Positions 1 through 64,000 of a stretch of 64,000 bases of DNA are shown here, piece by piece (the stretch's first letter is position 1; each line of letters begins with the position of its first letter). Where the stretch lies: assembly GCA_020437395.1 (NCBI GenBank), contig JAGQWJ010000007.1, positions 15,523 through 79,522 of the forward strand, written 5' to 3'. Made by a program: the position numbers and the translations under genes. The stretch comes from Ignavibacteriota bacterium (GTDB lineage Bacteria; Bacteroidota; Ignavibacteria; Kapaibacteriales; UBA2268). The notes under the pieces were generated by a model. That model worked only from the letters and a program-made list of their open reading frames with translations. It did no database searches and was not told where the DNA came from.

Positions 1-83
1 AATCTTTCAAACTTATTTCCTTATCACCACTTGCCATTGCTTTGAAAGCTGGGGCTTTTTTTCCAATTTCTATTGCCATTTTT

Positions 84-1715
84 CTAATCCTGTGATTTCT
101 CTTCAAATGCTTTAAATTCAGATATAATTTTATTTTCTATCGGATGTTTTTCTTTTTCATCTTCAATTTTTTCTTCTTTATTAACTATTTGCAATTCTAT
201 TTTTGCTTTACTATTAGTTTTGTTAGTAAATGTTGATTGTAGTTCATTCTTGTGACTTATTAAATTGTCATAAATGAACTGAACATCAGTTGTAAGAGTA
301 ATATTATCCGCACTAAAACTTACTTTATTGATTTCCTTAACCATAGCTATATCGGTTCCAGAAATAGTTTCATCATTTACGAACCTATTCCATTTCTCTT
401 GCAAGTTCTCTTGCTTTTCTTCTACTATTTCCGATGACTCTACCGTTGGATTTTCAGTGATAATCTCACTTAAATCTTCAATTTTTTCATCAACAATATA
501 TTCTACATTAACTTCTTCAACTAACTGCTCAAACTTTTTTTTTTCCGGTTCTGGATTATCTGGGAAATCAGCTCCATTTAACTTCATTATTTCTCGGAGT
601 AAAGTTTCAATATCTTTCGCCTTATCCATAGATGCCATTTGAACCAAAGCAGATTCAAATTTTATAGTTGGTGAACTAGCAAATCGCAGATCATTTTCTG
701 TGCGCGACGCTAATTCCATTAATCTAAGTAAGTCGGCTTTAGTCATATTGTGAGCTAACTCGACATATTTCGCTTTGAACGCTTTTGATGTTTTAATCAA
801 ATCGGTTTTCTTAGTTGTTACTACGGTAAGAGTATTCCTAAAATGCTCCAATAATCCCGACATACAGTCCTTTACGTCGTAGCCGTGAGTAACAATCTCG
901 TTACTAATTGCAAAAATTTCTTTTATATCATGGTTAACTATTGCGGCACTAATCCTGAAATAGAACATCTCATCAATCAGATTCAAAGCACTTGCTAACT
1001 CTGTGTATTTTATGTCCCTTCCACAAAAAGCAATTGCTTGATCAAAAATACTTTGACTATCACGCATAGAACCATCACCCTTACGAGCTATGATTTGTAA
1101 GGATTCTTCGTCTATTGTTAATCCTTCTGCTTTTGCTATCATACTTAGCTGCTCTACTATTTCTTCTATTTCCATTCTACGGAAATTATATCTTTGGCAT
1201 CGGCTAAGGATTGTGGCAGGAATTTTCTGCGGTTCTGTTGTTGCTAATATGAAAACCAAATGAGGTGGTGGTTCTTCTATTATCTTCAACAATGCATTGA
1301 AAGCTGAATCGGACAACATGTGAACTTCATCAATGATATATACTTTATATTTTCCATTCACAGGAGGGTATTTAGCGTTCTCTCTTAATCTACGTACGTC
1401 ATCAACACTATTATTGGAAGCACCATCTATCTCAATAATATCAATAGCTCTGCCTTCGCTTAGTTGCTTAGCAAGATCGGAATTCAGATCAGGTTCAAAA
1501 TCTTCTGTGTGATTATTGAGTGCTATTGCATGGATTCGTGCTGTTGTAGTTTTACCAACCCCTCTTGGGCCACTGAATATATAAGCGTGGTGAACTCTAT
1601 CCGCAGATATTGAATTTTTTAATGTTTTAGTAATATGCTCCTGACCTACTACGTCTGAATACAGACGAGGACGCCATTTTCTTGCCGTTACTAAAAATTC
1701 TTTACTCTCGGACAT
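84..1715 (-). CDS. dnaX: DNA polymerase III subunit gamma/tau
   Basis: AAA+ clamp-loader signature (Walker A GPRGVGKTT, DEVHML, SRC motif ILSRCQR). MSESKEFLVTARKWRP aligns with the DnaX N-terminus. The ORF opens at GTG 1751, but ATG 1715 fits homologs better. Confidence 0.9.
   Translation of the reverse strand: MSESKEFLVTARKWRPRLYSDVVGQEHITKTLKNSISADRVHHAYIFSGPRGVGKTTTARIHAIALNNHTEDFEPDLNSDLAKQLSEGRAIDIIEIDGASNNSVDDVRRLRENAKYPPVNGKYKVYIIDEVHMLSDSAFNALLKIIEEPPPHLVFILATTEPQKIPATILSRCQRYNFRRMEIEEIVEQLSMIAKAEGLTIDEESLQIIARKGDGSMRDSQSIFDQAIAFCGRDIKYTELASALNLIDEMFYFRISAAIVNHDIKEIFAISNEIVTHGYDVKDCMSGLLEHFRNTLTVVTTKKTDLIKTSKAFKAKYVELAHNMTKADLLRLMELASRTENDLRFASSPTIKFESALVQMASMDKAKDIETLLREIMKLNGADFPDNPEPEKKKFEQLVEEVNVEYIVDEKIEDLSEIITENPTVESSEIVEEKQENLQEKWNRFVNDETISGTDIAMVKEINKVSFSADNITLTTDVQFIYDNLISHKNELQSTFTNKTNSKAKIELQIVNKEEKIEDEKEKHPIENKIISEFKAFEEKSQD
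534..544 (-). other. Candidate programmed frameshift / slippage site (A10 run containing A_AAA_AAG in the zero frame)
   Basis: The coding strand reads GAA CCG GAA AAA AAA AAG TTT GAG. The -1 frame gives GTT TGA. The other frame gives AGT TTG AGC AGT TAG. Confidence 0.4.
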
Positions 1716-1862
1716 AATAATCAAATCATTTGGTGCACAATAATAATCCACAATTTAAGGAATTAATATAAATGTATAAATATTAATAAGATTTTATTGA
1801 ATCTAAGTTACTATTGGTTCATTTAATATAATGTTCCAATATTTATAATACTTAATGTTAAA

Positions 1863-1905
1863 GTTAAAAAAAACCCCACTGTAGTATTTTTTTACAGTAG
1901 GGCTA
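1863..1905 (-). terminator. Rho-independent terminator downstream of mscL
   Basis: Imperfect hairpin CCC-ACTGTA / TACAGT-GGG, followed on the minus strand by a T8 run. Confidence 0.6.
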
Positions 1906-1929
1906 AAAAAAAGTATAAATATAAAGCGT

Positions 1930-2361
1930 TTATTTTTTCAGTAAATCACGAATTTCTGTTAAAAGTTGCTCTTCTTTCGAAGGCGGAGGAGGAGGTGCAT
2001 CAACTGCCACTTCTTCTTTCTTTCTGCGCATATTCATAAATATTCTAATCATCATAAATATAGCAAACGCAATTATCAGAAAATCTACTGTAGTTTGAAT
2101 AAAGTTACCGTAGTAAATAGCAACTTCAGGAACAGCAGCTACTGCCGCACCAGCTGCATCAGTTGTTTCAGCTACCCCATCTTTGAGTACTAACTTCAAA
2201 TCGGTAAAAGAAACACCACCCAATAACATACCAATTGGAGGCATTATTACATCATTAACTAATGAGCTTACTATCTTACCAAAAGCTCCACCAATTATGA
2301 TACCAACTGCCATATCAATGACATTACCTTTCATTACAAACGCTTTAAAATCGTTAAGCAT
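1930..2361 (-). CDS. mscL: Large-conductance mechanosensitive channel
   Basis: 143 aa. The N-terminus [40 protein letters not shown] is a canonical MscL TM1 region. Confidence 0.93.
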
Positions 2362-2416
2362 ACACCCTCTCTATAAGTTTGACAAAATAAGTTGTCTGTA
2401 ATATATGAATTTTTTT

Positions 2417-3112
2417 TTAATTTACAGTAGCTGTCATACATTTGTGAAAATTTTTTTCCAAAAGTTCCATATTAGATTGTATAGGTTCTAACACTTTTCC
2501 ATCAACTGTAAAAAATGATTCAGCGCTCATTTCTAACATTAATCTTCTCTCTGAGTTATAATAAAATCTACTATTCTCATCGATCAATGCACCTATTCTT
2601 CCTTCATAAGTTGATGTTAATGTGTAATTTATTAATTTTTTATTTTTTCTATAATATCCAGTTACTATTAGTGAATATCTTTGTGGTGCTTTTACATATT
2701 TGTATCTAACGCTATCTTTGTATTTTTTTGCCTCTTCATCATCCATCCTATCTAATGAGAATTCTATTTTTCTATAATCTTCAGACTTCAGTATTAGGTT
2801 ACTCATAATTAATCTATTCCATATAGGAAATTCAGAATCATGAAAAATTCCAGTCGTGAAGAAATTATCTGGATTTTCATTACCAGGAATTGGATTTCTA
2901 TAAAATAATTGGTTTGAATCGGTGAACATATAATAATTCAGTAATACTATATTGTCAATTCCTGTTTCAGGGTCATTAACATAATAAGTATCATCATTTA
3001 CTATATTAATAACTCTATATGTGATTGTGTCAACATAATCATCTGGTAGTACTGTATCTTCAGCACATGAAGCAAGAATTATAAACGATAAAAAAATTAA
3101 TATTTTTTTCAT
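2417..3112 (-). CDS. Hypothetical lipoprotein
   Basis: Signal peptide with lipobox (ILASC). No recognisable domain. Confidence 0.6.
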   Translation of the reverse strand: MKKILIFLSFIILASCAEDTVLPDDYVDTITYRVINIVNDDTYYVNDPETGIDNIVLLNYYMFTDSNQLFYRNPIPGNENPDNFFTTGIFHDSEFPIWNRLIMSNLILKSEDYRKIEFSLDRMDDEEAKKYKDSVRYKYVKAPQRYSLIVTGYYRKNKKLINYTLTSTYEGRIGALIDENSRFYYNSERRLMLEMSAESFFTVDGKVLEPIQSNMELLEKNFHKCMTATVN

Positions 3113-3215
3113 AAGTAATCGAAATAATAGATGAATTGGATTTATAATATTTATAATATAAGGAAAGTGGTTATAAATATGCTATCAAAAGCACTATAAT
3201 TGTATAAAAATGTGT

Positions 3216-3223
3216 TAATTTTG
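3216..3223 (+). promoter_or_regulatory. Bacteroidota-type -7 promoter element TAATTTTG (TAnnTTTG) upstream of serS
   Basis: Exact match to the TAnnTTTG consensus, 41 nt upstream of the serS ATG. Confidence 0.35.
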
Positions 3224-3263
3224 TAAATAATTTAAATCGAATACACTTAAATATAAGAAATTT

Positions 3264-4517
3264 ATGATTGATATAAATATACTAAGAGAGAAAACAGAGC
3301 TAGTTAGAAAATCTACTGAAAACAAAAATGCAAAAGTTGATATTGACAAAGCATTAGAATTAGATGAAACAAGAAGAAAATTAATAGTTGAAGTAGAAAA
3401 CCTTAAAGCTTTAAGAAACAAAGTAACACAAGAAATTTCGGACGCCAAAAAGAATAAAGAAGATGCACAATCGAAGATTGAAGAGATGCGAGGAGTTTCA
3501 ACTAAGATAAAAGAATTAGATTCGGAGTTGTCTGAAGTAGAATTAGATTTTAATTCAATACTATTGCAAATACCTAATATACATGATGATTCTGTTCCTG
3601 TTGGGAAATCTGAGAATGAAAATGTTATAATTAAAACTGTAGGCGAAGTTACAACAGATAAAAAGCCAGATCACATAGAGATTGCAAAACGTTTAGGAAT
3701 ATTAGATTTCGAAAGAGGAGCAAAAGTTTCTGGTAGTGGATTTGCATTCTACACAGGTAAAGGAGCAGCACTAGAACGCGCATTGATAAACTTCTTTTTA
3801 GATGAAAACACATCGCGTGGCTATTACGAAATGATGACTCCATTTATGGTTAATGAAGACTCAATGCGAGGCACTGGGCAGTTACCAAAGATGGCTGAGG
3901 ATATGTATCACATGCAAGAAGATAATATGTATATGATACCGACCGCAGAAGTACCTTTGACTAATTACCATAGAGACGAAATGATCCCATATAGTGAATT
4001 AAACAAACAGATATGCGGTTATTCTCCATGTTTTCGTAGAGAGGCAGGGTCTTATGGTAAAGATGTAAGAGGATTCCTTAGAGTGCATCAATTCAACAAA
4101 GTTGAGTTAGTAAAATTCACAAAACCAGAAGACAGTTGGGAAGAATTAGATAAAATGGTTGCTGATGTTGAAAATCTTCTTTCAAAACTCGGCTTTACTT
4201 ACAGATTAAACCAACTTTGTACGGGAGACACGAGCTTTGCTTCAGCTAAAACAATAGATTTGGAAGTATGGTCGGAAGGTGAACAAAATTGGTTAGAAGT
4301 ATCTAGTTGTTCTAATTTTATAGATTTCCAAGCTCGTAGAGCAAACATTAGATTCAAACGAACAGCTGATAGTAAACCAGAATTCGTACATACATTGAAC
4401 GGATCGGGATTAGCTACTCCTAGAATTTTAGTAGCTCTGATAGAAAAGTATTATGATGGAGAGAAAATAAATATTCCAGAATGCCTTCATCCGTATCTAA
4501 GGTTCAAAACAATTTAG
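3264..4517 (+). CDS. serS: Serine--tRNA ligase
   Basis: 417 aa. N-terminal coiled-coil arm plus class II core (FRREAGSYGKDVRGFLRVHQFNKVE, TLNGSGLATPR). Confidence 0.95.
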   Translation: MIDINILREKTELVRKSTENKNAKVDIDKALELDETRRKLIVEVENLKALRNKVTQEISDAKKNKEDAQSKIEEMRGVSTKIKELDSELSEVELDFNSILLQIPNIHDDSVPVGKSENENVIIKTVGEVTTDKKPDHIEIAKRLGILDFERGAKVSGSGFAFYTGKGAALERALINFFLDENTSRGYYEMMTPFMVNEDSMRGTGQLPKMAEDMYHMQEDNMYMIPTAEVPLTNYHRDEMIPYSELNKQICGYSPCFRREAGSYGKDVRGFLRVHQFNKVELVKFTKPEDSWEELDKMVADVENLLSKLGFTYRLNQLCTGDTSFASAKTIDLEVWSEGEQNWLEVSSCSNFIDFQARRANIRFKRTADSKPEFVHTLNGSGLATPRILVALIEKYYDGEKINIPECLHPYLRFKTI

Positions 4518-4743
4518 ATTGTTTATTATATAATAATGTTCTTTTTTTAAATTAAATATAATGTTTCTAATTAGTAGGTGGAAAAGGTGTAAAATTTTTT
4601 GTTGCATTGTATTCTATTCTATTAATATCAAAAGATTGGAATTTATCTGAATCATCAAAATTGAATGTAGATAATTCTGTAAAAAAAAGTGGAAATGTTG
4701 GATTAATGTTAATAAACACAAAGCAAATTTATTTACTCAAATT

Positions 4744-4785
4744 TATTCCACATAGAGTTAAAAATGTGGATATATGAAATCCACA
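4744..4785. promoter_or_regulatory. Cluster of three DnaA-box-like 9-mers (TATTCCACA, ATATCCACA on the minus strand, AAATCCACA)
   Basis: Three TCCACA cores lie within 42 bp of a 340-bp ORF-free AT-rich gap. Weaker boxes are at 4577-4585 and 4688-4696. Confidence 0.35.
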
Positions 4786-4872
4786 GAAATATGCATCTAT
4801 GTTGAGAAAGAAACGGTTCTGTGTTTAAAATTTAGTAAGTTAAAGTTTATCAAATAATTGAATAAAAATAGT

Positions 4873-5313
4873 ATGAAAATAGCAATATCTGCGGACCATG
4901 CTGGTTTTGAGTTGAAGAAAAAAATAATTAAAGCATTAGAAGAAAATGGGAATGAAGTAAAAGACTTTGGAACTTATAGCGATGAATCTATAGATTATGC
5001 AGATTTTGCATATAAAGCTGCCAAGTCAGTAGCAGACAAGAACGAAGACTTTGGTATTATAATTTGTGGTTCGGGAGTAGGAGTTTCGATTACTGCTAAT
5101 AAAGTGAAGGCTATTAGGGCTGCAAACTGCTTCAACAATGAAATGTCTGCACTTGCTAGACAACACAACAATGCTAATATAATCTGCTTAGGTGCAAGAT
5201 TTCTATCGGAGAGCCAAGCAATAGAAATGGTAAATACTTTTCTTACAACAGAGTTCGAGGGTGGACGCCACGAGAGAAGAGTGAATAAAATCCATGATCT
5301 GACAGGGTGTTAA
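4873..5313 (+). CDS. rpiB: Ribose-5-phosphate isomerase B
   Basis: MKIAISADHAGFELKK...ICGSGVGVSITANK...RHERR is typical RpiB/LacAB. ATG 4873 is preferred over the upstream TTG 4858. Confidence 0.9.
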   Translation: MKIAISADHAGFELKKKIIKALEENGNEVKDFGTYSDESIDYADFAYKAAKSVADKNEDFGIIICGSGVGVSITANKVKAIRAANCFNNEMSALARQHNNANIICLGARFLSESQAIEMVNTFLTTEFEGGRHERRVNKIHDLTGC

Positions 5314-5334
5314 TTTTTTAAAATAATGAAAAAA

Positions 5335-5363
5335 GCCCATTGAGTTATGGGCTTTTGTATTTT
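5335..5363 (+). terminator. Rho-independent terminator after rpiB
   Basis: GCCCAT-tgagtt-ATGGGC followed by TTTTGTATTTT. Confidence 0.75.
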
Positions 5364-5387
5364 AATAGAGTTGATATAATTCAAAAA

Positions 5388-5579
5388 CTATTCTTTGACT
5401 AGCTTAATAGTTCTAATGCCACTATCAGAAATCATCCTACAATAGTAAGTACCACTAGGATACTTAGACCCATCTAGATTTACGCTAAACGTACCTACAC
5501 CAAAGTCTTTAGTATTGATAAAATCGAATCTTCTACCTGTATGATTGTTATTATTCAGCAAGTTATAAGGAAATAGCAT
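5388..5579 (-). pseudogene. Orphan remnant resembling the C-terminal half of a T9SS (Por) sorting domain
   Basis: The 63-aa ORF ends ...FSVNLDGSKYPSGTYYCRMISDSGIRTIKLVKE, which matches the last strands of type A T9SS CTDs. There is no upstream cargo, and it is antisense to both neighbours. Confidence 0.4.
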
Positions 5580-5644
5580 CTTAAAGAGCTTTGTAATAGG
5601 GAGTTTATCAGATTTTTATTAAATTTAAAAAAATTAGGAATGTT

Positions 5645-7102
5645 ATGATATTAAAAAAGTTAATAGAAAACCTTAACTATATTGAGATAATAGGGAAAAC
5701 TAATGTCAATATAAATAATATACATTTTGATAGTAGGAATATTGAAGATGGTGATGTATTTATTGCAGTTAAAGGAATTGAATCAGATGGACATAATTAT
5801 ATTGAGTCAGCAGTTAGTTTTGGTGCAATAGTTATAATATGTCAAGAAAAACCAGCTGTAGTTTATGACAATGTTACTTTTATTATAGTAGAGAATTCTC
5901 GAGAAGCTCTTGCTAGAGTTAGTGCGAATTTCTACGATAATCCTTCGAATGAAATAAATATAGTCGGAGTAACCGGGACGAATGGTAAAACTACAATTAC
6001 ATTTTTAATTAGTAAATTACTGAGGAATCTTGGTTACAAAACGGCTATAATTGGTACTACTGGCATTTATATAGATGATGAAAAATTAGATGCTACTCAC
6101 ACTACTCCTGACCCAATAAGCTTGAACAAAGTTCTAAGAGATATTGTAAATAGGGGCATAAAATATGTTGTAATGGAAGTTTCTTCTCATGCCTTAGATC
6201 AGAATAGAGTTGATTTTATAGATTTTGATATTGCAATATTTACTAATATAACTCACGATCACCTTGATTATCACAAAACATTTGAAGCTTATTCGGAGGC
6301 GAAGAAAATTCTATTCGATAATCTTAAAAAGTCTAATCACGCAATAGTCAACGTTGACGATGCCGGACATAAACTTATGATAAGTGATACGATGGCAAAA
6401 GTAACAAAAGTAGGATGGGACGTAGAAGCCGATTATAAGTTAGATAAGGAAATGTTTGACCATTCTGGAAGCAAATTTACTTTAGAAAACGATAAAGACA
6501 TTTACGATATAAATTCACCTCTCGTAGCTCATTTCAATATTATGAATTTGTCGCTTTCCTTAGTTGCAGTTTCAAAATTATGTGAAATTAGCATAAGTCA
6601 AATGATTGATGATTTGTCATATATTTCATCTGCACCTGGCAGAATGGAGCGGGTAGAACTTAAGAATGGAGCTATAGTTATTATTGATTATGCTCATACT
6701 CCTGATGCTTTGGAGAAAGCAGCTAAGGCTTGTAAGGAAATGATTCTTGAAAGCTCGAAATTAATTATAATCTTCGGTTGTGGTGGAGACAGAGACAGAA
6801 TGAAAAGACCTCAAATGGCGTCTGCAGCTGAGAAATATGCCGATAGAATTATTGTAACAGATGATAACCCAAGAACTGAGGATAGGAATAGAATATTTGC
6901 AGATATTGAAAAAGGATTCACTAAACAAAGTAAATATCTAATAATCAAGGACAGAGCTGATGCTATTACTGAAGCAGTGAAGATGTCTGATACAAATGAC
7001 ATTATTCTGATTGCTGGGAAAGGGCACGAAGAATACCAAATTATTGGAACACAGAAAATTCATTTCAACGATAAGGAAACAGTGTTGAGCGTAAGTAGTT
7101 AG
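5645..7102 (+). CDS. murE: UDP-N-acetylmuramoyl-L-alanyl-D-glutamate--2,6-diaminopimelate ligase
   Basis: Mur ligase motifs GVTGTNGKTT and DYAHTPDALEK, plus the DNPR motif (TDDNPRTE) typical of meso-DAP-adding MurE. Confidence 0.93.
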   Translation: MILKKLIENLNYIEIIGKTNVNINNIHFDSRNIEDGDVFIAVKGIESDGHNYIESAVSFGAIVIICQEKPAVVYDNVTFIIVENSREALARVSANFYDNPSNEINIVGVTGTNGKTTITFLISKLLRNLGYKTAIIGTTGIYIDDEKLDATHTTPDPISLNKVLRDIVNRGIKYVVMEVSSHALDQNRVDFIDFDIAIFTNITHDHLDYHKTFEAYSEAKKILFDNLKKSNHAIVNVDDAGHKLMISDTMAKVTKVGWDVEADYKLDKEMFDHSGSKFTLENDKDIYDINSPLVAHFNIMNLSLSLVAVSKLCEISISQMIDDLSYISSAPGRMERVELKNGAIVIIDYAHTPDALEKAAKACKEMILESSKLIIIFGCGGDRDRMKRPQMASAAEKYADRIIVTDDNPRTEDRNRIFADIEKGFTKQSKYLIIKDRADAITEAVKMSDTNDIILIAGKGHEEYQIIGTQKIHFNDKETVLSVSS

Positions 7103-7153
7103 AAGATTAGACAAGATTTTAGAAAAAGAATAAATATAAAAAAACATAGGGTT

Positions 7154-8227
7154 ATGGTCAGAATATTTATAGCAATATTATTTATAATAGTTCCAATTAC
7201 ATTAGCATCACAAGATACTTTAGAAATACCAAAAACATTGAAAGTCGGTTATGTAGGTTCTCCTCCCTTTGTTTTTGAAAAATCTTCCCCTGAAGGCATT
7301 GTAATAGATGTTTGGAAAGAAATAGCTTTTAATTCGGATTATAAATATTCTATGTTTAGATATGAGTCAGTTGATGATGCAATAGAATCTATAAACACGG
7401 ATTCATTAGATGTGGTAATTGGTTCAATAACAATAAATAGACAAAGGGCTGAAAAAGTAAGTTTTACTCAACCATTTTTTGAAACAGAAATGGGTTTACT
7501 TGCACCTGAAATCGAAATAACTCTATGGGAGAAGCTATCACCATTTTTTAGCACTACATTTCTTTATGCAATTATTGTACTTCTTTTCATCTTGTCTATT
7601 GTTGGTTTCTTGGTATGGTTTTCGGAACGTAATAGTTCCTTAGAAGAGTATAAGAATAAACCTATACAAGGAATTGGAATAGGTGTGTGGCTATCTATTG
7701 TAACTATGACGACAGTAGGCTATGGCGATTATGCCCCTAAGAGTCTATCGGGTAGGATTGTACTAGGTACTTGGATGATTATCTCACTTATTATGGCCAC
7801 TTCGTTTGTAGCAGGTATTGCTAGTACTTTGACAGCTTCCAGTGGAGCTAACAGAACCATAAGCTCAATAAACGAAATTAACGAGAAGAAAATAGCCGCT
7901 CCTTCTGTTGATAGAGTTTTGAATAGTATAAGAACTAACGGAGGTACCTCAATTGTTGTCAATAATATATCGGAGGGGATAAAAATACTAGAAGATAATG
8001 AAGTAGATGCTCTTCTTTACGATTTGATTCCTTTAGAATATATGTTCAATAAAATGGATAAAACGAAATTCAGATTATCTAAAAAGAGTATGTTCAAACA
8101 GAATTATGGCTTTATAGTTCCTGTGAATAGTCCGTTGTTGAGGGATTTGAATTTACAAATTCTGAAGTTAAAAGAAACGAATGAAGTGGACTACATAGTA
8201 GAAGATTGGATTAATAGAGTAGATTAA
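7154..8227 (+). CDS. GluR0-like ligand-gated potassium channel (periplasmic binding-protein lobes S1/S2 interrupted by an M1-P-M2 pore)
   Basis: Signal peptide, then an SBP_bac_3-like lobe 1, TM, pore helix with TVGYGD (7712-7729), TM, and SBP lobe 2. Confidence 0.8.
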   Translation: MVRIFIAILFIIVPITLASQDTLEIPKTLKVGYVGSPPFVFEKSSPEGIVIDVWKEIAFNSDYKYSMFRYESVDDAIESINTDSLDVVIGSITINRQRAEKVSFTQPFFETEMGLLAPEIEITLWEKLSPFFSTTFLYAIIVLLFILSIVGFLVWFSERNSSLEEYKNKPIQGIGIGVWLSIVTMTTVGYGDYAPKSLSGRIVLGTWMIISLIMATSFVAGIASTLTASSGANRTISSINEINEKKIAAPSVDRVLNSIRTNGGTSIVVNNISEGIKILEDNEVDALLYDLIPLEYMFNKMDKTKFRLSKKSMFKQNYGFIVPVNSPLLRDLNLQILKLKETNEVDYIVEDWINRVD

Positions 8228-8241
8228 GGCTGGTAAAAAAA

Positions 8242-8745
8242 TTATGTAAATAGGAAGGGTTTCCATTCTTTTTCTATTCTTCCTATCTTTTGGTTCAAAT
8301 ATAGTACATAGTTTGGTTTGTGGGGTTTGCTAATCAATGACATATTAGCTTCTTCGGGTGTCATATTACTTTTTTTATTATTACATTCGAAACAAGCAGT
8401 AGTTAGATTAGACCAAGTTGAAGCACCACCTCTCGATTTGGGAATAATATGATCAATTGTAAGTAATCCTTTATTTGTACCACAATATTGGCATCGTTCA
8501 CTATCTCTGCGAAATATATTTTTCTTACTTAATTCAACTTCTCTATAAGGTATTCGTTGATATTTATTCAATTTTATAACGCTGGGAAAATCGAGAGTTT
8601 TACTTACGGAATGAATTAATTTATTTTGCGCCTTTTCTATCAACTCAGCTTTAAAGAGATATAAAAGTGTTATTGCTCTCTTGGGTGTACATATTGAAAG
8701 TGGTTCGTAGCTTTGGTTTAGTACTAATACTCTACCACTTAATAT
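8242..8745 (-). CDS. HNH endonuclease (McrA-like, COG1403)
   Basis: HNH motif CQYCG...IDHIIPKSRGG...NLTTACFECNNKK. The first canonical start is TTG 8643. The in-frame upstream sequence encodes the family-typical VLVLNQSYEPLSICTPKRAITLLYLFKAE, so ATA 8745 is proposed as the start (uncertain). Confidence 0.75.
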   Translation of the reverse strand: MLSGRVLVLNQSYEPLSICTPKRAITLLYLFKAELIEKAQNKLIHSVSKTLDFPSVIKLNKYQRIPYREVELSKKNIFRRDSERCQYCGTNKGLLTIDHIIPKSRGGASTWSNLTTACFECNNKKSNMTPEEANMSLISKPHKPNYVLYLNQKIGRIEKEWKPFLFT

Positions 8746-8892
8746 TTCATTAGCATTGGTTCGGAAATTACTGAAGACGAAGCCCCATAAGTATAATATA
8801 TGAATATAAATAACTTTAAAATTTATCTAAGTTAGTAAAATATCTTAATTTTGGCAATAAGATTTAATAAAGAAACAAAAAATAGTTATCAA

Positions 8893-10047
8893 ATGTTACA
8901 ATCAAGAATAGATAATGGCTCGCTAATAGTTGGAGTTTTGGGTGCTGGGCAACTAGCAAAAATGTTGGCAAATGATGCGTACAGACTAGGACTACGCTTT
9001 GCGACAATCGAAGATAAACCGGGTAGCCCTGCTACTTTTATGACCAAACTAGATTTTTCGGGTTCTGGCAATGACAGAGAAAGATTAGATAATTTTATTA
9101 ATAATGTTGATGTAATAACATTAGAAAATGAATTTATTGATCCTGAGATATTGGAATATATAGAACAACTGAAACCAGTGTATCCATCCTCAAAAACTTT
9201 GAACCTAATTCAAGACAAATATATTCAGAAAAATACATTTCGTGATGCCGGTTTGGAACTACCAAACTATCAGAAAATGGACAATATTGAAGACTGCAAA
9301 GAGTTTGGTGCAAGTTTTGGTTATCCTTTTGTTCTCAAATCAAGAAAATATGGCTATGATGGCTATGGTAACGAAACAGTGGACAGTGAAGAGGAGATTG
9401 AAACTGCTTTCAATAATTTAACAAAGAACAATAAATCTGGACTTTTGGCTGAATCATTTGTCAATTTCACAAAAGAACTTGCTGTTATGGTAGCACGTAG
9501 TAAGAATGGGGAAGTCGTTGTCTATCCTTGTGTAGAAACAATCCAGAGAAACCATATTTGCCATAAAGTAATTGCACCAGCGCAGATAGATGAAAAAATT
9601 GCAGAGAAAGCGAAGCGATATGCAGTTAAGTGTGTTGAGGCGATTAATGGAATTGGTGTTTTTGGAATCGAGCTATTTTTAACTGATGACGGTCAAGTAT
9701 TGGTCAATGAGATAGCGCCTCGTCCTCACAATTCAGGACACTACACGATAGAGGGATGCTATACATCGCAATATGAGAATGCAATAAGAGCTATCACAGG
9801 TCTCCCACTGGGCAATACTGATTTGATTATGGGTGCTGCTTGTATGATCAATCTTTTGGGTGAACGAGATGGAAGTGGTGTACCTCGTAGTCCAGATAAG
9901 ATGTTAGCTAAAAAGGCAAAACTTCATCTTTATAATAAATCAGAGTCAAGAGTTGGTAGAAAAATGGGACATATAACGGCTATTGCGAGTACTACAAAAG
10001 AAGCCGTAAGTATTGCAGAAGATGCAGCAAATAGTTTTAAATGGTAA
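8893..10047 (+). CDS. purK: N5-carboxyaminoimidazole ribonucleotide synthase
   Basis: ATP-grasp fold. VGVLGAGQLAKML at the N-terminus and NEIAPRPHNSGH are typical PurK. Confidence 0.9.
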   Translation: MLQSRIDNGSLIVGVLGAGQLAKMLANDAYRLGLRFATIEDKPGSPATFMTKLDFSGSGNDRERLDNFINNVDVITLENEFIDPEILEYIEQLKPVYPSSKTLNLIQDKYIQKNTFRDAGLELPNYQKMDNIEDCKEFGASFGYPFVLKSRKYGYDGYGNETVDSEEEIETAFNNLTKNNKSGLLAESFVNFTKELAVMVARSKNGEVVVYPCVETIQRNHICHKVIAPAQIDEKIAEKAKRYAVKCVEAINGIGVFGIELFLTDDGQVLVNEIAPRPHNSGHYTIEGCYTSQYENAIRAITGLPLGNTDLIMGAACMINLLGERDGSGVPRSPDKMLAKKAKLHLYNKSESRVGRKMGHITAIASTTKEAVSIAEDAANSFKW

Positions 10048-11663
10048 AATATTCCAGAAAAATATTATTATTGTTAATAGTTGCAGCGTTTGTAGCATCA
10101 GTCAATTTATTTTCTCAGCCAAGATTTGGTAAGATTATAATAGAGAACGGAAATGTATTTGACTCAACGGAATCAAACGCTCTCTACGTAAAAGATGTGA
10201 TGAATGCCCTACATATTATCACTAAGCCCTACGTAATAGAAGATGAACTTTTGTTTGATAAGGATGATGAGCTTACGGAACAAGTTATATTAGAGACGGA
10301 AAGAAATCTGAGAATGACTGGACTATTTACGGATGTTAGAATCGAGCTAGACTCTACTGGTTTTGACTATTATGATGCATATATTGTTACAAAAGATAGA
10401 TGGTCGTTAACTCCATCAATTCTCTATGGTACTGGAGGAGGTATATCGGAGTATGGAGGTCGTTTATCAGAAAAGAATTTATTAGGTACTGGCAATAGGA
10501 TTGAATTTGAAGGTCTTTACAGAAATGAGAATGATATACGTTGGCAAGGATACACTTCATTAGAAATGCCTAGAGTGTTCCGCTCGGAATTTAGTCTTTT
10601 AGCATCTCTTCAAGCTAATAGATTTCGAACTGACCAAAGAATAAATTTCTTCGACCCATATAGAAACACACAGGACTTATTGTCCTATGGTATGTTGCTG
10701 AATAATTCGTTCGGATCGGATTTTCTCTATTTCAATAATATTGATACAGCTATTTTATTACCATTTCACGAACGGGTAGGTACAGCGTATTTTTCAAGAG
10801 CAATTAACAAAGAGAATCGATTGTTCTTTACTGGCTTAGTCGAATATAATCAAACAGATAGAGGAATAGCACAATCTCGAAGAGCTTTTGATAATAGTGG
10901 TAAAATATTGATTCAATTTAGTTCACTTTCACAAAAATTCACCCCAGTAGAACGAGTTAACTTATTCAGAAAAGAAGACTTAGTCGTTGGCGGATATGGT
11001 AGAGTAGTGTTAGGGAAAATATTTCCAATTGGTTCGGATGGAGATAATCTGCTTTACTTAGGTGGTCAAGGTGAACAGAGCTATTATGATGGGACTAATT
11101 ATTTATTTGGACAACTAACAGCTGGTAGTGCTTTCAAAGGAGCGGTTGCTTCTTATACTTATCAAGAGTTTCTTGGCTTGGGGTTCCACCGATTATCTGA
11201 ATCAATAACCTTAGCTGGTTCTTTTAGACAACAAACAGCATGGAGATGGAGAGCTCTACGACAGTTAATCTTGGATAATGATTTTGGGCTTAGGGGCTAT
11301 GATGCCAATAGGTTCGTAGGGGAGAACCGACTATTAGCTAATGCAGAAGTTAGATATTTTACGGGCTTAGATTTATGGTTATTTGATTTTGAATTAGCTG
11401 GATTCTATGATATTGGTTCTGTTTGGAATCAAACGCAAAAAATAACAGAATCTCAGTTTTACAATTCGGTAGGTATAGGTTTGCGTTTCCATAGCCGAAA
11501 GACATCTGGTGAACATAGCATATTTAGAGTTGATTTTGCTTACAATATGTTCGATGGTAAGTTTGGGGGGATAATATTTACAACTAATCAATTATTTTCA
11601 CCAATCAAAGACCATATATACCAACTTCCTAAATTATTCGGTGTTGAATTTGATGCACAATAG
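10041..11663 (+). CDS. Omp85/BamA-family outer-membrane beta-barrel protein (surface antigen D15 domain)
   Basis: Signal peptide. The C-terminal barrel has LRGYDANRFVGENRLLANAEVRY and FRVDFAY motifs. The ATG overlaps the purK stop. Confidence 0.7.
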   Translation: MVKYSRKILLLLIVAAFVASVNLFSQPRFGKIIIENGNVFDSTESNALYVKDVMNALHIITKPYVIEDELLFDKDDELTEQVILETERNLRMTGLFTDVRIELDSTGFDYYDAYIVTKDRWSLTPSILYGTGGGISEYGGRLSEKNLLGTGNRIEFEGLYRNENDIRWQGYTSLEMPRVFRSEFSLLASLQANRFRTDQRINFFDPYRNTQDLLSYGMLLNNSFGSDFLYFNNIDTAILLPFHERVGTAYFSRAINKENRLFFTGLVEYNQTDRGIAQSRRAFDNSGKILIQFSSLSQKFTPVERVNLFRKEDLVVGGYGRVVLGKIFPIGSDGDNLLYLGGQGEQSYYDGTNYLFGQLTAGSAFKGAVASYTYQEFLGLGFHRLSESITLAGSFRQQTAWRWRALRQLILDNDFGLRGYDANRFVGENRLLANAEVRYFTGLDLWLFDFELAGFYDIGSVWNQTQKITESQFYNSVGIGLRFHSRKTSGEHSIFRVDFAYNMFDGKFGGIIFTTNQLFSPIKDHIYQLPKLFGVEFDAQ

Positions 11664-11666
11664 TAA

Positions 11667-11682
11667 TGTTTCACGTGAAACA
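11667..11682. promoter_or_regulatory. parS (ParB/Spo0J binding site), perfect palindrome TGTTTCACGTGAAACA
   Basis: 16/16 match to the TGTTNCACGTGAAACA consensus, 13 nt upstream of mnmG. Confidence 0.85.
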
Positions 11683-11694
11683 TATTTATAGATT

Positions 11695-13560
11695 ATGAAT
11701 AAAAAATACGATATATTAGTAATAGGGGCTGGTCACGCTGGAATTGAAGCGTCTATTGCTCCAGCAAGAATGGGGCTTAAAGTAGGTTTATTGACTATGA
11801 GCTTTGACAATATGGGTAAACCATCTTGCAACCCTTCTATTGGAGGGACAGCAAAGGGTCATTTGGTCAAAGAGCTTGATGCTTTAGGTGGGGAAATGCC
11901 GTACTTGGCAGATAAGGCAGGAATTTCCTTTAAGATGCTTAATACATCAAAAGGACCTGCAGTGTGGTCTCCTCGTTGTCAAATCGATAAAGATTTATAT
12001 CCTTTGTATGTGACGGAGACTCTTAGAAACATTAGAAACTTATCTTTGATAAAAGCTAAGGCAACAGAAATATTAATAGAAAACGATGCTGTTGCTGGTT
12101 TAAAAACAGAAGACGGCAGTGTGTTAGAATGTAAAGCAATAGTTCTTTGTGCTGGTACATTTCTCAAAGCTGTAATGCACACGGGATTAGTCCAAACTAA
12201 GGGTGGACGAATTGGTGAAGATACTTCTGATAAGATTTCGGATATGCTTAACCATTATGGGTTTGAAAGAGGGAGATTAAAAACGGGTACACCGCCTAGA
12301 GTAGATGCTAGGACAATAGACTATTCTAATTTAACAACTGCAGATATTGATAGAAAGCCAGTGCCATTTTCTCATAGGACTTCTAAAGTGAGGAATGTAA
12401 TGGTATGCCACAACTCAGAGACAAACGAAAAAACCCATAGCATTTTGGAGGAAGGATTCGATCGTTCGCCAATGTTTACTGGCAATATTACTGGTGCGGG
12501 ACCAAGATATTGCCCTTCTATAGAAGACAAGATATTTAGATTTGCTGAAAGGAAAAGCCACAAAATATTGCTTGAACCTGAGGGATTGAATACTAAATCC
12601 GTCTATGTGAATGGCTATTCTACAAGTTTACCTTTGGAAATTCAAACTCGTGCTATGGCAACAATTCCAGGATTAGAAAATGCAAAAATCACAGTTCCAG
12701 GATATGCGGTAGAATATGATTTCTTTTTCCCATATCAACTAAGATTTACGTTAGAGACAAAAGCAGTCAGCGGTTTATATTTTGCTGGTCAGATAAACGG
12801 CACATCTGGTTATGAAGAAGCTGCCGTGCAAGGTTTTATGGCTGGGGTTAATGCGGGATTAAAAATAAAAGGTGAAGAGCCATTAGTGTTAAAGCGTTCA
12901 GAGGCATATATAGGTGTGCTTATTGATGATTTAGTGAATAAAAGTACAAACGAACCATATAGAATATTTACATCTTTAGCTGAGTATAGACTTTTACTAA
13001 GACAAGATAATGCTGAAATTCGCTTAGCAAAATATGGACATAGAATAGGTCTAATTTCTGATAGAAGAATGGAACAGATTAATAAGAAACAAAGAATAGT
13101 AGATGCTGCTTATGAGGAATCTAAAGAATTAAAAGTTTCTCCAAATGAAGTAAATGATTATTTATTGTCAGTACAAGAATCTGAAATACAATTCTCTACA
13201 GATATATATCAATTGACTAAACGTTCTAGAACTAGAATGTCTGGAGTTTTAGATAGTGCTGATAGATTATACAAAAACTTGAAGACCGTAAGTAGATCGG
13301 ATGAATTAACACATAAATTGGAAACAGAAATCAAGTACGAAGGTTATATAAAAAGGCAAATGACGGAAATTGAACATTTCTTGAAGAATGAGAATAGAAT
13401 GATACCAGATGATACAGATTATTATGGTATCAATTCCCTTTCAACTGAAGCCAAAGAAAAACTATCAAAGATTAGACCGGGCTCTTTGGGACAAGCTTCA
13501 CGTATATCAGGAATATCGGCAACAGATGTATCCATTTTAACGTTATATTTGAAGTCATAA
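11695..13560 (+). CDS. mnmG: tRNA uridine 5-carboxymethylaminomethyl modification enzyme MnmG (GidA)
   Basis: 621 aa. FAD-binding [26 protein letters not shown] and [12 protein letters not shown] motifs. Confidence 0.96.
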
Positions 13561-13576
13561 TGTTTCACGTGAAACA
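13561..13576. promoter_or_regulatory. parS, second identical copy TGTTTCACGTGAAACA
   Basis: 16/16 match, immediately after the mnmG stop. The 20-nt context TAATGTTTCACGTGAAACAT is identical to the first copy. Confidence 0.85.
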
Positions 13577-14503
13577 TTGAGGAAACATATCGGCAAGAAA
13601 GTAATCATAACGGGTGCCTCGGGAAAAGTAGCAGAAGCCACTTATGACTTCTTGTGTCGTGAAACTGATTATAATATAGTGTTGCTATCCTCGGGTTCGG
13701 AGTATATAAATAAAAGGAAACAAGATGCCGTATATACTTTTGATATTCGAGAAAAGAAGACATTAGATTTCATACTTGAAGATGAAAAACCAGATGTTGT
13801 TGTCAATGCTGCTGCAATGACTGACGTTGATGGATGCGAAACAAACAAGAAAATGGCAATGGAAATAAATGCTTTTTTACCAGAATCATTGGCCGTTTTC
13901 TCGAACAAATATAATTTTCACCTTATTACATTCTCAACCGATTATATATTCGATGGGAAAAAGGGACCCTATTTAGAAGATGATTTACCAAACCCATTAA
14001 GTTATTATGGAAAATCAAAATTAGCTGGGGAGAATGCTGTACGAATAGAGGCAAGAAAAAATAGTACAATTGTTAGGACAAACGTTGTTTACGGTAATAG
14101 CTCTTATAATAAATCTGATTTTATCAGATGGATTATTAATTCTCTCAGAGAAGAAAAACGTATAAAAATAATAGATGGCCAATGGTGCAATCCCACTTTG
14201 GCAAGTGATATAGCTAAAGGAGTCTTTAAGATTATTGAAAAAAAGAGAAAAGGAATCTATAATTTTTCTGGTAGAGGTTATTATAATAGATATCAAATAG
14301 CTATTTTAATAGCAGAGGTTTTTGGCTTTGACAAAAAACTAATTACAAAAATACCTTCTTCCGAATTGAAGCAAAAAGCTGTTAGACCAGAGAAGGGCGG
14401 ATTAATAAATTTGAAAGCGGAAACATCACTTGGGATGAAATTTTCTGATTTAGAAACAGGTTTAATTAACCTAAAACATCAAATAAGTAAAGAAAGTAAA
14501 TGA
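13577..14503 (+). CDS. RmlD-family (dTDP-4-dehydrorhamnose reductase-like) NAD(P)-dependent sugar-nucleotide reductase
   Basis: ITGASGKV Rossmann motif, STDYIFDG and YGKSKLAGE (YxxxK). TTG start. Confidence 0.75.
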   Translation: MRKHIGKKVIITGASGKVAEATYDFLCRETDYNIVLLSSGSEYINKRKQDAVYTFDIREKKTLDFILEDEKPDVVVNAAAMTDVDGCETNKKMAMEINAFLPESLAVFSNKYNFHLITFSTDYIFDGKKGPYLEDDLPNPLSYYGKSKLAGENAVRIEARKNSTIVRTNVVYGNSSYNKSDFIRWIINSLREEKRIKIIDGQWCNPTLASDIAKGVFKIIEKKRKGIYNFSGRGYYNRYQIAILIAEVFGFDKKLITKIPSSELKQKAVRPEKGGLINLKAETSLGMKFSDLETGLINLKHQISKESK

Positions 14504-15477
14504 AAAATTTGAATAGAACTAAAGTAAAAGAAATTTTCAAAAATTTTGCTGGAAAGAAAATAGCTGTCATAGGTGATATAATGCTTGACAGATACTTTTG
14601 GGGAAGTGTTACCCGTGTTTCACCAGAGGCACCTGTTCCAGTTATTGACTTAGAACATGAATCATTTCATCTAGGTGGAGCTGCAAATGTTGCTTCAAAT
14701 CTTAATTCACTAGGCATAAAATCGGTGCTTTGCGGGATAATTGGTGATGATAATAGTGCCGAAATGTTTGAACAAATTTGTAAAGATAAAGGCATTGATC
14801 CTAGTGGGCTTTATAGAGACAGTAGCCGTCCAACAACTGTTAAGACTAGAATAATTGGTAATAATCAACAGATAGTAAGATTGGATAGGGAAGTTAAAGA
14901 TGTAATTGATTCTGCTGGCGAAAAACATATTCTCTCAACTCTCAAGAATAATAGTGACATTGAGAGTATTATCTTTGGGGACTATGATAAAGGAGCAATT
15001 TCGACAATATTAATAAAAGAAGTATTGAAATATGCAAAAAGTAAAAACATATCCGTTTATGTTGATCCCAAATTCGTTAACTTCTTTACATATATAGGCG
15101 TTACTGCATTTAAGCCAAATAAAAAAGAGGCATCACAAGCTTTGAAAATTGAGATAAAAACTGAAGCTGACGTAAAAAAGGCAGGTGCCATGTTGTTGGA
15201 AAAACTTCAATGCGAAAACGTATTGCTTACATTGGGCGACAAGGGTATGATGCTATTTGAAGAAAGTGGCAATATACATCACATTGATACAAAAGCACGA
15301 TTAGTATCAGACGTTTCAGGGGCAGGCGATACTGTTATTGCTACTTTGGCTGCATGTAAATTAGGTAAAGCTACAATGAAAGAAGCGGCTACTATTGCAA
15401 ATATAGCGGCTGGATATGTATGTGGCGAACCAGGAATTGTTTCTGTAACAAAAGAAGACATTTTATCATATTTATGA
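14500..15477 (+). CDS. rfaE1: D-glycero-beta-D-manno-heptose-7-phosphate kinase (RfaE domain I, PfkB family)
   Basis: GDIMLDRY...PEAPVP...GGAANVA and C-terminal DVSGAGDT motifs. Confidence 0.85.
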   Translation: MKNLNRTKVKEIFKNFAGKKIAVIGDIMLDRYFWGSVTRVSPEAPVPVIDLEHESFHLGGAANVASNLNSLGIKSVLCGIIGDDNSAEMFEQICKDKGIDPSGLYRDSSRPTTVKTRIIGNNQQIVRLDREVKDVIDSAGEKHILSTLKNNSDIESIIFGDYDKGAISTILIKEVLKYAKSKNISVYVDPKFVNFFTYIGVTAFKPNKKEASQALKIEIKTEADVKKAGAMLLEKLQCENVLLTLGDKGMMLFEESGNIHHIDTKARLVSDVSGAGDTVIATLAACKLGKATMKEAATIANIAAGYVCGEPGIVSVTKEDILSYL

Positions 15478-15935
15478 TAGTAGAAAGAAAAAATATTAAA
15501 GAGCTTTCCGAACAGATAAAATCTGAGGGGAAAAGTATAGTTTTCACAAATGGTTGTTTTGACATTTTACATTCGGGTCACGTATTTTACTTACAGAAGG
15601 CGAAACAGCAAGGAGACATACTAATCCTTGGCTTAAATTCCGATGCGTCTGTAAGGCGTTTAAAAGGGGAAAAACGACCTATCAACTCAGAAATTGATAG
15701 AGCGATAGTGATTTCGGAACTTAAAAGTGTAGATTACGTTGTTATCTTCGAAGAGGACACTCCACAAGAAATAATTTCACTAATAGTACCAAATAAATTA
15801 GTGAAGGGTGGAGATTACAAAAAAGAAGACGTAGTTGGAAAAGAAATAGTAGAAGGCAATGGCGGAGAAGTCGTAATTATTCCATTTGTTGATGGGAAGT
15901 CAACGACTAATATTATTAACAGGATAAACGAATAG
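15474..15935 (+). CDS. rfaE2: D-glycero-beta-D-manno-heptose 1-phosphate adenylyltransferase (RfaE domain II)
   Basis: Cytidylyltransferase motif TNGCFDILHSGH. ATG 15474 overlaps the rfaE1 stop (ATGA). Confidence 0.88.
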   Translation: MIVERKNIKELSEQIKSEGKSIVFTNGCFDILHSGHVFYLQKAKQQGDILILGLNSDASVRRLKGEKRPINSEIDRAIVISELKSVDYVVIFEEDTPQEIISLIVPNKLVKGGDYKKEDVVGKEIVEGNGGEVVIIPFVDGKSTTNIINRINE

Positions 15936-15942
15936 GAAAAAA

Positions 15943-17031
15943 ATGAAAAGAATAGCTGTTATATTAGCAGGTGGAACAGGTGGCAGACTCTGGCCAGAAA
16001 GCACAGGCGTCCATCCTAAACAATTCCGTTCTTTTGTTTCTGATTTACCAATGGTGCTAGATACATACAATTTGGTCTGCAAATATTTTAACCCTGCGGA
16101 TGTATATGTAATAACATTCAAAAAGTATAAGAAATTATTAAAATCAGCAATCGAAACGTTGCCAACTGAGAATATATTATTAGAACCATTTGGAAGGAAT
16201 ACGGCTCCTGCTATTGCCTTAGCACAAGCCATGATTAATCATAAATACGATGATGATGATATAATTACCGTATTCCCATCGGATCATATTATTGGCAATC
16301 AGGATGAATATATTAATGCAGTAGCGACCTCAATTGAAACAGCTGAATCGGTCGAAGCTATTGTCTCCATTGGGATAGAGCCAGATTTTCCCAATAGTCA
16401 ACTTGGCTATATTCAGTATGCTGACAATGGCATAGTAGAAAATCTCTATGAAAAGGGCGTAAGAAAAGCAAAAGTGTTTGCTGAGAAACCAGACATAGAT
16501 ACGGCAAAAAGATTTATTGAATCAGGTGATTTCGTTTGGAACACGGGTATATTTTCAACTAAAATGAAATTATTAAAATCTGAGTTAAATGAGCATTTGC
16601 CTATGCTTTCGGGTTTGATAAAGAAAATAGAAGCCAAAATAGGCGCAGAAGATTTCAACGAAAATAGAAGTTATGTCTATAAGCAGATTAATTCTGTTTC
16701 TATAGATCATGGTTTACTAGAAAAGACTGAACGACTGTATATTGTCAAATCAAATTTCGGTTGGAGCGATTTAGCTACTTGGGATGAATATTTTAATCAT
16801 TGTGAAAAGGACAAACATAATAATGTGATTAAAGGTAATGTATTAGCACTAAAAACAAGCAATAGTTTGATAAAATCAACAAGTAAATTGATTGCGGTGA
16901 CTGACGTGGATAATTTGATTGTTGTAGAGTCAGAAGATGCTATATTTATTAGTGGACGCGGTATGTCATCTAATGTTAAGGATTTAGTTCATTATCTAAG
17001 AGCAAAAGAATTAAACAAAATGATAAAATAA
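15943..17031 (+). CDS. Mannose-1-phosphate guanylyltransferase-like sugar nucleotidyltransferase
   Basis: N-terminal ILAGGTGGRLWP nucleotidyltransferase motif. About 360 aa, with no C-terminal isomerase domain. Confidence 0.8.
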   Translation: MKRIAVILAGGTGGRLWPESTGVHPKQFRSFVSDLPMVLDTYNLVCKYFNPADVYVITFKKYKKLLKSAIETLPTENILLEPFGRNTAPAIALAQAMINHKYDDDDIITVFPSDHIIGNQDEYINAVATSIETAESVEAIVSIGIEPDFPNSQLGYIQYADNGIVENLYEKGVRKAKVFAEKPDIDTAKRFIESGDFVWNTGIFSTKMKLLKSELNEHLPMLSGLIKKIEAKIGAEDFNENRSYVYKQINSVSIDHGLLEKTERLYIVKSNFGWSDLATWDEYFNHCEKDKHNNVIKGNVLALKTSNSLIKSTSKLIAVTDVDNLIVVESEDAIFISGRGMSSNVKDLVHYLRAKELNKMIK

Positions 17032-17128
17032 TCCCTATGCCTCTGGTTTGGCAAGCAGAGGATTTCAGGTTTGTCGATACACTCAACGGAATGAAATGGA
17101 GTGCTTGTGCTGAGCTGAAGTGAATACG

Positions 17129-17214
17129 TCTCAAATCCCCCAAACACCCTTTAAAAAGTGGCTTAATCGGGAATAGTCCTCCCTTTTCAAGGGAGGATTT
17201 AGATGGGTTTGAGG
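17129..17214. repeat. GC-rich intergenic palindromic element (repeat family copy A)
   Basis: Outer imperfect inverted repeat CTCAAATCCC / GGGTTTGAG encloses the perfect hairpin TCCTCCC-ttttcaa-GGGAGGA (17177-17197). The core TCTCAAATCCCCCAAACACCCTTTAAAAAGTGGCTTAATCG recurs at 42661-42702 and, inverted, at 59348-59380. Confidence 0.6.
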
Positions 17215-17304
17215 TTGTATAGTTATTCTAAAAGAATTTTATTACCATTGCGAAGACTGAAAGGGTGTGGCAATAACACATAATCTAATAAAAATGCAAA
17301 TAAT

Positions 17305-17712
17305 ATGAAACGAACATTACTAATTATAATAGCTACGATACTCTTTACTTCCTGCTCTTCTGCAGTGAAGTTTACTAGCAGTAGTACGAGTAAATATGAT
17401 GATGATAATTCAGAAGTAGTAACAGTAATGTACGGAAAAGCTTCATACTATGGTTCTGAATTCGATGGAAGAAGTACAGCAAATGGTGAGACTTTTAGCA
17501 ATAAAGAATATACTGCGGCTCACAAATCCTTCCCATTTGGTAGTATTGTTAGAGTAACGAACCTATCGAATAACAACATAGTCATAGTGCGAGTAAATGA
17601 TCGAGGACCTTATGTAACTGGTAGAGTAATCGATTTGTCAAGGATAGCCGCTGAAAAATTGGGGATGATTAGAGATGGTGTTATTGATGTGAAAATAGAG
17701 TTATTAAAATGA
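17305..17712 (+). CDS. rlpA: Septal ring lytic transglycosylase RlpA-family lipoprotein (DPBB domain)
   Basis: Lipobox LFTSC, then [19 protein letters not shown]...VRVNDRGP. Confidence 0.88.
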
Positions 17713-18119
17713 TAAAAATAATAGCATTGACATTGCTACTACTAACTACAGCTAGTGGCCAATATAAATTAACTGTTAAAGTAGAGAATGTAGATCCTGG
17801 TAATGGCACTTTGTATCTTGCATTCTTTGATAATAAGAATGACTTTCTTGACCACGATAATACTACTTTTTTCAAGGCAGTGAAAGCCGATTCAAAAAAT
17901 GTTAGTGTTACCATTCCCAATGTTAAGAAGGGCTGGTGGGCTATGGCAGTCTTACAAGACGAGAATGGCAACAAAAAAATGGACTATAATTTTTTTGGTG
18001 CTCCAAAAGAAAAATTTGGTTTCTCAAACAACCCTACAATATTTATGGCGGAGCCGTCTTTTGATGAATGCAAGTTCTATTTGAAAAGTGACACTACAAT
18101 CACTATAGATATAGATTAG
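17709..18119 (+). CDS. DUF2141-family secreted protein
   Basis: Signal peptide. The [18 protein letters not shown] motif is typical of DUF2141. The start overlaps the rlpA stop. Confidence 0.75.
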
Positions 18120-18124
18120 ATAAA

Positions 18125-18148
18125 AATCCCTCATTTTTCAGAGGGATT
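18125..18148. terminator. Bidirectional hairpin terminator between convergent genes
   Basis: AATCCCTC-atttttca-GAGGGATT flanked by A/T runs. Confidence 0.7.
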
Positions 18149-18166
18149 AATTGTATTAATTTAGGA

Positions 18167-19552
18167 CTATTTTAACTTCTCAAATGTAGCTTGGAAAAAG
18201 CGTAAATACTTCGGTTCATAAACCATTTTCAAACCTTTTATCTTTTTTCTTCTGTCATAAACCATTGCTACGGACTCGGCAACTACATCCATGTGTGCTT
18301 GAGTATAAACTCTTCTTGGTATTGTGAACCGTACTAATTCTAACTTAGGATAGTAGTTCTCGCCATTTGGTTTTCTACCAGCTGACACTACTCCTCTTTC
18401 CATAGTACGTACACCCGATTCTAAATAAATTTCTGCAGCAAGAGTTTGAGCAGGAAACTCGTCTTGCGTTAGCTGAGGTAAGAATTCCTTAGCATCCACG
18501 AATATTCCATGCCCACCAATTGGTTTGACTATCGGAATACCGTATTTGCTCATTTTCTCACCCAAATATTCAACCTGACCAACGCGAGCCCTTTGGTGGT
18601 AGTCATTTACACTTTCCTTAATACCAACAGCTATTGCTTCCATATCTCTACCGGCTAAACCACCGTAAGTATGGAGACCTTCATAGACTACTACTAAATT
18701 ACGTGCTTCTTCGAATACATCCCAATCGTTGATTGCTAAAAAGCCACCTATGTTGACCAATGCATCTTTTTTTGCGCTCATAGTTGCACCGTCCGTTAAG
18801 GAACATATTTCAAAAACAATGTCTTTTATCTTTTTATCGCGGTATCCTTTCTCTCGCTGTTGAATGAAGTATGCATTCTCGGCAACCCTTGTCATATCCA
18901 GAATTATTTTTATGCCGTGTTTATTTGTGTAAGTTCTCAGCTCTTTTAAATTCTGAATACTTATTGGTTGACCACCTGCCATATTAACAGTAGTAGCTAT
19001 GCAAACATAAGGTATTTTTGATGCACCATATTTCTTCACTAATTTGTCAAGTTTTGTGATATCTACATTGCCTTTGAACTCAAATGTATTAGTTGGATCA
19101 TGTGCCTCATCGATTATAATATCAACAAACCTACCACCTGCTAATTCCTGATGCAATCTTGTAGTAGTGAAATACATATTCCCAGGAACTATATCTCCTT
19201 TTTTGATTAGTATTTGTGAAAGTATATTTTCTGCTCCTCGTCCCTGATGAGTGGGTATTACATATTTATAGCCATAATATTTCTTAATTGCATTTTCAAA
19301 ATTGTAGTAACTCTTACTTCCTGCGTAAGCTTCATCACCAGTCATGAATGCAGACCATTGTCTATCGCTCATAGAGTTTGTTCCACTATCTGTGAGCAAA
19401 TCAATATAAACATCATCCGATTGTAATAGAAAAGTGTTGTAGCCAGCATTTTTTAGTGACTTTGCTCTTTGTGGTCTGGTGGTCATCTTAAGTAATTCCA
19501 CCATCTTCATTTTGTATGGTTCAGCCCATGATTTGTGTGTTAGTTTAGCCAT
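18167..19552 (-). CDS. Beta-eliminating lyase: tryptophanase / tyrosine phenol-lyase family (PLP-dependent)
   Basis: DLLTDSGTNSMSDRQW...GDEAYAGS...PTHQGRGAEN and the SAKKD PLP-lysine region. TnaA and TPL cannot be separated by eye. Confidence 0.88.
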   Translation of the reverse strand: MAKLTHKSWAEPYKMKMVELLKMTTRPQRAKSLKNAGYNTFLLQSDDVYIDLLTDSGTNSMSDRQWSAFMTGDEAYAGSKSYYNFENAIKKYYGYKYVIPTHQGRGAENILSQILIKKGDIVPGNMYFTTTRLHQELAGGRFVDIIIDEAHDPTNTFEFKGNVDITKLDKLVKKYGASKIPYVCIATTVNMAGGQPISIQNLKELRTYTNKHGIKIILDMTRVAENAYFIQQREKGYRDKKIKDIVFEICSLTDGATMSAKKDALVNIGGFLAINDWDVFEEARNLVVVYEGLHTYGGLAGRDMEAIAVGIKESVNDYHQRARVGQVEYLGEKMSKYGIPIVKPIGGHGIFVDAKEFLPQLTQDEFPAQTLAAEIYLESGVRTMERGVVSAGRKPNGENYYPKLELVRFTIPRRVYTQAHMDVVAESVAMVYDRRKKIKGLKMVYEPKYLRFFQATFEKLK

Positions 19553-19706
19553 GATTTTTCTTCTAAAAGTTAAAAATTCTTTTTCAGTTATTCAAATATA
19601 CTGATTTATTTTAAATACAAGATAAAAGAATATTATATCTATTATTATTGTCACATTTTTTATTGGGATTTAATAGAAAATATTAGCTATATTAGGTGTC
19701 TTATTC

Positions 19707-20252
19707 ATAACGCAATATAATAACATCGAAAATTTAACTAAAAAAGAGCTTGTAAAAGGTCTCAAAGCTAAGAATAGAGATTGTTATAATTATCTTTATA
19801 AAAATTATTCTGCCAAATTATATGGTATAGCTTTGCATATTACTCAGAAGACTGACCTGGCTGAAGATGTTCTACAAGAAACATTCATCAAGGTTTTCAA
19901 ACACGTTGGCAAATTCGACGAATCTAAAGGTACATTTTTCACATGGATGCTTAATATCTGTCGTAATGGAGCAATAGATAAAATAAGATATGGGAAAGAA
20001 AGCAAAAAAATCCAATTTGATTCGCTAAACGTAGATATTATATCGAAAACAAATCCAGAAATTGAACTGGCAAATAGTGAGTTATGGAACTTGTTAGAAA
20101 AACTTGACGAAGAACACAAAACTATTTTAAAACTATCTTATTATTACGGTTACTCACACTCAGAAATTGCTGAAAAATTGGATATGCCTTTTGGTACTGT
20201 GAAGTCAAAGATAAGAATTGCAATAAGGGAGCTCAGAAAAATATACCCATGA
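19707..20252 (+). CDS. ECF sigma factor (SigK-like), paralog 1, start codon uncertain
   Basis: About 80% identical to the paralog at 21131-21664. The first canonical start, TTG 19833, would delete region 2.1. The in-frame upstream sequence is homologous to the paralog N-terminus, with no stop back to 19677 and no ATG/GTG/TTG. ATA 19707 is proposed. Confidence 0.7.
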   Translation: MTQYNNIENLTKKELVKGLKAKNRDCYNYLYKNYSAKLYGIALHITQKTDLAEDVLQETFIKVFKHVGKFDESKGTFFTWMLNICRNGAIDKIRYGKESKKIQFDSLNVDIISKTNPEIELANSELWNLLEKLDEEHKTILKLSYYYGYSHSEIAEKLDMPFGTVKSKIRIAIRELRKIYP

Positions 20253-21070
20253 TCGATATAAAAAAATATATAGAATCAGGAATATTAGAAGAATATGTAG
20301 CTGGTACATTGACTTCTCAAGAAAGAGCAGAAGTAGAAGAATTAATAGAAATTCACCCAGAATTAGCCCAAGAAATAGAATCAATAAGTATTAGTTTATC
20401 AGTCTTTACAGATATTGGTGCTGTTGAACCTGCTTCCTATATGGAAGAAAGAATATGGGATAGTATAATTGGAACGGATTTCGATGGTGAAGAAGAAACG
20501 GTTGATAAAGCATTACTGACTTCTAACAAAGCAACTAAGTTACCTTACATATTAACAGTCGCAATGTCGATTATCATATTAGTGATTACCTATTTACTAA
20601 TTGAATCCAGTAACGACCTGGAAGTAGCAAAAGTTAAGATTATTGAATTAGAAAATAAGAATAATGAGTTAATTAAGGAATATGATAGATTAAAAAAAGA
20701 TTACGATTCATTGAATACAATTTCGAATATCTATAATCTAGAAAACTCAAAAATAATAGTAATGAATTCAAACAAGCGTAATGCTGGTAATTCTATCGTC
20801 CTATTTATATGGAATAAAGATAATAGCAAGATATATCTGGAAATAAAATCCTTACCCAAAAATAATCCGTCAATGACTTACATTTTGTGGGGTATAACTC
20901 AAATTGGACAACAAATTAAAATTGGTGATTTTGTATATGATGGCATTAGTAAGACGATAGAAGTAGGTAGGATGAACGGCGTTGTCAAGTTTATATTAAC
21001 CGAAGAGAACAATACGAAAGTAAGTCATCCAAATATGGCAAAAGTGTACACACATACAAATGTTTATTAA
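20249..21070 (+). CDS. Anti-sigma factor, RskA-like, paralog 1 (degenerate extracytoplasmic domain)
   Basis: N-terminal anti-sigma helix bundle (YIESGILEEYVAGTLTSQERAEVE), one TM and a C-terminal RskA-like domain. The start overlaps the sigma stop (ATGA). Confidence 0.75.
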   Translation: MIDIKKYIESGILEEYVAGTLTSQERAEVEELIEIHPELAQEIESISISLSVFTDIGAVEPASYMEERIWDSIIGTDFDGEEETVDKALLTSNKATKLPYILTVAMSIIILVITYLLIESSNDLEVAKVKIIELENKNNELIKEYDRLKKDYDSLNTISNIYNLENSKIIVMNSNKRNAGNSIVLFIWNKDNSKIYLEIKSLPKNNPSMTYILWGITQIGQQIKIGDFVYDGISKTIEVGRMNGVVKFILTEENNTKVSHPNMAKVYTHTNVY

Positions 21071-21130
21071 TGAAGTTATTGCAAATATAGCTGATTTGAT
21101 AAAATAAAGTAAAGTGACAAATATTTAGCA

Positions 21131-21664
21131 ATGAAGAAACTGAATTTAGAAACATCTGAGTTGATAGAGGGTTTGATTAACAAAGACCGGATGGCCTATG
21201 ATTATCTGTATGATAATTATTCTTCCAAACTATACGGTATTGCTCTTCACATTACTCAAAAGAGAGATATTGCAGAAGATGTACTACAAGAAACATTCAT
21301 AAAGGTCTATAAACACATAGATAAATATGATGAAACTAGAGGTACTTTTTTTACTTGGATGCTTAATATATGCCGGAATGGAGCAATTGACAAAATAAGA
21401 TACGGAAAAGAAAGTAGAAAAATCCAATATGATTCTTTACTCGTAGATATAGCAACTAATGAAAATCCTGAGGTTGAAAGAGCAAACGCTGAACTTTGGG
21501 AAGTCTTGAATAAATTAGAAAATGAACACAAAGAGATATTGAAACTCTCGTATTACTACGGCTATGCTCACGGTGAAATATCAGAAAAATTAGGTATTCC
21601 CTTAGGCACTGTGAAGTCAAAAATACGAATAGCATTGAGAGAATTAAGAAAAATTTATCCATGA
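21131..21664 (+). CDS. ECF sigma factor (SigK-like), paralog 2
   Basis: Full-length sigma-70 regions 2 and 4 (DVLQETFIKVY..., GTVKSKIRIALRELRK). Confidence 0.88.
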   Translation: MKKLNLETSELIEGLINKDRMAYDYLYDNYSSKLYGIALHITQKRDIAEDVLQETFIKVYKHIDKYDETRGTFFTWMLNICRNGAIDKIRYGKESRKIQYDSLLVDIATNENPEVERANAELWEVLNKLENEHKEILKLSYYYGYAHGEISEKLGIPLGTVKSKIRIALRELRKIYP

Positions 21665-22488
21665 TAGATATTAAACAATATATAGAATCCGGAGTAATTG
21701 AAGAATATGTGCTTGGTAAACTCTCTGAGCAAGAGAGGGCAGAAGTTGAATGCTTATCAACGACTTATCCTGAAATCAGCAAAGAAGTAGAGGAATCCTT
21801 AATTAGCTTAACTCTTTTCGCAGAAATTGGGGCTACAGATCCCAAACCCGAATTGAAAGAGAAAATATGGGAAAGCATATTAATCGAAACGAAGCCTGAG
21901 AATATTATTAAACTCCAACAATCCGAAGGAACAGCAAATACCTCCGCAGAGAAATCGAATATAATGAATTATGCAGTTGCTGCAGTATTAGCTATAATTG
22001 CCATTGGTAGTTCTTATTGGGCATTCCAAACTAATTCGCAGTTGAGCAAAGCAGAGATGGAGATTGCTGAACTCAACACTGCAAACAAGAATATTGTTAG
22101 TGATTTTACAACCCTAAAAGATATAATAAACAAAAACAACTCAATATATGAATTGCCAAAAGCGCAAGTGATAAAGTTAGAGGGTGTTGCTGAGAAATCT
22201 CCCGAATCGATGGCATTTGCTGTTTGGGACAAAGAATCAGGTAATGTTTACTTAGATGTAAAAAAATTACCAAAGAATCCAGACGGTAAACAATACCAAC
22301 TTTGGACTATATCCGATAAAGGTCAACCTATTAGCGTAGGAGTTTTTGATCAAAGCGGTCAAAAAGAAATAATCAACCTTGGTAGAGCCGAGACTTCTAT
22401 AATGTTCGCTGTAACTCTTGAAAAAGCTGGAGGAGTGGAGAGCCCTACTATGAGTGAGATGTATATATCAGGTAAAGTAAAATCTTAA
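21661..22488 (+). CDS. Anti-sigma-K factor RskA-like, paralog 2
   Basis: Anti-sigma N-domain, TM, and a C-terminal RskA domain with YQLWTISDKGQPISVGVF...FAVTLEKAGGVESPT. Confidence 0.82.
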   Translation: MIDIKQYIESGVIEEYVLGKLSEQERAEVECLSTTYPEISKEVEESLISLTLFAEIGATDPKPELKEKIWESILIETKPENIIKLQQSEGTANTSAEKSNIMNYAVAAVLAIIAIGSSYWAFQTNSQLSKAEMEIAELNTANKNIVSDFTTLKDIINKNNSIYELPKAQVIKLEGVAEKSPESMAFAVWDKESGNVYLDVKKLPKNPDGKQYQLWTISDKGQPISVGVFDQSGQKEIINLGRAETSIMFAVTLEKAGGVESPTMSEMYISGKVKS

Positions 22489-22497
22489 AAATAAGAT

Positions 22498-24297
22498 TTA
22501 TTGAAGTATTACAACTTTCTCAAAGTTAACTCTGTTTTTACTGGCATTAGTAATTGTTAGTTTGGTTAATTTAGTTGTTCTGTTTTTGCTCGACACTACA
22601 TCTAATCCACTTGGTATTGTTCTTATAAGCGTTGGATTAATTTCATAAGGTACAACAAAACTGACAGAAATATCTGTTTCCAGAGGTGCTACTAATTTAT
22701 TTCCTTCAAAAATATTAAATATCTCTGTTTCGGACTTAAACAAATAAGAAGGTATTTCCAATTTTGCGAATGAGCTATCAATACCAACTTTCTTACTATA
22801 TTTATCAAAATAAAGCACTCCTTTATAATCATATTCACCTTTTACGTATATAGCAACATCAATATATCTATTTTGGAACCTAATGTTTTCGGATAACATA
22901 GTGTCAATATTGAGAATCGGCTCTCTAGTACCAATATGGAATTGAATAATATCTGGTTCATTGTTAAGAACATATTCTGGGTCACCTAACTCATGTCCAA
23001 TAAACCCTTTTCCCATATTCTCTGGTTTATTTCTTGGTATATGATAGTCGTTAAGTCCAAGCATATCAAGAGCGGGGAACATAGTAAAATAGGGCAATGA
23101 ACCCGCAGGATCAATTGCAATTAGCGGCTGTTTCTCTCCGAATGTATTTTTGAGTTCCTTACCTAACGTTTTGAGATTGAATACCCAAAGAGATTTTCTT
23201 GATCGAGTGTTATTGTCATCGGTTATTTGCTGATATAGATAGAATAACATCAATAATGATAGTAGTGATATCCAAACCTTTTTTTTCTTAGGTTTAAAAT
23301 TATTCTGCTCTAAATATATTCCCATTCCATCTATTATTAGCAACATAAATACGATAATAGTAAATAGATGATGGCGAAATGCAAAGAAGAAATCCCCACC
23401 TATGAAAGCTATATATGCAGCCCAAATTCCTATTAGCATCATGTAGAGCAATGCGATTTGCTTTTTCTTATAGATCAGATAACCAAGAGATCCGAATGCA
23501 ATTAAGAATAAGGAAAAGTTAGATTTAAAAAACCTAAGAGTGTACATTATACCAGTATATGCGTGATAAAGCGACGGACTAACTTTTACATGTGCGGTGT
23601 TCGGTACTAATTCCCCATAGTATAGAATCCTAAATGTTAACTGTCCAAAGTATAGGATAATAGGAAACAATGCTATTTTTGATAGATTTGTAAAAGCAAT
23701 CTTCAAATCGTTTCTATTGGAAATTAGATGAAACAGACCGATAATAACTGAAAGAAGCACCCCATCTGGTCTAGTAATAGAGAGCAATCCCAAAGAGACG
23801 GATGAAAACCATAGATAACGAGTATCGTTCGTATTTTGATATTCTAAATATCGAGTTATGGATATCAAAGCTAATAAACTCACTAAGGAGTTCTCCAAAC
23901 CACCAATAGCCCATACTGCAACAATTGCAGAAGTTGAAAAAAGAAACAAAACAATCAATAAAATTTTTGGTGCAGTTGTATATTTCTTTTTTGCATAGTC
24001 AATAAGCAAATAAATATTTGTGAGTGTAAATAGTATGCCTAGAATACGTGCTACAAGCATCATATTAGCACCAAGCTTACCAAAAAAAGCTAAAATAAGA
24101 ACCCAAAGTAAATTTGAATACCCCTCTACCTTAATTCCATCAGTCCAGGTTAGTCCATATCCATCTATGAGTCGTTGTGCATAGCGCAAAGTAATAAGCG
24201 AATCATCGGCAAAGAAAGGCATATACCAGTTAATGTTTATTGCCAATGCGATACTTGATAAAACGAATAGGACTATATATATGCTTTTTTTTGTAAT
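22498..24297 (-). CDS. GT-C-fold (ArnT/PMT-like) polytopic membrane glycosyltransferase, putative
   Basis: At least 10 predicted TM helices. FFADDSLITLRYAQRLIDGYGLTW...VEGYSNLLW is a typical first-loop DD motif. The canonical TTG 24246 leaves no TM1. The upstream in-frame (I)TKKSIYIVLFVLSSIA supplies TM1 (ATT 24297 proposed). Confidence 0.6.
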   Translation of the reverse strand: MTKKSIYIVLFVLSSIALAININWYMPFFADDSLITLRYAQRLIDGYGLTWTDGIKVEGYSNLLWVLILAFFGKLGANMMLVARILGILFTLTNIYLLIDYAKKKYTTAPKILLIVLFLFSTSAIVAVWAIGGLENSLVSLLALISITRYLEYQNTNDTRYLWFSSVSLGLLSITRPDGVLLSVIIGLFHLISNRNDLKIAFTNLSKIALFPIILYFGQLTFRILYYGELVPNTAHVKVSPSLYHAYTGIMYTLRFFKSNFSLFLIAFGSLGYLIYKKKQIALLYMMLIGIWAAYIAFIGGDFFFAFRHHLFTIIVFMLLIIDGMGIYLEQNNFKPKKKKVWISLLSLLMLFYLYQQITDDNNTRSRKSLWVFNLKTLGKELKNTFGEKQPLIAIDPAGSLPYFTMFPALDMLGLNDYHIPRNKPENMGKGFIGHELGDPEYVLNNEPDIIQFHIGTREPILNIDTMLSENIRFQNRYIDVAIYVKGEYDYKGVLYFDKYSKKVGIDSSFAKLEIPSYLFKSETEIFNIFEGNKLVAPLETDISVSFVVPYEINPTLIRTIPSGLDVVSSKNRTTKLTKLTITNASKNRVNFEKVVILQ

Positions 24298-24523
24298 AAA
24301 ACTGTCAACTCTTGCGATTTAGAAAAACAAATATAATCAAAATTAAATCATTCTATGAACACCAAAGCAGTAGAAAAAATACTTCAGAAAAATGTGTATT
24401 CCGTATTGCAAAAAATTACAATAGATTGGTAATTCGGTATTTCAGTTATTATATTAGCTCAAATAAAATTAAATTAGTAGCTATCAGTCTTGTTAAAATA
24501 CTTTTTATAGAAAAAGCGGAATT

Positions 24524-25633
24524 ATGAAGAAAAATCAAGTTGTATTAATAACCTCACTGGTTGTCATTATTGCAGGGGTAATAACTGCTAAAATGATGAT
24601 TGATAGTAAACCTAAGCCGAACCCTCCAAAAAAACTTGAAACAGTGCGATATGCTAAGATGGACGAGGTAAAATATGATGATTATCAAGTTAATATTAAT
24701 GCAACTGGTAATGTTAGAGCTCAAAATAAAATAGATATTTACTCCGAAGTACAGGGAATATATGTTCCTTCGAACAAGCCATTTCGTGAAGGTATTAGCT
24801 TCGAAAAGGGAGAAGTAATGATATCGATAGACAAAAGAGAAGCCGAGCTAACTTTGAAAACTCAGAAAAGTGAGCTTATGAACTCAATAGCTTCTCTGAT
24901 GGCTGATATTAAAGTTGATTTCCCTCAATCATTTGATAAGTGGAATAGTTATTTGAGTAGTTTCGATATTGAAAGTAACCTAAAGGAATTTCCAAAGCCA
25001 AGTAATGACAAAGAAAAATATTTCTTGACAATCCGTAAATTATATAGCCAGTATTATAACATCAAAAACCAAGAAATTAGATTAAGTAAATTCGATATAG
25101 TAGCTCCATTCAATGGTAAAGTAACAATGAGCTCAATTGAGCCAGGTACTCTGGTCAGACCTAATGCCAAAATAGGTGAATTTTCTGGGTTTGGTCTTTA
25201 CGAAGTTGATTTTTCTATTAGAGCAGAAGATTTGAAATATATTAAAATTGGCACTTCAGTCAACGTAGTACACGACGAAAATAAGTATGTTGGTTCAGTT
25301 ATTAGAATATCAGACCGCATAGACCCAACAACTCAATCGGTGAATGTATTTGTACAGGTAAACAGTTCAGATTTGAAAGACGGAATGTATGTGAATGGGG
25401 AGGTTGTAGGTAATAAAATCAATAATGTATATAGATTGCCAAGAGAAGCATTAATAGACAACCGTGAGGTTTATATTATGGAAGAAGGAAAGTTAGCAAA
25501 AGCAGATATAGAGCTAGTTTATGTAGGTAAAAACTATGCTTATGTACGTGGCATAGAAGTAGGTAAAACAGTTATTGTAGAGTCATTGGCTAATATCAAA
25601 TTAGGAACCAAATTGCAAAGAAAAGACAGTTAG
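24524..25633 (+). CDS. RND efflux membrane fusion protein (HlyD family periplasmic adaptor)
   Basis: N-terminal TM anchor and a barrel-sandwich/hairpin pattern. It is immediately upstream of the RND pump. Confidence 0.85.
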   Translation: MKKNQVVLITSLVVIIAGVITAKMMIDSKPKPNPPKKLETVRYAKMDEVKYDDYQVNINATGNVRAQNKIDIYSEVQGIYVPSNKPFREGISFEKGEVMISIDKREAELTLKTQKSELMNSIASLMADIKVDFPQSFDKWNSYLSSFDIESNLKEFPKPSNDKEKYFLTIRKLYSQYYNIKNQEIRLSKFDIVAPFNGKVTMSSIEPGTLVRPNAKIGEFSGFGLYEVDFSIRAEDLKYIKIGTSVNVVHDENKYVGSVIRISDRIDPTTQSVNVFVQVNSSDLKDGMYVNGEVVGNKINNVYRLPREALIDNREVYIMEEGKLAKADIELVYVGKNYAYVRGIEVGKTVIVESLANIKLGTKLQRKDS

Positions 25634-25636
25634 TTG

Positions 25637-28600
25637 ATGAAAGCATTTATTAGATATTTTATAAAATACCCTACATGGTCTAATACTATTCTGATATTAG
25701 TTATGCTATTTGGTGTGCTTGCATTACTCAATATGAAATCATCTTTCTTTCCAGAACGTGAGAGCAAGAACATAAATATTAGTGTTGTTTATCCAGGTGC
25801 ATCGCCAGAAGAGATCGAAACAGGCGTAATACAGAAAATTGAAGATAATTTGAAAGGTGTACAAGGTGTAGATAATTATCAATCTACATCCCAAGAGAAT
25901 GCGGGCTCAATTACCGTTGAAGTACTAGAAGAATATGACACTGATGAAGTACTAATAGACGTCCGGAACGCAGTTGATAGAGTCAATTCTTTTCCTGCTG
26001 GAATGGAGCCACCTGTTGTGTCTAAAAGACCTGCTATAGAGTTTACATATAGTTTTGCAATATTTGGCAATGTAGATTTAGCTACACTTAAGAAAACAGC
26101 ACAAGAAGTAGAAGATGAGCTCAGAGAGATTCCTTCTATTTCTCAAGTTTCTATATCCGGTTTTCCTGCTACAGAAATTAATATAGCTCTAGACGAAGAA
26201 ACTATGCGTCGCTATCAATTGACTTTTCCAGAAGTTGTGAATGCAGTTAGTGCAAAAAATAGAGACCTTTCTGCTGGTAAAATAAAAACTGACAACGAAG
26301 AATTGCTAATTAGATATGAGGGGAAAAATTACTATGCTAAGGATTTACAAAATGTAGTAGTGCGGACGAATAATGATGGTTCCATAGTTCGATTAATGGA
26401 TATTGCTGTTGTCGAAGAAAGATTTGCGGAAGACCCTCAGCGCTCTTTTGTGAATGGTAAACCTGCAGTCATAATAGCTGTTAGCAAAATATATGGAGAA
26501 AACGCACTAGATATAGCTGATGCCGCCAAAGAGTACCAAGAAAATTTTAATGGTAAATACCCTAATATAGAGGCTGCTTTAATCGACGATGCAACTGAAA
26601 GTTTGCGTGGTCGTATCCAATTGCTTTTAGAAAATGGAACAATCGGGGCATTGTTAGTAGTGCTTTCTTTAGCTCTATTCTTGAATTGGAGACTTGCTTT
26701 TTGGGTAGCTATGTCGCTACCATTCTCTTTTTTGGGAATGTTTTTGATGGCGTATTTATTCGATATAACAATTAATGTTATATCTCTATTCGGTTGTATA
26801 GTAGTAGTGGGGATAGTTGTAGATGATGGCATTGTAGTCGGAGAGCAGATATTCCAAAATTATGAAGAAGGACAGAAGTCATATAGAGCGGCTATCAGAG
26901 GTACTTTGCAAGTTTTGCCCTCTGTAACTTTCGCTATTTTGACAACTGTAGTTGCTTTTATGCCATTTTTCTTCATCGATACTCCTGGTCCAAGAATATC
27001 AGACATGTCATTTGTCGTTATTTTCGTATTGCTCTTTTCTCTGTTGGAAGTAGTCGTAATATTGCCAACGCATTTGGCTCATTCCAGAGCATTGAAACAA
27101 GATTTCGTTAAAAGTAAAATCCGTGAAAAATTTGATACACTAGTAAACTACCCTAGGAACAAGATTTACAAGAAAGTACTTGCATTTTCTATGAAACACC
27201 GTTCTATACCTATTGCAATTTCTATTTTCTTTTTCTTAATTACAGTAGGTGCATTTGGTGGAGGAATAGTCAAAACAACCTTTTTCCCGAGTATAGATAC
27301 TGACAATTTTACTATAAAAATAGAGTTACCATCTGGTGCTAGAGAAGCCCAAACAATGGAAGTTCTAAATAGAGTCGAAAAAGCAATTTGGGAAGTGGGC
27401 GAAGAACTCAAAGAATCTGAAAATAAGGATGAAAGTTTAGTTGTTAGAGTAGTGAAGAATGTAGCTGCTATGCCATCTGGATGGGGGCAAGCAGAGGCTG
27501 GCAATGCTAATGTAGGTAATATACAAGTCTTTTTGCAAAGTGAAGAAGTTAGGACTATACCTGCTCTTACAATTGCAAATATGGTTCGTGAAAAAGTAGG
27601 TCCACTTACTGAAGTCGATAAGGCAGAATTCGGTAGTACTAGCTTTTTTGGAAAACCAATTTCTATTCCACTTATGGGTAGGGATTTATCGGAATTGCAA
27701 GAAGCAAAAAAAGAGTTAAAAGAAGCACTTCAATCTATTACAGAGCTGCGTGATGTCACGGACAATGACCCACAGGGGCTAAGAGAAATACAACTTGAAT
27801 TAAAGGAAAAAGCATTTATATTAGGTTTTACGCCTTTGGATATAGCAAGACAAATCAGACAAGGTTATTTTGGTGAAGAGGTGATGAGATTGCAGCGTGG
27901 TGCTGACGAGATAAAAGTCTGGGTGAGATTTACAGAGGAATATCGCTCATCGCTCGATAATTTTGATAATATGAGAATAAAAGATATACAAGGTAATTCT
28001 TATCCTTTGACGGAACTAGTAAACTACAAAATAGATCGTGGCTCTATCAAGATAAATCACCTAGACGGTATGCGAGAGATAACAGTAGAAGCTGATACTA
28101 AAGATCCTAAAGCGCAAGTACCAAAGATAATTGCAGAAATAAATGAGGATATATTAGCCCCTATATTAGCAAAATATCCTACTGTAAAGACAACTGCTTC
28201 GGGTCAAGCTAAGAGGATAGAGAAACTTAGTGCTGGTTTGATTATCTTACCATTGGCATTTGTACTTATGTTCTTTTTGATAAGTTTATCTTTCCGATCA
28301 CCTTTGCAAGCACTTATTGTAGTTAGTCTAATACCATTTGGGTTGATGGGTGCGGTTTGGGGACACATAATACAAGGTATGTCATTCAATGTTATGTCCT
28401 TTTACGGAACAATAGCTCTTATCGGTATTATAGTAAATGACTCTATTGTGTTTGTGAACTCATTCAATGACAACCTAAAAGAAGGGCAAAAATTCTACGA
28501 TGCAATTTACAATGCAGGTATTACTAGATTTAGACCTATCTTGCTAACTACTGTAACGACAGTTCTAGGACTTTTTCCACTGCTGATGGAGACTAGTATT

Positions 28601-28822
28601 CAAGCCCAGTTTTTGATTCCAATGGCTATTTCAGTAGCTTATGGTTTATTAGTTGCATCAGTTTTCATATTATTGTTGTTACCTGTATTACTTATTTATT
28701 TGAGTAAAACTCGAAATGCTGCTTATTGGCTCAGAAACAACGAATGGTCGGAACCAGAGGCCTTGGAACCTGCTATAATAGAAGAAGAAATGATTAAAAA
28801 ATATCTGACAAGTGATGATTAA
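25637..28822 (+). CDS. RND superfamily efflux permease (AcrB/AcrD/AcrF family)
   Basis: About 1060 aa, 12 TM with two large periplasmic loops and conserved VGIVVDDGIVVGE and IGIIVNDSIVFV motifs. Confidence 0.93.
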   Translation: MKAFIRYFIKYPTWSNTILILVMLFGVLALLNMKSSFFPERESKNINISVVYPGASPEEIETGVIQKIEDNLKGVQGVDNYQSTSQENAGSITVEVLEEYDTDEVLIDVRNAVDRVNSFPAGMEPPVVSKRPAIEFTYSFAIFGNVDLATLKKTAQEVEDELREIPSISQVSISGFPATEINIALDEETMRRYQLTFPEVVNAVSAKNRDLSAGKIKTDNEELLIRYEGKNYYAKDLQNVVVRTNNDGSIVRLMDIAVVEERFAEDPQRSFVNGKPAVIIAVSKIYGENALDIADAAKEYQENFNGKYPNIEAALIDDATESLRGRIQLLLENGTIGALLVVLSLALFLNWRLAFWVAMSLPFSFLGMFLMAYLFDITINVISLFGCIVVVGIVVDDGIVVGEQIFQNYEEGQKSYRAAIRGTLQVLPSVTFAILTTVVAFMPFFFIDTPGPRISDMSFVVIFVLLFSLLEVVVILPTHLAHSRALKQDFVKSKIREKFDTLVNYPRNKIYKKVLAFSMKHRSIPIAISIFFFLITVGAFGGGIVKTTFFPSIDTDNFTIKIELPSGAREAQTMEVLNRVEKAIWEVGEELKESENKDESLVVRVVKNVAAMPSGWGQAEAGNANVGNIQVFLQSEEVRTIPALTIANMVREKVGPLTEVDKAEFGSTSFFGKPISIPLMGRDLSELQEAKKELKEALQSITELRDVTDNDPQGLREIQLELKEKAFILGFTPLDIARQIRQGYFGEEVMRLQRGADEIKVWVRFTEEYRSSLDNFDNMRIKDIQGNSYPLTELVNYKIDRGSIKINHLDGMREITVEADTKDPKAQVPKIIAEINEDILAPILAKYPTVKTTASGQAKRIEKLSAGLIILPLAFVLMFFLISLSFRSPLQALIVVSLIPFGLMGAVWGHIIQGMSFNVMSFYGTIALIGIIVNDSIVFVNSFNDNLKEGQKFYDAIYNAGITRFRPILLTTVTTVLGLFPLLMETSIQAQFLIPMAISVAYGLLVASVFILLLLPVLLIYLSKTRNAAYWLRNNEWSEPEALEPAIIEEEMIKKYLTSDD

Positions 28823-30107
28823 AAAAATAGTTTTCATATTGCTAATTCCTGTAATACTTATTTCGCAAACAGATTTATCGCTTCAACAAGCCGTAGAACG
28901 TACTTTGCAGAATAACTACAACATACTGATGGTTAAAAAGGATTTACAAATAGCTGACAACAACATTAGTTATGGCAATGCAGGTTTTTTACCCACTCTC
29001 GATGCTGCAGCCAGCTATCGCTTTTCTGCGGAAGATAGCGAAACGAAAACGAGTCAAGGTACATTCCCAGGAAATGACAACCAGGTTACAAATAGAAGTG
29101 CTTCTCTATCTATGGGTTGGACTTTGTTTGATGGTTTTGCTATGTTCGCTCGATATGATAAATTTGAAGAGCTGGAGAAATTGAACAAAATAGCTCTCCA
29201 ATTAGAGATAGAAACACGTTTGCAAGAGCTTTTTAATACTTATTACCAGATTAATATGCTCGACAAGAGTATAAAACTTCTTGAAGAAACTCTAAAATTC
29301 TCGCAAGATAGGTTGAATTTCCTAAATGCTTCTAACGAATATGGCGCAACTACTGGCACAGAAGTACTAAGAGCGGAAGTTGATTTTAACACTGATAATT
29401 CTAACTTAAAACGTCAAGAAGTACAAAAGAACGCTGCCTTAAATAGGTTAAAATATATCATGGGTGAAGTTAATGATACTCAGTATAATTTAACTTCTAA
29501 TTTAGATTTCTCGGATATTAGCGATTATAATTCTTTGAAAGAAATGGCTTTTGAAAGGAATAGCAATATTCAACAGGCAATGAAAAATAGAGAGATTTCG
29601 GAGTATGACGAGAAGATAATAGAAGCGGCTTATTATCCGAATATTCGATTAAATACGGGTTACAGCTACAGTGTACAAGAATCAGACAAAGGGTTTATCT
29701 TAGAAAGCTCTAACCAAGGTTACAACGCGACTCTAAGTGCTAGTTGGAACTTATTTAGCGGGTTTCAGACTAGGATAGCTGACCAAAACACCGAAATTTT
29801 ACAAGAGAAACAAGATTTATTCATCCAAAGCATTAGAGCTGTGATAGAAATGAATTTGATGACAAATTATCAATCATATTCAAATTTGAAAGAAATACTG
29901 GATCTTGAAATAAGGAATTTAGAGACAGCAAATGAGAACTTCGAACGTTCAAAAAGTATGTTCAAATACGGTACTATTAACTCGATTGACCTTCGCCAAT
30001 CGCAGATAAATTTGCTCGCTACCGAACAGCGAATAGTCAACCTAAAATACGAAATCAAAACCTTCGAGACTATGATACTAATGCTGAGTGGTCAGTTAGG
30101 TAGGTAA
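28815..30107 (+). CDS. TolC-family outer membrane efflux protein
   Basis: Signal peptide and a duplicated OEP repeat pattern. It overlaps the RND stop. Confidence 0.85.
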   Translation: MIKKIVFILLIPVILISQTDLSLQQAVERTLQNNYNILMVKKDLQIADNNISYGNAGFLPTLDAAASYRFSAEDSETKTSQGTFPGNDNQVTNRSASLSMGWTLFDGFAMFARYDKFEELEKLNKIALQLEIETRLQELFNTYYQINMLDKSIKLLEETLKFSQDRLNFLNASNEYGATTGTEVLRAEVDFNTDNSNLKRQEVQKNAALNRLKYIMGEVNDTQYNLTSNLDFSDISDYNSLKEMAFERNSNIQQAMKNREISEYDEKIIEAAYYPNIRLNTGYSYSVQESDKGFILESSNQGYNATLSASWNLFSGFQTRIADQNTEILQEKQDLFIQSIRAVIEMNLMTNYQSYSNLKEILDLEIRNLETANENFERSKSMFKYGTINSIDLRQSQINLLATEQRIVNLKYEIKTFETMILMLSGQLGR

Positions 30108-30301
30108 GGGTGAGGAACGTTATTACCAACCCAAAAAGAGACAACTTAGTCAATTAAAATAACTAGGTCTTCAGAATTTATAGTATATAATTTTATATTC
30201 TTCCAATTCGGATATAGCAGTTGAAAGTACATATTATCACCCGAATATATAATATTATAGTAGTGAATGAGTAATGTACAAATTCTGTGTATATCTTAGC
30301 T

Positions 30302-31327
30302 CTACTTCACCCTTATTAATATGATTTTGGTTGCGGTAGTTATGTCAGAATCAGTATTTCCTGCTGCGTATTTTGCTGATTTAACAGTAAGAGTACCACT
30401 TGTAGTAGTTCTGATAACTCCATTTAAAACATGTTCAGTAATTGAACCTATTATAGCATAGTTTTCTAATAAACCACTTGTATTAGAATTTCTATCTCTC
30501 ACTTCTATTAGAACTAAACTAGCTGTTCCACTATAGTCAAAATCAATATTAATATTGGAAGAACCACCTTTCCTTTCGGCGCCTATTAAACCCTTTACCA
30601 AGTAAACAGCATCAGCTGCTAATGTTGGCTGTGAGTCAGTGATATTTACATAAGTGGAAGATGTCAGAGTAATCAAAGATCCTAAACTAAGCTCTATCAC
30701 TTCTGGCAAGCTACTACCGCCACCACCGCCAGTTGTTTCCCAACTAAGGTTAGTTCCATCTGTTGATAGAAATTTACCACTGTTTCCTCCCTGTGAAGGC
30801 AGAGTGCTTTGCTTTGAGTCTAATTGGGTTTGAATGTTAGAGCTGGCTCCGTCTAATAGTTGAAACTCCGTATCTGAAATACTACCGTTAGCAATTTTGC
30901 TTGCATCTATACCACCAGTAGATGAGTTAATAGAGGTTACAACCGAATTACCAGCGGTTGCAGTGTTCTCTATCGACTTAGTTGATAGAGAAGATAGACT
31001 TCCAGATAGCTTTGTTCTTGGAGTTAGATTATTGCCACCTATGCTAATATTTAGCCATACTTGCTGTTCAGTGCTGATGTTGATAGCAGTGCTTTCACCC
31101 AAAGTGAGATTAAAAAAACCGTCTTCTGTAGTTACAGTTCTGGTCTCAGTCCAAAGCGAATTGCCATTAGTTGCGGCATCATAGATTGTAAATACAATCG
31201 TATAATTGCCATCTGATACAGGATTTCCACTATTGTCCTCCAATCTACCTTGGTAGTTCATCGTCTGGGGGATTTGTGCTAGTGTAATAATTGGCAATAG
31301 TATTAGTAAAAGAATGAATTTTTTCAT
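30302..31327 (-). CDS. Secreted tail-fibre-like modular protein (341 aa)
   Basis: Sec signal peptide. The N-terminal module is MNYQGRLEDNSGNPVSDGNYTIVFTIYDAATNGNSLWTE. GKFLSTDGTNLSWETTGGGGGSS forms the hinge, followed by a unique beta-rich C-terminal domain. Confidence 0.65.
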   Translation of the reverse strand: MKKFILLLILLPIITLAQIPQTMNYQGRLEDNSGNPVSDGNYTIVFTIYDAATNGNSLWTETRTVTTEDGFFNLTLGESTAINISTEQQVWLNISIGGNNLTPRTKLSGSLSSLSTKSIENTATAGNSVVTSINSSTGGIDASKIANGSISDTEFQLLDGASSNIQTQLDSKQSTLPSQGGNSGKFLSTDGTNLSWETTGGGGGSSLPEVIELSLGSLITLTSSTYVNITDSQPTLAADAVYLVKGLIGAERKGGSSNINIDFDYSGTASLVLIEVRDRNSNTSGLLENYAIIGSITEHVLNGVIRTTTSGTLTVKSAKYAAGNTDSDITTATKIILIRVK

Positions 31328-31336
31328 TTTGTTTTC

Positions 31337-32023
31337 CTACGCTTTCATTTTGAAATAAACAATTACAGGTATAGTTATGCCGAGTAATATCAGTGCCCAT
31401 TCGCTCAAAGTAGGAATAGGTGTTGTCTGAGTTAACTTAGGTATAGTACCATCAGTTTTGAAGTTGATAGATGCATTGTCGGAGCCATTCCAATTGAACG
31501 GAATTAGCAAGAATGTATAAGTCATACTTGGTTGTAATCCAGTAGCTGTTATCTTATCAGCCGTTTCATCTGTGAGAATAGATACCACTTTAGTCCCGTT
31601 GGATGAAGTGTACAAACTTGGGTAATTGCCATCGCTTATTATTATCTGTGGATCAGCGTTAGGTCTTGCTAATAAGACATAGCCCGCTGCGTTCGTTATA
31701 TCATTCGCAGGTTGTATATTGAACCTAATAGACCCTGCATCAAGGATAGTATCTAGAGTGAACGTATCTGAGTGTGATAGTGGTTCATCGCTAAGTTGAA
31801 CAACATCATTTTGAATATAATGGAAAATATAGCCTTCGCGGAGTAAATATTGGCTATTAGAACTTTTGTTGCCTATTGGCTGACCAACAACGTGGTAGAG
31901 AGTATTCGAGGAATTTGTTTGTTTACCCCCTCCAGCAGAAGTAGTATTCTTTTTTATCTGATACTGAGAAAAAAGAGGTGGTGCTATAAATAAAAGAAAT
32001 ATAATTAATCTGCTAAATTTCAT
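31337..32023 (-). CDS. Secreted protein with IPTL-CTERM sorting signal
   Basis: Signal peptide MKFSRLIIFLLFIAPPLFSQ and an Fn3-like middle (TGLQPSMTYTFLLIPFN). The C-terminus is PIPTLSEWALILLGITIPVIVYFKMKA (motif, TM, basic tail). The upstream 18 codons of the ORF are judged spurious. Confidence 0.75.
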   Translation of the reverse strand: MKFSRLIIFLLFIAPPLFSQYQIKKNTTSAGGGKQTNSSNTLYHVVGQPIGNKSSNSQYLLREGYIFHYIQNDVVQLSDEPLSHSDTFTLDTILDAGSIRFNIQPANDITNAAGYVLLARPNADPQIIISDGNYPSLYTSSNGTKVVSILTDETADKITATGLQPSMTYTFLLIPFNWNGSDNASINFKTDGTIPKLTQTTPIPTLSEWALILLGITIPVIVYFKMKA

Positions 32024-32126
32024 ATACCGCCTGTTATTAGTACAGATTAAATTAATAAATATTAACAAACAAGGCAAGAAAAAAAATTGTATTCGTTCTT
32101 TTTTTTCAGAATCTAGATTAGAAATA

Positions 32127-32160
32127 ATAAAAAAACCCCACGCCGTGATTGGTGTGGGGT
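32127..32160 (-). terminator. Rho-independent terminator after the 531-aa fibre gene
   Basis: CCCCAC-N11-GTGGGG with a T-run on the minus strand. Confidence 0.7.
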
Positions 32161-32188
32161 TACTAAAGTTTAAATCAATTTTTATTAA

Positions 32189-33784
32189 TTATTGGATAGT
32201 TAAAGGATAAGCTATTGTAGTAGGTAATCCTACCGCAGCATTAGTTGTTGCTGTTAACGCCCAACCGCTAGTACCACCAGTACTTGATGAACAACTACCA
32301 GAATTCTCAATTGATTGAGTACCTCCTGGAATAGCAACGCTTGTAGATACGCCATTTGCACTCGGATTAGCTAAAGTGTATAAAGTTGTATTACTACCAG
32401 AATATACTAAATAATTAGAATTTCTTTTCTGTCCTGAGGATCCACCATCATTTAGATATGGTGAACCTGTACATGATGCACCAGTCCACCATATTTGATC
32501 AGAATCAAATGGGAACCCATTTACTAGTTCTAATGTAATATCAACCACATAACCACCTGATGTAATTACAGTTACACTAGCTCGATTACTAAACCCAACT
32601 ATTGTACCTAATGTCACATTATTAGCATCTACTAGAACCTTTCCACTTCCACCACCGCCACCGCCAGCTGGAGCAGCCCACACAGCATCAGTACCACTAA
32701 CAGTTAATACGTGACCATTTGTTGCACCAGGAGAAATCTTAGCAGCCGTTACAGCTTTATCTTCAATTTTTGCAGTCGCAACAGCATTGTCTGCCAATTT
32801 GGCTTCAGTTACTGCGCCGTCATTAATTTTGTCTGTTGTTACTGCAGCATTGTTAATCTTTGCTGTTGTTACTGCAGAAGTTCCAATTTTAACATCAGTT
32901 ACTGCAGAAGAACCAATCTTATCTGTTGTTACGGCTCCAGTTGCTATTTTTCCAGTAGTAACAGCGTCATTGTTAATCTTTGTTGTCGTTACAGCACCAT
33001 CATTTATCTTAGCAGTTGCAACGGCATTGTCAGCTAAACTTAAAGGAGAACCTGTTGTTCCGTTTCCGTTGATTGTCGCGTCAGTATTAACTGCACTTTC
33101 AGCTACTACAACTTCGCCAGAAGCATTAACAGCAATATTACGTGTTCCTGCACCTGTTAAGTTGCCTAATGTTGTTACACCAGTTGCAGTTAATGTACCA
33201 GGAATAGTTACTCCACTTGAAGTTGCTGTCAACACATCTGTATTGTCAACTGTCATCTTTGCAGTACCACCGTTGTAACTCAGAGCCAATTCTGTGTTAC
33301 CTGCTTCTCCACTTGTAGGACCAATGTGCACTGTATTTCCTGTTACATATAGCTCACCCCATCTGTTATCATCTGTTCCAACGCTTCCCGCACCACTTTC
33401 AGAAGGAGATAAGTTACCTTCTATATCAAAAATCCCACCTTGACTTTGTGATAATAATAAATTATCAAGTCTGTATTGAGCAACAAGTGAAGCGCCAACA
33501 TATACATCAAGTATATGATAATTAGTAACTGTATTAGATGCAATAGCAGTCCACCCAGCACCAGATATGTTAGCTATAATTATACCTGATCCATTTGGAG
33601 TATAATTTGTTGCTGGCTGAGTGTAAAGTAGTGTGGCAGTACCACCTGTATAATTATTTAACCTGATTTCTACACTAACTGGTGCAGTACCAGTATTAAC
33701 TATTGCAACTTTGATGGGCTCTAACGCACTAGCAGTGCTGATAGAAAGCAAAGCTAAAGCAAGAAGTAAAAAGACTTTTTTCAT
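32189..33784 (-). CDS. Secreted tail-fibre-like modular protein, paralog A (531 aa)
   Basis: Signal peptide and an N-terminal ~170-aa module shared with 34744-36354. Next come ten 10-aa xxAVTxxKIx repeats, a GGGGGGSG hinge and a unique Cys-containing C-terminal domain. Confidence 0.7.
   Translation of the reverse strand: MKKVFLLLALALLSISTASALEPIKVAIVNTGTAPVSVEIRLNNYTGGTATLLYTQPATNYTPNGSGIIIANISGAGWTAIASNTVTNYHILDVYVGASLVAQYRLDNLLLSQSQGGIFDIEGNLSPSESGAGSVGTDDNRWGELYVTGNTVHIGPTSGEAGNTELALSYNGGTAKMTVDNTDVLTATSSGVTIPGTLTATGVTTLGNLTGAGTRNIAVNASGEVVVAESAVNTDATINGNGTTGSPLSLADNAVATAKINDGAVTTTKINNDAVTTGKIATGAVTTDKIGSSAVTDVKIGTSAVTTAKINNAAVTTDKINDGAVTEAKLADNAVATAKIEDKAVTAAKISPGATNGHVLTVSGTDAVWAAPAGGGGGGSGKVLVDANNVTLGTIVGFSNRASVTVITSGGYVVDITLELVNGFPFDSDQIWWTGASCTGSPYLNDGGSSGQKRNSNYLVYSGSNTTLYTLANPSANGVSTSVAIPGGTQSIENSGSCSSSTGGTSGWALTATTNAAVGLPTTIAYPLTIQ
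32735..33034 (-). repeat. Ten tandem 30-nt coding repeats (consensus peptide xxAVTTxKIx)
   Basis: Residues 251-350 of the 531-aa protein: ADNAVATAKI NDGAVTTTKI NNDAVTTGKI ... EDKAVTAAKI. Confidence 0.85.
33701..33784 (-). repeat. 84-nt block 100% identical to 36271-36354 (start codon plus signal peptide of the fibre paralogs)
   Basis: Read directly from the sequence. Identity falls to about 85% immediately downstream and disappears upstream of the ATG. Confidence 0.9.
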
Positions 33785-33832
33785 AAGGTCTTACCTTGAA
33801 TTAATTAATAGAATAAGAATTACATCAAAAGA

Positions 33833-33840
33833 CAAAAATA
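33833..33840 (-). promoter_or_regulatory. TATTTTTG -7 promoter motif for fibre paralog A
   Basis: TAnnTTTG match, 49 nt upstream of ATG 33784. Confidence 0.35.
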
Positions 33841-33884
33841 AACAATTTATTTGAATTGTAAGATGAACATTAACAAAATTTAAC

Positions 33885-33892
33885 TAATTTTG
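33885..33892 (+). promoter_or_regulatory. TAATTTTG -7 promoter motif for the trypsin-fold gene
   Basis: TAnnTTTG match, 40 nt upstream of ATG 33932. Confidence 0.35.
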
Positions 33893-33931
33893 TAAAATCA
33901 CAATAAATTTTAACCTAAAAATGGATAACAA

Positions 33932-34672
33932 ATGAAATACTTACTATTTTTTTTAGTAGCTTTTAATACAATATATTCAGTAAACAGTAAGGAATTTATT
34001 GATCAAGATAATATGGAACCAACAATAAAAAAGTCGGAATTAAATTTTGTTGGCTATGTAAAAGATGAAAAGAATATCAATTTAGGTTTGTGTTTTGCTA
34101 TAAATGAAAATACTGTTGTTACTAATGCGAGTTCGTTACAGACTAGAATATTAATTCCTGATACATTATTTGTAAATGGACAACAGATTATTTCTAAAAA
34201 GGAAATAGGAAGAAAATGGGTGGATAGTTCAAAATTAACTCTAACAATAGAAGGCACTACATATGATATAGAAAAAGTAATTCCTCATCCTGATTATAAT
34301 GAAAGTAACTCATATCTGCCTGATATAGCGATGATTATAACAAAAAAAAGTATAAGCTGCAATTATCCTCAGAGAAGTAGCTCATCAATAGTTAAGAATT
34401 TGTTTTGTGATGTAATAGGAAGTGAAAGTTCGATTTTCCACAGAAAAGTTAAAGTCAGTGAAACGTTTAATACAAAAAGTTATAACTACTGTAATGTATT
34501 ACTAGATACAAACGATTTAGGATCTGTTTTAGTAAAAGAATCTGAAAATGACGTTGTGATAATTGGTTTAATGCAAAAACATCAAACCGATGATAAGAAA
34601 GCGGTGTATTTAGATTTATTTGGTCTAGATGAATGGCTTAATTCTAATGCCGTTAGTCAAATTACAAAATAA
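33932..34672 (+). CDS. Secreted trypsin-fold (S1 family) pseudoprotease
   Basis: Signal peptide. CFAINENTVVTNASS aligns to ...TAAHC (His lost). HPDYNESNSYLPDIAMI retains Asp102. NDLGSVLV replaces GDSGGPL (Ser lost). Confidence 0.6.
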   Translation: MKYLLFFLVAFNTIYSVNSKEFIDQDNMEPTIKKSELNFVGYVKDEKNINLGLCFAINENTVVTNASSLQTRILIPDTLFVNGQQIISKKEIGRKWVDSSKLTLTIEGTTYDIEKVIPHPDYNESNSYLPDIAMIITKKSISCNYPQRSSSSIVKNLFCDVIGSESSIFHRKVKVSETFNTKSYNYCNVLLDTNDLGSVLVKESENDVVIIGLMQKHQTDDKKAVYLDLFGLDEWLNSNAVSQITK

Positions 34673-34673
34673 C

Positions 34674-34713
34674 AAAAAAACCCCCACTTATCTAAAAATC
34701 AGAAAAGTGGGGG
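34674..34713 (-). terminator. Rho-independent terminator after fibre paralog B
   Basis: CCCCCACTT-N15-AAGTGGGGG with a T7 run on the minus strand. Confidence 0.75.
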
Positions 34714-34743
34714 TGGTAAAATGCATAAGACTAAATATTTAAT

Positions 34744-36354
34744 CTATTTGTTTGGTGTTAATATATTACTATCAACATTATTTGTGCTTGATGGTAATTC
34801 GTTGAAGTTATTATCAATATTTATAGATTGGACTTTTATTTCGCCAAAAGCATCTGGTTGTAAATAATGTCCCTTTTGTTCGGGAGTCTTATCTACTTCA
34901 ACAACTATTCTATTTTTTTCAGCGTAAGGGTCATGACGAATACCTGTGACCATCCAAGAAACTTTTAAATTCGGAATTCCACCTGCGATTTGAAATCTAT
35001 TGTCTTTTACTTCTTGAGCTATATATAAACCTGAACAAGGAGCACCTATTGGTGTGAGTTGATATCGAAAATCCTTATTTAATGCTTGAAACCAGTTTGG
35101 TAATTGAACCCATGCCTCTCCATTATTATCAAGAATTACGATTCCATCATTAATATTTTTCATATCAGGGGATTCCACAAAAGAGTGGTAAAGAATTTTA
35201 TTCTTGGGGTCTAAAGGATGGTCAATCATAAAGGATCCTCCACCTTTAGCAACATTGCCCGAAACAGTTAGATTTCCCGAAACTACAACATTACCTGTAA
35301 ATCTAGCAGCATTACCAGTGCTGTTTGTTGTTACTATCAATGCATCAGAAAAATTAGAAGCGTTTACATTTTCGAATTTACCAGCAGAACCAGTACCTCC
35401 ACTTATCCCAGCTTGACCAAGTACTCCAATACCACCTTTTGTGTTAAAACCACGCACTCCATAACCAGTAGAGTCATTTCTTCCTACAACAGCACCAACT
35501 CCATTTCCACCTCTGTTTCGACCTACAACGGCTTCGCCAAACGTATTATCTCCAATTACTCCAGCAGCAGAGATACTAGAAGTTATTCCCCAAACACCGT
35601 TTCCACCTGCACTAGTTGAGAAAACCCCAGGGCCTACTCCATTATGAGCTACGTCAACACCTCTACCACCATTGCTTGCATTATTCAAATTAACTCTTAC
35701 TCCTGTACCAGTACCATTTGAATTAACTTCTAATATATTATTTGTATTAGAAGGGTTTGTATTACTTATTTTAACTTCATTTTTTGTAATTTCAATTACA
35801 TCATTATTATCTACATTTATTCTACCTTTATTTGGTGAAGTATTATAACTTAATTTCATTTCAGTATTACTAACTTCGCCACCGTTGGGGCCTATGTGAA
35901 CTGTATTTCCTGTTACATATAGTTCATCCCATCTTTTACCATCTGTTCCGACACTTCCTGTTCCACTTATAAGTGGTGTTAGATTACCATCAGGGTCTAA
36001 TACATTACTTTGAGATTGGCTGATTATTTGTTGGTCTAGTCTGTATTGTGCGGCAAGTGAACCGTCAACATATACATCAAGTATATGATAATTTGTAACT
36101 GAACTGGAGGCAATGGCTGTCCACCCTGCACCTGATATGTTAGCTATAATAATACCTGATCCGTTTGGAGTATAATTAGTTGCAGGTTGTGTATATAATA
36201 AGGTCGCAGTGCCACCAGTGTAGTTGTTTAGTCTGATCTCTACACTAACCGGTGCAGAGCCTGTATTGATTATTGCAACTTTGATGGGCTCTAACGCACT
36301 AGCAGTGCTGATAGAAAGCAAAGCTAAAGCAAGAAGTAAAAAGACTTTTTTCAT
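34744..36354 (-). CDS. Secreted tail-fibre-like modular protein, paralog B (536 aa)
   Basis: Same signal peptide and N-module as paralog A. It then has Gly-rich GVxG repeats, a GGGS hinge and a C-terminal domain FMIDHPLDPKNKILYHSFVESPDM...FRYQLTPIG...KVSWMVTGIRHD. Confidence 0.7.
   Translation of the reverse strand: MKKVFLLLALALLSISTASALEPIKVAIINTGSAPVSVEIRLNNYTGGTATLLYTQPATNYTPNGSGIIIANISGAGWTAIASSSVTNYHILDVYVDGSLAAQYRLDQQIISQSQSNVLDPDGNLTPLISGTGSVGTDGKRWDELYVTGNTVHIGPNGGEVSNTEMKLSYNTSPNKGRINVDNNDVIEITKNEVKISNTNPSNTNNILEVNSNGTGTGVRVNLNNASNGGRGVDVAHNGVGPGVFSTSAGGNGVWGITSSISAAGVIGDNTFGEAVVGRNRGGNGVGAVVGRNDSTGYGVRGFNTKGGIGVLGQAGISGGTGSAGKFENVNASNFSDALIVTTNSTGNAARFTGNVVVSGNLTVSGNVAKGGGSFMIDHPLDPKNKILYHSFVESPDMKNINDGIVILDNNGEAWVQLPNWFQALNKDFRYQLTPIGAPCSGLYIAQEVKDNRFQIAGGIPNLKVSWMVTGIRHDPYAEKNRIVVEVDKTPEQKGHYLQPDAFGEIKVQSINIDNNFNELPSSTNNVDSNILTPNK
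36271..36354 (-). repeat. Second copy of the 84-nt identical 5' block
   Basis: Identical to 33701-33784. Confidence 0.9.
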
Positions 36355-36398
36355 GGAATAATTCCTAAATTAATATTTAAAGACAAAACTTTTACAAA

Positions 36399-36406
36399 CA
36401 AAAATA
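36399..36406 (-). promoter_or_regulatory. TATTTTTG -7 promoter motif for fibre paralog B
   Basis: TAnnTTTG match, 45 nt upstream of ATG 36354. This is the same octamer as upstream of paralog A. Confidence 0.35.
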
Positions 36407-36477
36407 CATACAAAAAAAATTATTCTTCAAAATAATTTGTGTAATATTGTATAAAATTATGTTTATTTAGGTTAAAC

Positions 36478-36512
36478 AAAAAAAACCCCACTCAAATAAA
36501 GGAATGGGGGTT
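36478..36512 (-). terminator. Rho-independent terminator after glnN
   Basis: AACCCC-loop-GGGGTT hairpin with a T8 run on the minus strand. Confidence 0.7.
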
Positions 36513-36542
36513 GGTAAAATTACTTATACGTAATGATAGATT

Positions 36543-38729
36543 CTAATGTAAGAAAAGTAGTTCTCTGTATTTAGGTAGTGGCCAATTGCGGTCATCTACT
36601 ATTAACTCGAGTGCGTCTGCTTCTGCTCTTATTTTGTCAAATAAAGGTTTTACGGTATTAGCAAAAGCTATGCCTCTTGCATCCATTTTGTGTTCGTTCT
36701 CTGCTTCTAATCGGACTTTTCTCAATTCATTCAGATATTGATTGAGATTCTTTAATCTTTGAGAAATTTCTCTGATTGAATCTTTTTGTACTTCTGCTTC
36801 TTCTGGCAAACCAATATTTACAAGTCCTTTTACATTGTCTATTAGTCGATTCTGATGCTGAACACAAGCAGGAATTATGTGAGCTTTTGATATTTCTTCC
36901 ACTAATCTGGCCTCAATGTCTATTTTAGCGCAATACTCTTCCATTGCAACATTGTATCTTGCTTGTAGCTCATTTCTACTGAATACTCCGTTTCTTTCAA
37001 ATAAACTTATGGTTTTTTCAGTTAAATATTCATCATAGGCCTCTGGGGTGGTCTTAATGTGAGGTAGGCCTCTTCTTTCAGCTTCTTTCACCCATTCTTC
37101 TGAGTAATTATTACCATTGTAAATTACATCATTAGATTCTTTTAGCACTTGACGAAGTACTTTCTTAATTGCTTGCTCTACATCTGGAGTATTTTTTCTC
37201 TCTTCTTCAACTCTGTTCTTAAATTCAACCAATTGATCTGCAACAATAGTATTCAATACAGTCATAGGATTAGAAACATTAACGCTACTTCCCACAGCAC
37301 GAAATTCGAATCTATTGTCAGTGAATGGAAAAGGGGAAGTTCTGTTTCTATCTGTATCATCTCTGCGAATATTAGCTATCTTTTCTAAATTCAAATCTAG
37401 TATTCCAGTATTCGTGTCGTCATAGCTTTCGTCGTTCATAAACGATTTTAGAACATTTGCTAAATTATCGCCAGTAAAAACTGATATTATAGCAGGCGGT
37501 GCTTCATTTGCACCTAATCTGTAATCGTTACCTGCATTGGATATACTAGCTCTCAGCAATCCAGCATAATTATGAATAGCAGCTATTACGTTAATGAAAA
37601 AAGTTAAGAAACTGAGGTTTTCCAACGGAGCGGAACCAGGCGAAAGCAAATTTTTACCATCGGTTGTAGCTAAAGACCAATTGTTGTGTTTACCAGAGCC
37701 GTTGATACCAGCAAATGGTTTTTCGTGAATTATAGCTCGAAGGTTGTGTCTTTTTGCTACTAAATCAATTATCGACATAAGCAATTGGTTGTGGTCAGCA
37801 GCAATATTGGCTGTTTCAAAGTTCGGAGCACATTCGAATTGATTTGGTGCTACTTCATTGTGTCTAGTCGTAATAGGAATTCCTAACTTCAAACAATCGT
37901 TTTCAAAGTCATGCATAAAATCATATACTCGCTCAGGTATTTGTGCGAAATAATGGTCATCGAGTTGTTGTCCACGAGCTGATGCGTTACCGAATAGAGT
38001 TCTTCCGCAAAGCAGTAGATCAGGTCTTGCGTTGTAGAGAGCTTCATCAACGACGAAATATTCTTGTTCCCACCCAAGAGTAGGTACTATTTTTTTTACA
38101 TTTGGATCAAAATATTTTTCGATTTCTAAGGCAGCTTTTTCTATTGCGTGGATTGATTTGAGTAGTGGAGTTTTTAAGTCAAGGGAATCACCTTCGTAAG
38201 AGATAAAAATGGCAGGGATACATAGAGTTTTCCCGTGCTTGGCCTCCATTATAAAGGCATGGGAACTAGGATCCCAGATTGTGTAACCTCTTGCTCGGTG
38301 TGTTTCTCTTAGTCCACCACTAGGAAAACTCGATCCGTCTGGTTCTTGTTTGATAAGTTCTTTCCCGCTGAATGCCTCAATTGGGTTGCCATGTCTGTCC
38401 AGTTTAAAAAAGGAGTCGTGCTTTTCAGCCGTTCTTCCAGTTAGGGGTTGAAACCAATGTGTGTAGTGAGTAGCCCCGTTATCAATTGCCCAATTCCGCA
38501 TACCTACGGCAACAAAATCTGCCGTTTTAACATTGATTTTTTGTCCATTTTCAACCGCGTCTCTTAGCCCTTCGTAGGCTTCTTTCATTAAATATTTTTT
38601 TATTGATTCGTCGTTGAAAACTAGGCGAGAGTAGTACTCAGAGATTGGCTTGTCTTTAACGTTTCCGCTAAATCGTTTGTCTTGCTTGTTGGGGTTGATA
38701 TTTAGCAGACTTTCGCTTCTTATTGACAT
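36543..38729 (-). CDS. glnN: Glutamine synthetase type III
   Basis: 728 aa, the GSIII length. Motifs include HYTHWFQPLTG, SFPSGGLRETHRARGYTIWDP and NGSGKHNNWS. Confidence 0.92.
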   Translation of the reverse strand: MSIRSESLLNINPNKQDKRFSGNVKDKPISEYYSRLVFNDESIKKYLMKEAYEGLRDAVENGQKINVKTADFVAVGMRNWAIDNGATHYTHWFQPLTGRTAEKHDSFFKLDRHGNPIEAFSGKELIKQEPDGSSFPSGGLRETHRARGYTIWDPSSHAFIMEAKHGKTLCIPAIFISYEGDSLDLKTPLLKSIHAIEKAALEIEKYFDPNVKKIVPTLGWEQEYFVVDEALYNARPDLLLCGRTLFGNASARGQQLDDHYFAQIPERVYDFMHDFENDCLKLGIPITTRHNEVAPNQFECAPNFETANIAADHNQLLMSIIDLVAKRHNLRAIIHEKPFAGINGSGKHNNWSLATTDGKNLLSPGSAPLENLSFLTFFINVIAAIHNYAGLLRASISNAGNDYRLGANEAPPAIISVFTGDNLANVLKSFMNDESYDDTNTGILDLNLEKIANIRRDDTDRNRTSPFPFTDNRFEFRAVGSSVNVSNPMTVLNTIVADQLVEFKNRVEEERKNTPDVEQAIKKVLRQVLKESNDVIYNGNNYSEEWVKEAERRGLPHIKTTPEAYDEYLTEKTISLFERNGVFSRNELQARYNVAMEEYCAKIDIEARLVEEISKAHIIPACVQHQNRLIDNVKGLVNIGLPEEAEVQKDSIREISQRLKNLNQYLNELRKVRLEAENEHKMDARGIAFANTVKPLFDKIRAEADALELIVDDRNWPLPKYRELLFLH

Positions 38730-38861
38730 CGGTTCGCACCTTTTTGGTATTTATTGTTTATAATATTTACAAAAATAATATATAACTACAATAATAAAAA
38801 CAATTTGATTACACAATTGAACTTATATGTTATTCACAATATGTGGAGAAGTTGGCACTAT

Positions 38862-39356
38862 TTAATTCCTAACCCATTTCAATCTTAGTCCTGCGGTTTT
38901 GTCTTCTAGTGGTTCTAAGATTAAAGTATCGCCTATGAATCCGAATTTACGGTGTACAGTTTTGCCCCATTCCCCCGGGTTAGAGTGCGATATTCGTTTG
39001 TGGGTTACTACGCTATCTCCGTAATTAATGGAATACTTCGCAAAGTACACATACGAATTTGTCAGATGTTTCAATGCTTCCAATGATATAGAATCGTCAA
39101 AATCAGGAAAGCGAAGGGCTGTCTTTTCGTAATCTTTAGTCAATAAATGAAGCGACATATTCTCCTTGTCATCGTACAAGATATATCCTTGCATACCGCC
39201 ATTCCAAACTTCCCACTCTTTTGTTTCTGCGTTGTAATTGTCCATCGCAACTAATGACCATAGTCCAGTGAGCTTATGCTCTTGCTTTTCTATTTTAGAC
39301 TCGCAACTAGTGAAGAGCAGTGTGAGAATAATCAGGAAGGCGTATTTCATTTCCAT
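38862..39356 (-). CDS. Lipocalin-like domain lipoprotein
   Basis: Lipobox LFTSC. LTGLWSLVAMD...YFAKYSI pattern of lipocalin-like domains. Confidence 0.6.
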   Translation of the reverse strand: MEMKYAFLIILTLLFTSCESKIEKQEHKLTGLWSLVAMDNYNAETKEWEVWNGGMQGYILYDDKENMSLHLLTKDYEKTALRFPDFDDSISLEALKHLTNSYVYFAKYSINYGDSVVTHKRISHSNPGEWGKTVHRKFGFIGDTLILEPLEDKTAGLRLKWVRN

Positions 39357-39358
39357 AA

Positions 39359-39922
39359 CTACTTTATATCTCTTTCTATTGGTTCATTTAGATATTCTTT
39401 CACCAAAAAATACACATCTACTCTATCTTTGCCAATATATTCAGTTTCATCGGTTATTGTGTTTTTTCGACCAACCAGGTTAATGGCAAGCTCACTACGA
39501 TTAAATATATTTCCTTCAAAGACACCTGTGTAAAAATGAGTTCCTCTTTTGCGAATTATACTATCTTTTAAGTTATTTGTATTTTCAACGAAAAATTTCC
39601 TTTTGAATAAATAAGTGATTGTAGAATCAGTTTCGAAAACTCGTTTTACCATTGGTTTTCCATCGAAGTAAGTCTCATCTTTTTTATTAGTAAAGTCATA
39701 GAAATCGTAAACTTGATTGTCAACTATGATTTGGGGATTTTCTAATCTCGTATAATTATCTAAACCAATTGTATCTCTCATATATAAGATAGCTTCAAAC
39801 AATTCATTCGATTCGTTCTTATATAAAATCGGATAATTTGTACTATCTACTTGAGTTGAAGTTGTCTTGTTGTCTGAACAACCAATTAAAAACAAAACAA
39901 ATAGGATCAATAAAACTTTCAA
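39359..39922 (-). CDS. Hypothetical lipoprotein
   Basis: TTG start and lipobox LIGCSD. No recognisable domain. Confidence 0.55.
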   Translation of the reverse strand: MKVLLILFVLFLIGCSDNKTTSTQVDSTNYPILYKNESNELFEAILYMRDTIGLDNYTRLENPQIIVDNQVYDFYDFTNKKDETYFDGKPMVKRVFETDSTITYLFKRKFFVENTNNLKDSIIRKRGTHFYTGVFEGNIFNRSELAINLVGRKNTITDETEYIGKDRVDVYFLVKEYLNEPIERDIK

Positions 39923-40184
39923 TTTTCATCACCATTTTCTTTAAATAAGCTGAAAGATATGAATAATAGGACAGAAATCAAAATAACCCAAAAATTAAAA
40001 CTGATAATTTTTGTTTCCTAAAGGACATAATTTTGTTTTAACGCCATCTTCTTTACAAACTATATAAACATCGGCAATATATTTACGGACTACCTAATCC
40101 ATATTCATATTATCAGCAGGTTCAATGTTATTGAGGGTGAATTGTCCAATCAACAACCTTATTGTTGCAATTATTATATTTGTG

Positions 40185-40376
40185 CTATTTTTCTTTACTT
40201 ACTTCTTCTTCCATTATCTGTTCTTTTCTCTTGTAAGACCTATACATTAGATACATATAGAGTAGCGTAATTCCCAATGCGGTGTACCATCCCAATTGGA
40301 CGAAATAGAAAAAAAAGAAAAAACACCCTATTGCAATCAATAAGAATATTCCAATATTTTTTATGTTGGTATTCAT
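40185..40376 (-). CDS. Small two-TM membrane protein, translationally coupled to the HD protein
   Basis: 63 aa with two hydrophobic helices. Its ATG overlaps the upstream stop (TAATG). Confidence 0.5.
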   Translation of the reverse strand: MNTNIKNIGIFLLIAIGCFFFFFYFVQLGWYTALGITLLYMYLMYRSYKRKEQIMEEEVSKEK

Positions 40377-41566
40377 TATTTCTCCAAATATTCATCGAAT
40401 AGATGATAGACTGGTACTCCAGCAATAGTTTTGTCGGCATATTTTCGAGTAATACCTCGTGCTGCTTCCTCCAATTCCTTAGAGCGAATACCATAATCAA
40501 TAGAGTTACGTGCTTCTAAAAATGCAGCAAAATCATCGGCTACTTTTAATAAAGTACCGTCATAAGGATTAAATTCATCGCTATTATAACTCTTGTTAAT
40601 CTCATCTTGTTCTACAATTTCACCACTTTTAATTTTCGCACAGAATTCATCTCTTGTGAAGAATTTCATTTCATCAATCCATTCTGATTCTAATTGGGGG
40701 AAAATCTCTTGTTCTGCCAACATTTCTTCAATTCTTTTTATCTCCTCTTGCATACCGGGAACGGAGCGTTTCACGGGTTTGATTATATCGCGAGTAACTA
40801 CTTCAGGTAAATCATGGAATATGCCACCCCAGAAATTGTTGTATATCCGTTTTTCTGCAACATTTGGTATTTCCTTTGTTAAGAAATAAGACAGACATGC
40901 CACAAGCATAGTATGCCCAAGTACCGATGTATTAGGAATACGTGGTAAATGACCCCATCTTACTTGATAGCGTAGTTCTCCTGTCAAGTCAACAAAGTTT
41001 TTAATTTTTTGTTTATTTAGAATATTCTGAATTCCAATCAAATCTCTATATTTTTCAATTTCATTTACTAATTCCTTGTTGATATGATCAATCTTATATC
41101 CTTCGGGATTTGCATTACGCACTATTAGAAATTCATAGTAAGTAGAATAAATATGAGCTGCATTTAATATTTTTTGGCTGTACGGGTGTATATAATTATC
41201 CTCGTTCATATATTGTCTGAACTCTTCTCTGATTTTTTCATTGCTAAATTTATTTTCAACTTCTTTGAAAATCATGAAGTTTAGCTTTTTAACTAAGGTC
41301 TTGTTTTTACTAATCTCTTTGAAAACTGGGGATTGTATATCACTAATTACATTTCGCCTGATTAACTCAAAAATTCCCCCTTTTATTATATCATTCCACA
41401 CAAACTCTTTACCAGCTGCCTCTTCGTATTTTGCAAAACAATAGGCAATCATCATTTTGTGCGAATGTTTATCTATTTGGATTAGGTCAATTGGTCTTAA
41501 TTTATCGTTCCATCTTACAATAGAAAATCCCTTGAAAAGTAAGTCTATTAGTGATTTTTTTATCAT
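40376..41566 (-). CDS. Tandem-HD-domain phosphohydrolase (YfbR-like 5'-nucleotidase fold; N-terminal copy degenerate)
   Basis: The C-terminal half has VRWGHLPRIPNTSVLGHTMLVA...GGIFHDLPEVVTRDIIKPVK. The N-terminal half aligns as VRWNDKLRPIDLIQIDKHSHKMMIA...GGIFELIRRNVISDIQSPVFK, with HD replaced by EL. Confidence 0.7.
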   Translation of the reverse strand: MIKKSLIDLLFKGFSIVRWNDKLRPIDLIQIDKHSHKMMIAYCFAKYEEAAGKEFVWNDIIKGGIFELIRRNVISDIQSPVFKEISKNKTLVKKLNFMIFKEVENKFSNEKIREEFRQYMNEDNYIHPYSQKILNAAHIYSTYYEFLIVRNANPEGYKIDHINKELVNEIEKYRDLIGIQNILNKQKIKNFVDLTGELRYQVRWGHLPRIPNTSVLGHTMLVACLSYFLTKEIPNVAEKRIYNNFWGGIFHDLPEVVTRDIIKPVKRSVPGMQEEIKRIEEMLAEQEIFPQLESEWIDEMKFFTRDEFCAKIKSGEIVEQDEINKSYNSDEFNPYDGTLLKVADDFAAFLEARNSIDYGIRSKELEEAARGITRKYADKTIAGVPVYHLFDEYLEK

Positions 41567-41622
41567 TTCTTAGTTTTGCAAATTTTATTTCAAAAATATT
41601 TAATTTATACCAAACTCTAAAT

Positions 41623-42294
41623 CTAATTGTTAGTTAAATGTTCTACAAAAATATTTTCGCAGAACTTTTTAGAAACAGAGAGCTGTCTGTCGTTGAATTC
41701 TATCAAAGAGGACTCATCAAATTCACGCCTCTCAACTATTTTTATCTTACTACTAAGCTCTAAGCCAATCTTAGTAACATATTTCAAGAACTCAACGGAA
41801 CTGTCCTTTACAGCAATTATCCTGCACTCGTCACCTTCTTCAAGTTCATTTAGAGTTATTTTCGGATTATCCTTATACTCTCCATTTTTATCTGGAATAA
41901 TTGCACCGTGTGGGTCAGTACTCGGATACCCTAAGAATCTATCTAATTCGGTGATTAACTTATCAGATTCGATATGTTCCAACTGCTCAGCAACAATATG
42001 AACTTCATCCCATCCGAAATTCATACATTTATACAAAAAAGTCTCCCAAAGTCTATGCTTTCGTATAAGCTGCAGGGCTACAGTGCTACCGTCTTTTGTT
42101 AATTCTAATTTACCATATTTCTTATAAGACACTAGTCCTTTGGTCTTCAATTTTTTTAGCATACCATTAACAGAAGCAGGCGAAAACCCCAACCTTTCAG
42201 CCAATTGATTGGTACCTGCTTTATCACCATCACTTTCAAAAGTGAGGTTAAAAAGTGCTTTCAGATAGTCTTCTTCGTTTTTTGTCAGTTTCAT
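41623..42294 (-). CDS. DtxR/MntR-family metal-dependent transcriptional repressor with C-terminal FeoA/SH3-like domain
   Basis: N-terminal wHTH (EDYLKALFNL...LAERLGFSPASVNGMLKKL), a dimerisation/metal-binding domain and a FeoA-like tail. Confidence 0.85.
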   Translation of the reverse strand: MKLTKNEEDYLKALFNLTFESDGDKAGTNQLAERLGFSPASVNGMLKKLKTKGLVSYKKYGKLELTKDGSTVALQLIRKHRLWETFLYKCMNFGWDEVHIVAEQLEHIESDKLITELDRFLGYPSTDPHGAIIPDKNGEYKDNPKITLNELEEGDECRIIAVKDSSVEFLKYVTKIGLELSSKIKIVERREFDESSLIEFNDRQLSVSKKFCENIFVEHLTNN

Positions 42295-42437
42295 TTAAGT
42301 TAAAGAAAAATTATAGAATTATTCCCAAATTAAAATAAAAGAAGTTCTATTAAAAATAAATTTGGTAATTAATCAAAGAATTATGAATTTTGTGCCTATC
42401 ATTTTTTCAGAAGATGAAAAAATATAAATAATATGTT

Positions 42438-42512
42438 CGGGGTGTGGCGCAGTCCGGTTAGCGCACTTGGTTTGGGACCAAGGGGCCGCAGGTTCAAATC
42501 CTGCCACCCCGA
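42438..42512 (+). tRNA. tRNA-Pro (anticodon UGG)
   Basis: The cloverleaf was read by eye: acceptor CGGGGTG/CACCCCG, anticodon arm CTTGG-TTTGGGA-CCAAG, T-arm GCAGGTTCAAATCCTGC. CCA is not encoded. Confidence 0.9.
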
Positions 42513-42524
42513 CGAATAGGAAAA

Positions 42525-42556
42525 AGCTCTACTTTTTTAAGTGGAGCTTTTTTTTT
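42525..42556 (+). terminator. Rho-independent terminator after tRNA-Pro
   Basis: AGCTCTAC-ttttttaa-GTGGAGCT followed by T8. Confidence 0.8.
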
Positions 42557-42660
42557 GTATTACAACCCTTTCTTAAGCCGTCGGAGTGAGCCACGCCTTC
42601 AGAGTGGAATTAAACCCTTGAGACGTATAGTTTAGACTGAGAGGCGTCGAAAAGCTTACA

Positions 42661-42702
42661 TCTCGAATCCCCAAACCTACTTTTACAAAGGGGCTTTAGC
42701 GT
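42661..42702. repeat. Intergenic repeat family copy B (TCTCGAATCCCCAAACCTACTTTTACAAAGGGGCTTTAGCGT)
   Basis: It aligns with 17129-17170. An inverted partial copy (GAGACGTAT, 42620-42628) matches ATACGTCTC at 17124-17132. Confidence 0.55.
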
Positions 42703-42707
42703 AAACC

Positions 42708-42790
42708 GTAACTCTGAGAGTAGCGAGGAGTCTGAGGGGTGGTGGATTTATATCTGGATTCCTCACTTTGTTTCGCTCGTTCAGAATGAC
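42708..42790. repeat. Imperfect long inverted repeat (GTAACTCTGAGAGTAGCGAGGAGTC ... GATTCCTCACTTTGTTTCGCTCGTTCAGAATGAC)
   Basis: The arms share TCTGA, GAG, GCGA and GAGGA..TC blocks in reverse complement around a 24-nt spacer. Confidence 0.5.
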
Positions 42791-42901
42791 TGTGTTTTGT
42801 TGTACATTGGGAATGGAGCAAAGAGACTTTTGCAATATTATAGTAAGGTGACTTTAATATGATGCCCTCAATTATTACACTTGAGGATGCAGAAATTTAA
42901 C

Positions 42902-42928
42902 AAAAAAGCCCTATCGAAGACAGGGCTT
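42902..42928 (-). terminator. Rho-independent terminator after the POT transporter
   Basis: AAGCCCT-N9-AGGGCTT with T6 on the minus strand. Confidence 0.8.
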
Positions 42929-42953
42929 GTAATTAATCTAGTATGGATTAGAA

Positions 42954-44633
42954 TTAGTGTATTCCATGCATCCATTTTTTAAGAGTTGGCACTAAGGTAA
43001 ATAGTAGCATAGCAGCGACACCGACAACTACTACCCCCCACAAAAGATACGTATCAGAATATATAGTTAAAGTTTCTAAAATAGGTGCTGCATCACCGTT
43101 TCCGCCATGGTCAACAGCGGTCAATTCTCCAATGAGACCAGCCATTTTATTCGCCAATGCAATAGATAAGAACCACGCACCCATCACAAAACCAACAGCT
43201 TTTTTAGGCGATAGCTTTGTAATCATCGATAAACCAACGGGTGATAAACTAAGTTCCCCAGTAGTGTGGAATAAATATGTAAGTACAATGAATATAACTG
43301 GTACTAATCCTTCTGATGAGAAGAATTTCGCTCCAATAACTAAAACGCCGAAACCAAGTGCTAACTGTGAAAGTCCCAGTACGAATTTCATTGGTGTCGA
43401 TGGTTCTTTGCCCTTGTTTCTAAGTTTTATCCACATAATCGAAAATACTGGTGCTAATACCATTATGAAAAATGCGTTCAAAAACTGGAATATAGACGCA
43501 GGCACTTCAGACCCAGCAATTACTCTATCTATATTTCTTGCAGTGAACAAAGTGAGTGATCCACCTGCTTGTTCGAACAATGCCCAAAACATGGAATGGA
43601 AAAGGAAAAGAACAACTACTACTTTCAAGCGTTGTCTTTTCTCTACTGTGTCTTCTCTTTGTGCCATTATGAAAAGGTAACATAAGACTCCTAAACTCAT
43701 AATAACTAAAATCCAAGTCAAGATATCACTTAATTTAAGAAATTGTGCACTTATTGGTATAAATATTAATGTTGCAATGTAAGTTAATAGCTGGTTTCTC
43801 CTTAATTTGGAGTCCATAAACTTTGTGAAATTTTTTGCTTCTTTTTGTCTAGCTAATTCGCGTACTTCTTTCGGACCGCTGAGCAAAGCTATATCTTCTT
43901 GTTCATTAATCTCAGGAAAATCTTCCATTGAACTTGGGTTTATCCCTTTTTTACCCAGATATTTATCTCCTGCAAACCAAAATACAATCAACCCTAACAT
44001 CATTCCAATTCCAGCAAGACCAAAACCATAGTGCCAACTTATTTGCTCACCAATATAGCCACATGTTACTGTTGAAAGTAAAGCTCCAATATTCACACCC
44101 ATATAGAATATAGTGAATGCTCCATCTTTTCTACTATCGTCAGCACCGTAATAATTACCTAACAGCGAGGAAATGTTCGGTTTGAAAAACCCATTACCGA
44201 TGATAATAAACGCTAATGACAAAAAGAATAGCTGCATATTACCAGCAAAGTACATACCTTCTAATGCTAAAGCGAAGTGACCAGCCATCATCAGAATTCC
44301 ACCGAATATAATCGCTTTTCTGAATCCTAATATTTTATCGGCAATTATACCGCCTATTACAGGAAATAGATATACCATAGCAGTATAGGAGCCGTAGATA
44401 CCTAATGCGGTGCTGTCTGCATCTGCACTTCCCATCTCTGCAAACAATACTTTTACCATATACAAGATAAGTAGTGTACGCATACCGTAGTAACTGAATC
44501 GTTCCCACATTTCAGCAAAGAACAATATAAAAAGGGCTCTTGGGTGTAGCTTTCTGTTGTTATATATGATAATAGGTACCCATACGAGTACGAATAACCA
44601 AGCTACAATAAGTATTATTAAACCTAAATCCAT
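42954..44633 (-). CDS. POT/PTR2-family proton-dependent oligopeptide transporter (559 aa)
   Basis: EMWERFSYYGMRTLLILYM signature and FYMGVNIGALL. MFS with 14 TM. Confidence 0.9.
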   Translation of the reverse strand: MDLGLIILIVAWLFVLVWVPIIIYNNRKLHPRALFILFFAEMWERFSYYGMRTLLILYMVKVLFAEMGSADADSTALGIYGSYTAMVYLFPVIGGIIADKILGFRKAIIFGGILMMAGHFALALEGMYFAGNMQLFFLSLAFIIIGNGFFKPNISSLLGNYYGADDSRKDGAFTIFYMGVNIGALLSTVTCGYIGEQISWHYGFGLAGIGMMLGLIVFWFAGDKYLGKKGINPSSMEDFPEINEQEDIALLSGPKEVRELARQKEAKNFTKFMDSKLRRNQLLTYIATLIFIPISAQFLKLSDILTWILVIMSLGVLCYLFIMAQREDTVEKRQRLKVVVVLFLFHSMFWALFEQAGGSLTLFTARNIDRVIAGSEVPASIFQFLNAFFIMVLAPVFSIMWIKLRNKGKEPSTPMKFVLGLSQLALGFGVLVIGAKFFSSEGLVPVIFIVLTYLFHTTGELSLSPVGLSMITKLSPKKAVGFVMGAWFLSIALANKMAGLIGELTAVDHGGNGDAAPILETLTIYSDTYLLWGVVVVGVAAMLLFTLVPTLKKWMHGIH

Positions 44634-44665
44634 ATTAACTCATTTTAAGTTTGACTTCTTTTTTT

Positions 44666-46060
44666 TTAGATACTATCATCTGCTATTTCAAAACCTTCTT
44701 GCTCTGGAGTGACATTTTCAGCCTTGTCTTCAGCGCCATGTGTTAATCTCTTTAGTGGTTTTAATAGAGCTATTACAAGTAAACCAATAATAGAACAAAA
44801 GATAGCGATGCCAGTGAATATTTCTAATTCACCTGCTGATTGCGACCACTCACCTACCATACCAGCTACTTTATTACCTACTCCAGTTGCAGCAAAATAT
44901 GCTCCCATCATTATAGATGCATATTTCAATGGTGCGAGTTTTGTTATAAATGAAAGTGCTACTGGTGAAGCACAAAGTTCACCTATTGTGTGAAATAGAT
45001 ATGCCAGAACTAGCCAATACATTGCAGAAGAACCATTAGCTTCAAATTCTAATGAAGCTGCAGACATAAATAAGAAACCTAATCCCATAATTATTATACC
45101 GATAGCCATTTTGAATAATGAAGATGACTCTTTGTTTTTTCGTTTCCAATTGTACCAAAAACTTGCAATTGGAACACCTAATATAATAATGAATAGTGCG
45201 TTTACTGATTGGAACCATGAGGCAGGAACTGCATCTAGCCCAAGTATAGGAATAGTAAACCCAAGGCTTAAATCTGTTTTCTCAGCAGTATAGATGTTCA
45301 TAAGACCACCTGCTTGTTCGAAGGCACCCCAAAAAACAATAATTAATACAAAAGAGATTAACATTACTTTTACTCTATCAATCTCAATATTAGTTAATGG
45401 TTTTTTCTTTGCTTCTATCTCTGCAGGGGTTAAATCTTTTGTTGCTTCCCCAACTCCCTTTAAATATTTTTGACCAGACATAAAGACTGCTTGACCTAAC
45501 AACATACCTATACCAGCTAAACCAAATCCGTAGTGCCACCCTATTGTCTCACCAACGTATCCTACTATCAGTGCAGACAAAAATGCACCTAAGTTTATAC
45601 CTATATAAAATATTGTAAATCCTTTGTCACGTCTGTCGTCTCCCTGCTCATATAGTCCGCCGACCATTGTTGAAATATTTGGCTTTAGCCCGCCAACGCC
45701 TAGGATAATTAATCCAAGTCCTGCAAAGAAAGCCCAAAGAGCTTCGACGGCCAGAATACCGTGTCCAAAACAAAGAAGAATACCTCCGATCAATACGGTT
45801 CTTTTCTGTCCCCAAAATTTATCAGCAACCCATCCACCGGCTATAGACATAATATAGACTAACGCTGTGTACCAACCATATAAATGTAAGGCATCTGTTT
45901 TCTCCCATCCAAATCCAGGATTATCTCCAGTTACTGTACTGATGAGAAACAAAACTAAAATTGCTCTCATTCCATAGTAACTAAACCTTTCCCACATCTC
46001 TGTAAAAAACAGAATATATAATCCTTTAGGGTGTCCCCAGAGTTCTTCTCTTTTTTCCAT
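44666..46060 (-). CDS. POT/PTR2-family proton-dependent oligopeptide transporter (464 aa)
   Basis: EMWERFSYYGMRAILVLFL signature and FYIGINLGAFL. Tandem paralog of the previous gene. Confidence 0.9.
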   Translation of the reverse strand: MEKREELWGHPKGLYILFFTEMWERFSYYGMRAILVLFLISTVTGDNPGFGWEKTDALHLYGWYTALVYIMSIAGGWVADKFWGQKRTVLIGGILLCFGHGILAVEALWAFFAGLGLIILGVGGLKPNISTMVGGLYEQGDDRRDKGFTIFYIGINLGAFLSALIVGYVGETIGWHYGFGLAGIGMLLGQAVFMSGQKYLKGVGEATKDLTPAEIEAKKKPLTNIEIDRVKVMLISFVLIIVFWGAFEQAGGLMNIYTAEKTDLSLGFTIPILGLDAVPASWFQSVNALFIIILGVPIASFWYNWKRKNKESSSLFKMAIGIIIMGLGFLFMSAASLEFEANGSSAMYWLVLAYLFHTIGELCASPVALSFITKLAPLKYASIMMGAYFAATGVGNKVAGMVGEWSQSAGELEIFTGIAIFCSIIGLLVIALLKPLKRLTHGAEDKAENVTPEQEGFEIADDSI

Positions 46061-46207
46061 ACTTTATTTCCTTGTTTCCGTTTTTGATATTTATCCAAAC
46101 AAAAAAAATAAAACCAAGCTTTTGTTCAATATATTTTCTTAGTCTTCATTTTTTGAAGCGATAATATATGAAATTATTATCATTTCATAAGATTTATTGA
46201 AAAGATT

Positions 46208-48145
46208 TTATTTATCTATTCTTACAACTATTGCTCTATTAAGCATTCTTCCGTAAGGATGTTCGTTAGAGAAAAGGTATTCCTTAGGATAAACAACATT
46301 AAGATTTTTACTTTCTTTGCCAATTAGATTAATGACTGCTTTTGCTCTTCTTTCTGCCAAAGCTCTGTTGTATTCTTCATTACCCAAATCGTCTGTTGAG
46401 GCATAGATTGTTACTCTTCGGTTTTGCTCTATTGCCTGTTTAACTAATTTGAGTACATCGCTATCGATTGATTCTAAGCTAGATTTGTCAAATTCAGTAT
46501 ATGCTAATATATGTTGCTCCGTGACTTTTGATCCGTTGCTAACTGTGTTTATTGTTTGATTGACGTTCTTGATTGTGGGTTTCAAGTTAAAAGATACATT
46601 GTCTGAGGAATAAATACCTGCAACGTCAGCACTTGCAATATATTCAACTTTTAAGGTTTCATTCTTCTCGAAATGTGTGGTGTAGTTCTTATCAATTGTA
46701 AAACTGAAATCCTGGTTTTCTGTATTCTTAACATCATCATTAATGTATAAATTCATTTCTTGATAGTACTCATCCTTCGATGAGTTGATAGTAGTCTTAG
46801 GAGTAAATGTCATATTATTAAAATCTATTCTACTATTTATTTCATAGATACTTTTAATCAATTCCGAATTATCAGAGAGTGCAAACTCAACTTTTCTGTA
46901 TTCTTCCTTCAACTCACTATATTTGTATTCCCTGTCAATTTTGACAATTTTAGTTTTTACTCTTGATAAATCAACTCCCTCATCTTTCAGTCTTTGTTGT
47001 ATATTATACAATCTTTCTTCGGGCATATTCTTAGGTTCATCTCCCAAATCATAAGTAGAAAGAGTAAGAGTCAAAGTCTTGTCTTCTTTCATTTTTCTAG
47101 CAATTGAGTTGATCATTTCTGTTTGAACATCGAAATCAGAGTTTGTAAAACTCTCGATGTTATATTTCTTATAGTTATAATCGGCACTGTCGAAAAAGAC
47201 TACTGGCTTTAGAGCATATTCTTGTTTAGTCTCATATATAGTTAAAGGTACACTTATTGTCGAGCCGTCAGTAACCTCTAATCCATTGTAATCTATTAGT
47301 CTTAGATTCACATTTATATAAGGAGGAGCAGGAGTGATTGGTTCTTCTACTATTTCTATTTCCTTTGGTTCGGGTTGTGGTGGCGGAGCAGGGGCTTTCG
47401 GCTCTGGAGTAGTAATGTTATATACGAATGATAGTGAGCCTGAAAGCTGCGAAACAAATAGGTCTTTACCATCTAAAACACTTCCAGGAAAATAATTGAA
47501 TTTGGCTTCAGGTCTTATAGTCCAATCATCGAAATTAAATATATCATACCTAATACCAGCAAAAACCGATAAAAGTAATGAATTCATTTCATTTATTTTT
47601 CCCTTACCTGTGTTTATCTCGCGACTACCATTGCTGAACGTAAAGTTATTCGGACTTAGAGCCAATTCATTTTGAGTATAATCGGAGGTCATAACTAAGC
47701 CAATATCAGCACCTAATCCGACCGAGAAGCCACTCAGCAACTCGGTATAAACAGAGTTACTTATTGAAAAGAGTTTGATTGTTGGATTAAGTTGATGTTC
47801 TACCATTACTGGTTGTTTATCAAATTCATTTATTATATATCCTCTGAATCTTTCTTCAGTGTATTCGCTACTTAGTCCATTATAATTCAACTGTAGCACG
47901 TAGCTCGATGGCATATCGAATAATAAATTGCCAATTGCTAACTCCATACCAAAACCGAAAGTTGGATCTAGGAAATTCCCACCAGTAAAACCATCACAGC
48001 AATTTTCTGTACCTGAAAACCCTTTGATATCAGTTGTGTGCATATTATAGTTAAGACCAGCGTTGAAGAAATACTTTGTTCCAGTTCTTTCACCTGCAAT
48101 TAATAAGCTACTACATATTATAAAAACTATTGATATATACTTCAT
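46208..48145 (-). CDS. OmpA-family outer membrane protein (N-terminal barrel, Pro-rich linker, C-terminal OmpA domain)
   Basis: Signal peptide, a PEPKAPAPPPQPEPK linker and a C-terminal STDDLGNEEYNRALAERRAKAV OmpA_C motif. Confidence 0.8.
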   Translation of the reverse strand: MKYISIVFIICSSLLIAGERTGTKYFFNAGLNYNMHTTDIKGFSGTENCCDGFTGGNFLDPTFGFGMELAIGNLLFDMPSSYVLQLNYNGLSSEYTEERFRGYIINEFDKQPVMVEHQLNPTIKLFSISNSVYTELLSGFSVGLGADIGLVMTSDYTQNELALSPNNFTFSNGSREINTGKGKINEMNSLLLSVFAGIRYDIFNFDDWTIRPEAKFNYFPGSVLDGKDLFVSQLSGSLSFVYNITTPEPKAPAPPPQPEPKEIEIVEEPITPAPPYINVNLRLIDYNGLEVTDGSTISVPLTIYETKQEYALKPVVFFDSADYNYKKYNIESFTNSDFDVQTEMINSIARKMKEDKTLTLTLSTYDLGDEPKNMPEERLYNIQQRLKDEGVDLSRVKTKIVKIDREYKYSELKEEYRKVEFALSDNSELIKSIYEINSRIDFNNMTFTPKTTINSSKDEYYQEMNLYINDDVKNTENQDFSFTIDKNYTTHFEKNETLKVEYIASADVAGIYSSDNVSFNLKPTIKNVNQTINTVSNGSKVTEQHILAYTEFDKSSLESIDSDVLKLVKQAIEQNRRVTIYASTDDLGNEEYNRALAERRAKAVINLIGKESKNLNVVYPKEYLFSNEHPYGRMLNRAIVVRIDK

Positions 48146-48146
48146 A

Positions 48147-51100
48147 TTACTTGACTATCACTAGGGTTTTGGAACTAATAATTTTATTTTTCTTCAATAC
48201 AAGGTGGTACGCACCAGATAAGAATCCACTTGAATCAAATTGAACAATATTTTCACCTTTTTGCAATTTGACTTTTTCTTTGTGTAGCTCTTCACCTCTC
48301 TGATCAAGTACTAATAGCTCATATTCGTTATCCTCATTAGAATATATCTGTATATTAGATGTACTATTCACAGGGTTCGGAGCTATTGTTTGAATTTCAG
48401 TATCTGTGTGTATTATCGATTGGTCATTGCAAGTAAGTAACAGTGTAAACAATCCTGAATTTTCGGAGTTAGAAGTACTTGCACCCCAAAAAACTGATTT
48501 TTCTGAATCAAATAACATTGTAGATGTATTTTTTTCACTAAGCCCAGGATAACCAACAATTTTTGCTAATGTCCCTTCTTTCGGGAAATCTCCGTTGACT
48601 GTAAGCCGCATCAATCTTTTCCCATTTTCAATACCAATATTCTCGATAGTAGCATCGCCATAATCAGAAACAGCATATTCAGGTATAAATATCTTAGGAT
48701 CAATAGTAACTATTGCTTCAAACTTTCTAATACCTTTATAACTCGCATTTTCTAAATTTGTAAAGCTAATGGATATGGAAGTAGTATCTAATGGATTGGC
48801 TTCCGTATCATTTATAACTAACTCTGATTCTGCTTTATAGTCTAGCAAATTAACTAATCTTTGAGTTAAACACGGCACAGCTTCTAATTCCAAAGTCGCC
48901 GATACATTTTCTTCAGTACCTATCCATTCTATTTCAATCTCTTTTGTTTCTCCAGGCATAATGGTAATAGGTGTGCTGCTATTAATTCTGAAGTCTATTG
49001 CTGGATTTAGAATTAGGTTACTTATTTCAACCGCATCTACGCCAATATTCTTAATTGTCAATTTTCTGACCCTCTGTTCATTAATGAATGGCATTGTAGT
49101 ATGGCTCATCTCTACGTAAGTACCTATTCCTTTGACAAATAGCTTAGCAACCGCTTTGTATTTCTCCTGGTCGCTATGCAAAACGGAAAAATCTGAGCTA
49201 ATGTCGCCAACAATATTCGGTACTACTCTCACGGTAGCAGTTACAAATTCACCTGGTGCTAAAATGGTATCTTGTTTATAATTCTCGAATGAAAATATAT
49301 TCGAACTATCTGCTTGAAACTTATTGAATTTCAGTGGAACAGGGTCTGCATTAGTAAATATTTTATCTGTTATGTAGCTGGTATCCTGAATACAAACTTC
49401 GCCGAAATCTATTATATTACTATTGAAAACAATATTTCTGTTTAATCCATTTCCAGTAACATAAACTGGATAATCGACACTGCAAGATGACAGTATTAGA
49501 GAGTCAGATACTATGCTGGTATCTTTTGGATTAAAGATAACTGAAATATTTATACATTCATTCGGCAGTAAAGTATCGGGTAAATCAAAATTATCAACTG
49601 AAAAATGAACTTGATATTTGAATCTTGCATCGTCAATAAACAATGGCACTTCTCCTTTGTTGCAAAACTCAACGTCAAAAGTTTCTTTCCTGCTGTTGAA
49701 TATATACTCGTCACCAAAAACGAAAGGCTCTTTTTCAACAATTGGGTTGATTATTCTAAAAGACTCATCAGACACATCGGTCTCAGGGAACGTAAAGTAA
49801 TATTGTTTCATTTTAAAACTACCATTACCTACACTAGAAACAATGAAAGCGTTGTTTTCAGATGAGTAAGACAAATCGTACATAGCGTCCTGAAAAGTCT
49901 CAATTATACCAGATTGAAGCCCTTTCACTAAGTCATAAATATTAATTTGATTCTGGTACTGATAAGCAAATATCGCCATGTTACCAGTAGGGCTAAAACC
50001 AATTTCTACAGGATCAGAACCGCTAATATTTACCGAAGTAATTATATTTTTAGTTTCTAAATCCCAAATCATGGAATTGGTTCTCCCTTCATTAGCGCGT
50101 GCAACTGAGCTTAGACCAACTAATTTACCATTTGGAGAAATATTTATTTTTTCGATAACTGGAGTTCTATAAAATTCGATACTGTCTTTTGTTTGAAAAT
50201 CAGTTGTTGAAACAACGAGAACTTTTCCGTCCAAATTGCTCACAGCCATAAGATTAGTGTCGTTCGCAATTCCAACATCTGTGATAGGTTGCTGGTAAAT
50301 AACTTCTTTCTTAAGTTGAAGGGTTTGGCTGTCGTAAACCCTAAAATAATTCCCAAAGCGAGGAACTAGGATAAACTCATTCTTATTTTTTAAAGTGTAA
50401 ATCTCTTTGGGATTGAAGTCTGAGACACTAATTTTCTCGATTGCCGTTGTGTTACCTACTTGGAATATGGCCAATGTATCAAAATTTCCCACCGAATAGA
50501 TAGCTGCAAACCTATCATCAGAAATATATTTGGCTGAAAGAGGCAATTGATCATTGTTTCTCGAATTTAACTTGTAGTCAATTTTCGAATTATCTAATTT
50601 GACCAAATCCCACTCGGAGATTGTTCCAACTATAAATGATATAGCTTTCGTAGAGTTGAAGTTATAGTCAACGGAATATACGCTACTCCCAACAGGGAAA
50701 ATATGTGGTGCACGTTTCGTAAAATCTTGACTAATTCTAACTCTTGCATTCTCAGAAGTTTTTTTAGAAGGAATTTTCCAATCTAAAGTGTCCGCAATAA
50801 TTGAATCAATCTTTTCCCACGTCTCACCGTTGTCATAGCTTAGGTCAACACGAGTGTGAATATTTTTTACATTACCCTCCCAAGCAATGATAGTATCTTG
50901 ACAAGGAGTAAATGTTTCGCCACCATTTGGAAAATTCAATTTCAAATTGGTCTTCGCTTCTATTTTCTTTTTGTTTCCTTGAACACGTAAGTAAGCCACA
51001 GCTCCGCGGTTGTAGAAAACCTTTATAATTGCCGATTGCGCTCCTTCTTCGTAAGGTGCGAATCTTACTAATATTTGGTTTGAAGTGAACAGAATACTAG

Positions 51101-51689
51101 TTGGTGGTGGATTTGAATTGAATTGATTTCCTCGCCATTCCACTAAGAAATTATCATTTGATATATTAATTGAATCAACTCTGATGGGAATTATCTGCTT
51201 CTTTTCGGTCATTAGATTGTAAAAATAATCGCAATTGATGGATCTTAATGAAGTGTCACCAATTGCAGTAGGAACGAATTGCAAATCAAATATCCGTTCA
51301 CTATTAGAATTCTTGAATACAAAGGTGCCAATTTTATCTTCCAAACCATCAATGAATAATGGAAAGAATGCCGATTCCTTCTCGTGAGTAAATATAAAAT
51401 TGGTAGTATAAGATTTTTCGTCAATTACATTGTGGTCTGGTATCCATTCTATTGTTTGCCAACCTTGAGCATCTGGTTGATTTACGGTGAAATCCCTATG
51501 AGTAAAAGCACCTTCGGAAAACAAAAGATTATTATTAGTTACGGGAATAGTTTGGGAATTCTCCACAACTCTAATCTCAGCTTTCAATTGCGGAAAGTTA
51601 GTTTTGTCAAGTTTCCTAAGACTTATCACAGGTTGTGAAACCACGGAAATAGGTATTAGTAATATTAAAATATAAAATAGTTTCTTCAC
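48147..51689 (-). CDS. Large secreted protein with T9SS C-terminal sorting domain (1180 aa)
   Basis: Signal peptide and a beta-propeller-like repeat region. The C-terminus is APNPVNSTSNIQIY...LDQRGEEL...GENIVQFDSSGFLSGAYHLVL...LVIVK. Confidence 0.75.
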   Translation of the reverse strand: MKKLFYILILLIPISVVSQPVISLRKLDKTNFPQLKAEIRVVENSQTIPVTNNNLLFSEGAFTHRDFTVNQPDAQGWQTIEWIPDHNVIDEKSYTTNFIFTHEKESAFFPLFIDGLEDKIGTFVFKNSNSERIFDLQFVPTAIGDTSLRSINCDYFYNLMTEKKQIIPIRVDSINISNDNFLVEWRGNQFNSNPPPTSILFTSNQILVRFAPYEEGAQSAIIKVFYNRGAVAYLRVQGNKKKIEAKTNLKLNFPNGGETFTPCQDTIIAWEGNVKNIHTRVDLSYDNGETWEKIDSIIADTLDWKIPSKKTSENARVRISQDFTKRAPHIFPVGSSVYSVDYNFNSTKAISFIVGTISEWDLVKLDNSKIDYKLNSRNNDQLPLSAKYISDDRFAAIYSVGNFDTLAIFQVGNTTAIEKISVSDFNPKEIYTLKNKNEFILVPRFGNYFRVYDSQTLQLKKEVIYQQPITDVGIANDTNLMAVSNLDGKVLVVSTTDFQTKDSIEFYRTPVIEKINISPNGKLVGLSSVARANEGRTNSMIWDLETKNIITSVNISGSDPVEIGFSPTGNMAIFAYQYQNQINIYDLVKGLQSGIIETFQDAMYDLSYSSENNAFIVSSVGNGSFKMKQYYFTFPETDVSDESFRIINPIVEKEPFVFGDEYIFNSRKETFDVEFCNKGEVPLFIDDARFKYQVHFSVDNFDLPDTLLPNECINISVIFNPKDTSIVSDSLILSSCSVDYPVYVTGNGLNRNIVFNSNIIDFGEVCIQDTSYITDKIFTNADPVPLKFNKFQADSSNIFSFENYKQDTILAPGEFVTATVRVVPNIVGDISSDFSVLHSDQEKYKAVAKLFVKGIGTYVEMSHTTMPFINEQRVRKLTIKNIGVDAVEISNLILNPAIDFRINSSTPITIMPGETKEIEIEWIGTEENVSATLELEAVPCLTQRLVNLLDYKAESELVINDTEANPLDTTSISISFTNLENASYKGIRKFEAIVTIDPKIFIPEYAVSDYGDATIENIGIENGKRLMRLTVNGDFPKEGTLAKIVGYPGLSEKNTSTMLFDSEKSVFWGASTSNSENSGLFTLLLTCNDQSIIHTDTEIQTIAPNPVNSTSNIQIYSNEDNEYELLVLDQRGEELHKEKVKLQKGENIVQFDSSGFLSGAYHLVLKKNKIISSKTLVIVK

Positions 51690-51751
51690 AAAGTCCTTTG
51701 AAAATTTTGCATTAAGACGTTTTCAAAAATAAAATAGTTACAAATATAAAT

Positions 51752-51788
51752 AAAAAGAACGCTTACTAATATTATAAGCGTTCTTTTT
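51752..51788 (-). terminator. Bidirectional hairpin terminator
   Basis: AAAAAGAACGCTTA-ctaatatta-TAAGCGTTCTTTTT. Confidence 0.8.
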
Positions 51789-51822
51789 AGTTGTTTTACA
51801 CTGTATTAGTAAGTGTTATTTT

Positions 51823-52884
51823 TTATGTTCCAATACTATAAAATTTATCTCTAATCAAGTATGTAATATTATTGATATAATTTAAATTAGGTTTATCAGG
51901 TAATGTAGAGTTCTTAAAAGCTATTTCCATTTCTGATTTTTTCTCATTTGCCATTTCAATTAGCTTATTATATTCATATTTACCAGCTTTTATATCAAGT
52001 AAGAATTGACGATTAGGTCGTTTTACGTTTACTTTCCCTTCTTTGCCTATTTCAATAGCCATTTCTAAAAGTCTAAATACATGCATCATATTCTTAGCGT
52101 CATACTTTTTCCCATGACTTTCAGTGCTTATGTACCTATCCTCATTTCTGTTTTTAACCCAATCCCAATATTCACGATACTCTTTGCAATAGATTGAATA
52201 CCCATTTCTGTTAAAATACAACAATGATTCTTGCTTCAAACTTTTTGGTATAGAACTTAAACAAACATCATTAGAATCAGAACTCCTCATTATACCATTG
52301 AGAAGTAGTTCATCTGAATAATACAACCCATAAACATCTTGCATATTCGGAATATTTATCAGTCCACAGTTCTCTTGTTTCCAACCTTTAATTTCAAGAA
52401 ATTTTTCTAATGGGATTGATCCGTGTTCATAGTTTACAAAACAAAATGACAATATATTCTTTCGATCTTCTGATACGGGATTTAGTATTTTCTTTTTTAA
52501 TCCCTTTGCTTTTTTAATCTGAGATAAAGCAAATTTCCCAAAAGTATTAGCACAATATTTTGAGAGTATCATTTCTGATTTGATTTCATTTAATAACGGA
52601 TGTTTATAGATCACTGCCGATTCAGGTGTATTAAGCAATTCAAGTATATTTGGATTGTTTACAGAAAGCAACTGCATAAATCTTCCAAATTCATAAAACA
52701 TGATATCATTAGATTCATTATTTACTTGAGGTATGTAGTCTAAGCCATAATATTCCTCTTTAGGTAACAAAAATACTCCTTTAATATCTGTGTCTGAACT
52801 AGGAGTATCTAGACCATAAGCTCTACTACCGCTAATACATTCTAGTATAATTAAGCCTTTATTTCTTAGATCATCTATTGTCAA
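51823..52884 (-). CDS. Pol-beta superfamily nucleotidyltransferase (COG3541 / RlaP-like), long paralog
   Basis: The NTase signature ISGSRAYGLDTPSSDTDIKG (GS-x-DxD) is followed by a helical domain. Confidence 0.7.
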   Translation of the reverse strand: MTIDDLRNKGLIILECISGSRAYGLDTPSSDTDIKGVFLLPKEEYYGLDYIPQVNNESNDIMFYEFGRFMQLLSVNNPNILELLNTPESAVIYKHPLLNEIKSEMILSKYCANTFGKFALSQIKKAKGLKKKILNPVSEDRKNILSFCFVNYEHGSIPLEKFLEIKGWKQENCGLINIPNMQDVYGLYYSDELLLNGIMRSSDSNDVCLSSIPKSLKQESLLYFNRNGYSIYCKEYREYWDWVKNRNEDRYISTESHGKKYDAKNMMHVFRLLEMAIEIGKEGKVNVKRPNRQFLLDIKAGKYEYNKLIEMANEKKSEMEIAFKNSTLPDKPNLNYINNITYLIRDKFYSIGT

Positions 52885-52887
52885 TAA

Positions 52888-53655
52888 TTATTCCAATATA
52901 TTAATGAAAAATTCATTTAAATCACTTATTTTAACTTCTGATGATGGTAATTGTTTTGATTCATTCTCAGCTCTATCAATACAACCCTTCATAAACATTA
53001 TTATTTCAGACTCACCTTTATGTAAGTAAGATTCACTACAGGTTGATTTGAATTCAATTAATTCAACCACTCTGTTTCTAATCACTGAATCGATATTCAA
53101 TTCATTTAGCATTTTCCCAAATTCGATTGGGGGCATTTCCTCCCTTTCTAAAATCCACAAACATGCAACAGAGGCTCTTAGAGCATAAAAGAATTTCTTC
53201 AATTTATATTCTTCTACATTATATATTTCGTCATAGCTCTTCTTTGCCATACTCAAATAATGGTAGATAGTAGCAATTCTCGAATATGACTTGGTAGCAA
53301 GTGCATTGAAGCTGTTCAAAAAGCTTTCATCAACTTTATATATGATTGGAGATTGTATTCGTTCTAAAAGTGGTGGATTTGACTTCCAAAGTAGTTTCAA
53401 ACATTTCCTTATATCCCAGCCGCTAATATCGATGTCATTATTCTCCAAAAAATACTCGACTGTATCTTTTTCTTCGACTAAACTTAAGTACCAATTCTTG
53501 TTATGCTTATAGATTACACGTACATCATAATCACTATCAGGTGATGGGAAACCCCAAGCCCTAGAACCTGTCTCACATGCGAGTAGGATTTCAATCCCTT
53601 TCGCTTGCTCCAATTCATTAAGGTATTTTATAATCTTTTCTTTCATAATTTTCAT
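52888..53655 (-). CDS. Pol-beta superfamily nucleotidyltransferase (COG3541 / RlaP-like), short paralog
   Basis: ETGSRAWGFPSPDSDYDVRV signature. Same family as the downstream gene. Confidence 0.7.
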   Translation of the reverse strand: MKIMKEKIIKYLNELEQAKGIEILLACETGSRAWGFPSPDSDYDVRVIYKHNKNWYLSLVEEKDTVEYFLENNDIDISGWDIRKCLKLLWKSNPPLLERIQSPIIYKVDESFLNSFNALATKSYSRIATIYHYLSMAKKSYDEIYNVEEYKLKKFFYALRASVACLWILEREEMPPIEFGKMLNELNIDSVIRNRVVELIEFKSTCSESYLHKGESEIIMFMKGCIDRAENESKQLPSSEVKISDLNEFFINILE

Positions 53656-53700
53656 TTTAAAAAATTTAATTCCATCTTCTATTCCATTTAAAAGCTAAAT

Positions 53701-54279
53701 TTAATCCCAATATTTTTCTATTAAATGATAAATAGTTCCATTTTTAACGTCAACTGCCAAATAATTAGCATGAGGATATTTATTACAACGAAAATATTCA
53801 ACTTTCTCAATACTATTTATTTCAAAAAAGAAAGAAATCTCTTTTTTTAATTTAGACATTTTAAGTTCAATAAATTCTAGATTCTTTTTGATTTCCTTTC
53901 CATTTGATTCTTGGTATTTTGAGTCCGATATGTCAGGAAAAGCTGTATTCAAATCAGATAGAAATTTTAATACATCTACTTTGTCTGCTTTGTATTTAAA
54001 GTAGCAGGAATAAAAACTTAGAGGATAGTTAATTTGGATACTCTCAACTAACTTTAATTCTGGTATTCCTTTAGAAGAGTAAATATCTTTAAGTGTTATT
54101 TTTTCAGTATAACTAAGTTCCTCTAAAGCAAAATCCACAGTATTATCCCATGCTTTTTTAGAGGCTTTATCTATTTCAGTTTTAGATAGTTCAACTAATT
54201 CCTCTCCTTTGTTTTTTACTCTTTCACAAGAACAAAAGAAAATCAGTGTCAATAATAATATAATAATATTATTAATCAA
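53701..54279 (-). CDS. Hypothetical lipoprotein
   Basis: Lipobox FFCSC. No recognisable domain. Confidence 0.5.
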   Translation of the reverse strand: MINNIIILLLTLIFFCSCERVKNKGEELVELSKTEIDKASKKAWDNTVDFALEELSYTEKITLKDIYSSKGIPELKLVESIQINYPLSFYSCYFKYKADKVDVLKFLSDLNTAFPDISDSKYQESNGKEIKKNLEFIELKMSKLKKEISFFFEINSIEKVEYFRCNKYPHANYLAVDVKNGTIYHLIEKYWD

Positions 54280-54286
54280 CGTTTTA

Positions 54287-55492
54287 TTACACCCTCTGTA
54301 TCACAGCGGCATAACCTTGACCAACTCCGATACACATAGTAACAAGTGCAAATTCTTTTCCTTGCTCTACTAGTTCAATAGTTGCAGCACCGAGTAGTCT
54401 AGCGCCCGTCATTCCCAGCGGGTGACCTATTGCGATTGCACCACCGTTCGGGTTTAATCTTGCGTCATCATCTGCAATTCCCCATGCTCTAGTACATGCT
54501 AATGCTTGTGCTGCGAAGGCTTCGTTCAGCTCTATTATATCCAAATCCGCGAATGTTAATCCAACTTTTGCTAATGCTTTGTTCGAAGCTTCTACAGGGC
54601 CTATTCCCATAATACGAGGTTCTACTCCTACTACTGCTGATGAGATTATTTTTGCTTTGGCTGTTAGCCCATTTTGTTCTAACCCATCTTCGTTAGCTAG
54701 CAATACGGAACAAGCACCATCATTCAATCCGGAAGAGTTCCCTGCCGTTACTGAGCCATCTTTTTTGAATGCTGGTCTAAGTCCTGCTAGTCCTTCCATA
54801 GAAGTACCCGGTCTTATGAATTCATCTTGACTAAATATTATAGGGTCTTTTTTTCTTTGTGGAATTTCTACTGGCATAATTTCTTTTGCTAATCTTCCAT
54901 TTTGAGTAGCTTTTGCGGCTTTTGATTGAGACCAGTAAGCAAATTTATCTTGATCTTCACGGCTAATACCATACATTTCAACTAGATTTTCAGCAGTATT
55001 ACCCATTCCATCAGTACCATACATTTCATGCATTTTGGGATTAACAAACCTCCAACCAAAAGCAGAATCGAACATCTCAGCGCTATTACCCCAAGGTTGT
55101 GCTGATTTGGAAACTACATAAGGTGCTCTTGACATACTCTCAACTCCACCTGCTATCATTACAGTGCTATCACCCAATATCAAAGAGCGTGATGCATTTA
55201 TTGCTGATGCCAACCCAGATGAACATAATCTATTGACAGTCTCACCAGGAACTGAGTGTGGCAACCCTGCTAATAGGGCAGACATACGTGCCACATTGCG
55301 ATTCTCTTCTCCTGCTCCGTTCGCATTACCCAGTATCACATCACCTATATTTTTCTTGTCTAAGCTAGGGTTTCTTTGTACCAATTCTGCTATAGTCATA
55401 GCAGCCATGTCATCAGGGCGAACTGCGGCTAATGTACCTTTAAAATTCCCAATCGGTGTTCTTATCGAATCTACTATATATGCGTTTTTCAT
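54287..55492 (-). CDS. Acetyl-CoA C-acyltransferase (thiolase; PcaF/PaaJ-like)
   Basis: Active-site VNRLCSSGL, GEENRNVARMSALLAGLP, and C-terminal NPNGGAIAIGHPLG and CIGVGQG. Confidence 0.92.
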   Translation of the reverse strand: MKNAYIVDSIRTPIGNFKGTLAAVRPDDMAAMTIAELVQRNPSLDKKNIGDVILGNANGAGEENRNVARMSALLAGLPHSVPGETVNRLCSSGLASAINASRSLILGDSTVMIAGGVESMSRAPYVVSKSAQPWGNSAEMFDSAFGWRFVNPKMHEMYGTDGMGNTAENLVEMYGISREDQDKFAYWSQSKAAKATQNGRLAKEIMPVEIPQRKKDPIIFSQDEFIRPGTSMEGLAGLRPAFKKDGSVTAGNSSGLNDGACSVLLANEDGLEQNGLTAKAKIISSAVVGVEPRIMGIGPVEASNKALAKVGLTFADLDIIELNEAFAAQALACTRAWGIADDDARLNPNGGAIAIGHPLGMTGARLLGAATIELVEQGKEFALVTMCIGVGQGYAAVIQRV

Positions 55493-55499
55493 TGTTTCT

Positions 55500-58400
55500 C
55501 TATTTTTTTACTTTTTCAATTTTTTTAAATAATTCGAAATCTAATTTTTGAATGTAAGACTGATAATCAGCCCATTCATTTTCTAAAAATTTATTTACCT
55601 TTGATACTAATTTATTAGACATTCTTTCTACTCTCTCTGCCATGATGTGCTGAGTAGAGTTTGGACTAGCCATAGCAGAGCCAAGATAATATTGAGCATA
55701 ACCCGAGAAATGGTTGAAATTGTCCTCATTTCGTAACATTCCTTTCATTCCAGACTTACCTCTTAAGTAAGTTTTGATTGACTCAATTGAGTCTTTTATC
55801 GCTTTTGTCTTTTTGCTAAGACTATCTTTTTCCAAATCTTTATTTGCTTCCATTAGCTTTTCGTAAATGCTGATTTTCTCTTCTGCTTCATTTACTTTAT
55901 CCATTGCCTCTGTTGCATGGCCTATATTGGCTTCTAGCTCTTTATACATTGATTGTACAGCGACCAAATCATTCATATTATATTCTACTCTTGGGTCGTT
56001 CTCTACAGTAAACTCTGCAGAATCACTTGTATTCATATATGTAAACACAGCTTTATATTTCCCAGGTAATACGGAGATGCTACCGGGAGGTGTAGTCTCA
56101 TTCTCTGGTTTTTTAGAGCCAGGTCTTCTTATTCCATTCGTCTCGAATCCCCAATAGTATCTTTGGATTGCAGTATCTACTTTCATAAAAAGTGTTCTGA
56201 CTTCTTTTCCAGAGATATCGTATATTCTAACCGTTAGAGAGTCTTTTGAGGGACCTTTATCTTTCTTCTTGTCATCAGTATCATCATCAATGTCTTTCTT
56301 TTTTTCTTTTTTCTTAGACTTTGGCTTGTTGATGTTGAATGTGAATCGAACTCCCATTCTCTCATTAGTACCATCATACATAGATTTACCTCCAAATCTA
56401 GTGCCTGCTGGTTGCTTTGTCGAAACCATATAGCCAGTATTAACAGGGAATAGAGTCAACGGTTTTTCTAGTATATCAGCACCTTCTTTTGCAACTTCTC
56501 TGAATGCAGAAATATCATCAAATATCCATGCCGCTCGGCCGAAAGTCCCAATTACTAAATCATTCTCTCTTTCTTGTATTTCCATATCCATAGTAGGTAC
56601 GCTAGGGTAACCTTCTGTCCATTTTTGCCAATCCTTGCCTTGATTGAACGATATATAAAGCCCAAACTCTGTACCTAAGAACATAAGATTTGGCTCTATT
56701 GGGTCTTGGATAAATGATATCACATAAGATCCTATTTCCTTGCCTTTAAGTAAATTGGTCCAACTATCACCTTTGTTGTTAGTGAATAGTAGATATGGTT
56801 CCCAATTATTACGTCTGTAATCGTTGACTACAACATAACATTCGGATTCATTATATCGAGAAGGGCGTATCTGTGGTATCCAAGATCCCTTTGGTGCTCC
56901 ACCTAGATTCCCAGTTTTGTTTTGCCAGCTATTACCATCGTCAGTAGTTAGTTGTATATTACCGTCATCTGTAGTAACCCATATCATCTTATCATTCAGT
57001 GTACTCGGAGCTATGGCTAATATAGTAGTATAGTTCTCGGCACCAGTAGCATCGAAAGTCAGTCCACCACTTGAATCTTGTTTTTGATATTCAGGATTGT
57101 TAGTTGTCAAATCAGGTGAAATAATTTCCCAGTTTTCCCCTCGATCTGTGCTCTTGTGTAAATATTGCGAGCCATAATATACGGTCTTATTGTCAAAAGG
57201 GTCAGCCGAAATAGCTGCATTCCAATTGAACCTCAAAGTTATAGAATCTTCAGGGTGTACAGGTTTGATAAAGTTTGTTCCACCTGTTTCCAAATCATAT
57301 CTACCTAGACTTCCTCCCTGTGCCATAGCATAACCATAACGGTTATCACTTGGGTCAGGTACTACATCGAATCCATCGCCAAAGCGTAACTCCTCCCAAT
57401 AAGCATTACGGATACCGCCACTTCTCCAAACTGAAGATGGGCCAATCCAAGAGCCATTGTCTTGCATACCACCATACACTCTGTAAGGTACTTCATTATC
57501 AACTGAGATATGATAGAACTGAGCGACTGGCAGATTCTCTACAAATCTCCAATTAGCACCTCTATCTTTTGATATTGCTAATCCTCCGTCATTACCGTCT
57601 ATTATATGATTAGGATTGTTGGGGTTAATCCAAAATGCATGATGGTCAGGGTGTACTCCATCTGCGTAATAAGCTATCATATTCTGGAACGATTTACCAC
57701 CATCTTCGGATTTATCAATTACAGAATGCACATTATATATTCTATTCTCATTCCAAGGGTCAACTCTAATATCTGCATAATAGAATGGACGACCGCCTAT
57801 GTTTTCAGTTTGTTGATTTCTCCATGTGAAACCACCATCCGTACTTTTGTAAAAACCATTATCTTTTGCCTCTACTAGAGCATATACTATGTCTCTATTG
57901 CTCTGGCTAATAGCAAGGCCAATTCTTCCTAATTCGCCTTTGGGTAATCCATCTTTATCTGTCAATTCTTTCCAAGTGTCACCACCGTCTAGGGTCATAT
58001 AAAGTCCAGAGCCTTCGCCACCAGATTTGAAAAACCACGGCCAACGGCGAAATTCCCACATAGCAGCGAACATCTTATTAGGATTGCTCGGGTCAACTAT
58101 TAGGTCTGCTATTCCAGTTTTTTCATTTACATAAAGAACTTTTTTCCAGCTTTTACCACCATCAGTTGTTCGGAATACCCCACGTTCTTCGGTTTCACCC
58201 CAAGCTGGGCCTTGCGCTCCAACGTAAACTATATCCGGATTATCTCGGTGAATTATTATTCTATGTATATTTCTTGATTTTTCTAAACCTAAGTGAGTCC
58301 AAGTACGACCACCATCTATACTTTTGTATATACCATTACCACTAGATTGACTATTACGTGGATTGCCCTCACCTGTACCTAGCCAAATAACATCTGGATT

Positions 58401-58688
58401 AGATTGCTGAATTTTTACATCGCCAATTGACTGCGTCGGAAGCTCTTCCGTTAGTGGCTCCCAAGTTATGCCATCATTAGGAGAGTACCACAAACCACCG
58501 GAAGCAGTACCAACATATATATCAGCTGGGTTGCTTAAATTTACATCAATGGCGGTAACTCTACCACTCATACCTGCTGGGCCTATGTTTCTAGGGGCTA
58601 ATTCTTTGAATTTACTTAGATCTACTTGTTGTGAAGTTACTATTATAGGTAATAATAAAAGTGCTAACAAAATACTTATTTTCTTCAT
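55500..58688 (-). CDS. Secreted BNR/Asp-box repeat protein (sortilin/VPS10-like double propeller)
   Basis: Signal peptide and at least 10 SxDxGxTW-type boxes (SIDGGRTW, TTDGGKSW, TLDGGDTW, STDGGFTW, STDRGENW ...). There is a K/D-rich linker and a helical C-terminus. Confidence 0.8.
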   Translation of the reverse strand: MKKISILLALLLLPIIVTSQQVDLSKFKELAPRNIGPAGMSGRVTAIDVNLSNPADIYVGTASGGLWYSPNDGITWEPLTEELPTQSIGDVKIQQSNPDVIWLGTGEGNPRNSQSSGNGIYKSIDGGRTWTHLGLEKSRNIHRIIIHRDNPDIVYVGAQGPAWGETEERGVFRTTDGGKSWKKVLYVNEKTGIADLIVDPSNPNKMFAAMWEFRRWPWFFKSGGEGSGLYMTLDGGDTWKELTDKDGLPKGELGRIGLAISQSNRDIVYALVEAKDNGFYKSTDGGFTWRNQQTENIGGRPFYYADIRVDPWNENRIYNVHSVIDKSEDGGKSFQNMIAYYADGVHPDHHAFWINPNNPNHIIDGNDGGLAISKDRGANWRFVENLPVAQFYHISVDNEVPYRVYGGMQDNGSWIGPSSVWRSGGIRNAYWEELRFGDGFDVVPDPSDNRYGYAMAQGGSLGRYDLETGGTNFIKPVHPEDSITLRFNWNAAISADPFDNKTVYYGSQYLHKSTDRGENWEIISPDLTTNNPEYQKQDSSGGLTFDATGAENYTTILAIAPSTLNDKMIWVTTDDGNIQLTTDDGNSWQNKTGNLGGAPKGSWIPQIRPSRYNESECYVVVNDYRRNNWEPYLLFTNNKGDSWTNLLKGKEIGSYVISFIQDPIEPNLMFLGTEFGLYISFNQGKDWQKWTEGYPSVPTMDMEIQERENDLVIGTFGRAAWIFDDISAFREVAKEGADILEKPLTLFPVNTGYMVSTKQPAGTRFGGKSMYDGTNERMGVRFTFNINKPKSKKKEKKKDIDDDTDDKKKDKGPSKDSLTVRIYDISGKEVRTLFMKVDTAIQRYYWGFETNGIRRPGSKKPENETTPPGSISVLPGKYKAVFTYMNTSDSAEFTVENDPRVEYNMNDLVAVQSMYKELEANIGHATEAMDKVNEAEEKISIYEKLMEANKDLEKDSLSKKTKAIKDSIESIKTYLRGKSGMKGMLRNEDNFNHFSGYAQYYLGSAMASPNSTQHIMAERVERMSNKLVSKVNKFLENEWADYQSYIQKLDFELFKKIEKVKK

Positions 58689-59116
58689 TCAGATTCCTCT
58701 ATCCAATTCTTGTCTGTTCGATAAGCTGTACCACGGAAAAGTCCAACTAGTTCACCTTTCTGATTTTTTACTTCTACATCTAATATGGCAGTTTTGGGTG
58801 AAAGTGAAATAGTCTTCGCAATAGCGGTTATTACTTCCCCTTCTTTAGTAGCTTTAGGATATTGCATAATAACGGAAGTAGAGACAGCTTTCTTTCCGTA
58901 TGAATTGGAAGCGAATGCAAATGCACTATCAGCTAATGAGTACGAAATACCCCCGTGCATTATATCAAAGCCATTAAGCATTTCCTTACGGACAGTCATT
59001 TTTAGGTGACAATACCCCCTCTCAATAGCAACTAGCTCTATCCCAAGCCATTTGCTAAATGGGTCATTATCGTACATCAGATGAAATACTTTTTCAGCTA
59101 TCTTTTGGTCAGTCAT
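58685..59116 (-). CDS. PaaI-family hotdog-fold thioesterase
   Basis: 143 aa. The pattern NGFDIMHGGISYSLADSAFAFA is typical of PaaI/YdiI thioesterases. Confidence 0.85.
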   Translation of the reverse strand: MTDQKIAEKVFHLMYDNDPFSKWLGIELVAIERGYCHLKMTVRKEMLNGFDIMHGGISYSLADSAFAFASNSYGKKAVSTSVIMQYPKATKEGEVITAIAKTISLSPKTAILDVEVKNQKGELVGLFRGTAYRTDKNWIEESE

Positions 59117-59346
59117 AAAAGTTCAGATTTGTAATAATTTAATCGAATAATTTAATCAAAACGTGAGTATTTTCCATATTTGTTGTTCGATTTAGCAAGA
59201 AATAGCATTTATTAATTAATCTAGAATTAGTTTCTCAAAATAGTTCTTGCTAATTCCTTCAAAAAACTATACGTTTACGGGAAGAAAAGAAAAACTTCGA
59301 AGAAATATTATGAAAATACTGATACTAGCTAATAATTATATTTAAT

Positions 59347-59514
59347 GTGACTAAAGTCACTTTTTTGGGGAGAGTGTTTGTATCCGTTGACTAAGGTCAA
59401 CGGCAATACTTTAGGTTATTTAAGCAAGTTGTATGAATATAAATAGAATGTATTGCCGTCGGTTTTAACCGACGGACATAGGAAAGTAAAACTAGTCCTT
59501 GGGACTTTAGTCCC
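59347..59514. repeat. Array of four short GC-rich hairpins plus repeat family copy C
   Basis: GTGAC-TAAA-GTCAC (59347-59360), CCGTTGAC-TAAG-GTCAACGG (59384-59403), CCGTCGG-ttttaa-CCGACGG (59456-59475) and GGGAC-TTTA-GTCCC (59501-59514). GGCAATAC (59402-59409) pairs with GTATTGCC (59450-59457). Confidence 0.6.
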
Positions 59515-59539
59515 TTTTAACTAATAAGAGAAAAACAAA

Positions 59540-60196
59540 ATGAAAAAACTAATTCTTGCTGTTATATTAGCAAGCATATCACTTACAGCAAAGGACTTCA
59601 CCTTAACTACAAATGTTGGGGCTACCATGTTGCAACAGCAGGTAAAAGATGAAGTTGGAGGGAGGAGTTATCCTGTTCTGTACAATTACACAGAATTAAA
59701 TTTGAATATGGAAGTTAGGTATAATATAAGTGAATACTTATCAGCTGGTGCTTATGTAAGATATGACTTTGGAAACAGACAAGTCTCCGATGGAGTTCTC
59801 CGTGGAAGTGGGAGTCAATCTCGAATCAATTTCGATTATAATGAAAGTTGGGTAGGCCCAATAATCAAAGGTCATTACAAAGATGTATTTCTAGGACTTG
59901 GTTATGGTCTTCTTGCCACTAGAAACGATGGCTTTTTAGGAATTACTTATGAAAACCCTGGATTCTTCCAAGGAAGTAGTGTTGGCAATGAAGTATTAAC
60001 AACATCTTCCATAGCCTGGTTAGTACAGTTAGGTGGAAAGTTTGATTTAATTGAAAACTTGGAACTAAATATCATGGTGGAATATAGGGTTCGTTACTAT
60101 GACAAAGTAAATGAGTTGAACATTAAAGATGATTATGTAATCGGCACTCAGAACATAACACCAATGGCAGGGATTTCTTATAATTTTGATTTGTAG
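59540..60196 (+). CDS. Outer membrane beta-barrel protein (porin-like, OMP_b-brl family)
   Basis: Signal peptide, alternating amphipathic strands and a C-terminal aromatic residue (ISYNFDL). Confidence 0.65.
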   Translation: MKKLILAVILASISLTAKDFTLTTNVGATMLQQQVKDEVGGRSYPVLYNYTELNLNMEVRYNISEYLSAGAYVRYDFGNRQVSDGVLRGSGSQSRINFDYNESWVGPIIKGHYKDVFLGLGYGLLATRNDGFLGITYENPGFFQGSSVGNEVLTTSSIAWLVQLGGKFDLIENLELNIMVEYRVRYYDKVNELNIKDDYVIGTQNITPMAGISYNFDL

Positions 60197-60200
60197 CTAA

Positions 60201-61463
60201 TTACTGCTTTTTTAGTTTCTCTATCTTCCCTCGTAGATGCTCTATTTCCTGCTTATTCTCGGTTAGTGTTACTGCTTTTTCTAGTGATTTGATAGCCATT
60301 TCTACATTACCATCTCTCTTATAAAGATGAGAAAGAGTTGAATGAAAAAGATAATAATTTTCAAGCTCAGTTATTCCTTTCATCAAAGTTATAGCTTCTC
60401 CGATTGACTTATAGTATGAAATCGCTATAAATTTGTTAAGAAGAATATATGGTGATTGTTCTAACCTATATAAGCTATCGTAGAGAGAGACTATCATAGC
60501 CCAATCTGTCTTTTCTATTGAGGGACCTACGCAATGTGTTGCAGATATAGATGCTTCTAAAAAATACTTATTCGTTGTTCTTATTTTCACTTTCTGCATA
60601 TCTATGAACGCCGATTCCATCATTTCTCTATCCCATAGCCTTCTGTCTTGTTTATCCAGTGTGACCAGGTTGTTTTCTGAGTCAAATCTGGCTTTGTTTC
60701 TAGAAAGATGACATTTGATTAAAGCCAATAAGCTAGTCGTATAATCATTTCTGAATCGTTGGTTCGTCGTTAATAACTCAGCTAACCGTAAAGCTTCGAA
60801 GCACAAATCCTCTCGCAATATTCTATCGCCAGTTGTAGCATTATACCCCTCATTGAAAATAAGATATATTACTCTGTTCACAGAGTGTATTCGCTCTTCA
60901 GCCTGCTCACCTATAGGTACTGACAGCTCTTTATTCTTCTCTGCTAGTTTCTTTTTTGCTCTGTATATTCGCTTGTTTGTGGTTTCTTCGTTAGTTAATA
61001 ATGCGCGTGAAATCTCTTTCGAACTAAATCCTGCTAATATTTTTAAGACAAGGGCAATCTGATATTCAATAGCCATAGATGGATGGCAACATGCAAAAAT
61101 CATTCTGAGTTGCGAGTCCTCAATTTCATTATCTAAAAACATTTTATCAATCGTAGGAATAAGGCTCATATCAGTGTACAATAAGCAAGATACTTCTGAC
61201 TCGTATTTTACCTTATTCTTATTTTTGCGTATTTCGTCAATTGCTTTATTTTTGGCGACTGAGTAGAGCCATGCCTCTGGATTGTCTGGTACACCTTTTA
61301 TTGACCAAGTTTGCATTGCCTTAAGGAGTGTATCTTGGACTATATCTTCGGCCTCATCTACTTTGTCATAGCCAATTATCCGTGCAATAACAGAAATCAT
61401 CTTTCCCGACTCGTGTCTGAAAAGATGATCTATTCGGTTTTCTATGATTTGAGAATTGGTCAA
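60201..61463 (-). CDS. ECF-type sigma factor with long C-terminal TPR-like extension (COG4941 type)
   Basis: Sigma region 2 (EDIVQDTLLKAMQTW, AWLYSVAKNKAIDEIRK) and region 4, plus a ~230-aa C-terminal domain. Confidence 0.8.
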   Translation of the reverse strand: MTNSQIIENRIDHLFRHESGKMISVIARIIGYDKVDEAEDIVQDTLLKAMQTWSIKGVPDNPEAWLYSVAKNKAIDEIRKNKNKVKYESEVSCLLYTDMSLIPTIDKMFLDNEIEDSQLRMIFACCHPSMAIEYQIALVLKILAGFSSKEISRALLTNEETTNKRIYRAKKKLAEKNKELSVPIGEQAEERIHSVNRVIYLIFNEGYNATTGDRILREDLCFEALRLAELLTTNQRFRNDYTTSLLALIKCHLSRNKARFDSENNLVTLDKQDRRLWDREMMESAFIDMQKVKIRTTNKYFLEASISATHCVGPSIEKTDWAMIVSLYDSLYRLEQSPYILLNKFIAISYYKSIGEAITLMKGITELENYYLFHSTLSHLYKRDGNVEMAIKSLEKAVTLTENKQEIEHLRGKIEKLKKQ

Positions 61464-61472
61464 TTAATGACA

Positions 61473-61910
61473 CTATTTAGTTGTTTTACCTTCGTAAAGT
61501 TCTGTGAAGACTTTGTCTATAGGCTCCCAAAACTCGATTTTATTTCCTTCTGGATCTATGATATGAGCAAATTTACCATACTCGTAAGCCTCAATCTCAC
61601 CAACTATTTGCACACCTTCAGAACGTAGATTTTCGATTAATTTTTCTATGTTTTGGACTCGGTAGTTAATCATGTATTGCTTGTCGGATGGGGAGAAGTA
61701 ATCGGTATTTTTATCAAAAGGGCTCCATTGTAGATATCCCTTTTGGTCAGGATTATCGGAGTCTCTGAACTCGAACAAAGATCCGTATTCGTTAGTGACT
61801 AAACCTAGCTTTTCCGAATACCAATTCCTCATATTCTCGGGGTTATCACTTTTGAAGAATATACCACCAATTCCTATTACTTTAGGTTCTTTATCTTTAC
61901 TATTACTCAT
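61473..61910 (-). CDS. VOC (glyoxalase/bleomycin resistance) family protein
   Basis: GIGGIFFKSDNPENMRNWYSEKLGL ... FAHIIDPEGNKIEFWEP. Confidence 0.8.
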   Translation of the reverse strand: MSNSKDKEPKVIGIGGIFFKSDNPENMRNWYSEKLGLVTNEYGSLFEFRDSDNPDQKGYLQWSPFDKNTDYFSPSDKQYMINYRVQNIEKLIENLRSEGVQIVGEIEAYEYGKFAHIIDPEGNKIEFWEPIDKVFTELYEGKTTK

Positions 61911-62608
61911 TATCTTACTTTACCACCACGCTTGTCTTTTACATTAAAATCTGTCATTTGCATAGTTGTAAGTAACTCACCTGGCGCACCATATTGCTCA
62001 GTTTTTATCAGCCCTACTCCTTCAGCAAAGTAGTAACGAGTACGAACAGTTTTATTACCATCTATTCTGTGGTCTTTATACATTTTTAGTTCACGCTTGT
62101 TTAGCTCTCTAATTTCTTCCAGTACCCAAACTTGATATTCACCTTTAGGTACTTTTATAGTTTGTTGTCCACGCCAAATAAAGCCTTCTTTGTTCTCTAC
62201 TTCATCCCCTTCTTTCGGATTGTTGGGGATTACCCAGCCAGTCTGCAATTCCTTGTAATACCAATCATTGACAGTAAGCAAGTGGGTTCCATCTTGACAT
62301 TTGACGAAGTAGAAGTTCATACTTTCTTTACCGTCACGGCATGCTCTATAAGCTTCGAAAGGAATTCGTTCACCATTTCGGACATAGTATATAGTATCCA
62401 ATCCGCAAAGCTCTAACTTATATTCTTCAGTAACTTCATTACCATCAACTGTTTTCACTACATCATAAGTCCAGCTATTACCTTCTTCGATAGGAAAATA
62501 CATAGATGTAAGTCCTTTGTCTTGGAAATCTGTACAAGGAGGTTGGAATCCAGTTGTTTTACATCCGTAGATAGTAACAGCGATTAGAACTATTAATAAT
62601 TTTTTCAT
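61910..62608 (-). CDS. Hypothetical lipoprotein
   Basis: MKKLLIVLIAVTIYGCK lipobox. ATG 62608 is preferred over the longer ORF start at 62638. Confidence 0.55.
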   Translation of the reverse strand: MKKLLIVLIAVTIYGCKTTGFQPPCTDFQDKGLTSMYFPIEEGNSWTYDVVKTVDGNEVTEEYKLELCGLDTIYYVRNGERIPFEAYRACRDGKESMNFYFVKCQDGTHLLTVNDWYYKELQTGWVIPNNPKEGDEVENKEGFIWRGQQTIKVPKGEYQVWVLEEIRELNKRELKMYKDHRIDGNKTVRTRYYFAEGVGLIKTEQYGAPGELLTTMQMTDFNVKDKRGGKVR

Positions 62609-63039
62609 TGTTTGGAGTCTTCTATTATTGCTATACATTTGAGTTCAATTGCGATAGGAGTAGGTAAGCTATGGATACCTAGTGTCGTTCTCGCTGGCTG
62701 ATTATCTTTGAAATATTCAGCATAAATCTTATTATATTTTGGAAAGTCATCTTTCATATTAGTAAGAAACACAGTAACATCGATTAAGTTACACCAATCA
62801 CTACCACATGCCTCTAAAATCATCTTCACATTATTAAAAACAGAGTGGCATTGTGTCTCTATATCATAGCTTTCTATATTGCCATCAGCATCCAAAGTTA
62901 CACCCGGGATTTCCTTTTTCCCTCTCTCTCTAGGCCCTACACCCGATAAGAATAGGAGGTTGCCGACTTGTCTAGCGTGAGGGTATAGTCCTACTGGCTC
63001 TGGTGCTTTATCCGAATTTAATCTAATATCATTACTCAT
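62605..63039 (-). CDS. RidA/YjgF/TdcF-family protein
   Basis: FLSGVGPR...ARTTLGIHSLPTPIAIELKCIA is the typical RidA fold pattern. Confidence 0.8.
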   Translation of the reverse strand: MSNDIRLNSDKAPEPVGLYPHARQVGNLLFLSGVGPRERGKKEIPGVTLDADGNIESYDIETQCHSVFNNVKMILEACGSDWCNLIDVTVFLTNMKDDFPKYNKIYAEYFKDNQPARTTLGIHSLPTPIAIELKCIAIIEDSKQ

Positions 63040-63179
63040 ATTTTCACTACAAAAGTATTATTTTCAAATTTTAATTTTTGTAATATAATAAACAGCGACT
63101 ACATTACTAAATGAAAGTAGTTATTATGGTCTTTGAAATACAAATTGCATTAAAAAAAGGGATGCTGAGATATCTTCAT

Positions 63180-63764
63180 CTATTGACAATCGCATTGATT
63201 ATCAACAAATTTAATTGCATCTGGGAAAAATTCATTGAATTCTTTGTTAAATAATTCATAATCTTTTTGAAGGTGTCCGACAGCTGCACCAAAATTAGAA
63301 GGGAACTGAGTGCGTATATCCATTTTTTCAAGTGTAAACTTCAAACCCTCAAAAGTCTTATAGCTATTTAGCCAATCTTTATTTATCATCATTGGAAGAT
63401 TTCGTTTCAAACGAGCTGGCATTTCCTCCATCCTTCGGGAGAAAATACTATATACTTGTTGTGCAAAGTCTGGAAGAGAAATATTAGAATAAAGTTCCCA
63501 ATTATTAGCTAAAAGATGGTCGTAGAGAATATCAACAACAACAGAAGAGTATTTTCTATGAAATGGTTGTAATCTATGGATCCCTCTAAGAACAATGTCG
63601 TGAGTGTCGGTAAATGAATCGATTGTTCTATGTAAGTCTATGCCTTTTTTGACTTTCTCAGGCAGTGCATCAACTTCGTTTATTGAGATAGAATCAGCTA
63701 TGAAATTCCCAATCATAATGTCTTCATTATTGCAGGAAAGAAATATATGGGCAAGATAATTCAT
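63180..63764 (-). CDS. acpH: Acyl carrier protein phosphodiesterase
   Basis: MNYLAHIFLS...IGNFIADS... is the canonical AcpH N-terminus. ATG 63764 is preferred over the upstream TTG. Confidence 0.85.
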   Translation of the reverse strand: MNYLAHIFLSCNNEDIMIGNFIADSISINEVDALPEKVKKGIDLHRTIDSFTDTHDIVLRGIHRLQPFHRKYSSVVVDILYDHLLANNWELYSNISLPDFAQQVYSIFSRRMEEMPARLKRNLPMMINKDWLNSYKTFEGLKFTLEKMDIRTQFPSNFGAAVGHLQKDYELFNKEFNEFFPDAIKFVDNQCDCQ

Positions 63765-63948
63765 AAACCCCAAACGATTTAAAAGCAAAATACTTGCAGT
63801 TAATAAAAAAAATCTAATTTGTCTAATTGAATAAGTGTAGTATTTTTCTGTTTACCGTTTGTTGACTAAAATATTATTTTTCTAGACCTATTTGAACCAC
63901 TTTAGACCGTTTTTGACAGGATTACTTTTTATAAGGGATAAGTAAAAA

Positions 63949-63980
63949 CCCCTTGCAGTGCAACACTACAAGGGGTTTTA
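63949..63980 (-). terminator. Rho-independent terminator downstream of a tRNA gene that runs off the window
   Basis: CCCCTTGCAGTG-caa-CACTACAAGGGG with a T-run on the minus strand. Confidence 0.7.
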
Positions 63981-63985
63981 TGTTG

Positions 63986-64000
63986 TGGGCCCAGAGGGAA
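63986..64000 (-). tRNA. 3' end of a tRNA gene (truncated by the window edge; identity undetermined)
   Basis: The reverse complement reads TTCCCTC-TGGGCCC-A. That fits the end of a T-loop, the T-stem, a 7-nt acceptor strand and the discriminator base. Confidence 0.4.

Follow-up and report, generated by a model that had tools for sequence, protein, structure and literature searches.

A chromosomal locus of three Sec-exported, tail-fibre-like proteins with exchangeable tips in a Candidatus Kapaibacterium-type bacterium

Comparison with described fibre systems

The closest described counterpart of this locus is the mosaic adhesive trimer (MAT) fibre superfamily of the predator Bdellovibrio bacteriovorus (Caulton et al. 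2024, PMC10769870; NCBIfam NF053851 Bdello_MAT_N), relatives of which in other phyla, the FCB group included, are given in Supplementary Table S3 of that paper. MATs carry a Sec signal peptide followed by a beta-rich N-domain, a phage-like stalk and exchangeable C-terminal tips, whose types include TNF-like, Peptidase_S74 and novel beta-sandwich domains (PMC10769870), and a single genome encodes several paralogues, at chromosomal sites that are not phage-related. The window (the whole 64-kb stretch of DNA analysed here, from a Candidatus Kapaibacterium-type MAG of an uncultured bacterium) contains five consecutive ORFs, P1 to P5, at the positions reported in a preliminary description of this DNA (Table 1), and three of them (P1, P3 and P5) follow the same plan. 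We consider these three to be most likely homotrimeric surface adhesin or recognition fibres. In the preliminary description, the locus was read as a fibre-like adhesin system that is exported by Sec, is not of phage nature, exchanges its distal domains like cassettes and has an undescribed anchoring route. The analysis supports this reading, the individual checks being favourable; such a system is, however, no longer new to the literature, as the plan is that of the MATs and P1 appears to be a distant member of their N-domain family.

The likeness extends to the N-domain of P1, which is detectably homologous to that of MATs, and to its tip, which resembles that of Bd2734. However, P1 is far shorter (341 aa versus about 600–1,900 aa) and aligns with only the N-terminal half of the model for that domain, with a score below cutoff; the N-module of P3 and P5 is unrelated and found in this lineage alone; the host is of the Kapabacteria/Ignavibacteria type without a known predatory lifestyle; and, at this locus, alleles differ by a swapped cassette whose junctions are mapped. 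It also has dedicated neighbours: the coupling of an IPTL-CTERM protein (P2) to P1-type fibres and the pairing of a dead trypsin homologue (P4) with P5N-type fibres are new in this analysis and unreported for MATs.

Phage tail fibres and tailspikes (e.g. the S-TIM5 fibre, the gp53 fibre of phage AP22 and R-type pyocin fibres) likewise combine modular stalks of short repeats with swappable receptor-binding tips. In contrast to these, P1, P3 and P5 bear Sec signal peptides, carry N-modules not found in phage collections where a virion-attachment domain would be and lie in a window without virion genes, and genes of their type are located on chromosomes in several copies, with conservation between species. 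The YadA family of trimeric autotransporter adhesins likewise builds fibres, displayed at the cell surface, from modules of the head, stalk and repeat kinds; however, P1, P3 and P5 lack a C-terminal beta-barrel translocator/anchor domain and their polarity is reversed, the conserved end being N-terminal and the variable tip C-terminal. Finally, BclA of the Bacillus exosporium has a collagen-like stalk, a C1q/TNF-like trimeric tip and an N-terminal domain attached to a basal-layer protein. The locus has counterparts to its N-terminal attachment module, its trimeric stalk (presumed here) and its jelly-roll tip, and the hypothetical role of P2 would mirror that of the basal-layer partner, but the window proteins contain no collagen repeats, their N-domain is without homology to that of BclA and the host is a diderm that does not form spores.

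Table 1. Coordinates of the five genes and their features within the window
Feature	Residues (aa)	Position	Strand	Basis or remark
P1, 341-aa short MAT-like fibre		30302..31327	-	ORF
P1 signal peptide	1-18	31274-31327	-	
P1 N-domain	19-112	30992-31273	-	
P1 stalk	113-197	30737-30991	-	pre-hinge motif GKFLSTDGTNLSW at its end
P1 poly-Gly hinge TTGGGGGSS	198-206	30710-30736	-	
P1 TNF-like tip	207-341	30305-30709	-	
P2, 228-aa secreted protein		31337..32023	-	gene start ATG 32023
P2 IPTL-CTERM sorting signal IPTLSEWALILLGITIPVIVYFKMKA	203-228	about 31340-31417	-	C-terminal
Intrinsic-terminator hairpin, core CCCCACACCAATCACGGCGTGGGG + T-run		32126..32160	-	RNA fold; just 3' of P3
Swapped cassette (P3 distal stalk, tip and 3' spacer)	~248-531	32161..33044	-	blastn vs L001
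P3, 531-aa fibre		32189..33784	-	ORF
P3 signal peptide	1-20		-	
P3 N-module, beta-sandwich part	21-110	33455-33724	-	beta-sandwich, lineage-specific
P3 tail-fibre-like motif GTD(D/G)xRW(G/D)ELYVTGNTVHIGP	136-156	33317-33379	-	
P3 junction motif TINGNGTTGSPL	237-248		-	
P3 ten 10-aa repeats KIxxxAVTxx	249-352	32729-33040	-	
P3 poly-Gly hinge APAGGGGGGSG	371-381	32642-32674	-	
P3 tip A	382-531	32192-32641	-	
P4, 246-aa secreted trypsin-fold pseudo-protease		33932..34672	+	divergent from P3
P4 His57 to Ser (TNASS)		34121-34135	+	
P4 Ser195 lost (NDLGS)		34511-34525	+	
Hairpin CCCCCACTT...AAGTGGGGG		34680..34715	.	read from sequence; between convergent P4 and P5
P5, 536-aa fibre		34744..36354	-	ORF
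P5 signal peptide	1-20		-	
P5 N-module (as in P3), beta-sandwich part	21-110	36025-36294	-	beta-sandwich
P5 tail-fibre-like motif GTD(D/G)xRW(G/D)ELYVTGNTVHIGP	136-156		-	
P5 Gly-rich block	196-365	35260-35769	-	
P5 hinge KGGGS	370-374	35233-35247	-	
P5 tip (FMIDHPLDP...)	375-505	34840-35232	-	widespread type

Domain architecture of P1, P3 and P5

The Sec signal peptides claimed for all five proteins were borne out by a heuristic inspection of the N-termini, each of which combines K/R in the n-region with a hydrophobic core (Kyte-Doolittle maximum over 10 aa, 2.2–3.5) and small residues before a likely cleavage site (e.g. STASA/LEP and ITLA/QIP). Every motif and hinge quoted earlier for P1, P3 and P5 was located in the proteins. 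The plan attributed to all three holds as regards layout; the N-module of P1, however, differs from that of P3 and P5, and hhalign detected no sequence relationship between the P3/P5 N-module and the P1/MAT N-domain (probability 0.2 %).

The mature N-domain of P1 matches Bdello_MAT_N over model positions 13–79 of 162 (30.5 bits, E value 2.8e-7), about half of the curated cutoff of 60 bits, and the model is also matched by 12 of 14 mature N-domains (signal peptide removed) of the wider P1 family, suggesting that P1 is a short, divergent member of the MAT N-domain family. Proteins with a P1-type N-domain end in Peptidase_S74 or TNF/BclA_C-like tips. The tip of P1 itself is a TNF-like jelly roll, the model of which is matched at a probability of 1.0 by trimers of the TNF family and by the tip of the MAT Bd2734 (PDB 8okw).

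P3 and P5 are near-identical over aa 1–115, share 68 % identity over 240 aa and are unrelated beyond, and their N-module is confined to Kapabacteria and Ignavibacteria. P3 returned hits to PHROG tail-fibre families (best E value 1e-18), and its aa 249–353 are 57 % identical to the tail fibre of cyanophage S-TIM5, which marks the P3 stalk as a homologue of cyanophage tail-fibre repeats. Foldseek searches with the P5 model gave weak matches to phage and pyocin fibres in the PDB and matches down to an E value of 1e-9 to predicted viral minor-tail and tail-fibre proteins. The block and tip of P5 are present in at least 2,924 proteins, some fused to collagen repeats. No relatives of the P3 tip were found among solved structures, and no characterised relatives were found for the tips of P3 and P5. 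Fold and homology searches thus returned phage-fibre stalk modules together with one TNF-like, trimer-type tip.

It is improbable that P1, P3 and P5 are instead monomers of an ordinary kind, secreted or on the surface (such as adhesins of the beta-helix or Ig-like type, or enzymes that degrade glycans), which share repeats with phage fibres without forming a trimeric fibre or being functional analogues of MATs. The sub-cutoff MAT score fits such proteins, as do the AF2 monomer models, which display confident separate domains (P1 N-domain and tip, pLDDT ~90 or above; P5 N-domain 80–90, Gly-rich block 86–92 and tip >90). However, stalk segments of the same monomer models fall below pLDDT 50 (P1 aa 110–159; P5 aa 110–177), as expected if folding happens only within an oligomer, and the proteins matched by the P1 tip (TNF ligands, Pgp3, BC2L-C and Bd2734) are obligate trimers. 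The same modules are fused elsewhere to collagen triple-helix repeats (the P5 block and tip) and to S74 trimer chaperones (the P1-type N-domain), while a P2-coupled fibre in locus L019 bears YadA_head-like NSVAMG repeats; these fusions are indirect evidence for trimers. Family profile searches found no enzyme family matching P1, P3 or P5. Homology and the fused modules therefore suggest that the three proteins form trimeric fibres that would be exposed on the surface and act as adhesins, the tips presumably binding ligands.

Cassette exchange and dedicated neighbours

The cassette-like exchange of distal domains proposed earlier was revealed by comparison with a sister strain (GCA_041391585.1), in which the P3 slot is occupied by a 799-aa fibre (P0173) whose distal 551 aa replace the cassette between flanks of ~98 % identity. 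BLASTn alignment of the window with L001 gave 97.8 % identity from position 40000 down to 33045 and 98.0 % from 32160 down to 26000, with no homology in the cassette between 33045 and 32160. Junction alignments place the breakpoints at the stalk motif and at the conserved terminator hairpin, where homology between the two strains restarts exactly; another allele changes tip precisely at the poly-Gly hinge. Located just 3' of P3, the hairpin (RNA fold -17.1 kcal/mol, z -5.0) delimits the exchangeable cassette at its 3' end. This boundary is conserved across species: the CCCCACACCAATCACGGCGTGGGG core is also present 3' of the gene for the P5N-type fibre in L001, L002, L005, L006, L013 and L025.

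A census of the P3/P5 N-module yielded further copies combined with at least six tips, scattered over unrelated housekeeping neighbourhoods at up to three per genome. Tips and stalks also cross between the two N-module types, as judged from protein P0149, which joins a P1-type N-domain to the stalk and tip of P5, and from the homology of the P1 tip family to the tip borne by fibres of the P5N type (hhalign 98 %, E value 1.4e-13).

Each of the three proteins is built from an N-terminal beta-sandwich module, either MAT-N-like (P1) or of the coexisting Kapabacteria/Ignavibacteria type (P3 and P5), that would lie near the cell as the anchor, and from a phage-type stalk, a poly-Gly hinge and, at the C-terminus, a tip open to exchange. 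Homologous recombination is the probable source of diversity. It would act at a small number of conserved sites, namely the T(I/L)NGxGxxGSPL motif of the stalk, the poly-Gly hinge and the terminator hairpin 3' of the gene, and would swap stalk and tip and leave the N-module and genomic slot unchanged.

The stop codon of P2 precedes the start of P1 by 9 nt; mechanically, the P2 ORF extends to a TTG at 32077, but all database gene calls take the ATG at 32023. Of the two domain assignments made previously, the IPTL-CTERM signal stands (26.1 bits; Pfam gathering score 20.8), while the Fn3-like domain is a weak match alone (E value 0.077). The P2 family comprises 18 clusters in total, all of 224–229 aa, and in 8/8 loci examined the gene directly upstream of a P1N-type fibre belongs to this family, in at least four different neighbourhoods and at a constant spacing of 9–10 nt; divergence of P2 parallels that of the fibre N-terminus. 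No P2-like neighbour was found beside distant MAT-N-type proteins of other lineages. On account of this position, P2 is a candidate partner or anchor of P1-type fibres and could serve as their surface dock or assembly partner.

The sole experimentally studied IPTL-CTERM protein is an S-layer protein, localised to the outermost layer of the diderm Methylomirabilis (PMC8671808). This would fit another improbable reading, which accepts the fibres but sees in them a structural coat or appendage of the envelope, akin to the 'hairy nap' of BclA, with P2 as a base-layer or S-layer-like protein and with tips that vary to evade phages, grazers or predators rather than to adhere to targets. The like architecture of BclA (N-terminal anchor, stalk and TNF/C1q-like tip), the match of one relative to BclA_C and the strain-level allele replacement, an expected product of diversifying selection on exposed surface structures, point the same way. 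Against it, P2 is small and its family tiny, there is no sign of lattice formation, and TNF-like, S74 and lectin-type tips bind ligands in MAT and phage precedents (PMC10769870). A coat overlaps with our preferred reading of adhesin or recognition fibres and differs from it in purpose only.

P4 lies between the two long paralogues P3 and P5 and is, as described previously, a catalytically dead trypsin-fold protein. It has lost His57 and Ser195 and retains Asp102 (DIAMI; family alignment), whereas more distant relatives retain TAAH(C) and GDSG. P4 scores 19.5 bits against Pfam Trypsin, which is matched by six of seven family members (best E value 2.7e-16), and the family amounts to just nine representative clusters among 1.84 billion proteins. 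Relatives adjoin a P5N-type fibre in L009, L025, L026 and L010, and the pairing holds across family-level distance (47 % identity in Melioribacteraceae). This conserved adjacency suggests that P4 is a non-catalytic accessory of P3/P5-type fibres, e.g. a binding or chaperone-like factor, albeit one that may be dispensable, as a frameshift splits P4 in one assembly (L004). The hairpin between P4 and P5 is missing from the terminator scan output; from its position and form, it is probably a bidirectional terminator.

Phage relatedness and sequence composition

Besides the five-gene locus, the ORFs of the window (~45 in total) are all housekeeping genes. No capsid, terminase, tail, sheath or integrase genes were found among them, no tailocin genes in the 64 kb and, at the locus itself, neither a tRNA nor any att-like repeat, in agreement with the preliminary description. 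Its statement that phage genes are absent holds for the window but not for relatives: in L025 and L013, genes for a head maturation protease, a major head protein and a scaffold/decoration protein directly follow a P5N-type fibre, an integrase adjoins the fibre in L010, and in L025 the P4-like/fibre pair lies between the copies of a 40-nt direct repeat. Together with the true homology of the stalk modules to phage tail fibres, these observations would fit remnants of a degraded prophage, a tailocin or another phage-derived particle system, with the fibres as former receptor-binding proteins that were left behind in the chromosome or that still arm phage-like particles encoded elsewhere in the genome. 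This is the least probable of the readings, given the signal peptides on the three fibres and their relatives, the absence of both N-modules and all tips from 50,697 phage genomes and of the P5N module from IMG/VR, the housekeeping neighbours alone in the window and at ~10 other fibre loci, purifying selection on the N-module (dN/dS 0.11 at dS 0.8), the intact, multi-copy genes kept across species, and the restriction of the head trio to a single lineage with no portal, terminase or tail genes nearby. The head module following the fibre in one species nevertheless leaves room for a functional tie between fibres and phage-derived particles in some lineages.

Two further features had been noted for the locus. 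None of the five proteins matches the T9SS C-terminal domain, as reported; its supposed use elsewhere in the window comes down to one protein (48147–51689), which scores 26.5 bits, just below the 27-bit cutoff. The GC-rich island is weak: the GC content of the four large genes (0.37–0.395) exceeds the window mean (0.344), but P4 reaches only 0.278 and other housekeeping stretches of the window up to 0.40. The excess is as Gly/Ala/Thr-rich coding would yield, rather than a compositional island.

Organisation of the fibre block

The five genes that the preliminary description had placed in one block were each recovered as an ORF (see table). Three encode tail-fibre-like secreted proteins (P1, P3 and P5; 341, 531 and 536 aa), one a 228-aa IPTL-CTERM protein (P2) and one a 246-aa trypsin-fold protein (P4). 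The motifs and poly-Gly hinges quoted in that description were located in the sequences, and all five proteins begin with a putative signal peptide, recognised heuristically by basic residues in the n-region, then a hydrophobic core, with small residues ahead of a plausible cleavage site; in the three fibres, the n-region is K/R-containing and the core is followed by small residues at -3/-1 (ITLA/Q; STASA/L). The long paralogues P3 and P5 share their N-terminal part and differ C-terminally, being nearly identical over 115 residues, 68 % identical over 240 and unrelated beyond. P1 carries a different N-module, with no relationship to that of P3/P5 by hhalign (probability 0.2 %).

Features of the fibre block and of related loci (L-numbers: loci in other genomes or assemblies)
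Feature	Position	Strand	Remarks
P1	30302-31327	-	ORF
P2	31337-32023	-	ORF
P3	32189-33784	-	ORF
P4	33932-34672	+	ORF
P5	34744-36354	-	ORF
Hairpin common to convergent P5 and P4	34680-34715		End of P5 unit
Strong terminator of P3 unit	32126-32160		
24-nt hairpin core CCCCRCACCAATCANGRCGTGGGG	Window 32136-32159; L025:4224-4247, 7857-7880		Also in L001, L002, L005, L006, L013
Phage head trio	L025:8011-10176; L013:1745-3908		Protease phrog_976, E 1e-63; major head phrog_1005, E 4e-89; scaffold/decoration phrog_673, E 1e-24

P5 and P3 each appear to be transcribed alone, and P2 and P1, 9 nt apart, as one unit, in line with the co-transcription proposed for the short fibre. Antisense ORFs inside P3 (32711-33278, +) and P1 (30897-31184, +) are unlikely to be genes and were set aside as by-products of a repeat-rich, Gly/Thr/Ala-rich coding strand. 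The suggestion that the block is a GC-rich island was the one weak point of the preliminary description: the fibre genes have a GC content of 0.37-0.395 against a window mean of 0.344, P4 has 0.278, and housekeeping stretches reach 0.40; as the GC content falls within the range of the window, we rejected a compositional island or a signal of horizontal transfer.

Replacement of stalk and tip at defined junctions

The cassette-like exchange of distal domains postulated at the outset was seen as a strain-level replacement in the P3 slot, i.e. the distal stalk, tip and 3′ spacer of P3. The matching locus of the sister strain GCA_041391585.1 has flanks that are 97.8-98 % identical and P5 and P4 genes that are 100 % identical, and carries a 799-aa fibre in the P3 slot. 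Homology ends directly after the stalk motif ...NTDATINGNGTTGSPL, a motif found again at every stalk module in the 799-aa allele, and resumes exactly at the terminator hairpin. A third allele (database homologue P0157) matches P3 at 97 % identity up to and including the poly-Gly hinge, beyond which its tip is unrelated. Stalk and tip are replaced by recombination at defined junctions, namely the stalk motif, the poly-Gly hinge and the terminator hairpin.

The 24-nt core of this hairpin lies 3′ of the gene for a fibre with the P3/P5 N-module at every locus in which that position is covered, and it is kept in another species despite coding DNA that is only ~75 % identical; the hairpin therefore delimits the exchangeable slot on its 3′ side as a conserved boundary. 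The core may be more than a terminator, e.g. a recombination arm or a mobile intergenic element. At L025, two direct-orientation copies bracket a P4-like/fibre pair.

Smaller divergent patches between the window and the sister-strain locus L001 fall at 33207-33500 (P3 proximal stalk), 31361-31660 (P2 3′ half, 68-85 % identity) and 30961-31160 (P1), with 97-100 % identity outside them (P5 and P4, 100 %). Because such patches occur in P3, P2 and P1 between two strains, the whole locus recombines often. For the N-terminal part of P3, the between-strain comparison consists of BLASTn and sliding-window identity, an indel making a naive codon comparison invalid. Within the window, the genes of P3 and P5 share one nucleotide sequence (100 % identity) between the ATG and approximately +92 (33693-33784 versus 36263-36354), a stretch covering the signal peptide and ~11 residues; their upstream regions show no relationship, and dS over the 96 codons that follow is ~0.8. 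This identical 5′ patch looks like the product of a short gene conversion or of nucleotide-level constraint.

The suggested census for N-module copies with other C-terminal domains found that of P3/P5 combined with six or more different tips and with several types of stalk. The homologue P0149 combines a P1-type N-domain with the stalk and tip of P5, and the P1 tip family is homologous to a tip of fibres with the P3/P5 N-module (hhalign: 98 %, E value 1.4e-13), a relationship resolved only by profile-profile comparison (pairwise BLAST of the P1 and P0209 tips: E value 2, not significant). The proteins are modular and secreted, combining lineage-specific N-modules, phage-type stalks and exchangeable tips.

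Two N-module types, their candidate partner proteins and the Bdellovibrio MATs

The closest known system is the mosaic adhesive trimer (MAT) fibre superfamily of Bdellovibrio (2024), whose authors also name relatives from other phyla, among them FCB-group members (PMC10769870). An exchangeable, independently folding C-terminal tip, which is a MAT feature, is present here. The corresponding NCBIfam model, NF053851 Bdello_MAT_N ('mosaic adhesive trimer family chimeric fiber protein'), describes a beta-rich N-domain of ~130 aa directly after the signal peptide. The N-domain of P1 weakly but repeatedly matches positions 13-79 of its 162 at 30.5-31 bits (E value ~2e-7 to 2.8e-7), below the cutoff of 60, and the match survives removal of the signal peptide (30.5 bits, E value 2.8e-7). 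The model is likewise matched, always below the cutoff, by 12 of the 14 members of the wider N-domain family of P1. Proteins with the P1-type N-domain end in Peptidase_S74 or TNF/BclA_C-like tips, and both tip types are among those described for the Bdellovibrio MATs (PMC10769870).

In the AF2 model of P1, the N-terminal beta-sandwich is confident, the stalk has low confidence as a monomer, and the C-terminal jelly roll is modelled very confidently. For the tip, Foldseek matches comprise TNF-family trimers (Pgp3, 4-1BBL, EDA and BC2L-C) as well as the Bd2734 MAT tip (PDB 8okw); a sequence search of full-length P1 against solved structures returned nothing significant. P1 is probably a distant, minimal MAT member that works like a MAT, with an N-domain score below the cutoff and a partial match.

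P3 and P5 have no match to Bdello_MAT_N. They would work like MATs and are a lineage-specific variant on a different base module. This module is restricted to Kapabacteria/Ignavibacteria-type genomes (census: 11 loci, seven species representatives), occurs in up to three copies per genome in unrelated housekeeping neighbourhoods and is under purifying selection (dN/dS 0.11 at dS 0.8). A tandem, very short member was observed at L016:7054-7728, where the gene for a 224-aa protein with a similar N-domain (33 % identity) immediately precedes another fibre gene of this type. The P3 stalk consists of ten 10-residue repeats (KIxxxAVTxx) homologous to phage tail-fibre repeats (PHROG families up to E value 1e-18; cyanophage S-TIM5 tail fibre, 57 % identity). 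The Gly-rich block of P5 (22 % Gly) and its C-terminal domain (FMIDHPLDP...) occur in at least 2,924 proteins of many phyla, sometimes preceded by collagen triple-helix repeats. As for P1, the P5 stalk has low confidence in the monomer AF2 model; the Gly-rich block has high pLDDT without DSSP secondary structure, and we considered that it may form polyglycine-II or an irregular solenoid. Comparison of the P5 model with the PDB gave weak matches to phage and pyocin fibre domains, and with predicted viral minor-tail/tail-fibre proteins E values down to 1e-9. Sequence searches of full-length P3 and P5, both N-module profiles, the P5 tip profile and the P3 tip against solved structures gave nothing significant, with the exception of a weak match of the P3 repeats to a 269-aa chain named orf16 (9eg4).

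Several features suggest that the proteins would form homotrimeric fibres: the TNF-like tip, the stalk homology to phage fibres, the low confidence of the stalks as monomers, and relatives in which the modules are joined to collagen, S74 or YadA-head modules. By analogy with the Bdellovibrio MATs, in which the tip binds external ligands (PMC10769870), the fibres would extend from the cell surface, the N-module nearest the cell, and bind external ligands through the tip. The source organism is known from MAGs alone.

P2 follows the IPTL-CTERM plan, with a signal peptide and a C-terminal IPTL motif followed by a transmembrane helix and a basic tail, and it passes the curated thresholds (PF18203: 26.1 bits, gathering score 20.8; TIGR04174: 21.0, threshold 20.5), upholding its original assignment. 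Its C-terminal sequence IPTLSEWALILLGITIPVIVYFKMKA is kept in all orthologues, a tiny set of 18 clusters (224-229 aa; 61-99 % identity). A P2-type gene lies 9-10 nt upstream of a fibre with the P1-type N-domain in all eight loci examined, which occupy at least four different neighbourhoods and include two separate pairs in one genome. The divergence of P2 tracks that of the N-terminal 175 residues of the fibre, and P2-type proteins are the only IPTL-CTERM proteins across the window and the related DNA examined. MAT-N-type proteins of other lineages have no P2-like neighbour, and the coupling is therefore lineage-specific. In the genome with two pairs (GCA_048267165.1; L019:8001-11435 and L024:4305-6248), one fibre is P1-like with 415 aa and the other has 912 aa, YadA-head-like NSVAMG repeats and a different tip.

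P4 retains homology to trypsin, and Ser replaces His57 and Leu replaces Ser195; because of these replacements, it is a pseudo-protease rather than an active member, as first proposed. Six of seven family members match Pfam Trypsin (best E value 2.7e-16), and both residues are kept in the relatives P0245, P0246 and P0248, as are TAAH(C) and GDSG in distant ones. The family is tiny (nine representative clusters among 1.84 billion proteins), and a sequence search of P4 against solved structures gave nothing significant. In several genomes, including a Melioribacteraceae MAG (47 % identity), a P4-type gene stands divergently beside a fibre with the P3/P5 N-module. Coupling to the fibre is strict for P2 and looser for P4. 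In one metagenome assembly (L004:7541-8279), the P4 gene is split into ORFs of 82 and 183 aa by a frameshift or an assembly error; if the split is real, P4 may be dispensable.

These associations are consistent with P2 as a dock or assembly partner of P1-type fibres and with P4 as a putative non-catalytic accessory. The one IPTL-CTERM protein found with experimental data is the S-layer protein of Methylomirabilis, localised to the outermost layer in this diderm (PMC8671808). We regard it as doubtful that P2 is specifically the cell-surface dock of the N-domain and P4 the equivalent accessory for the second N-module type. Were this so, the locus would illustrate, in the simplest form, the mounting of phage-derived fibres on a bacterial envelope by a two-gene 'anchor + fibre' unit, with its distal part exchanged by recombination between the stalk motif and the conserved terminator hairpin. 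The strict coupling of P1-type fibres to IPTL-CTERM proteins offers a testable candidate both for a fibre anchor and for the function of the IPTL-CTERM signal.

MAT-type fibres are a bacterial predator's means to recognise many prey, with phage receptor-binding hardware reused on a bacterial surface. The MAT-like design extends to uncultured, non-proteobacterial Kapabacteria/Ignavibacteria, including a very short 341-aa form, and, because an alternative N-module is also used, the principle of a conserved base with a swappable tip is not tied to one anchor domain. Should the fibres serve in cell-cell recognition, they may also point to unrecognised predatory, epibiotic or aggregative behaviour in Kapabacteria. 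Whereas the MAT work inferred tip swapping from paralogues, it is seen here as allele replacement between ~98 % identical strains; the mapped junctions yield a concrete model of the recombination and, for engineered chimeric fibres, design rules taken from nature. In the literature, we found no report of the second N-module type or of such fibres in Kapabacteria, of an IPTL-CTERM or pseudo-protease partner for such fibres, or of mapped cassette junctions including a conserved hairpin.

Chromosomal context and phage genes at related loci

By its closest database matches, the window belongs to a Candidatus Kapaibacterium-type MAG of the Kapabacteria/Ignavibacteria lineage. Apart from the block, it encodes housekeeping functions: DnaX, SerRS, a Mur ligase, MnmG, sugar-nucleotide enzymes, two RND/OEP efflux systems, GSIII, MFS transporters and thiolase. 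As initially noted, phage genes and att-like repeats are missing: none of the ~45 ORFs of the window encodes a capsid, terminase, tail, sheath or integrase protein, and the locus has no att-like repeat, no tRNA (nearest tRNA-Pro, 42438) and no Rfam family. The only repeat flanking the block, a 17-nt direct repeat (16/17; 29972-29988 and 36597-36613), lies inside the housekeeping genes OEP and GSIII and was dismissed as chance. Both N-modules and the three tips are absent from 50,697 phage genomes (GenBank), and the P3/P5 N-module is absent from IMG/VR as well. A phage tail fibre or prophage would bring a virion gene module and no secretion signal; we found a secretion signal and no such module. 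The chromosomal context of the window locus is non-phage.

That the fibres are themselves a phage-derived system nevertheless keeps a low probability above zero, mainly on account of L025 and L013, two loci of one related species in which a phage head trio directly follows the fibre terminator. The hairpin copies around the P4-like/fibre pair of L025 and an integrase adjoining the fibre at L010 point the same way. However, the trio's surroundings are otherwise housekeeping, free of portal, terminase and tail genes, and nothing similar to the trio or the integrase occurs in the window or the other loci. We treat these phage genes as a sign of evolutionary traffic between the loci and phages, not of a prophage in the window. 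At L010 (Melioribacteraceae MAG), the tyrosine integrase (10645-11862; phrog_1, E value 4e-29) immediately follows the P4-like/fibre pair, on whose other side a 1,227-aa protein without assigned function is encoded; the pair may be part of a mobile island there. A role in anti-phage defence was rejected, as PADLOC returned only a repeat-driven PD-Lambda-5_A hit for P3.

None of the five proteins matched Por_Secre_tail at E <= 1, in agreement with the reported lack of a T9SS CTD. A match elsewhere in the window belongs to a 1,180-aa secreted beta-propeller/Ig-like protein (48147-51689, -; T9SS CTD 26.5 bits, cutoff 27). ORFs of 231-582 aa at 22498-24246 (-), 20249-21070 (+), 2417-3112 (-) and 61910-62638 (-) have no Pfam match at E <= 1e-5, and the 273-aa ORF among them precedes an ECF sigma/anti-sigma (RskA) pair. 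The window also encodes a 1,062-aa secreted Sortilin/BNR-repeat protein (55500-58688, -), two tandem RlaP-family paralogues (51823-53655, -; RNA repair pathway, DNA polymerase beta-like nucleotidyltransferase) and a GluR0-type prokaryotic ligand-gated ion channel (7154-8227, +) with Lig_chan, Ion_trans_2 and periplasmic-binding-protein domains.
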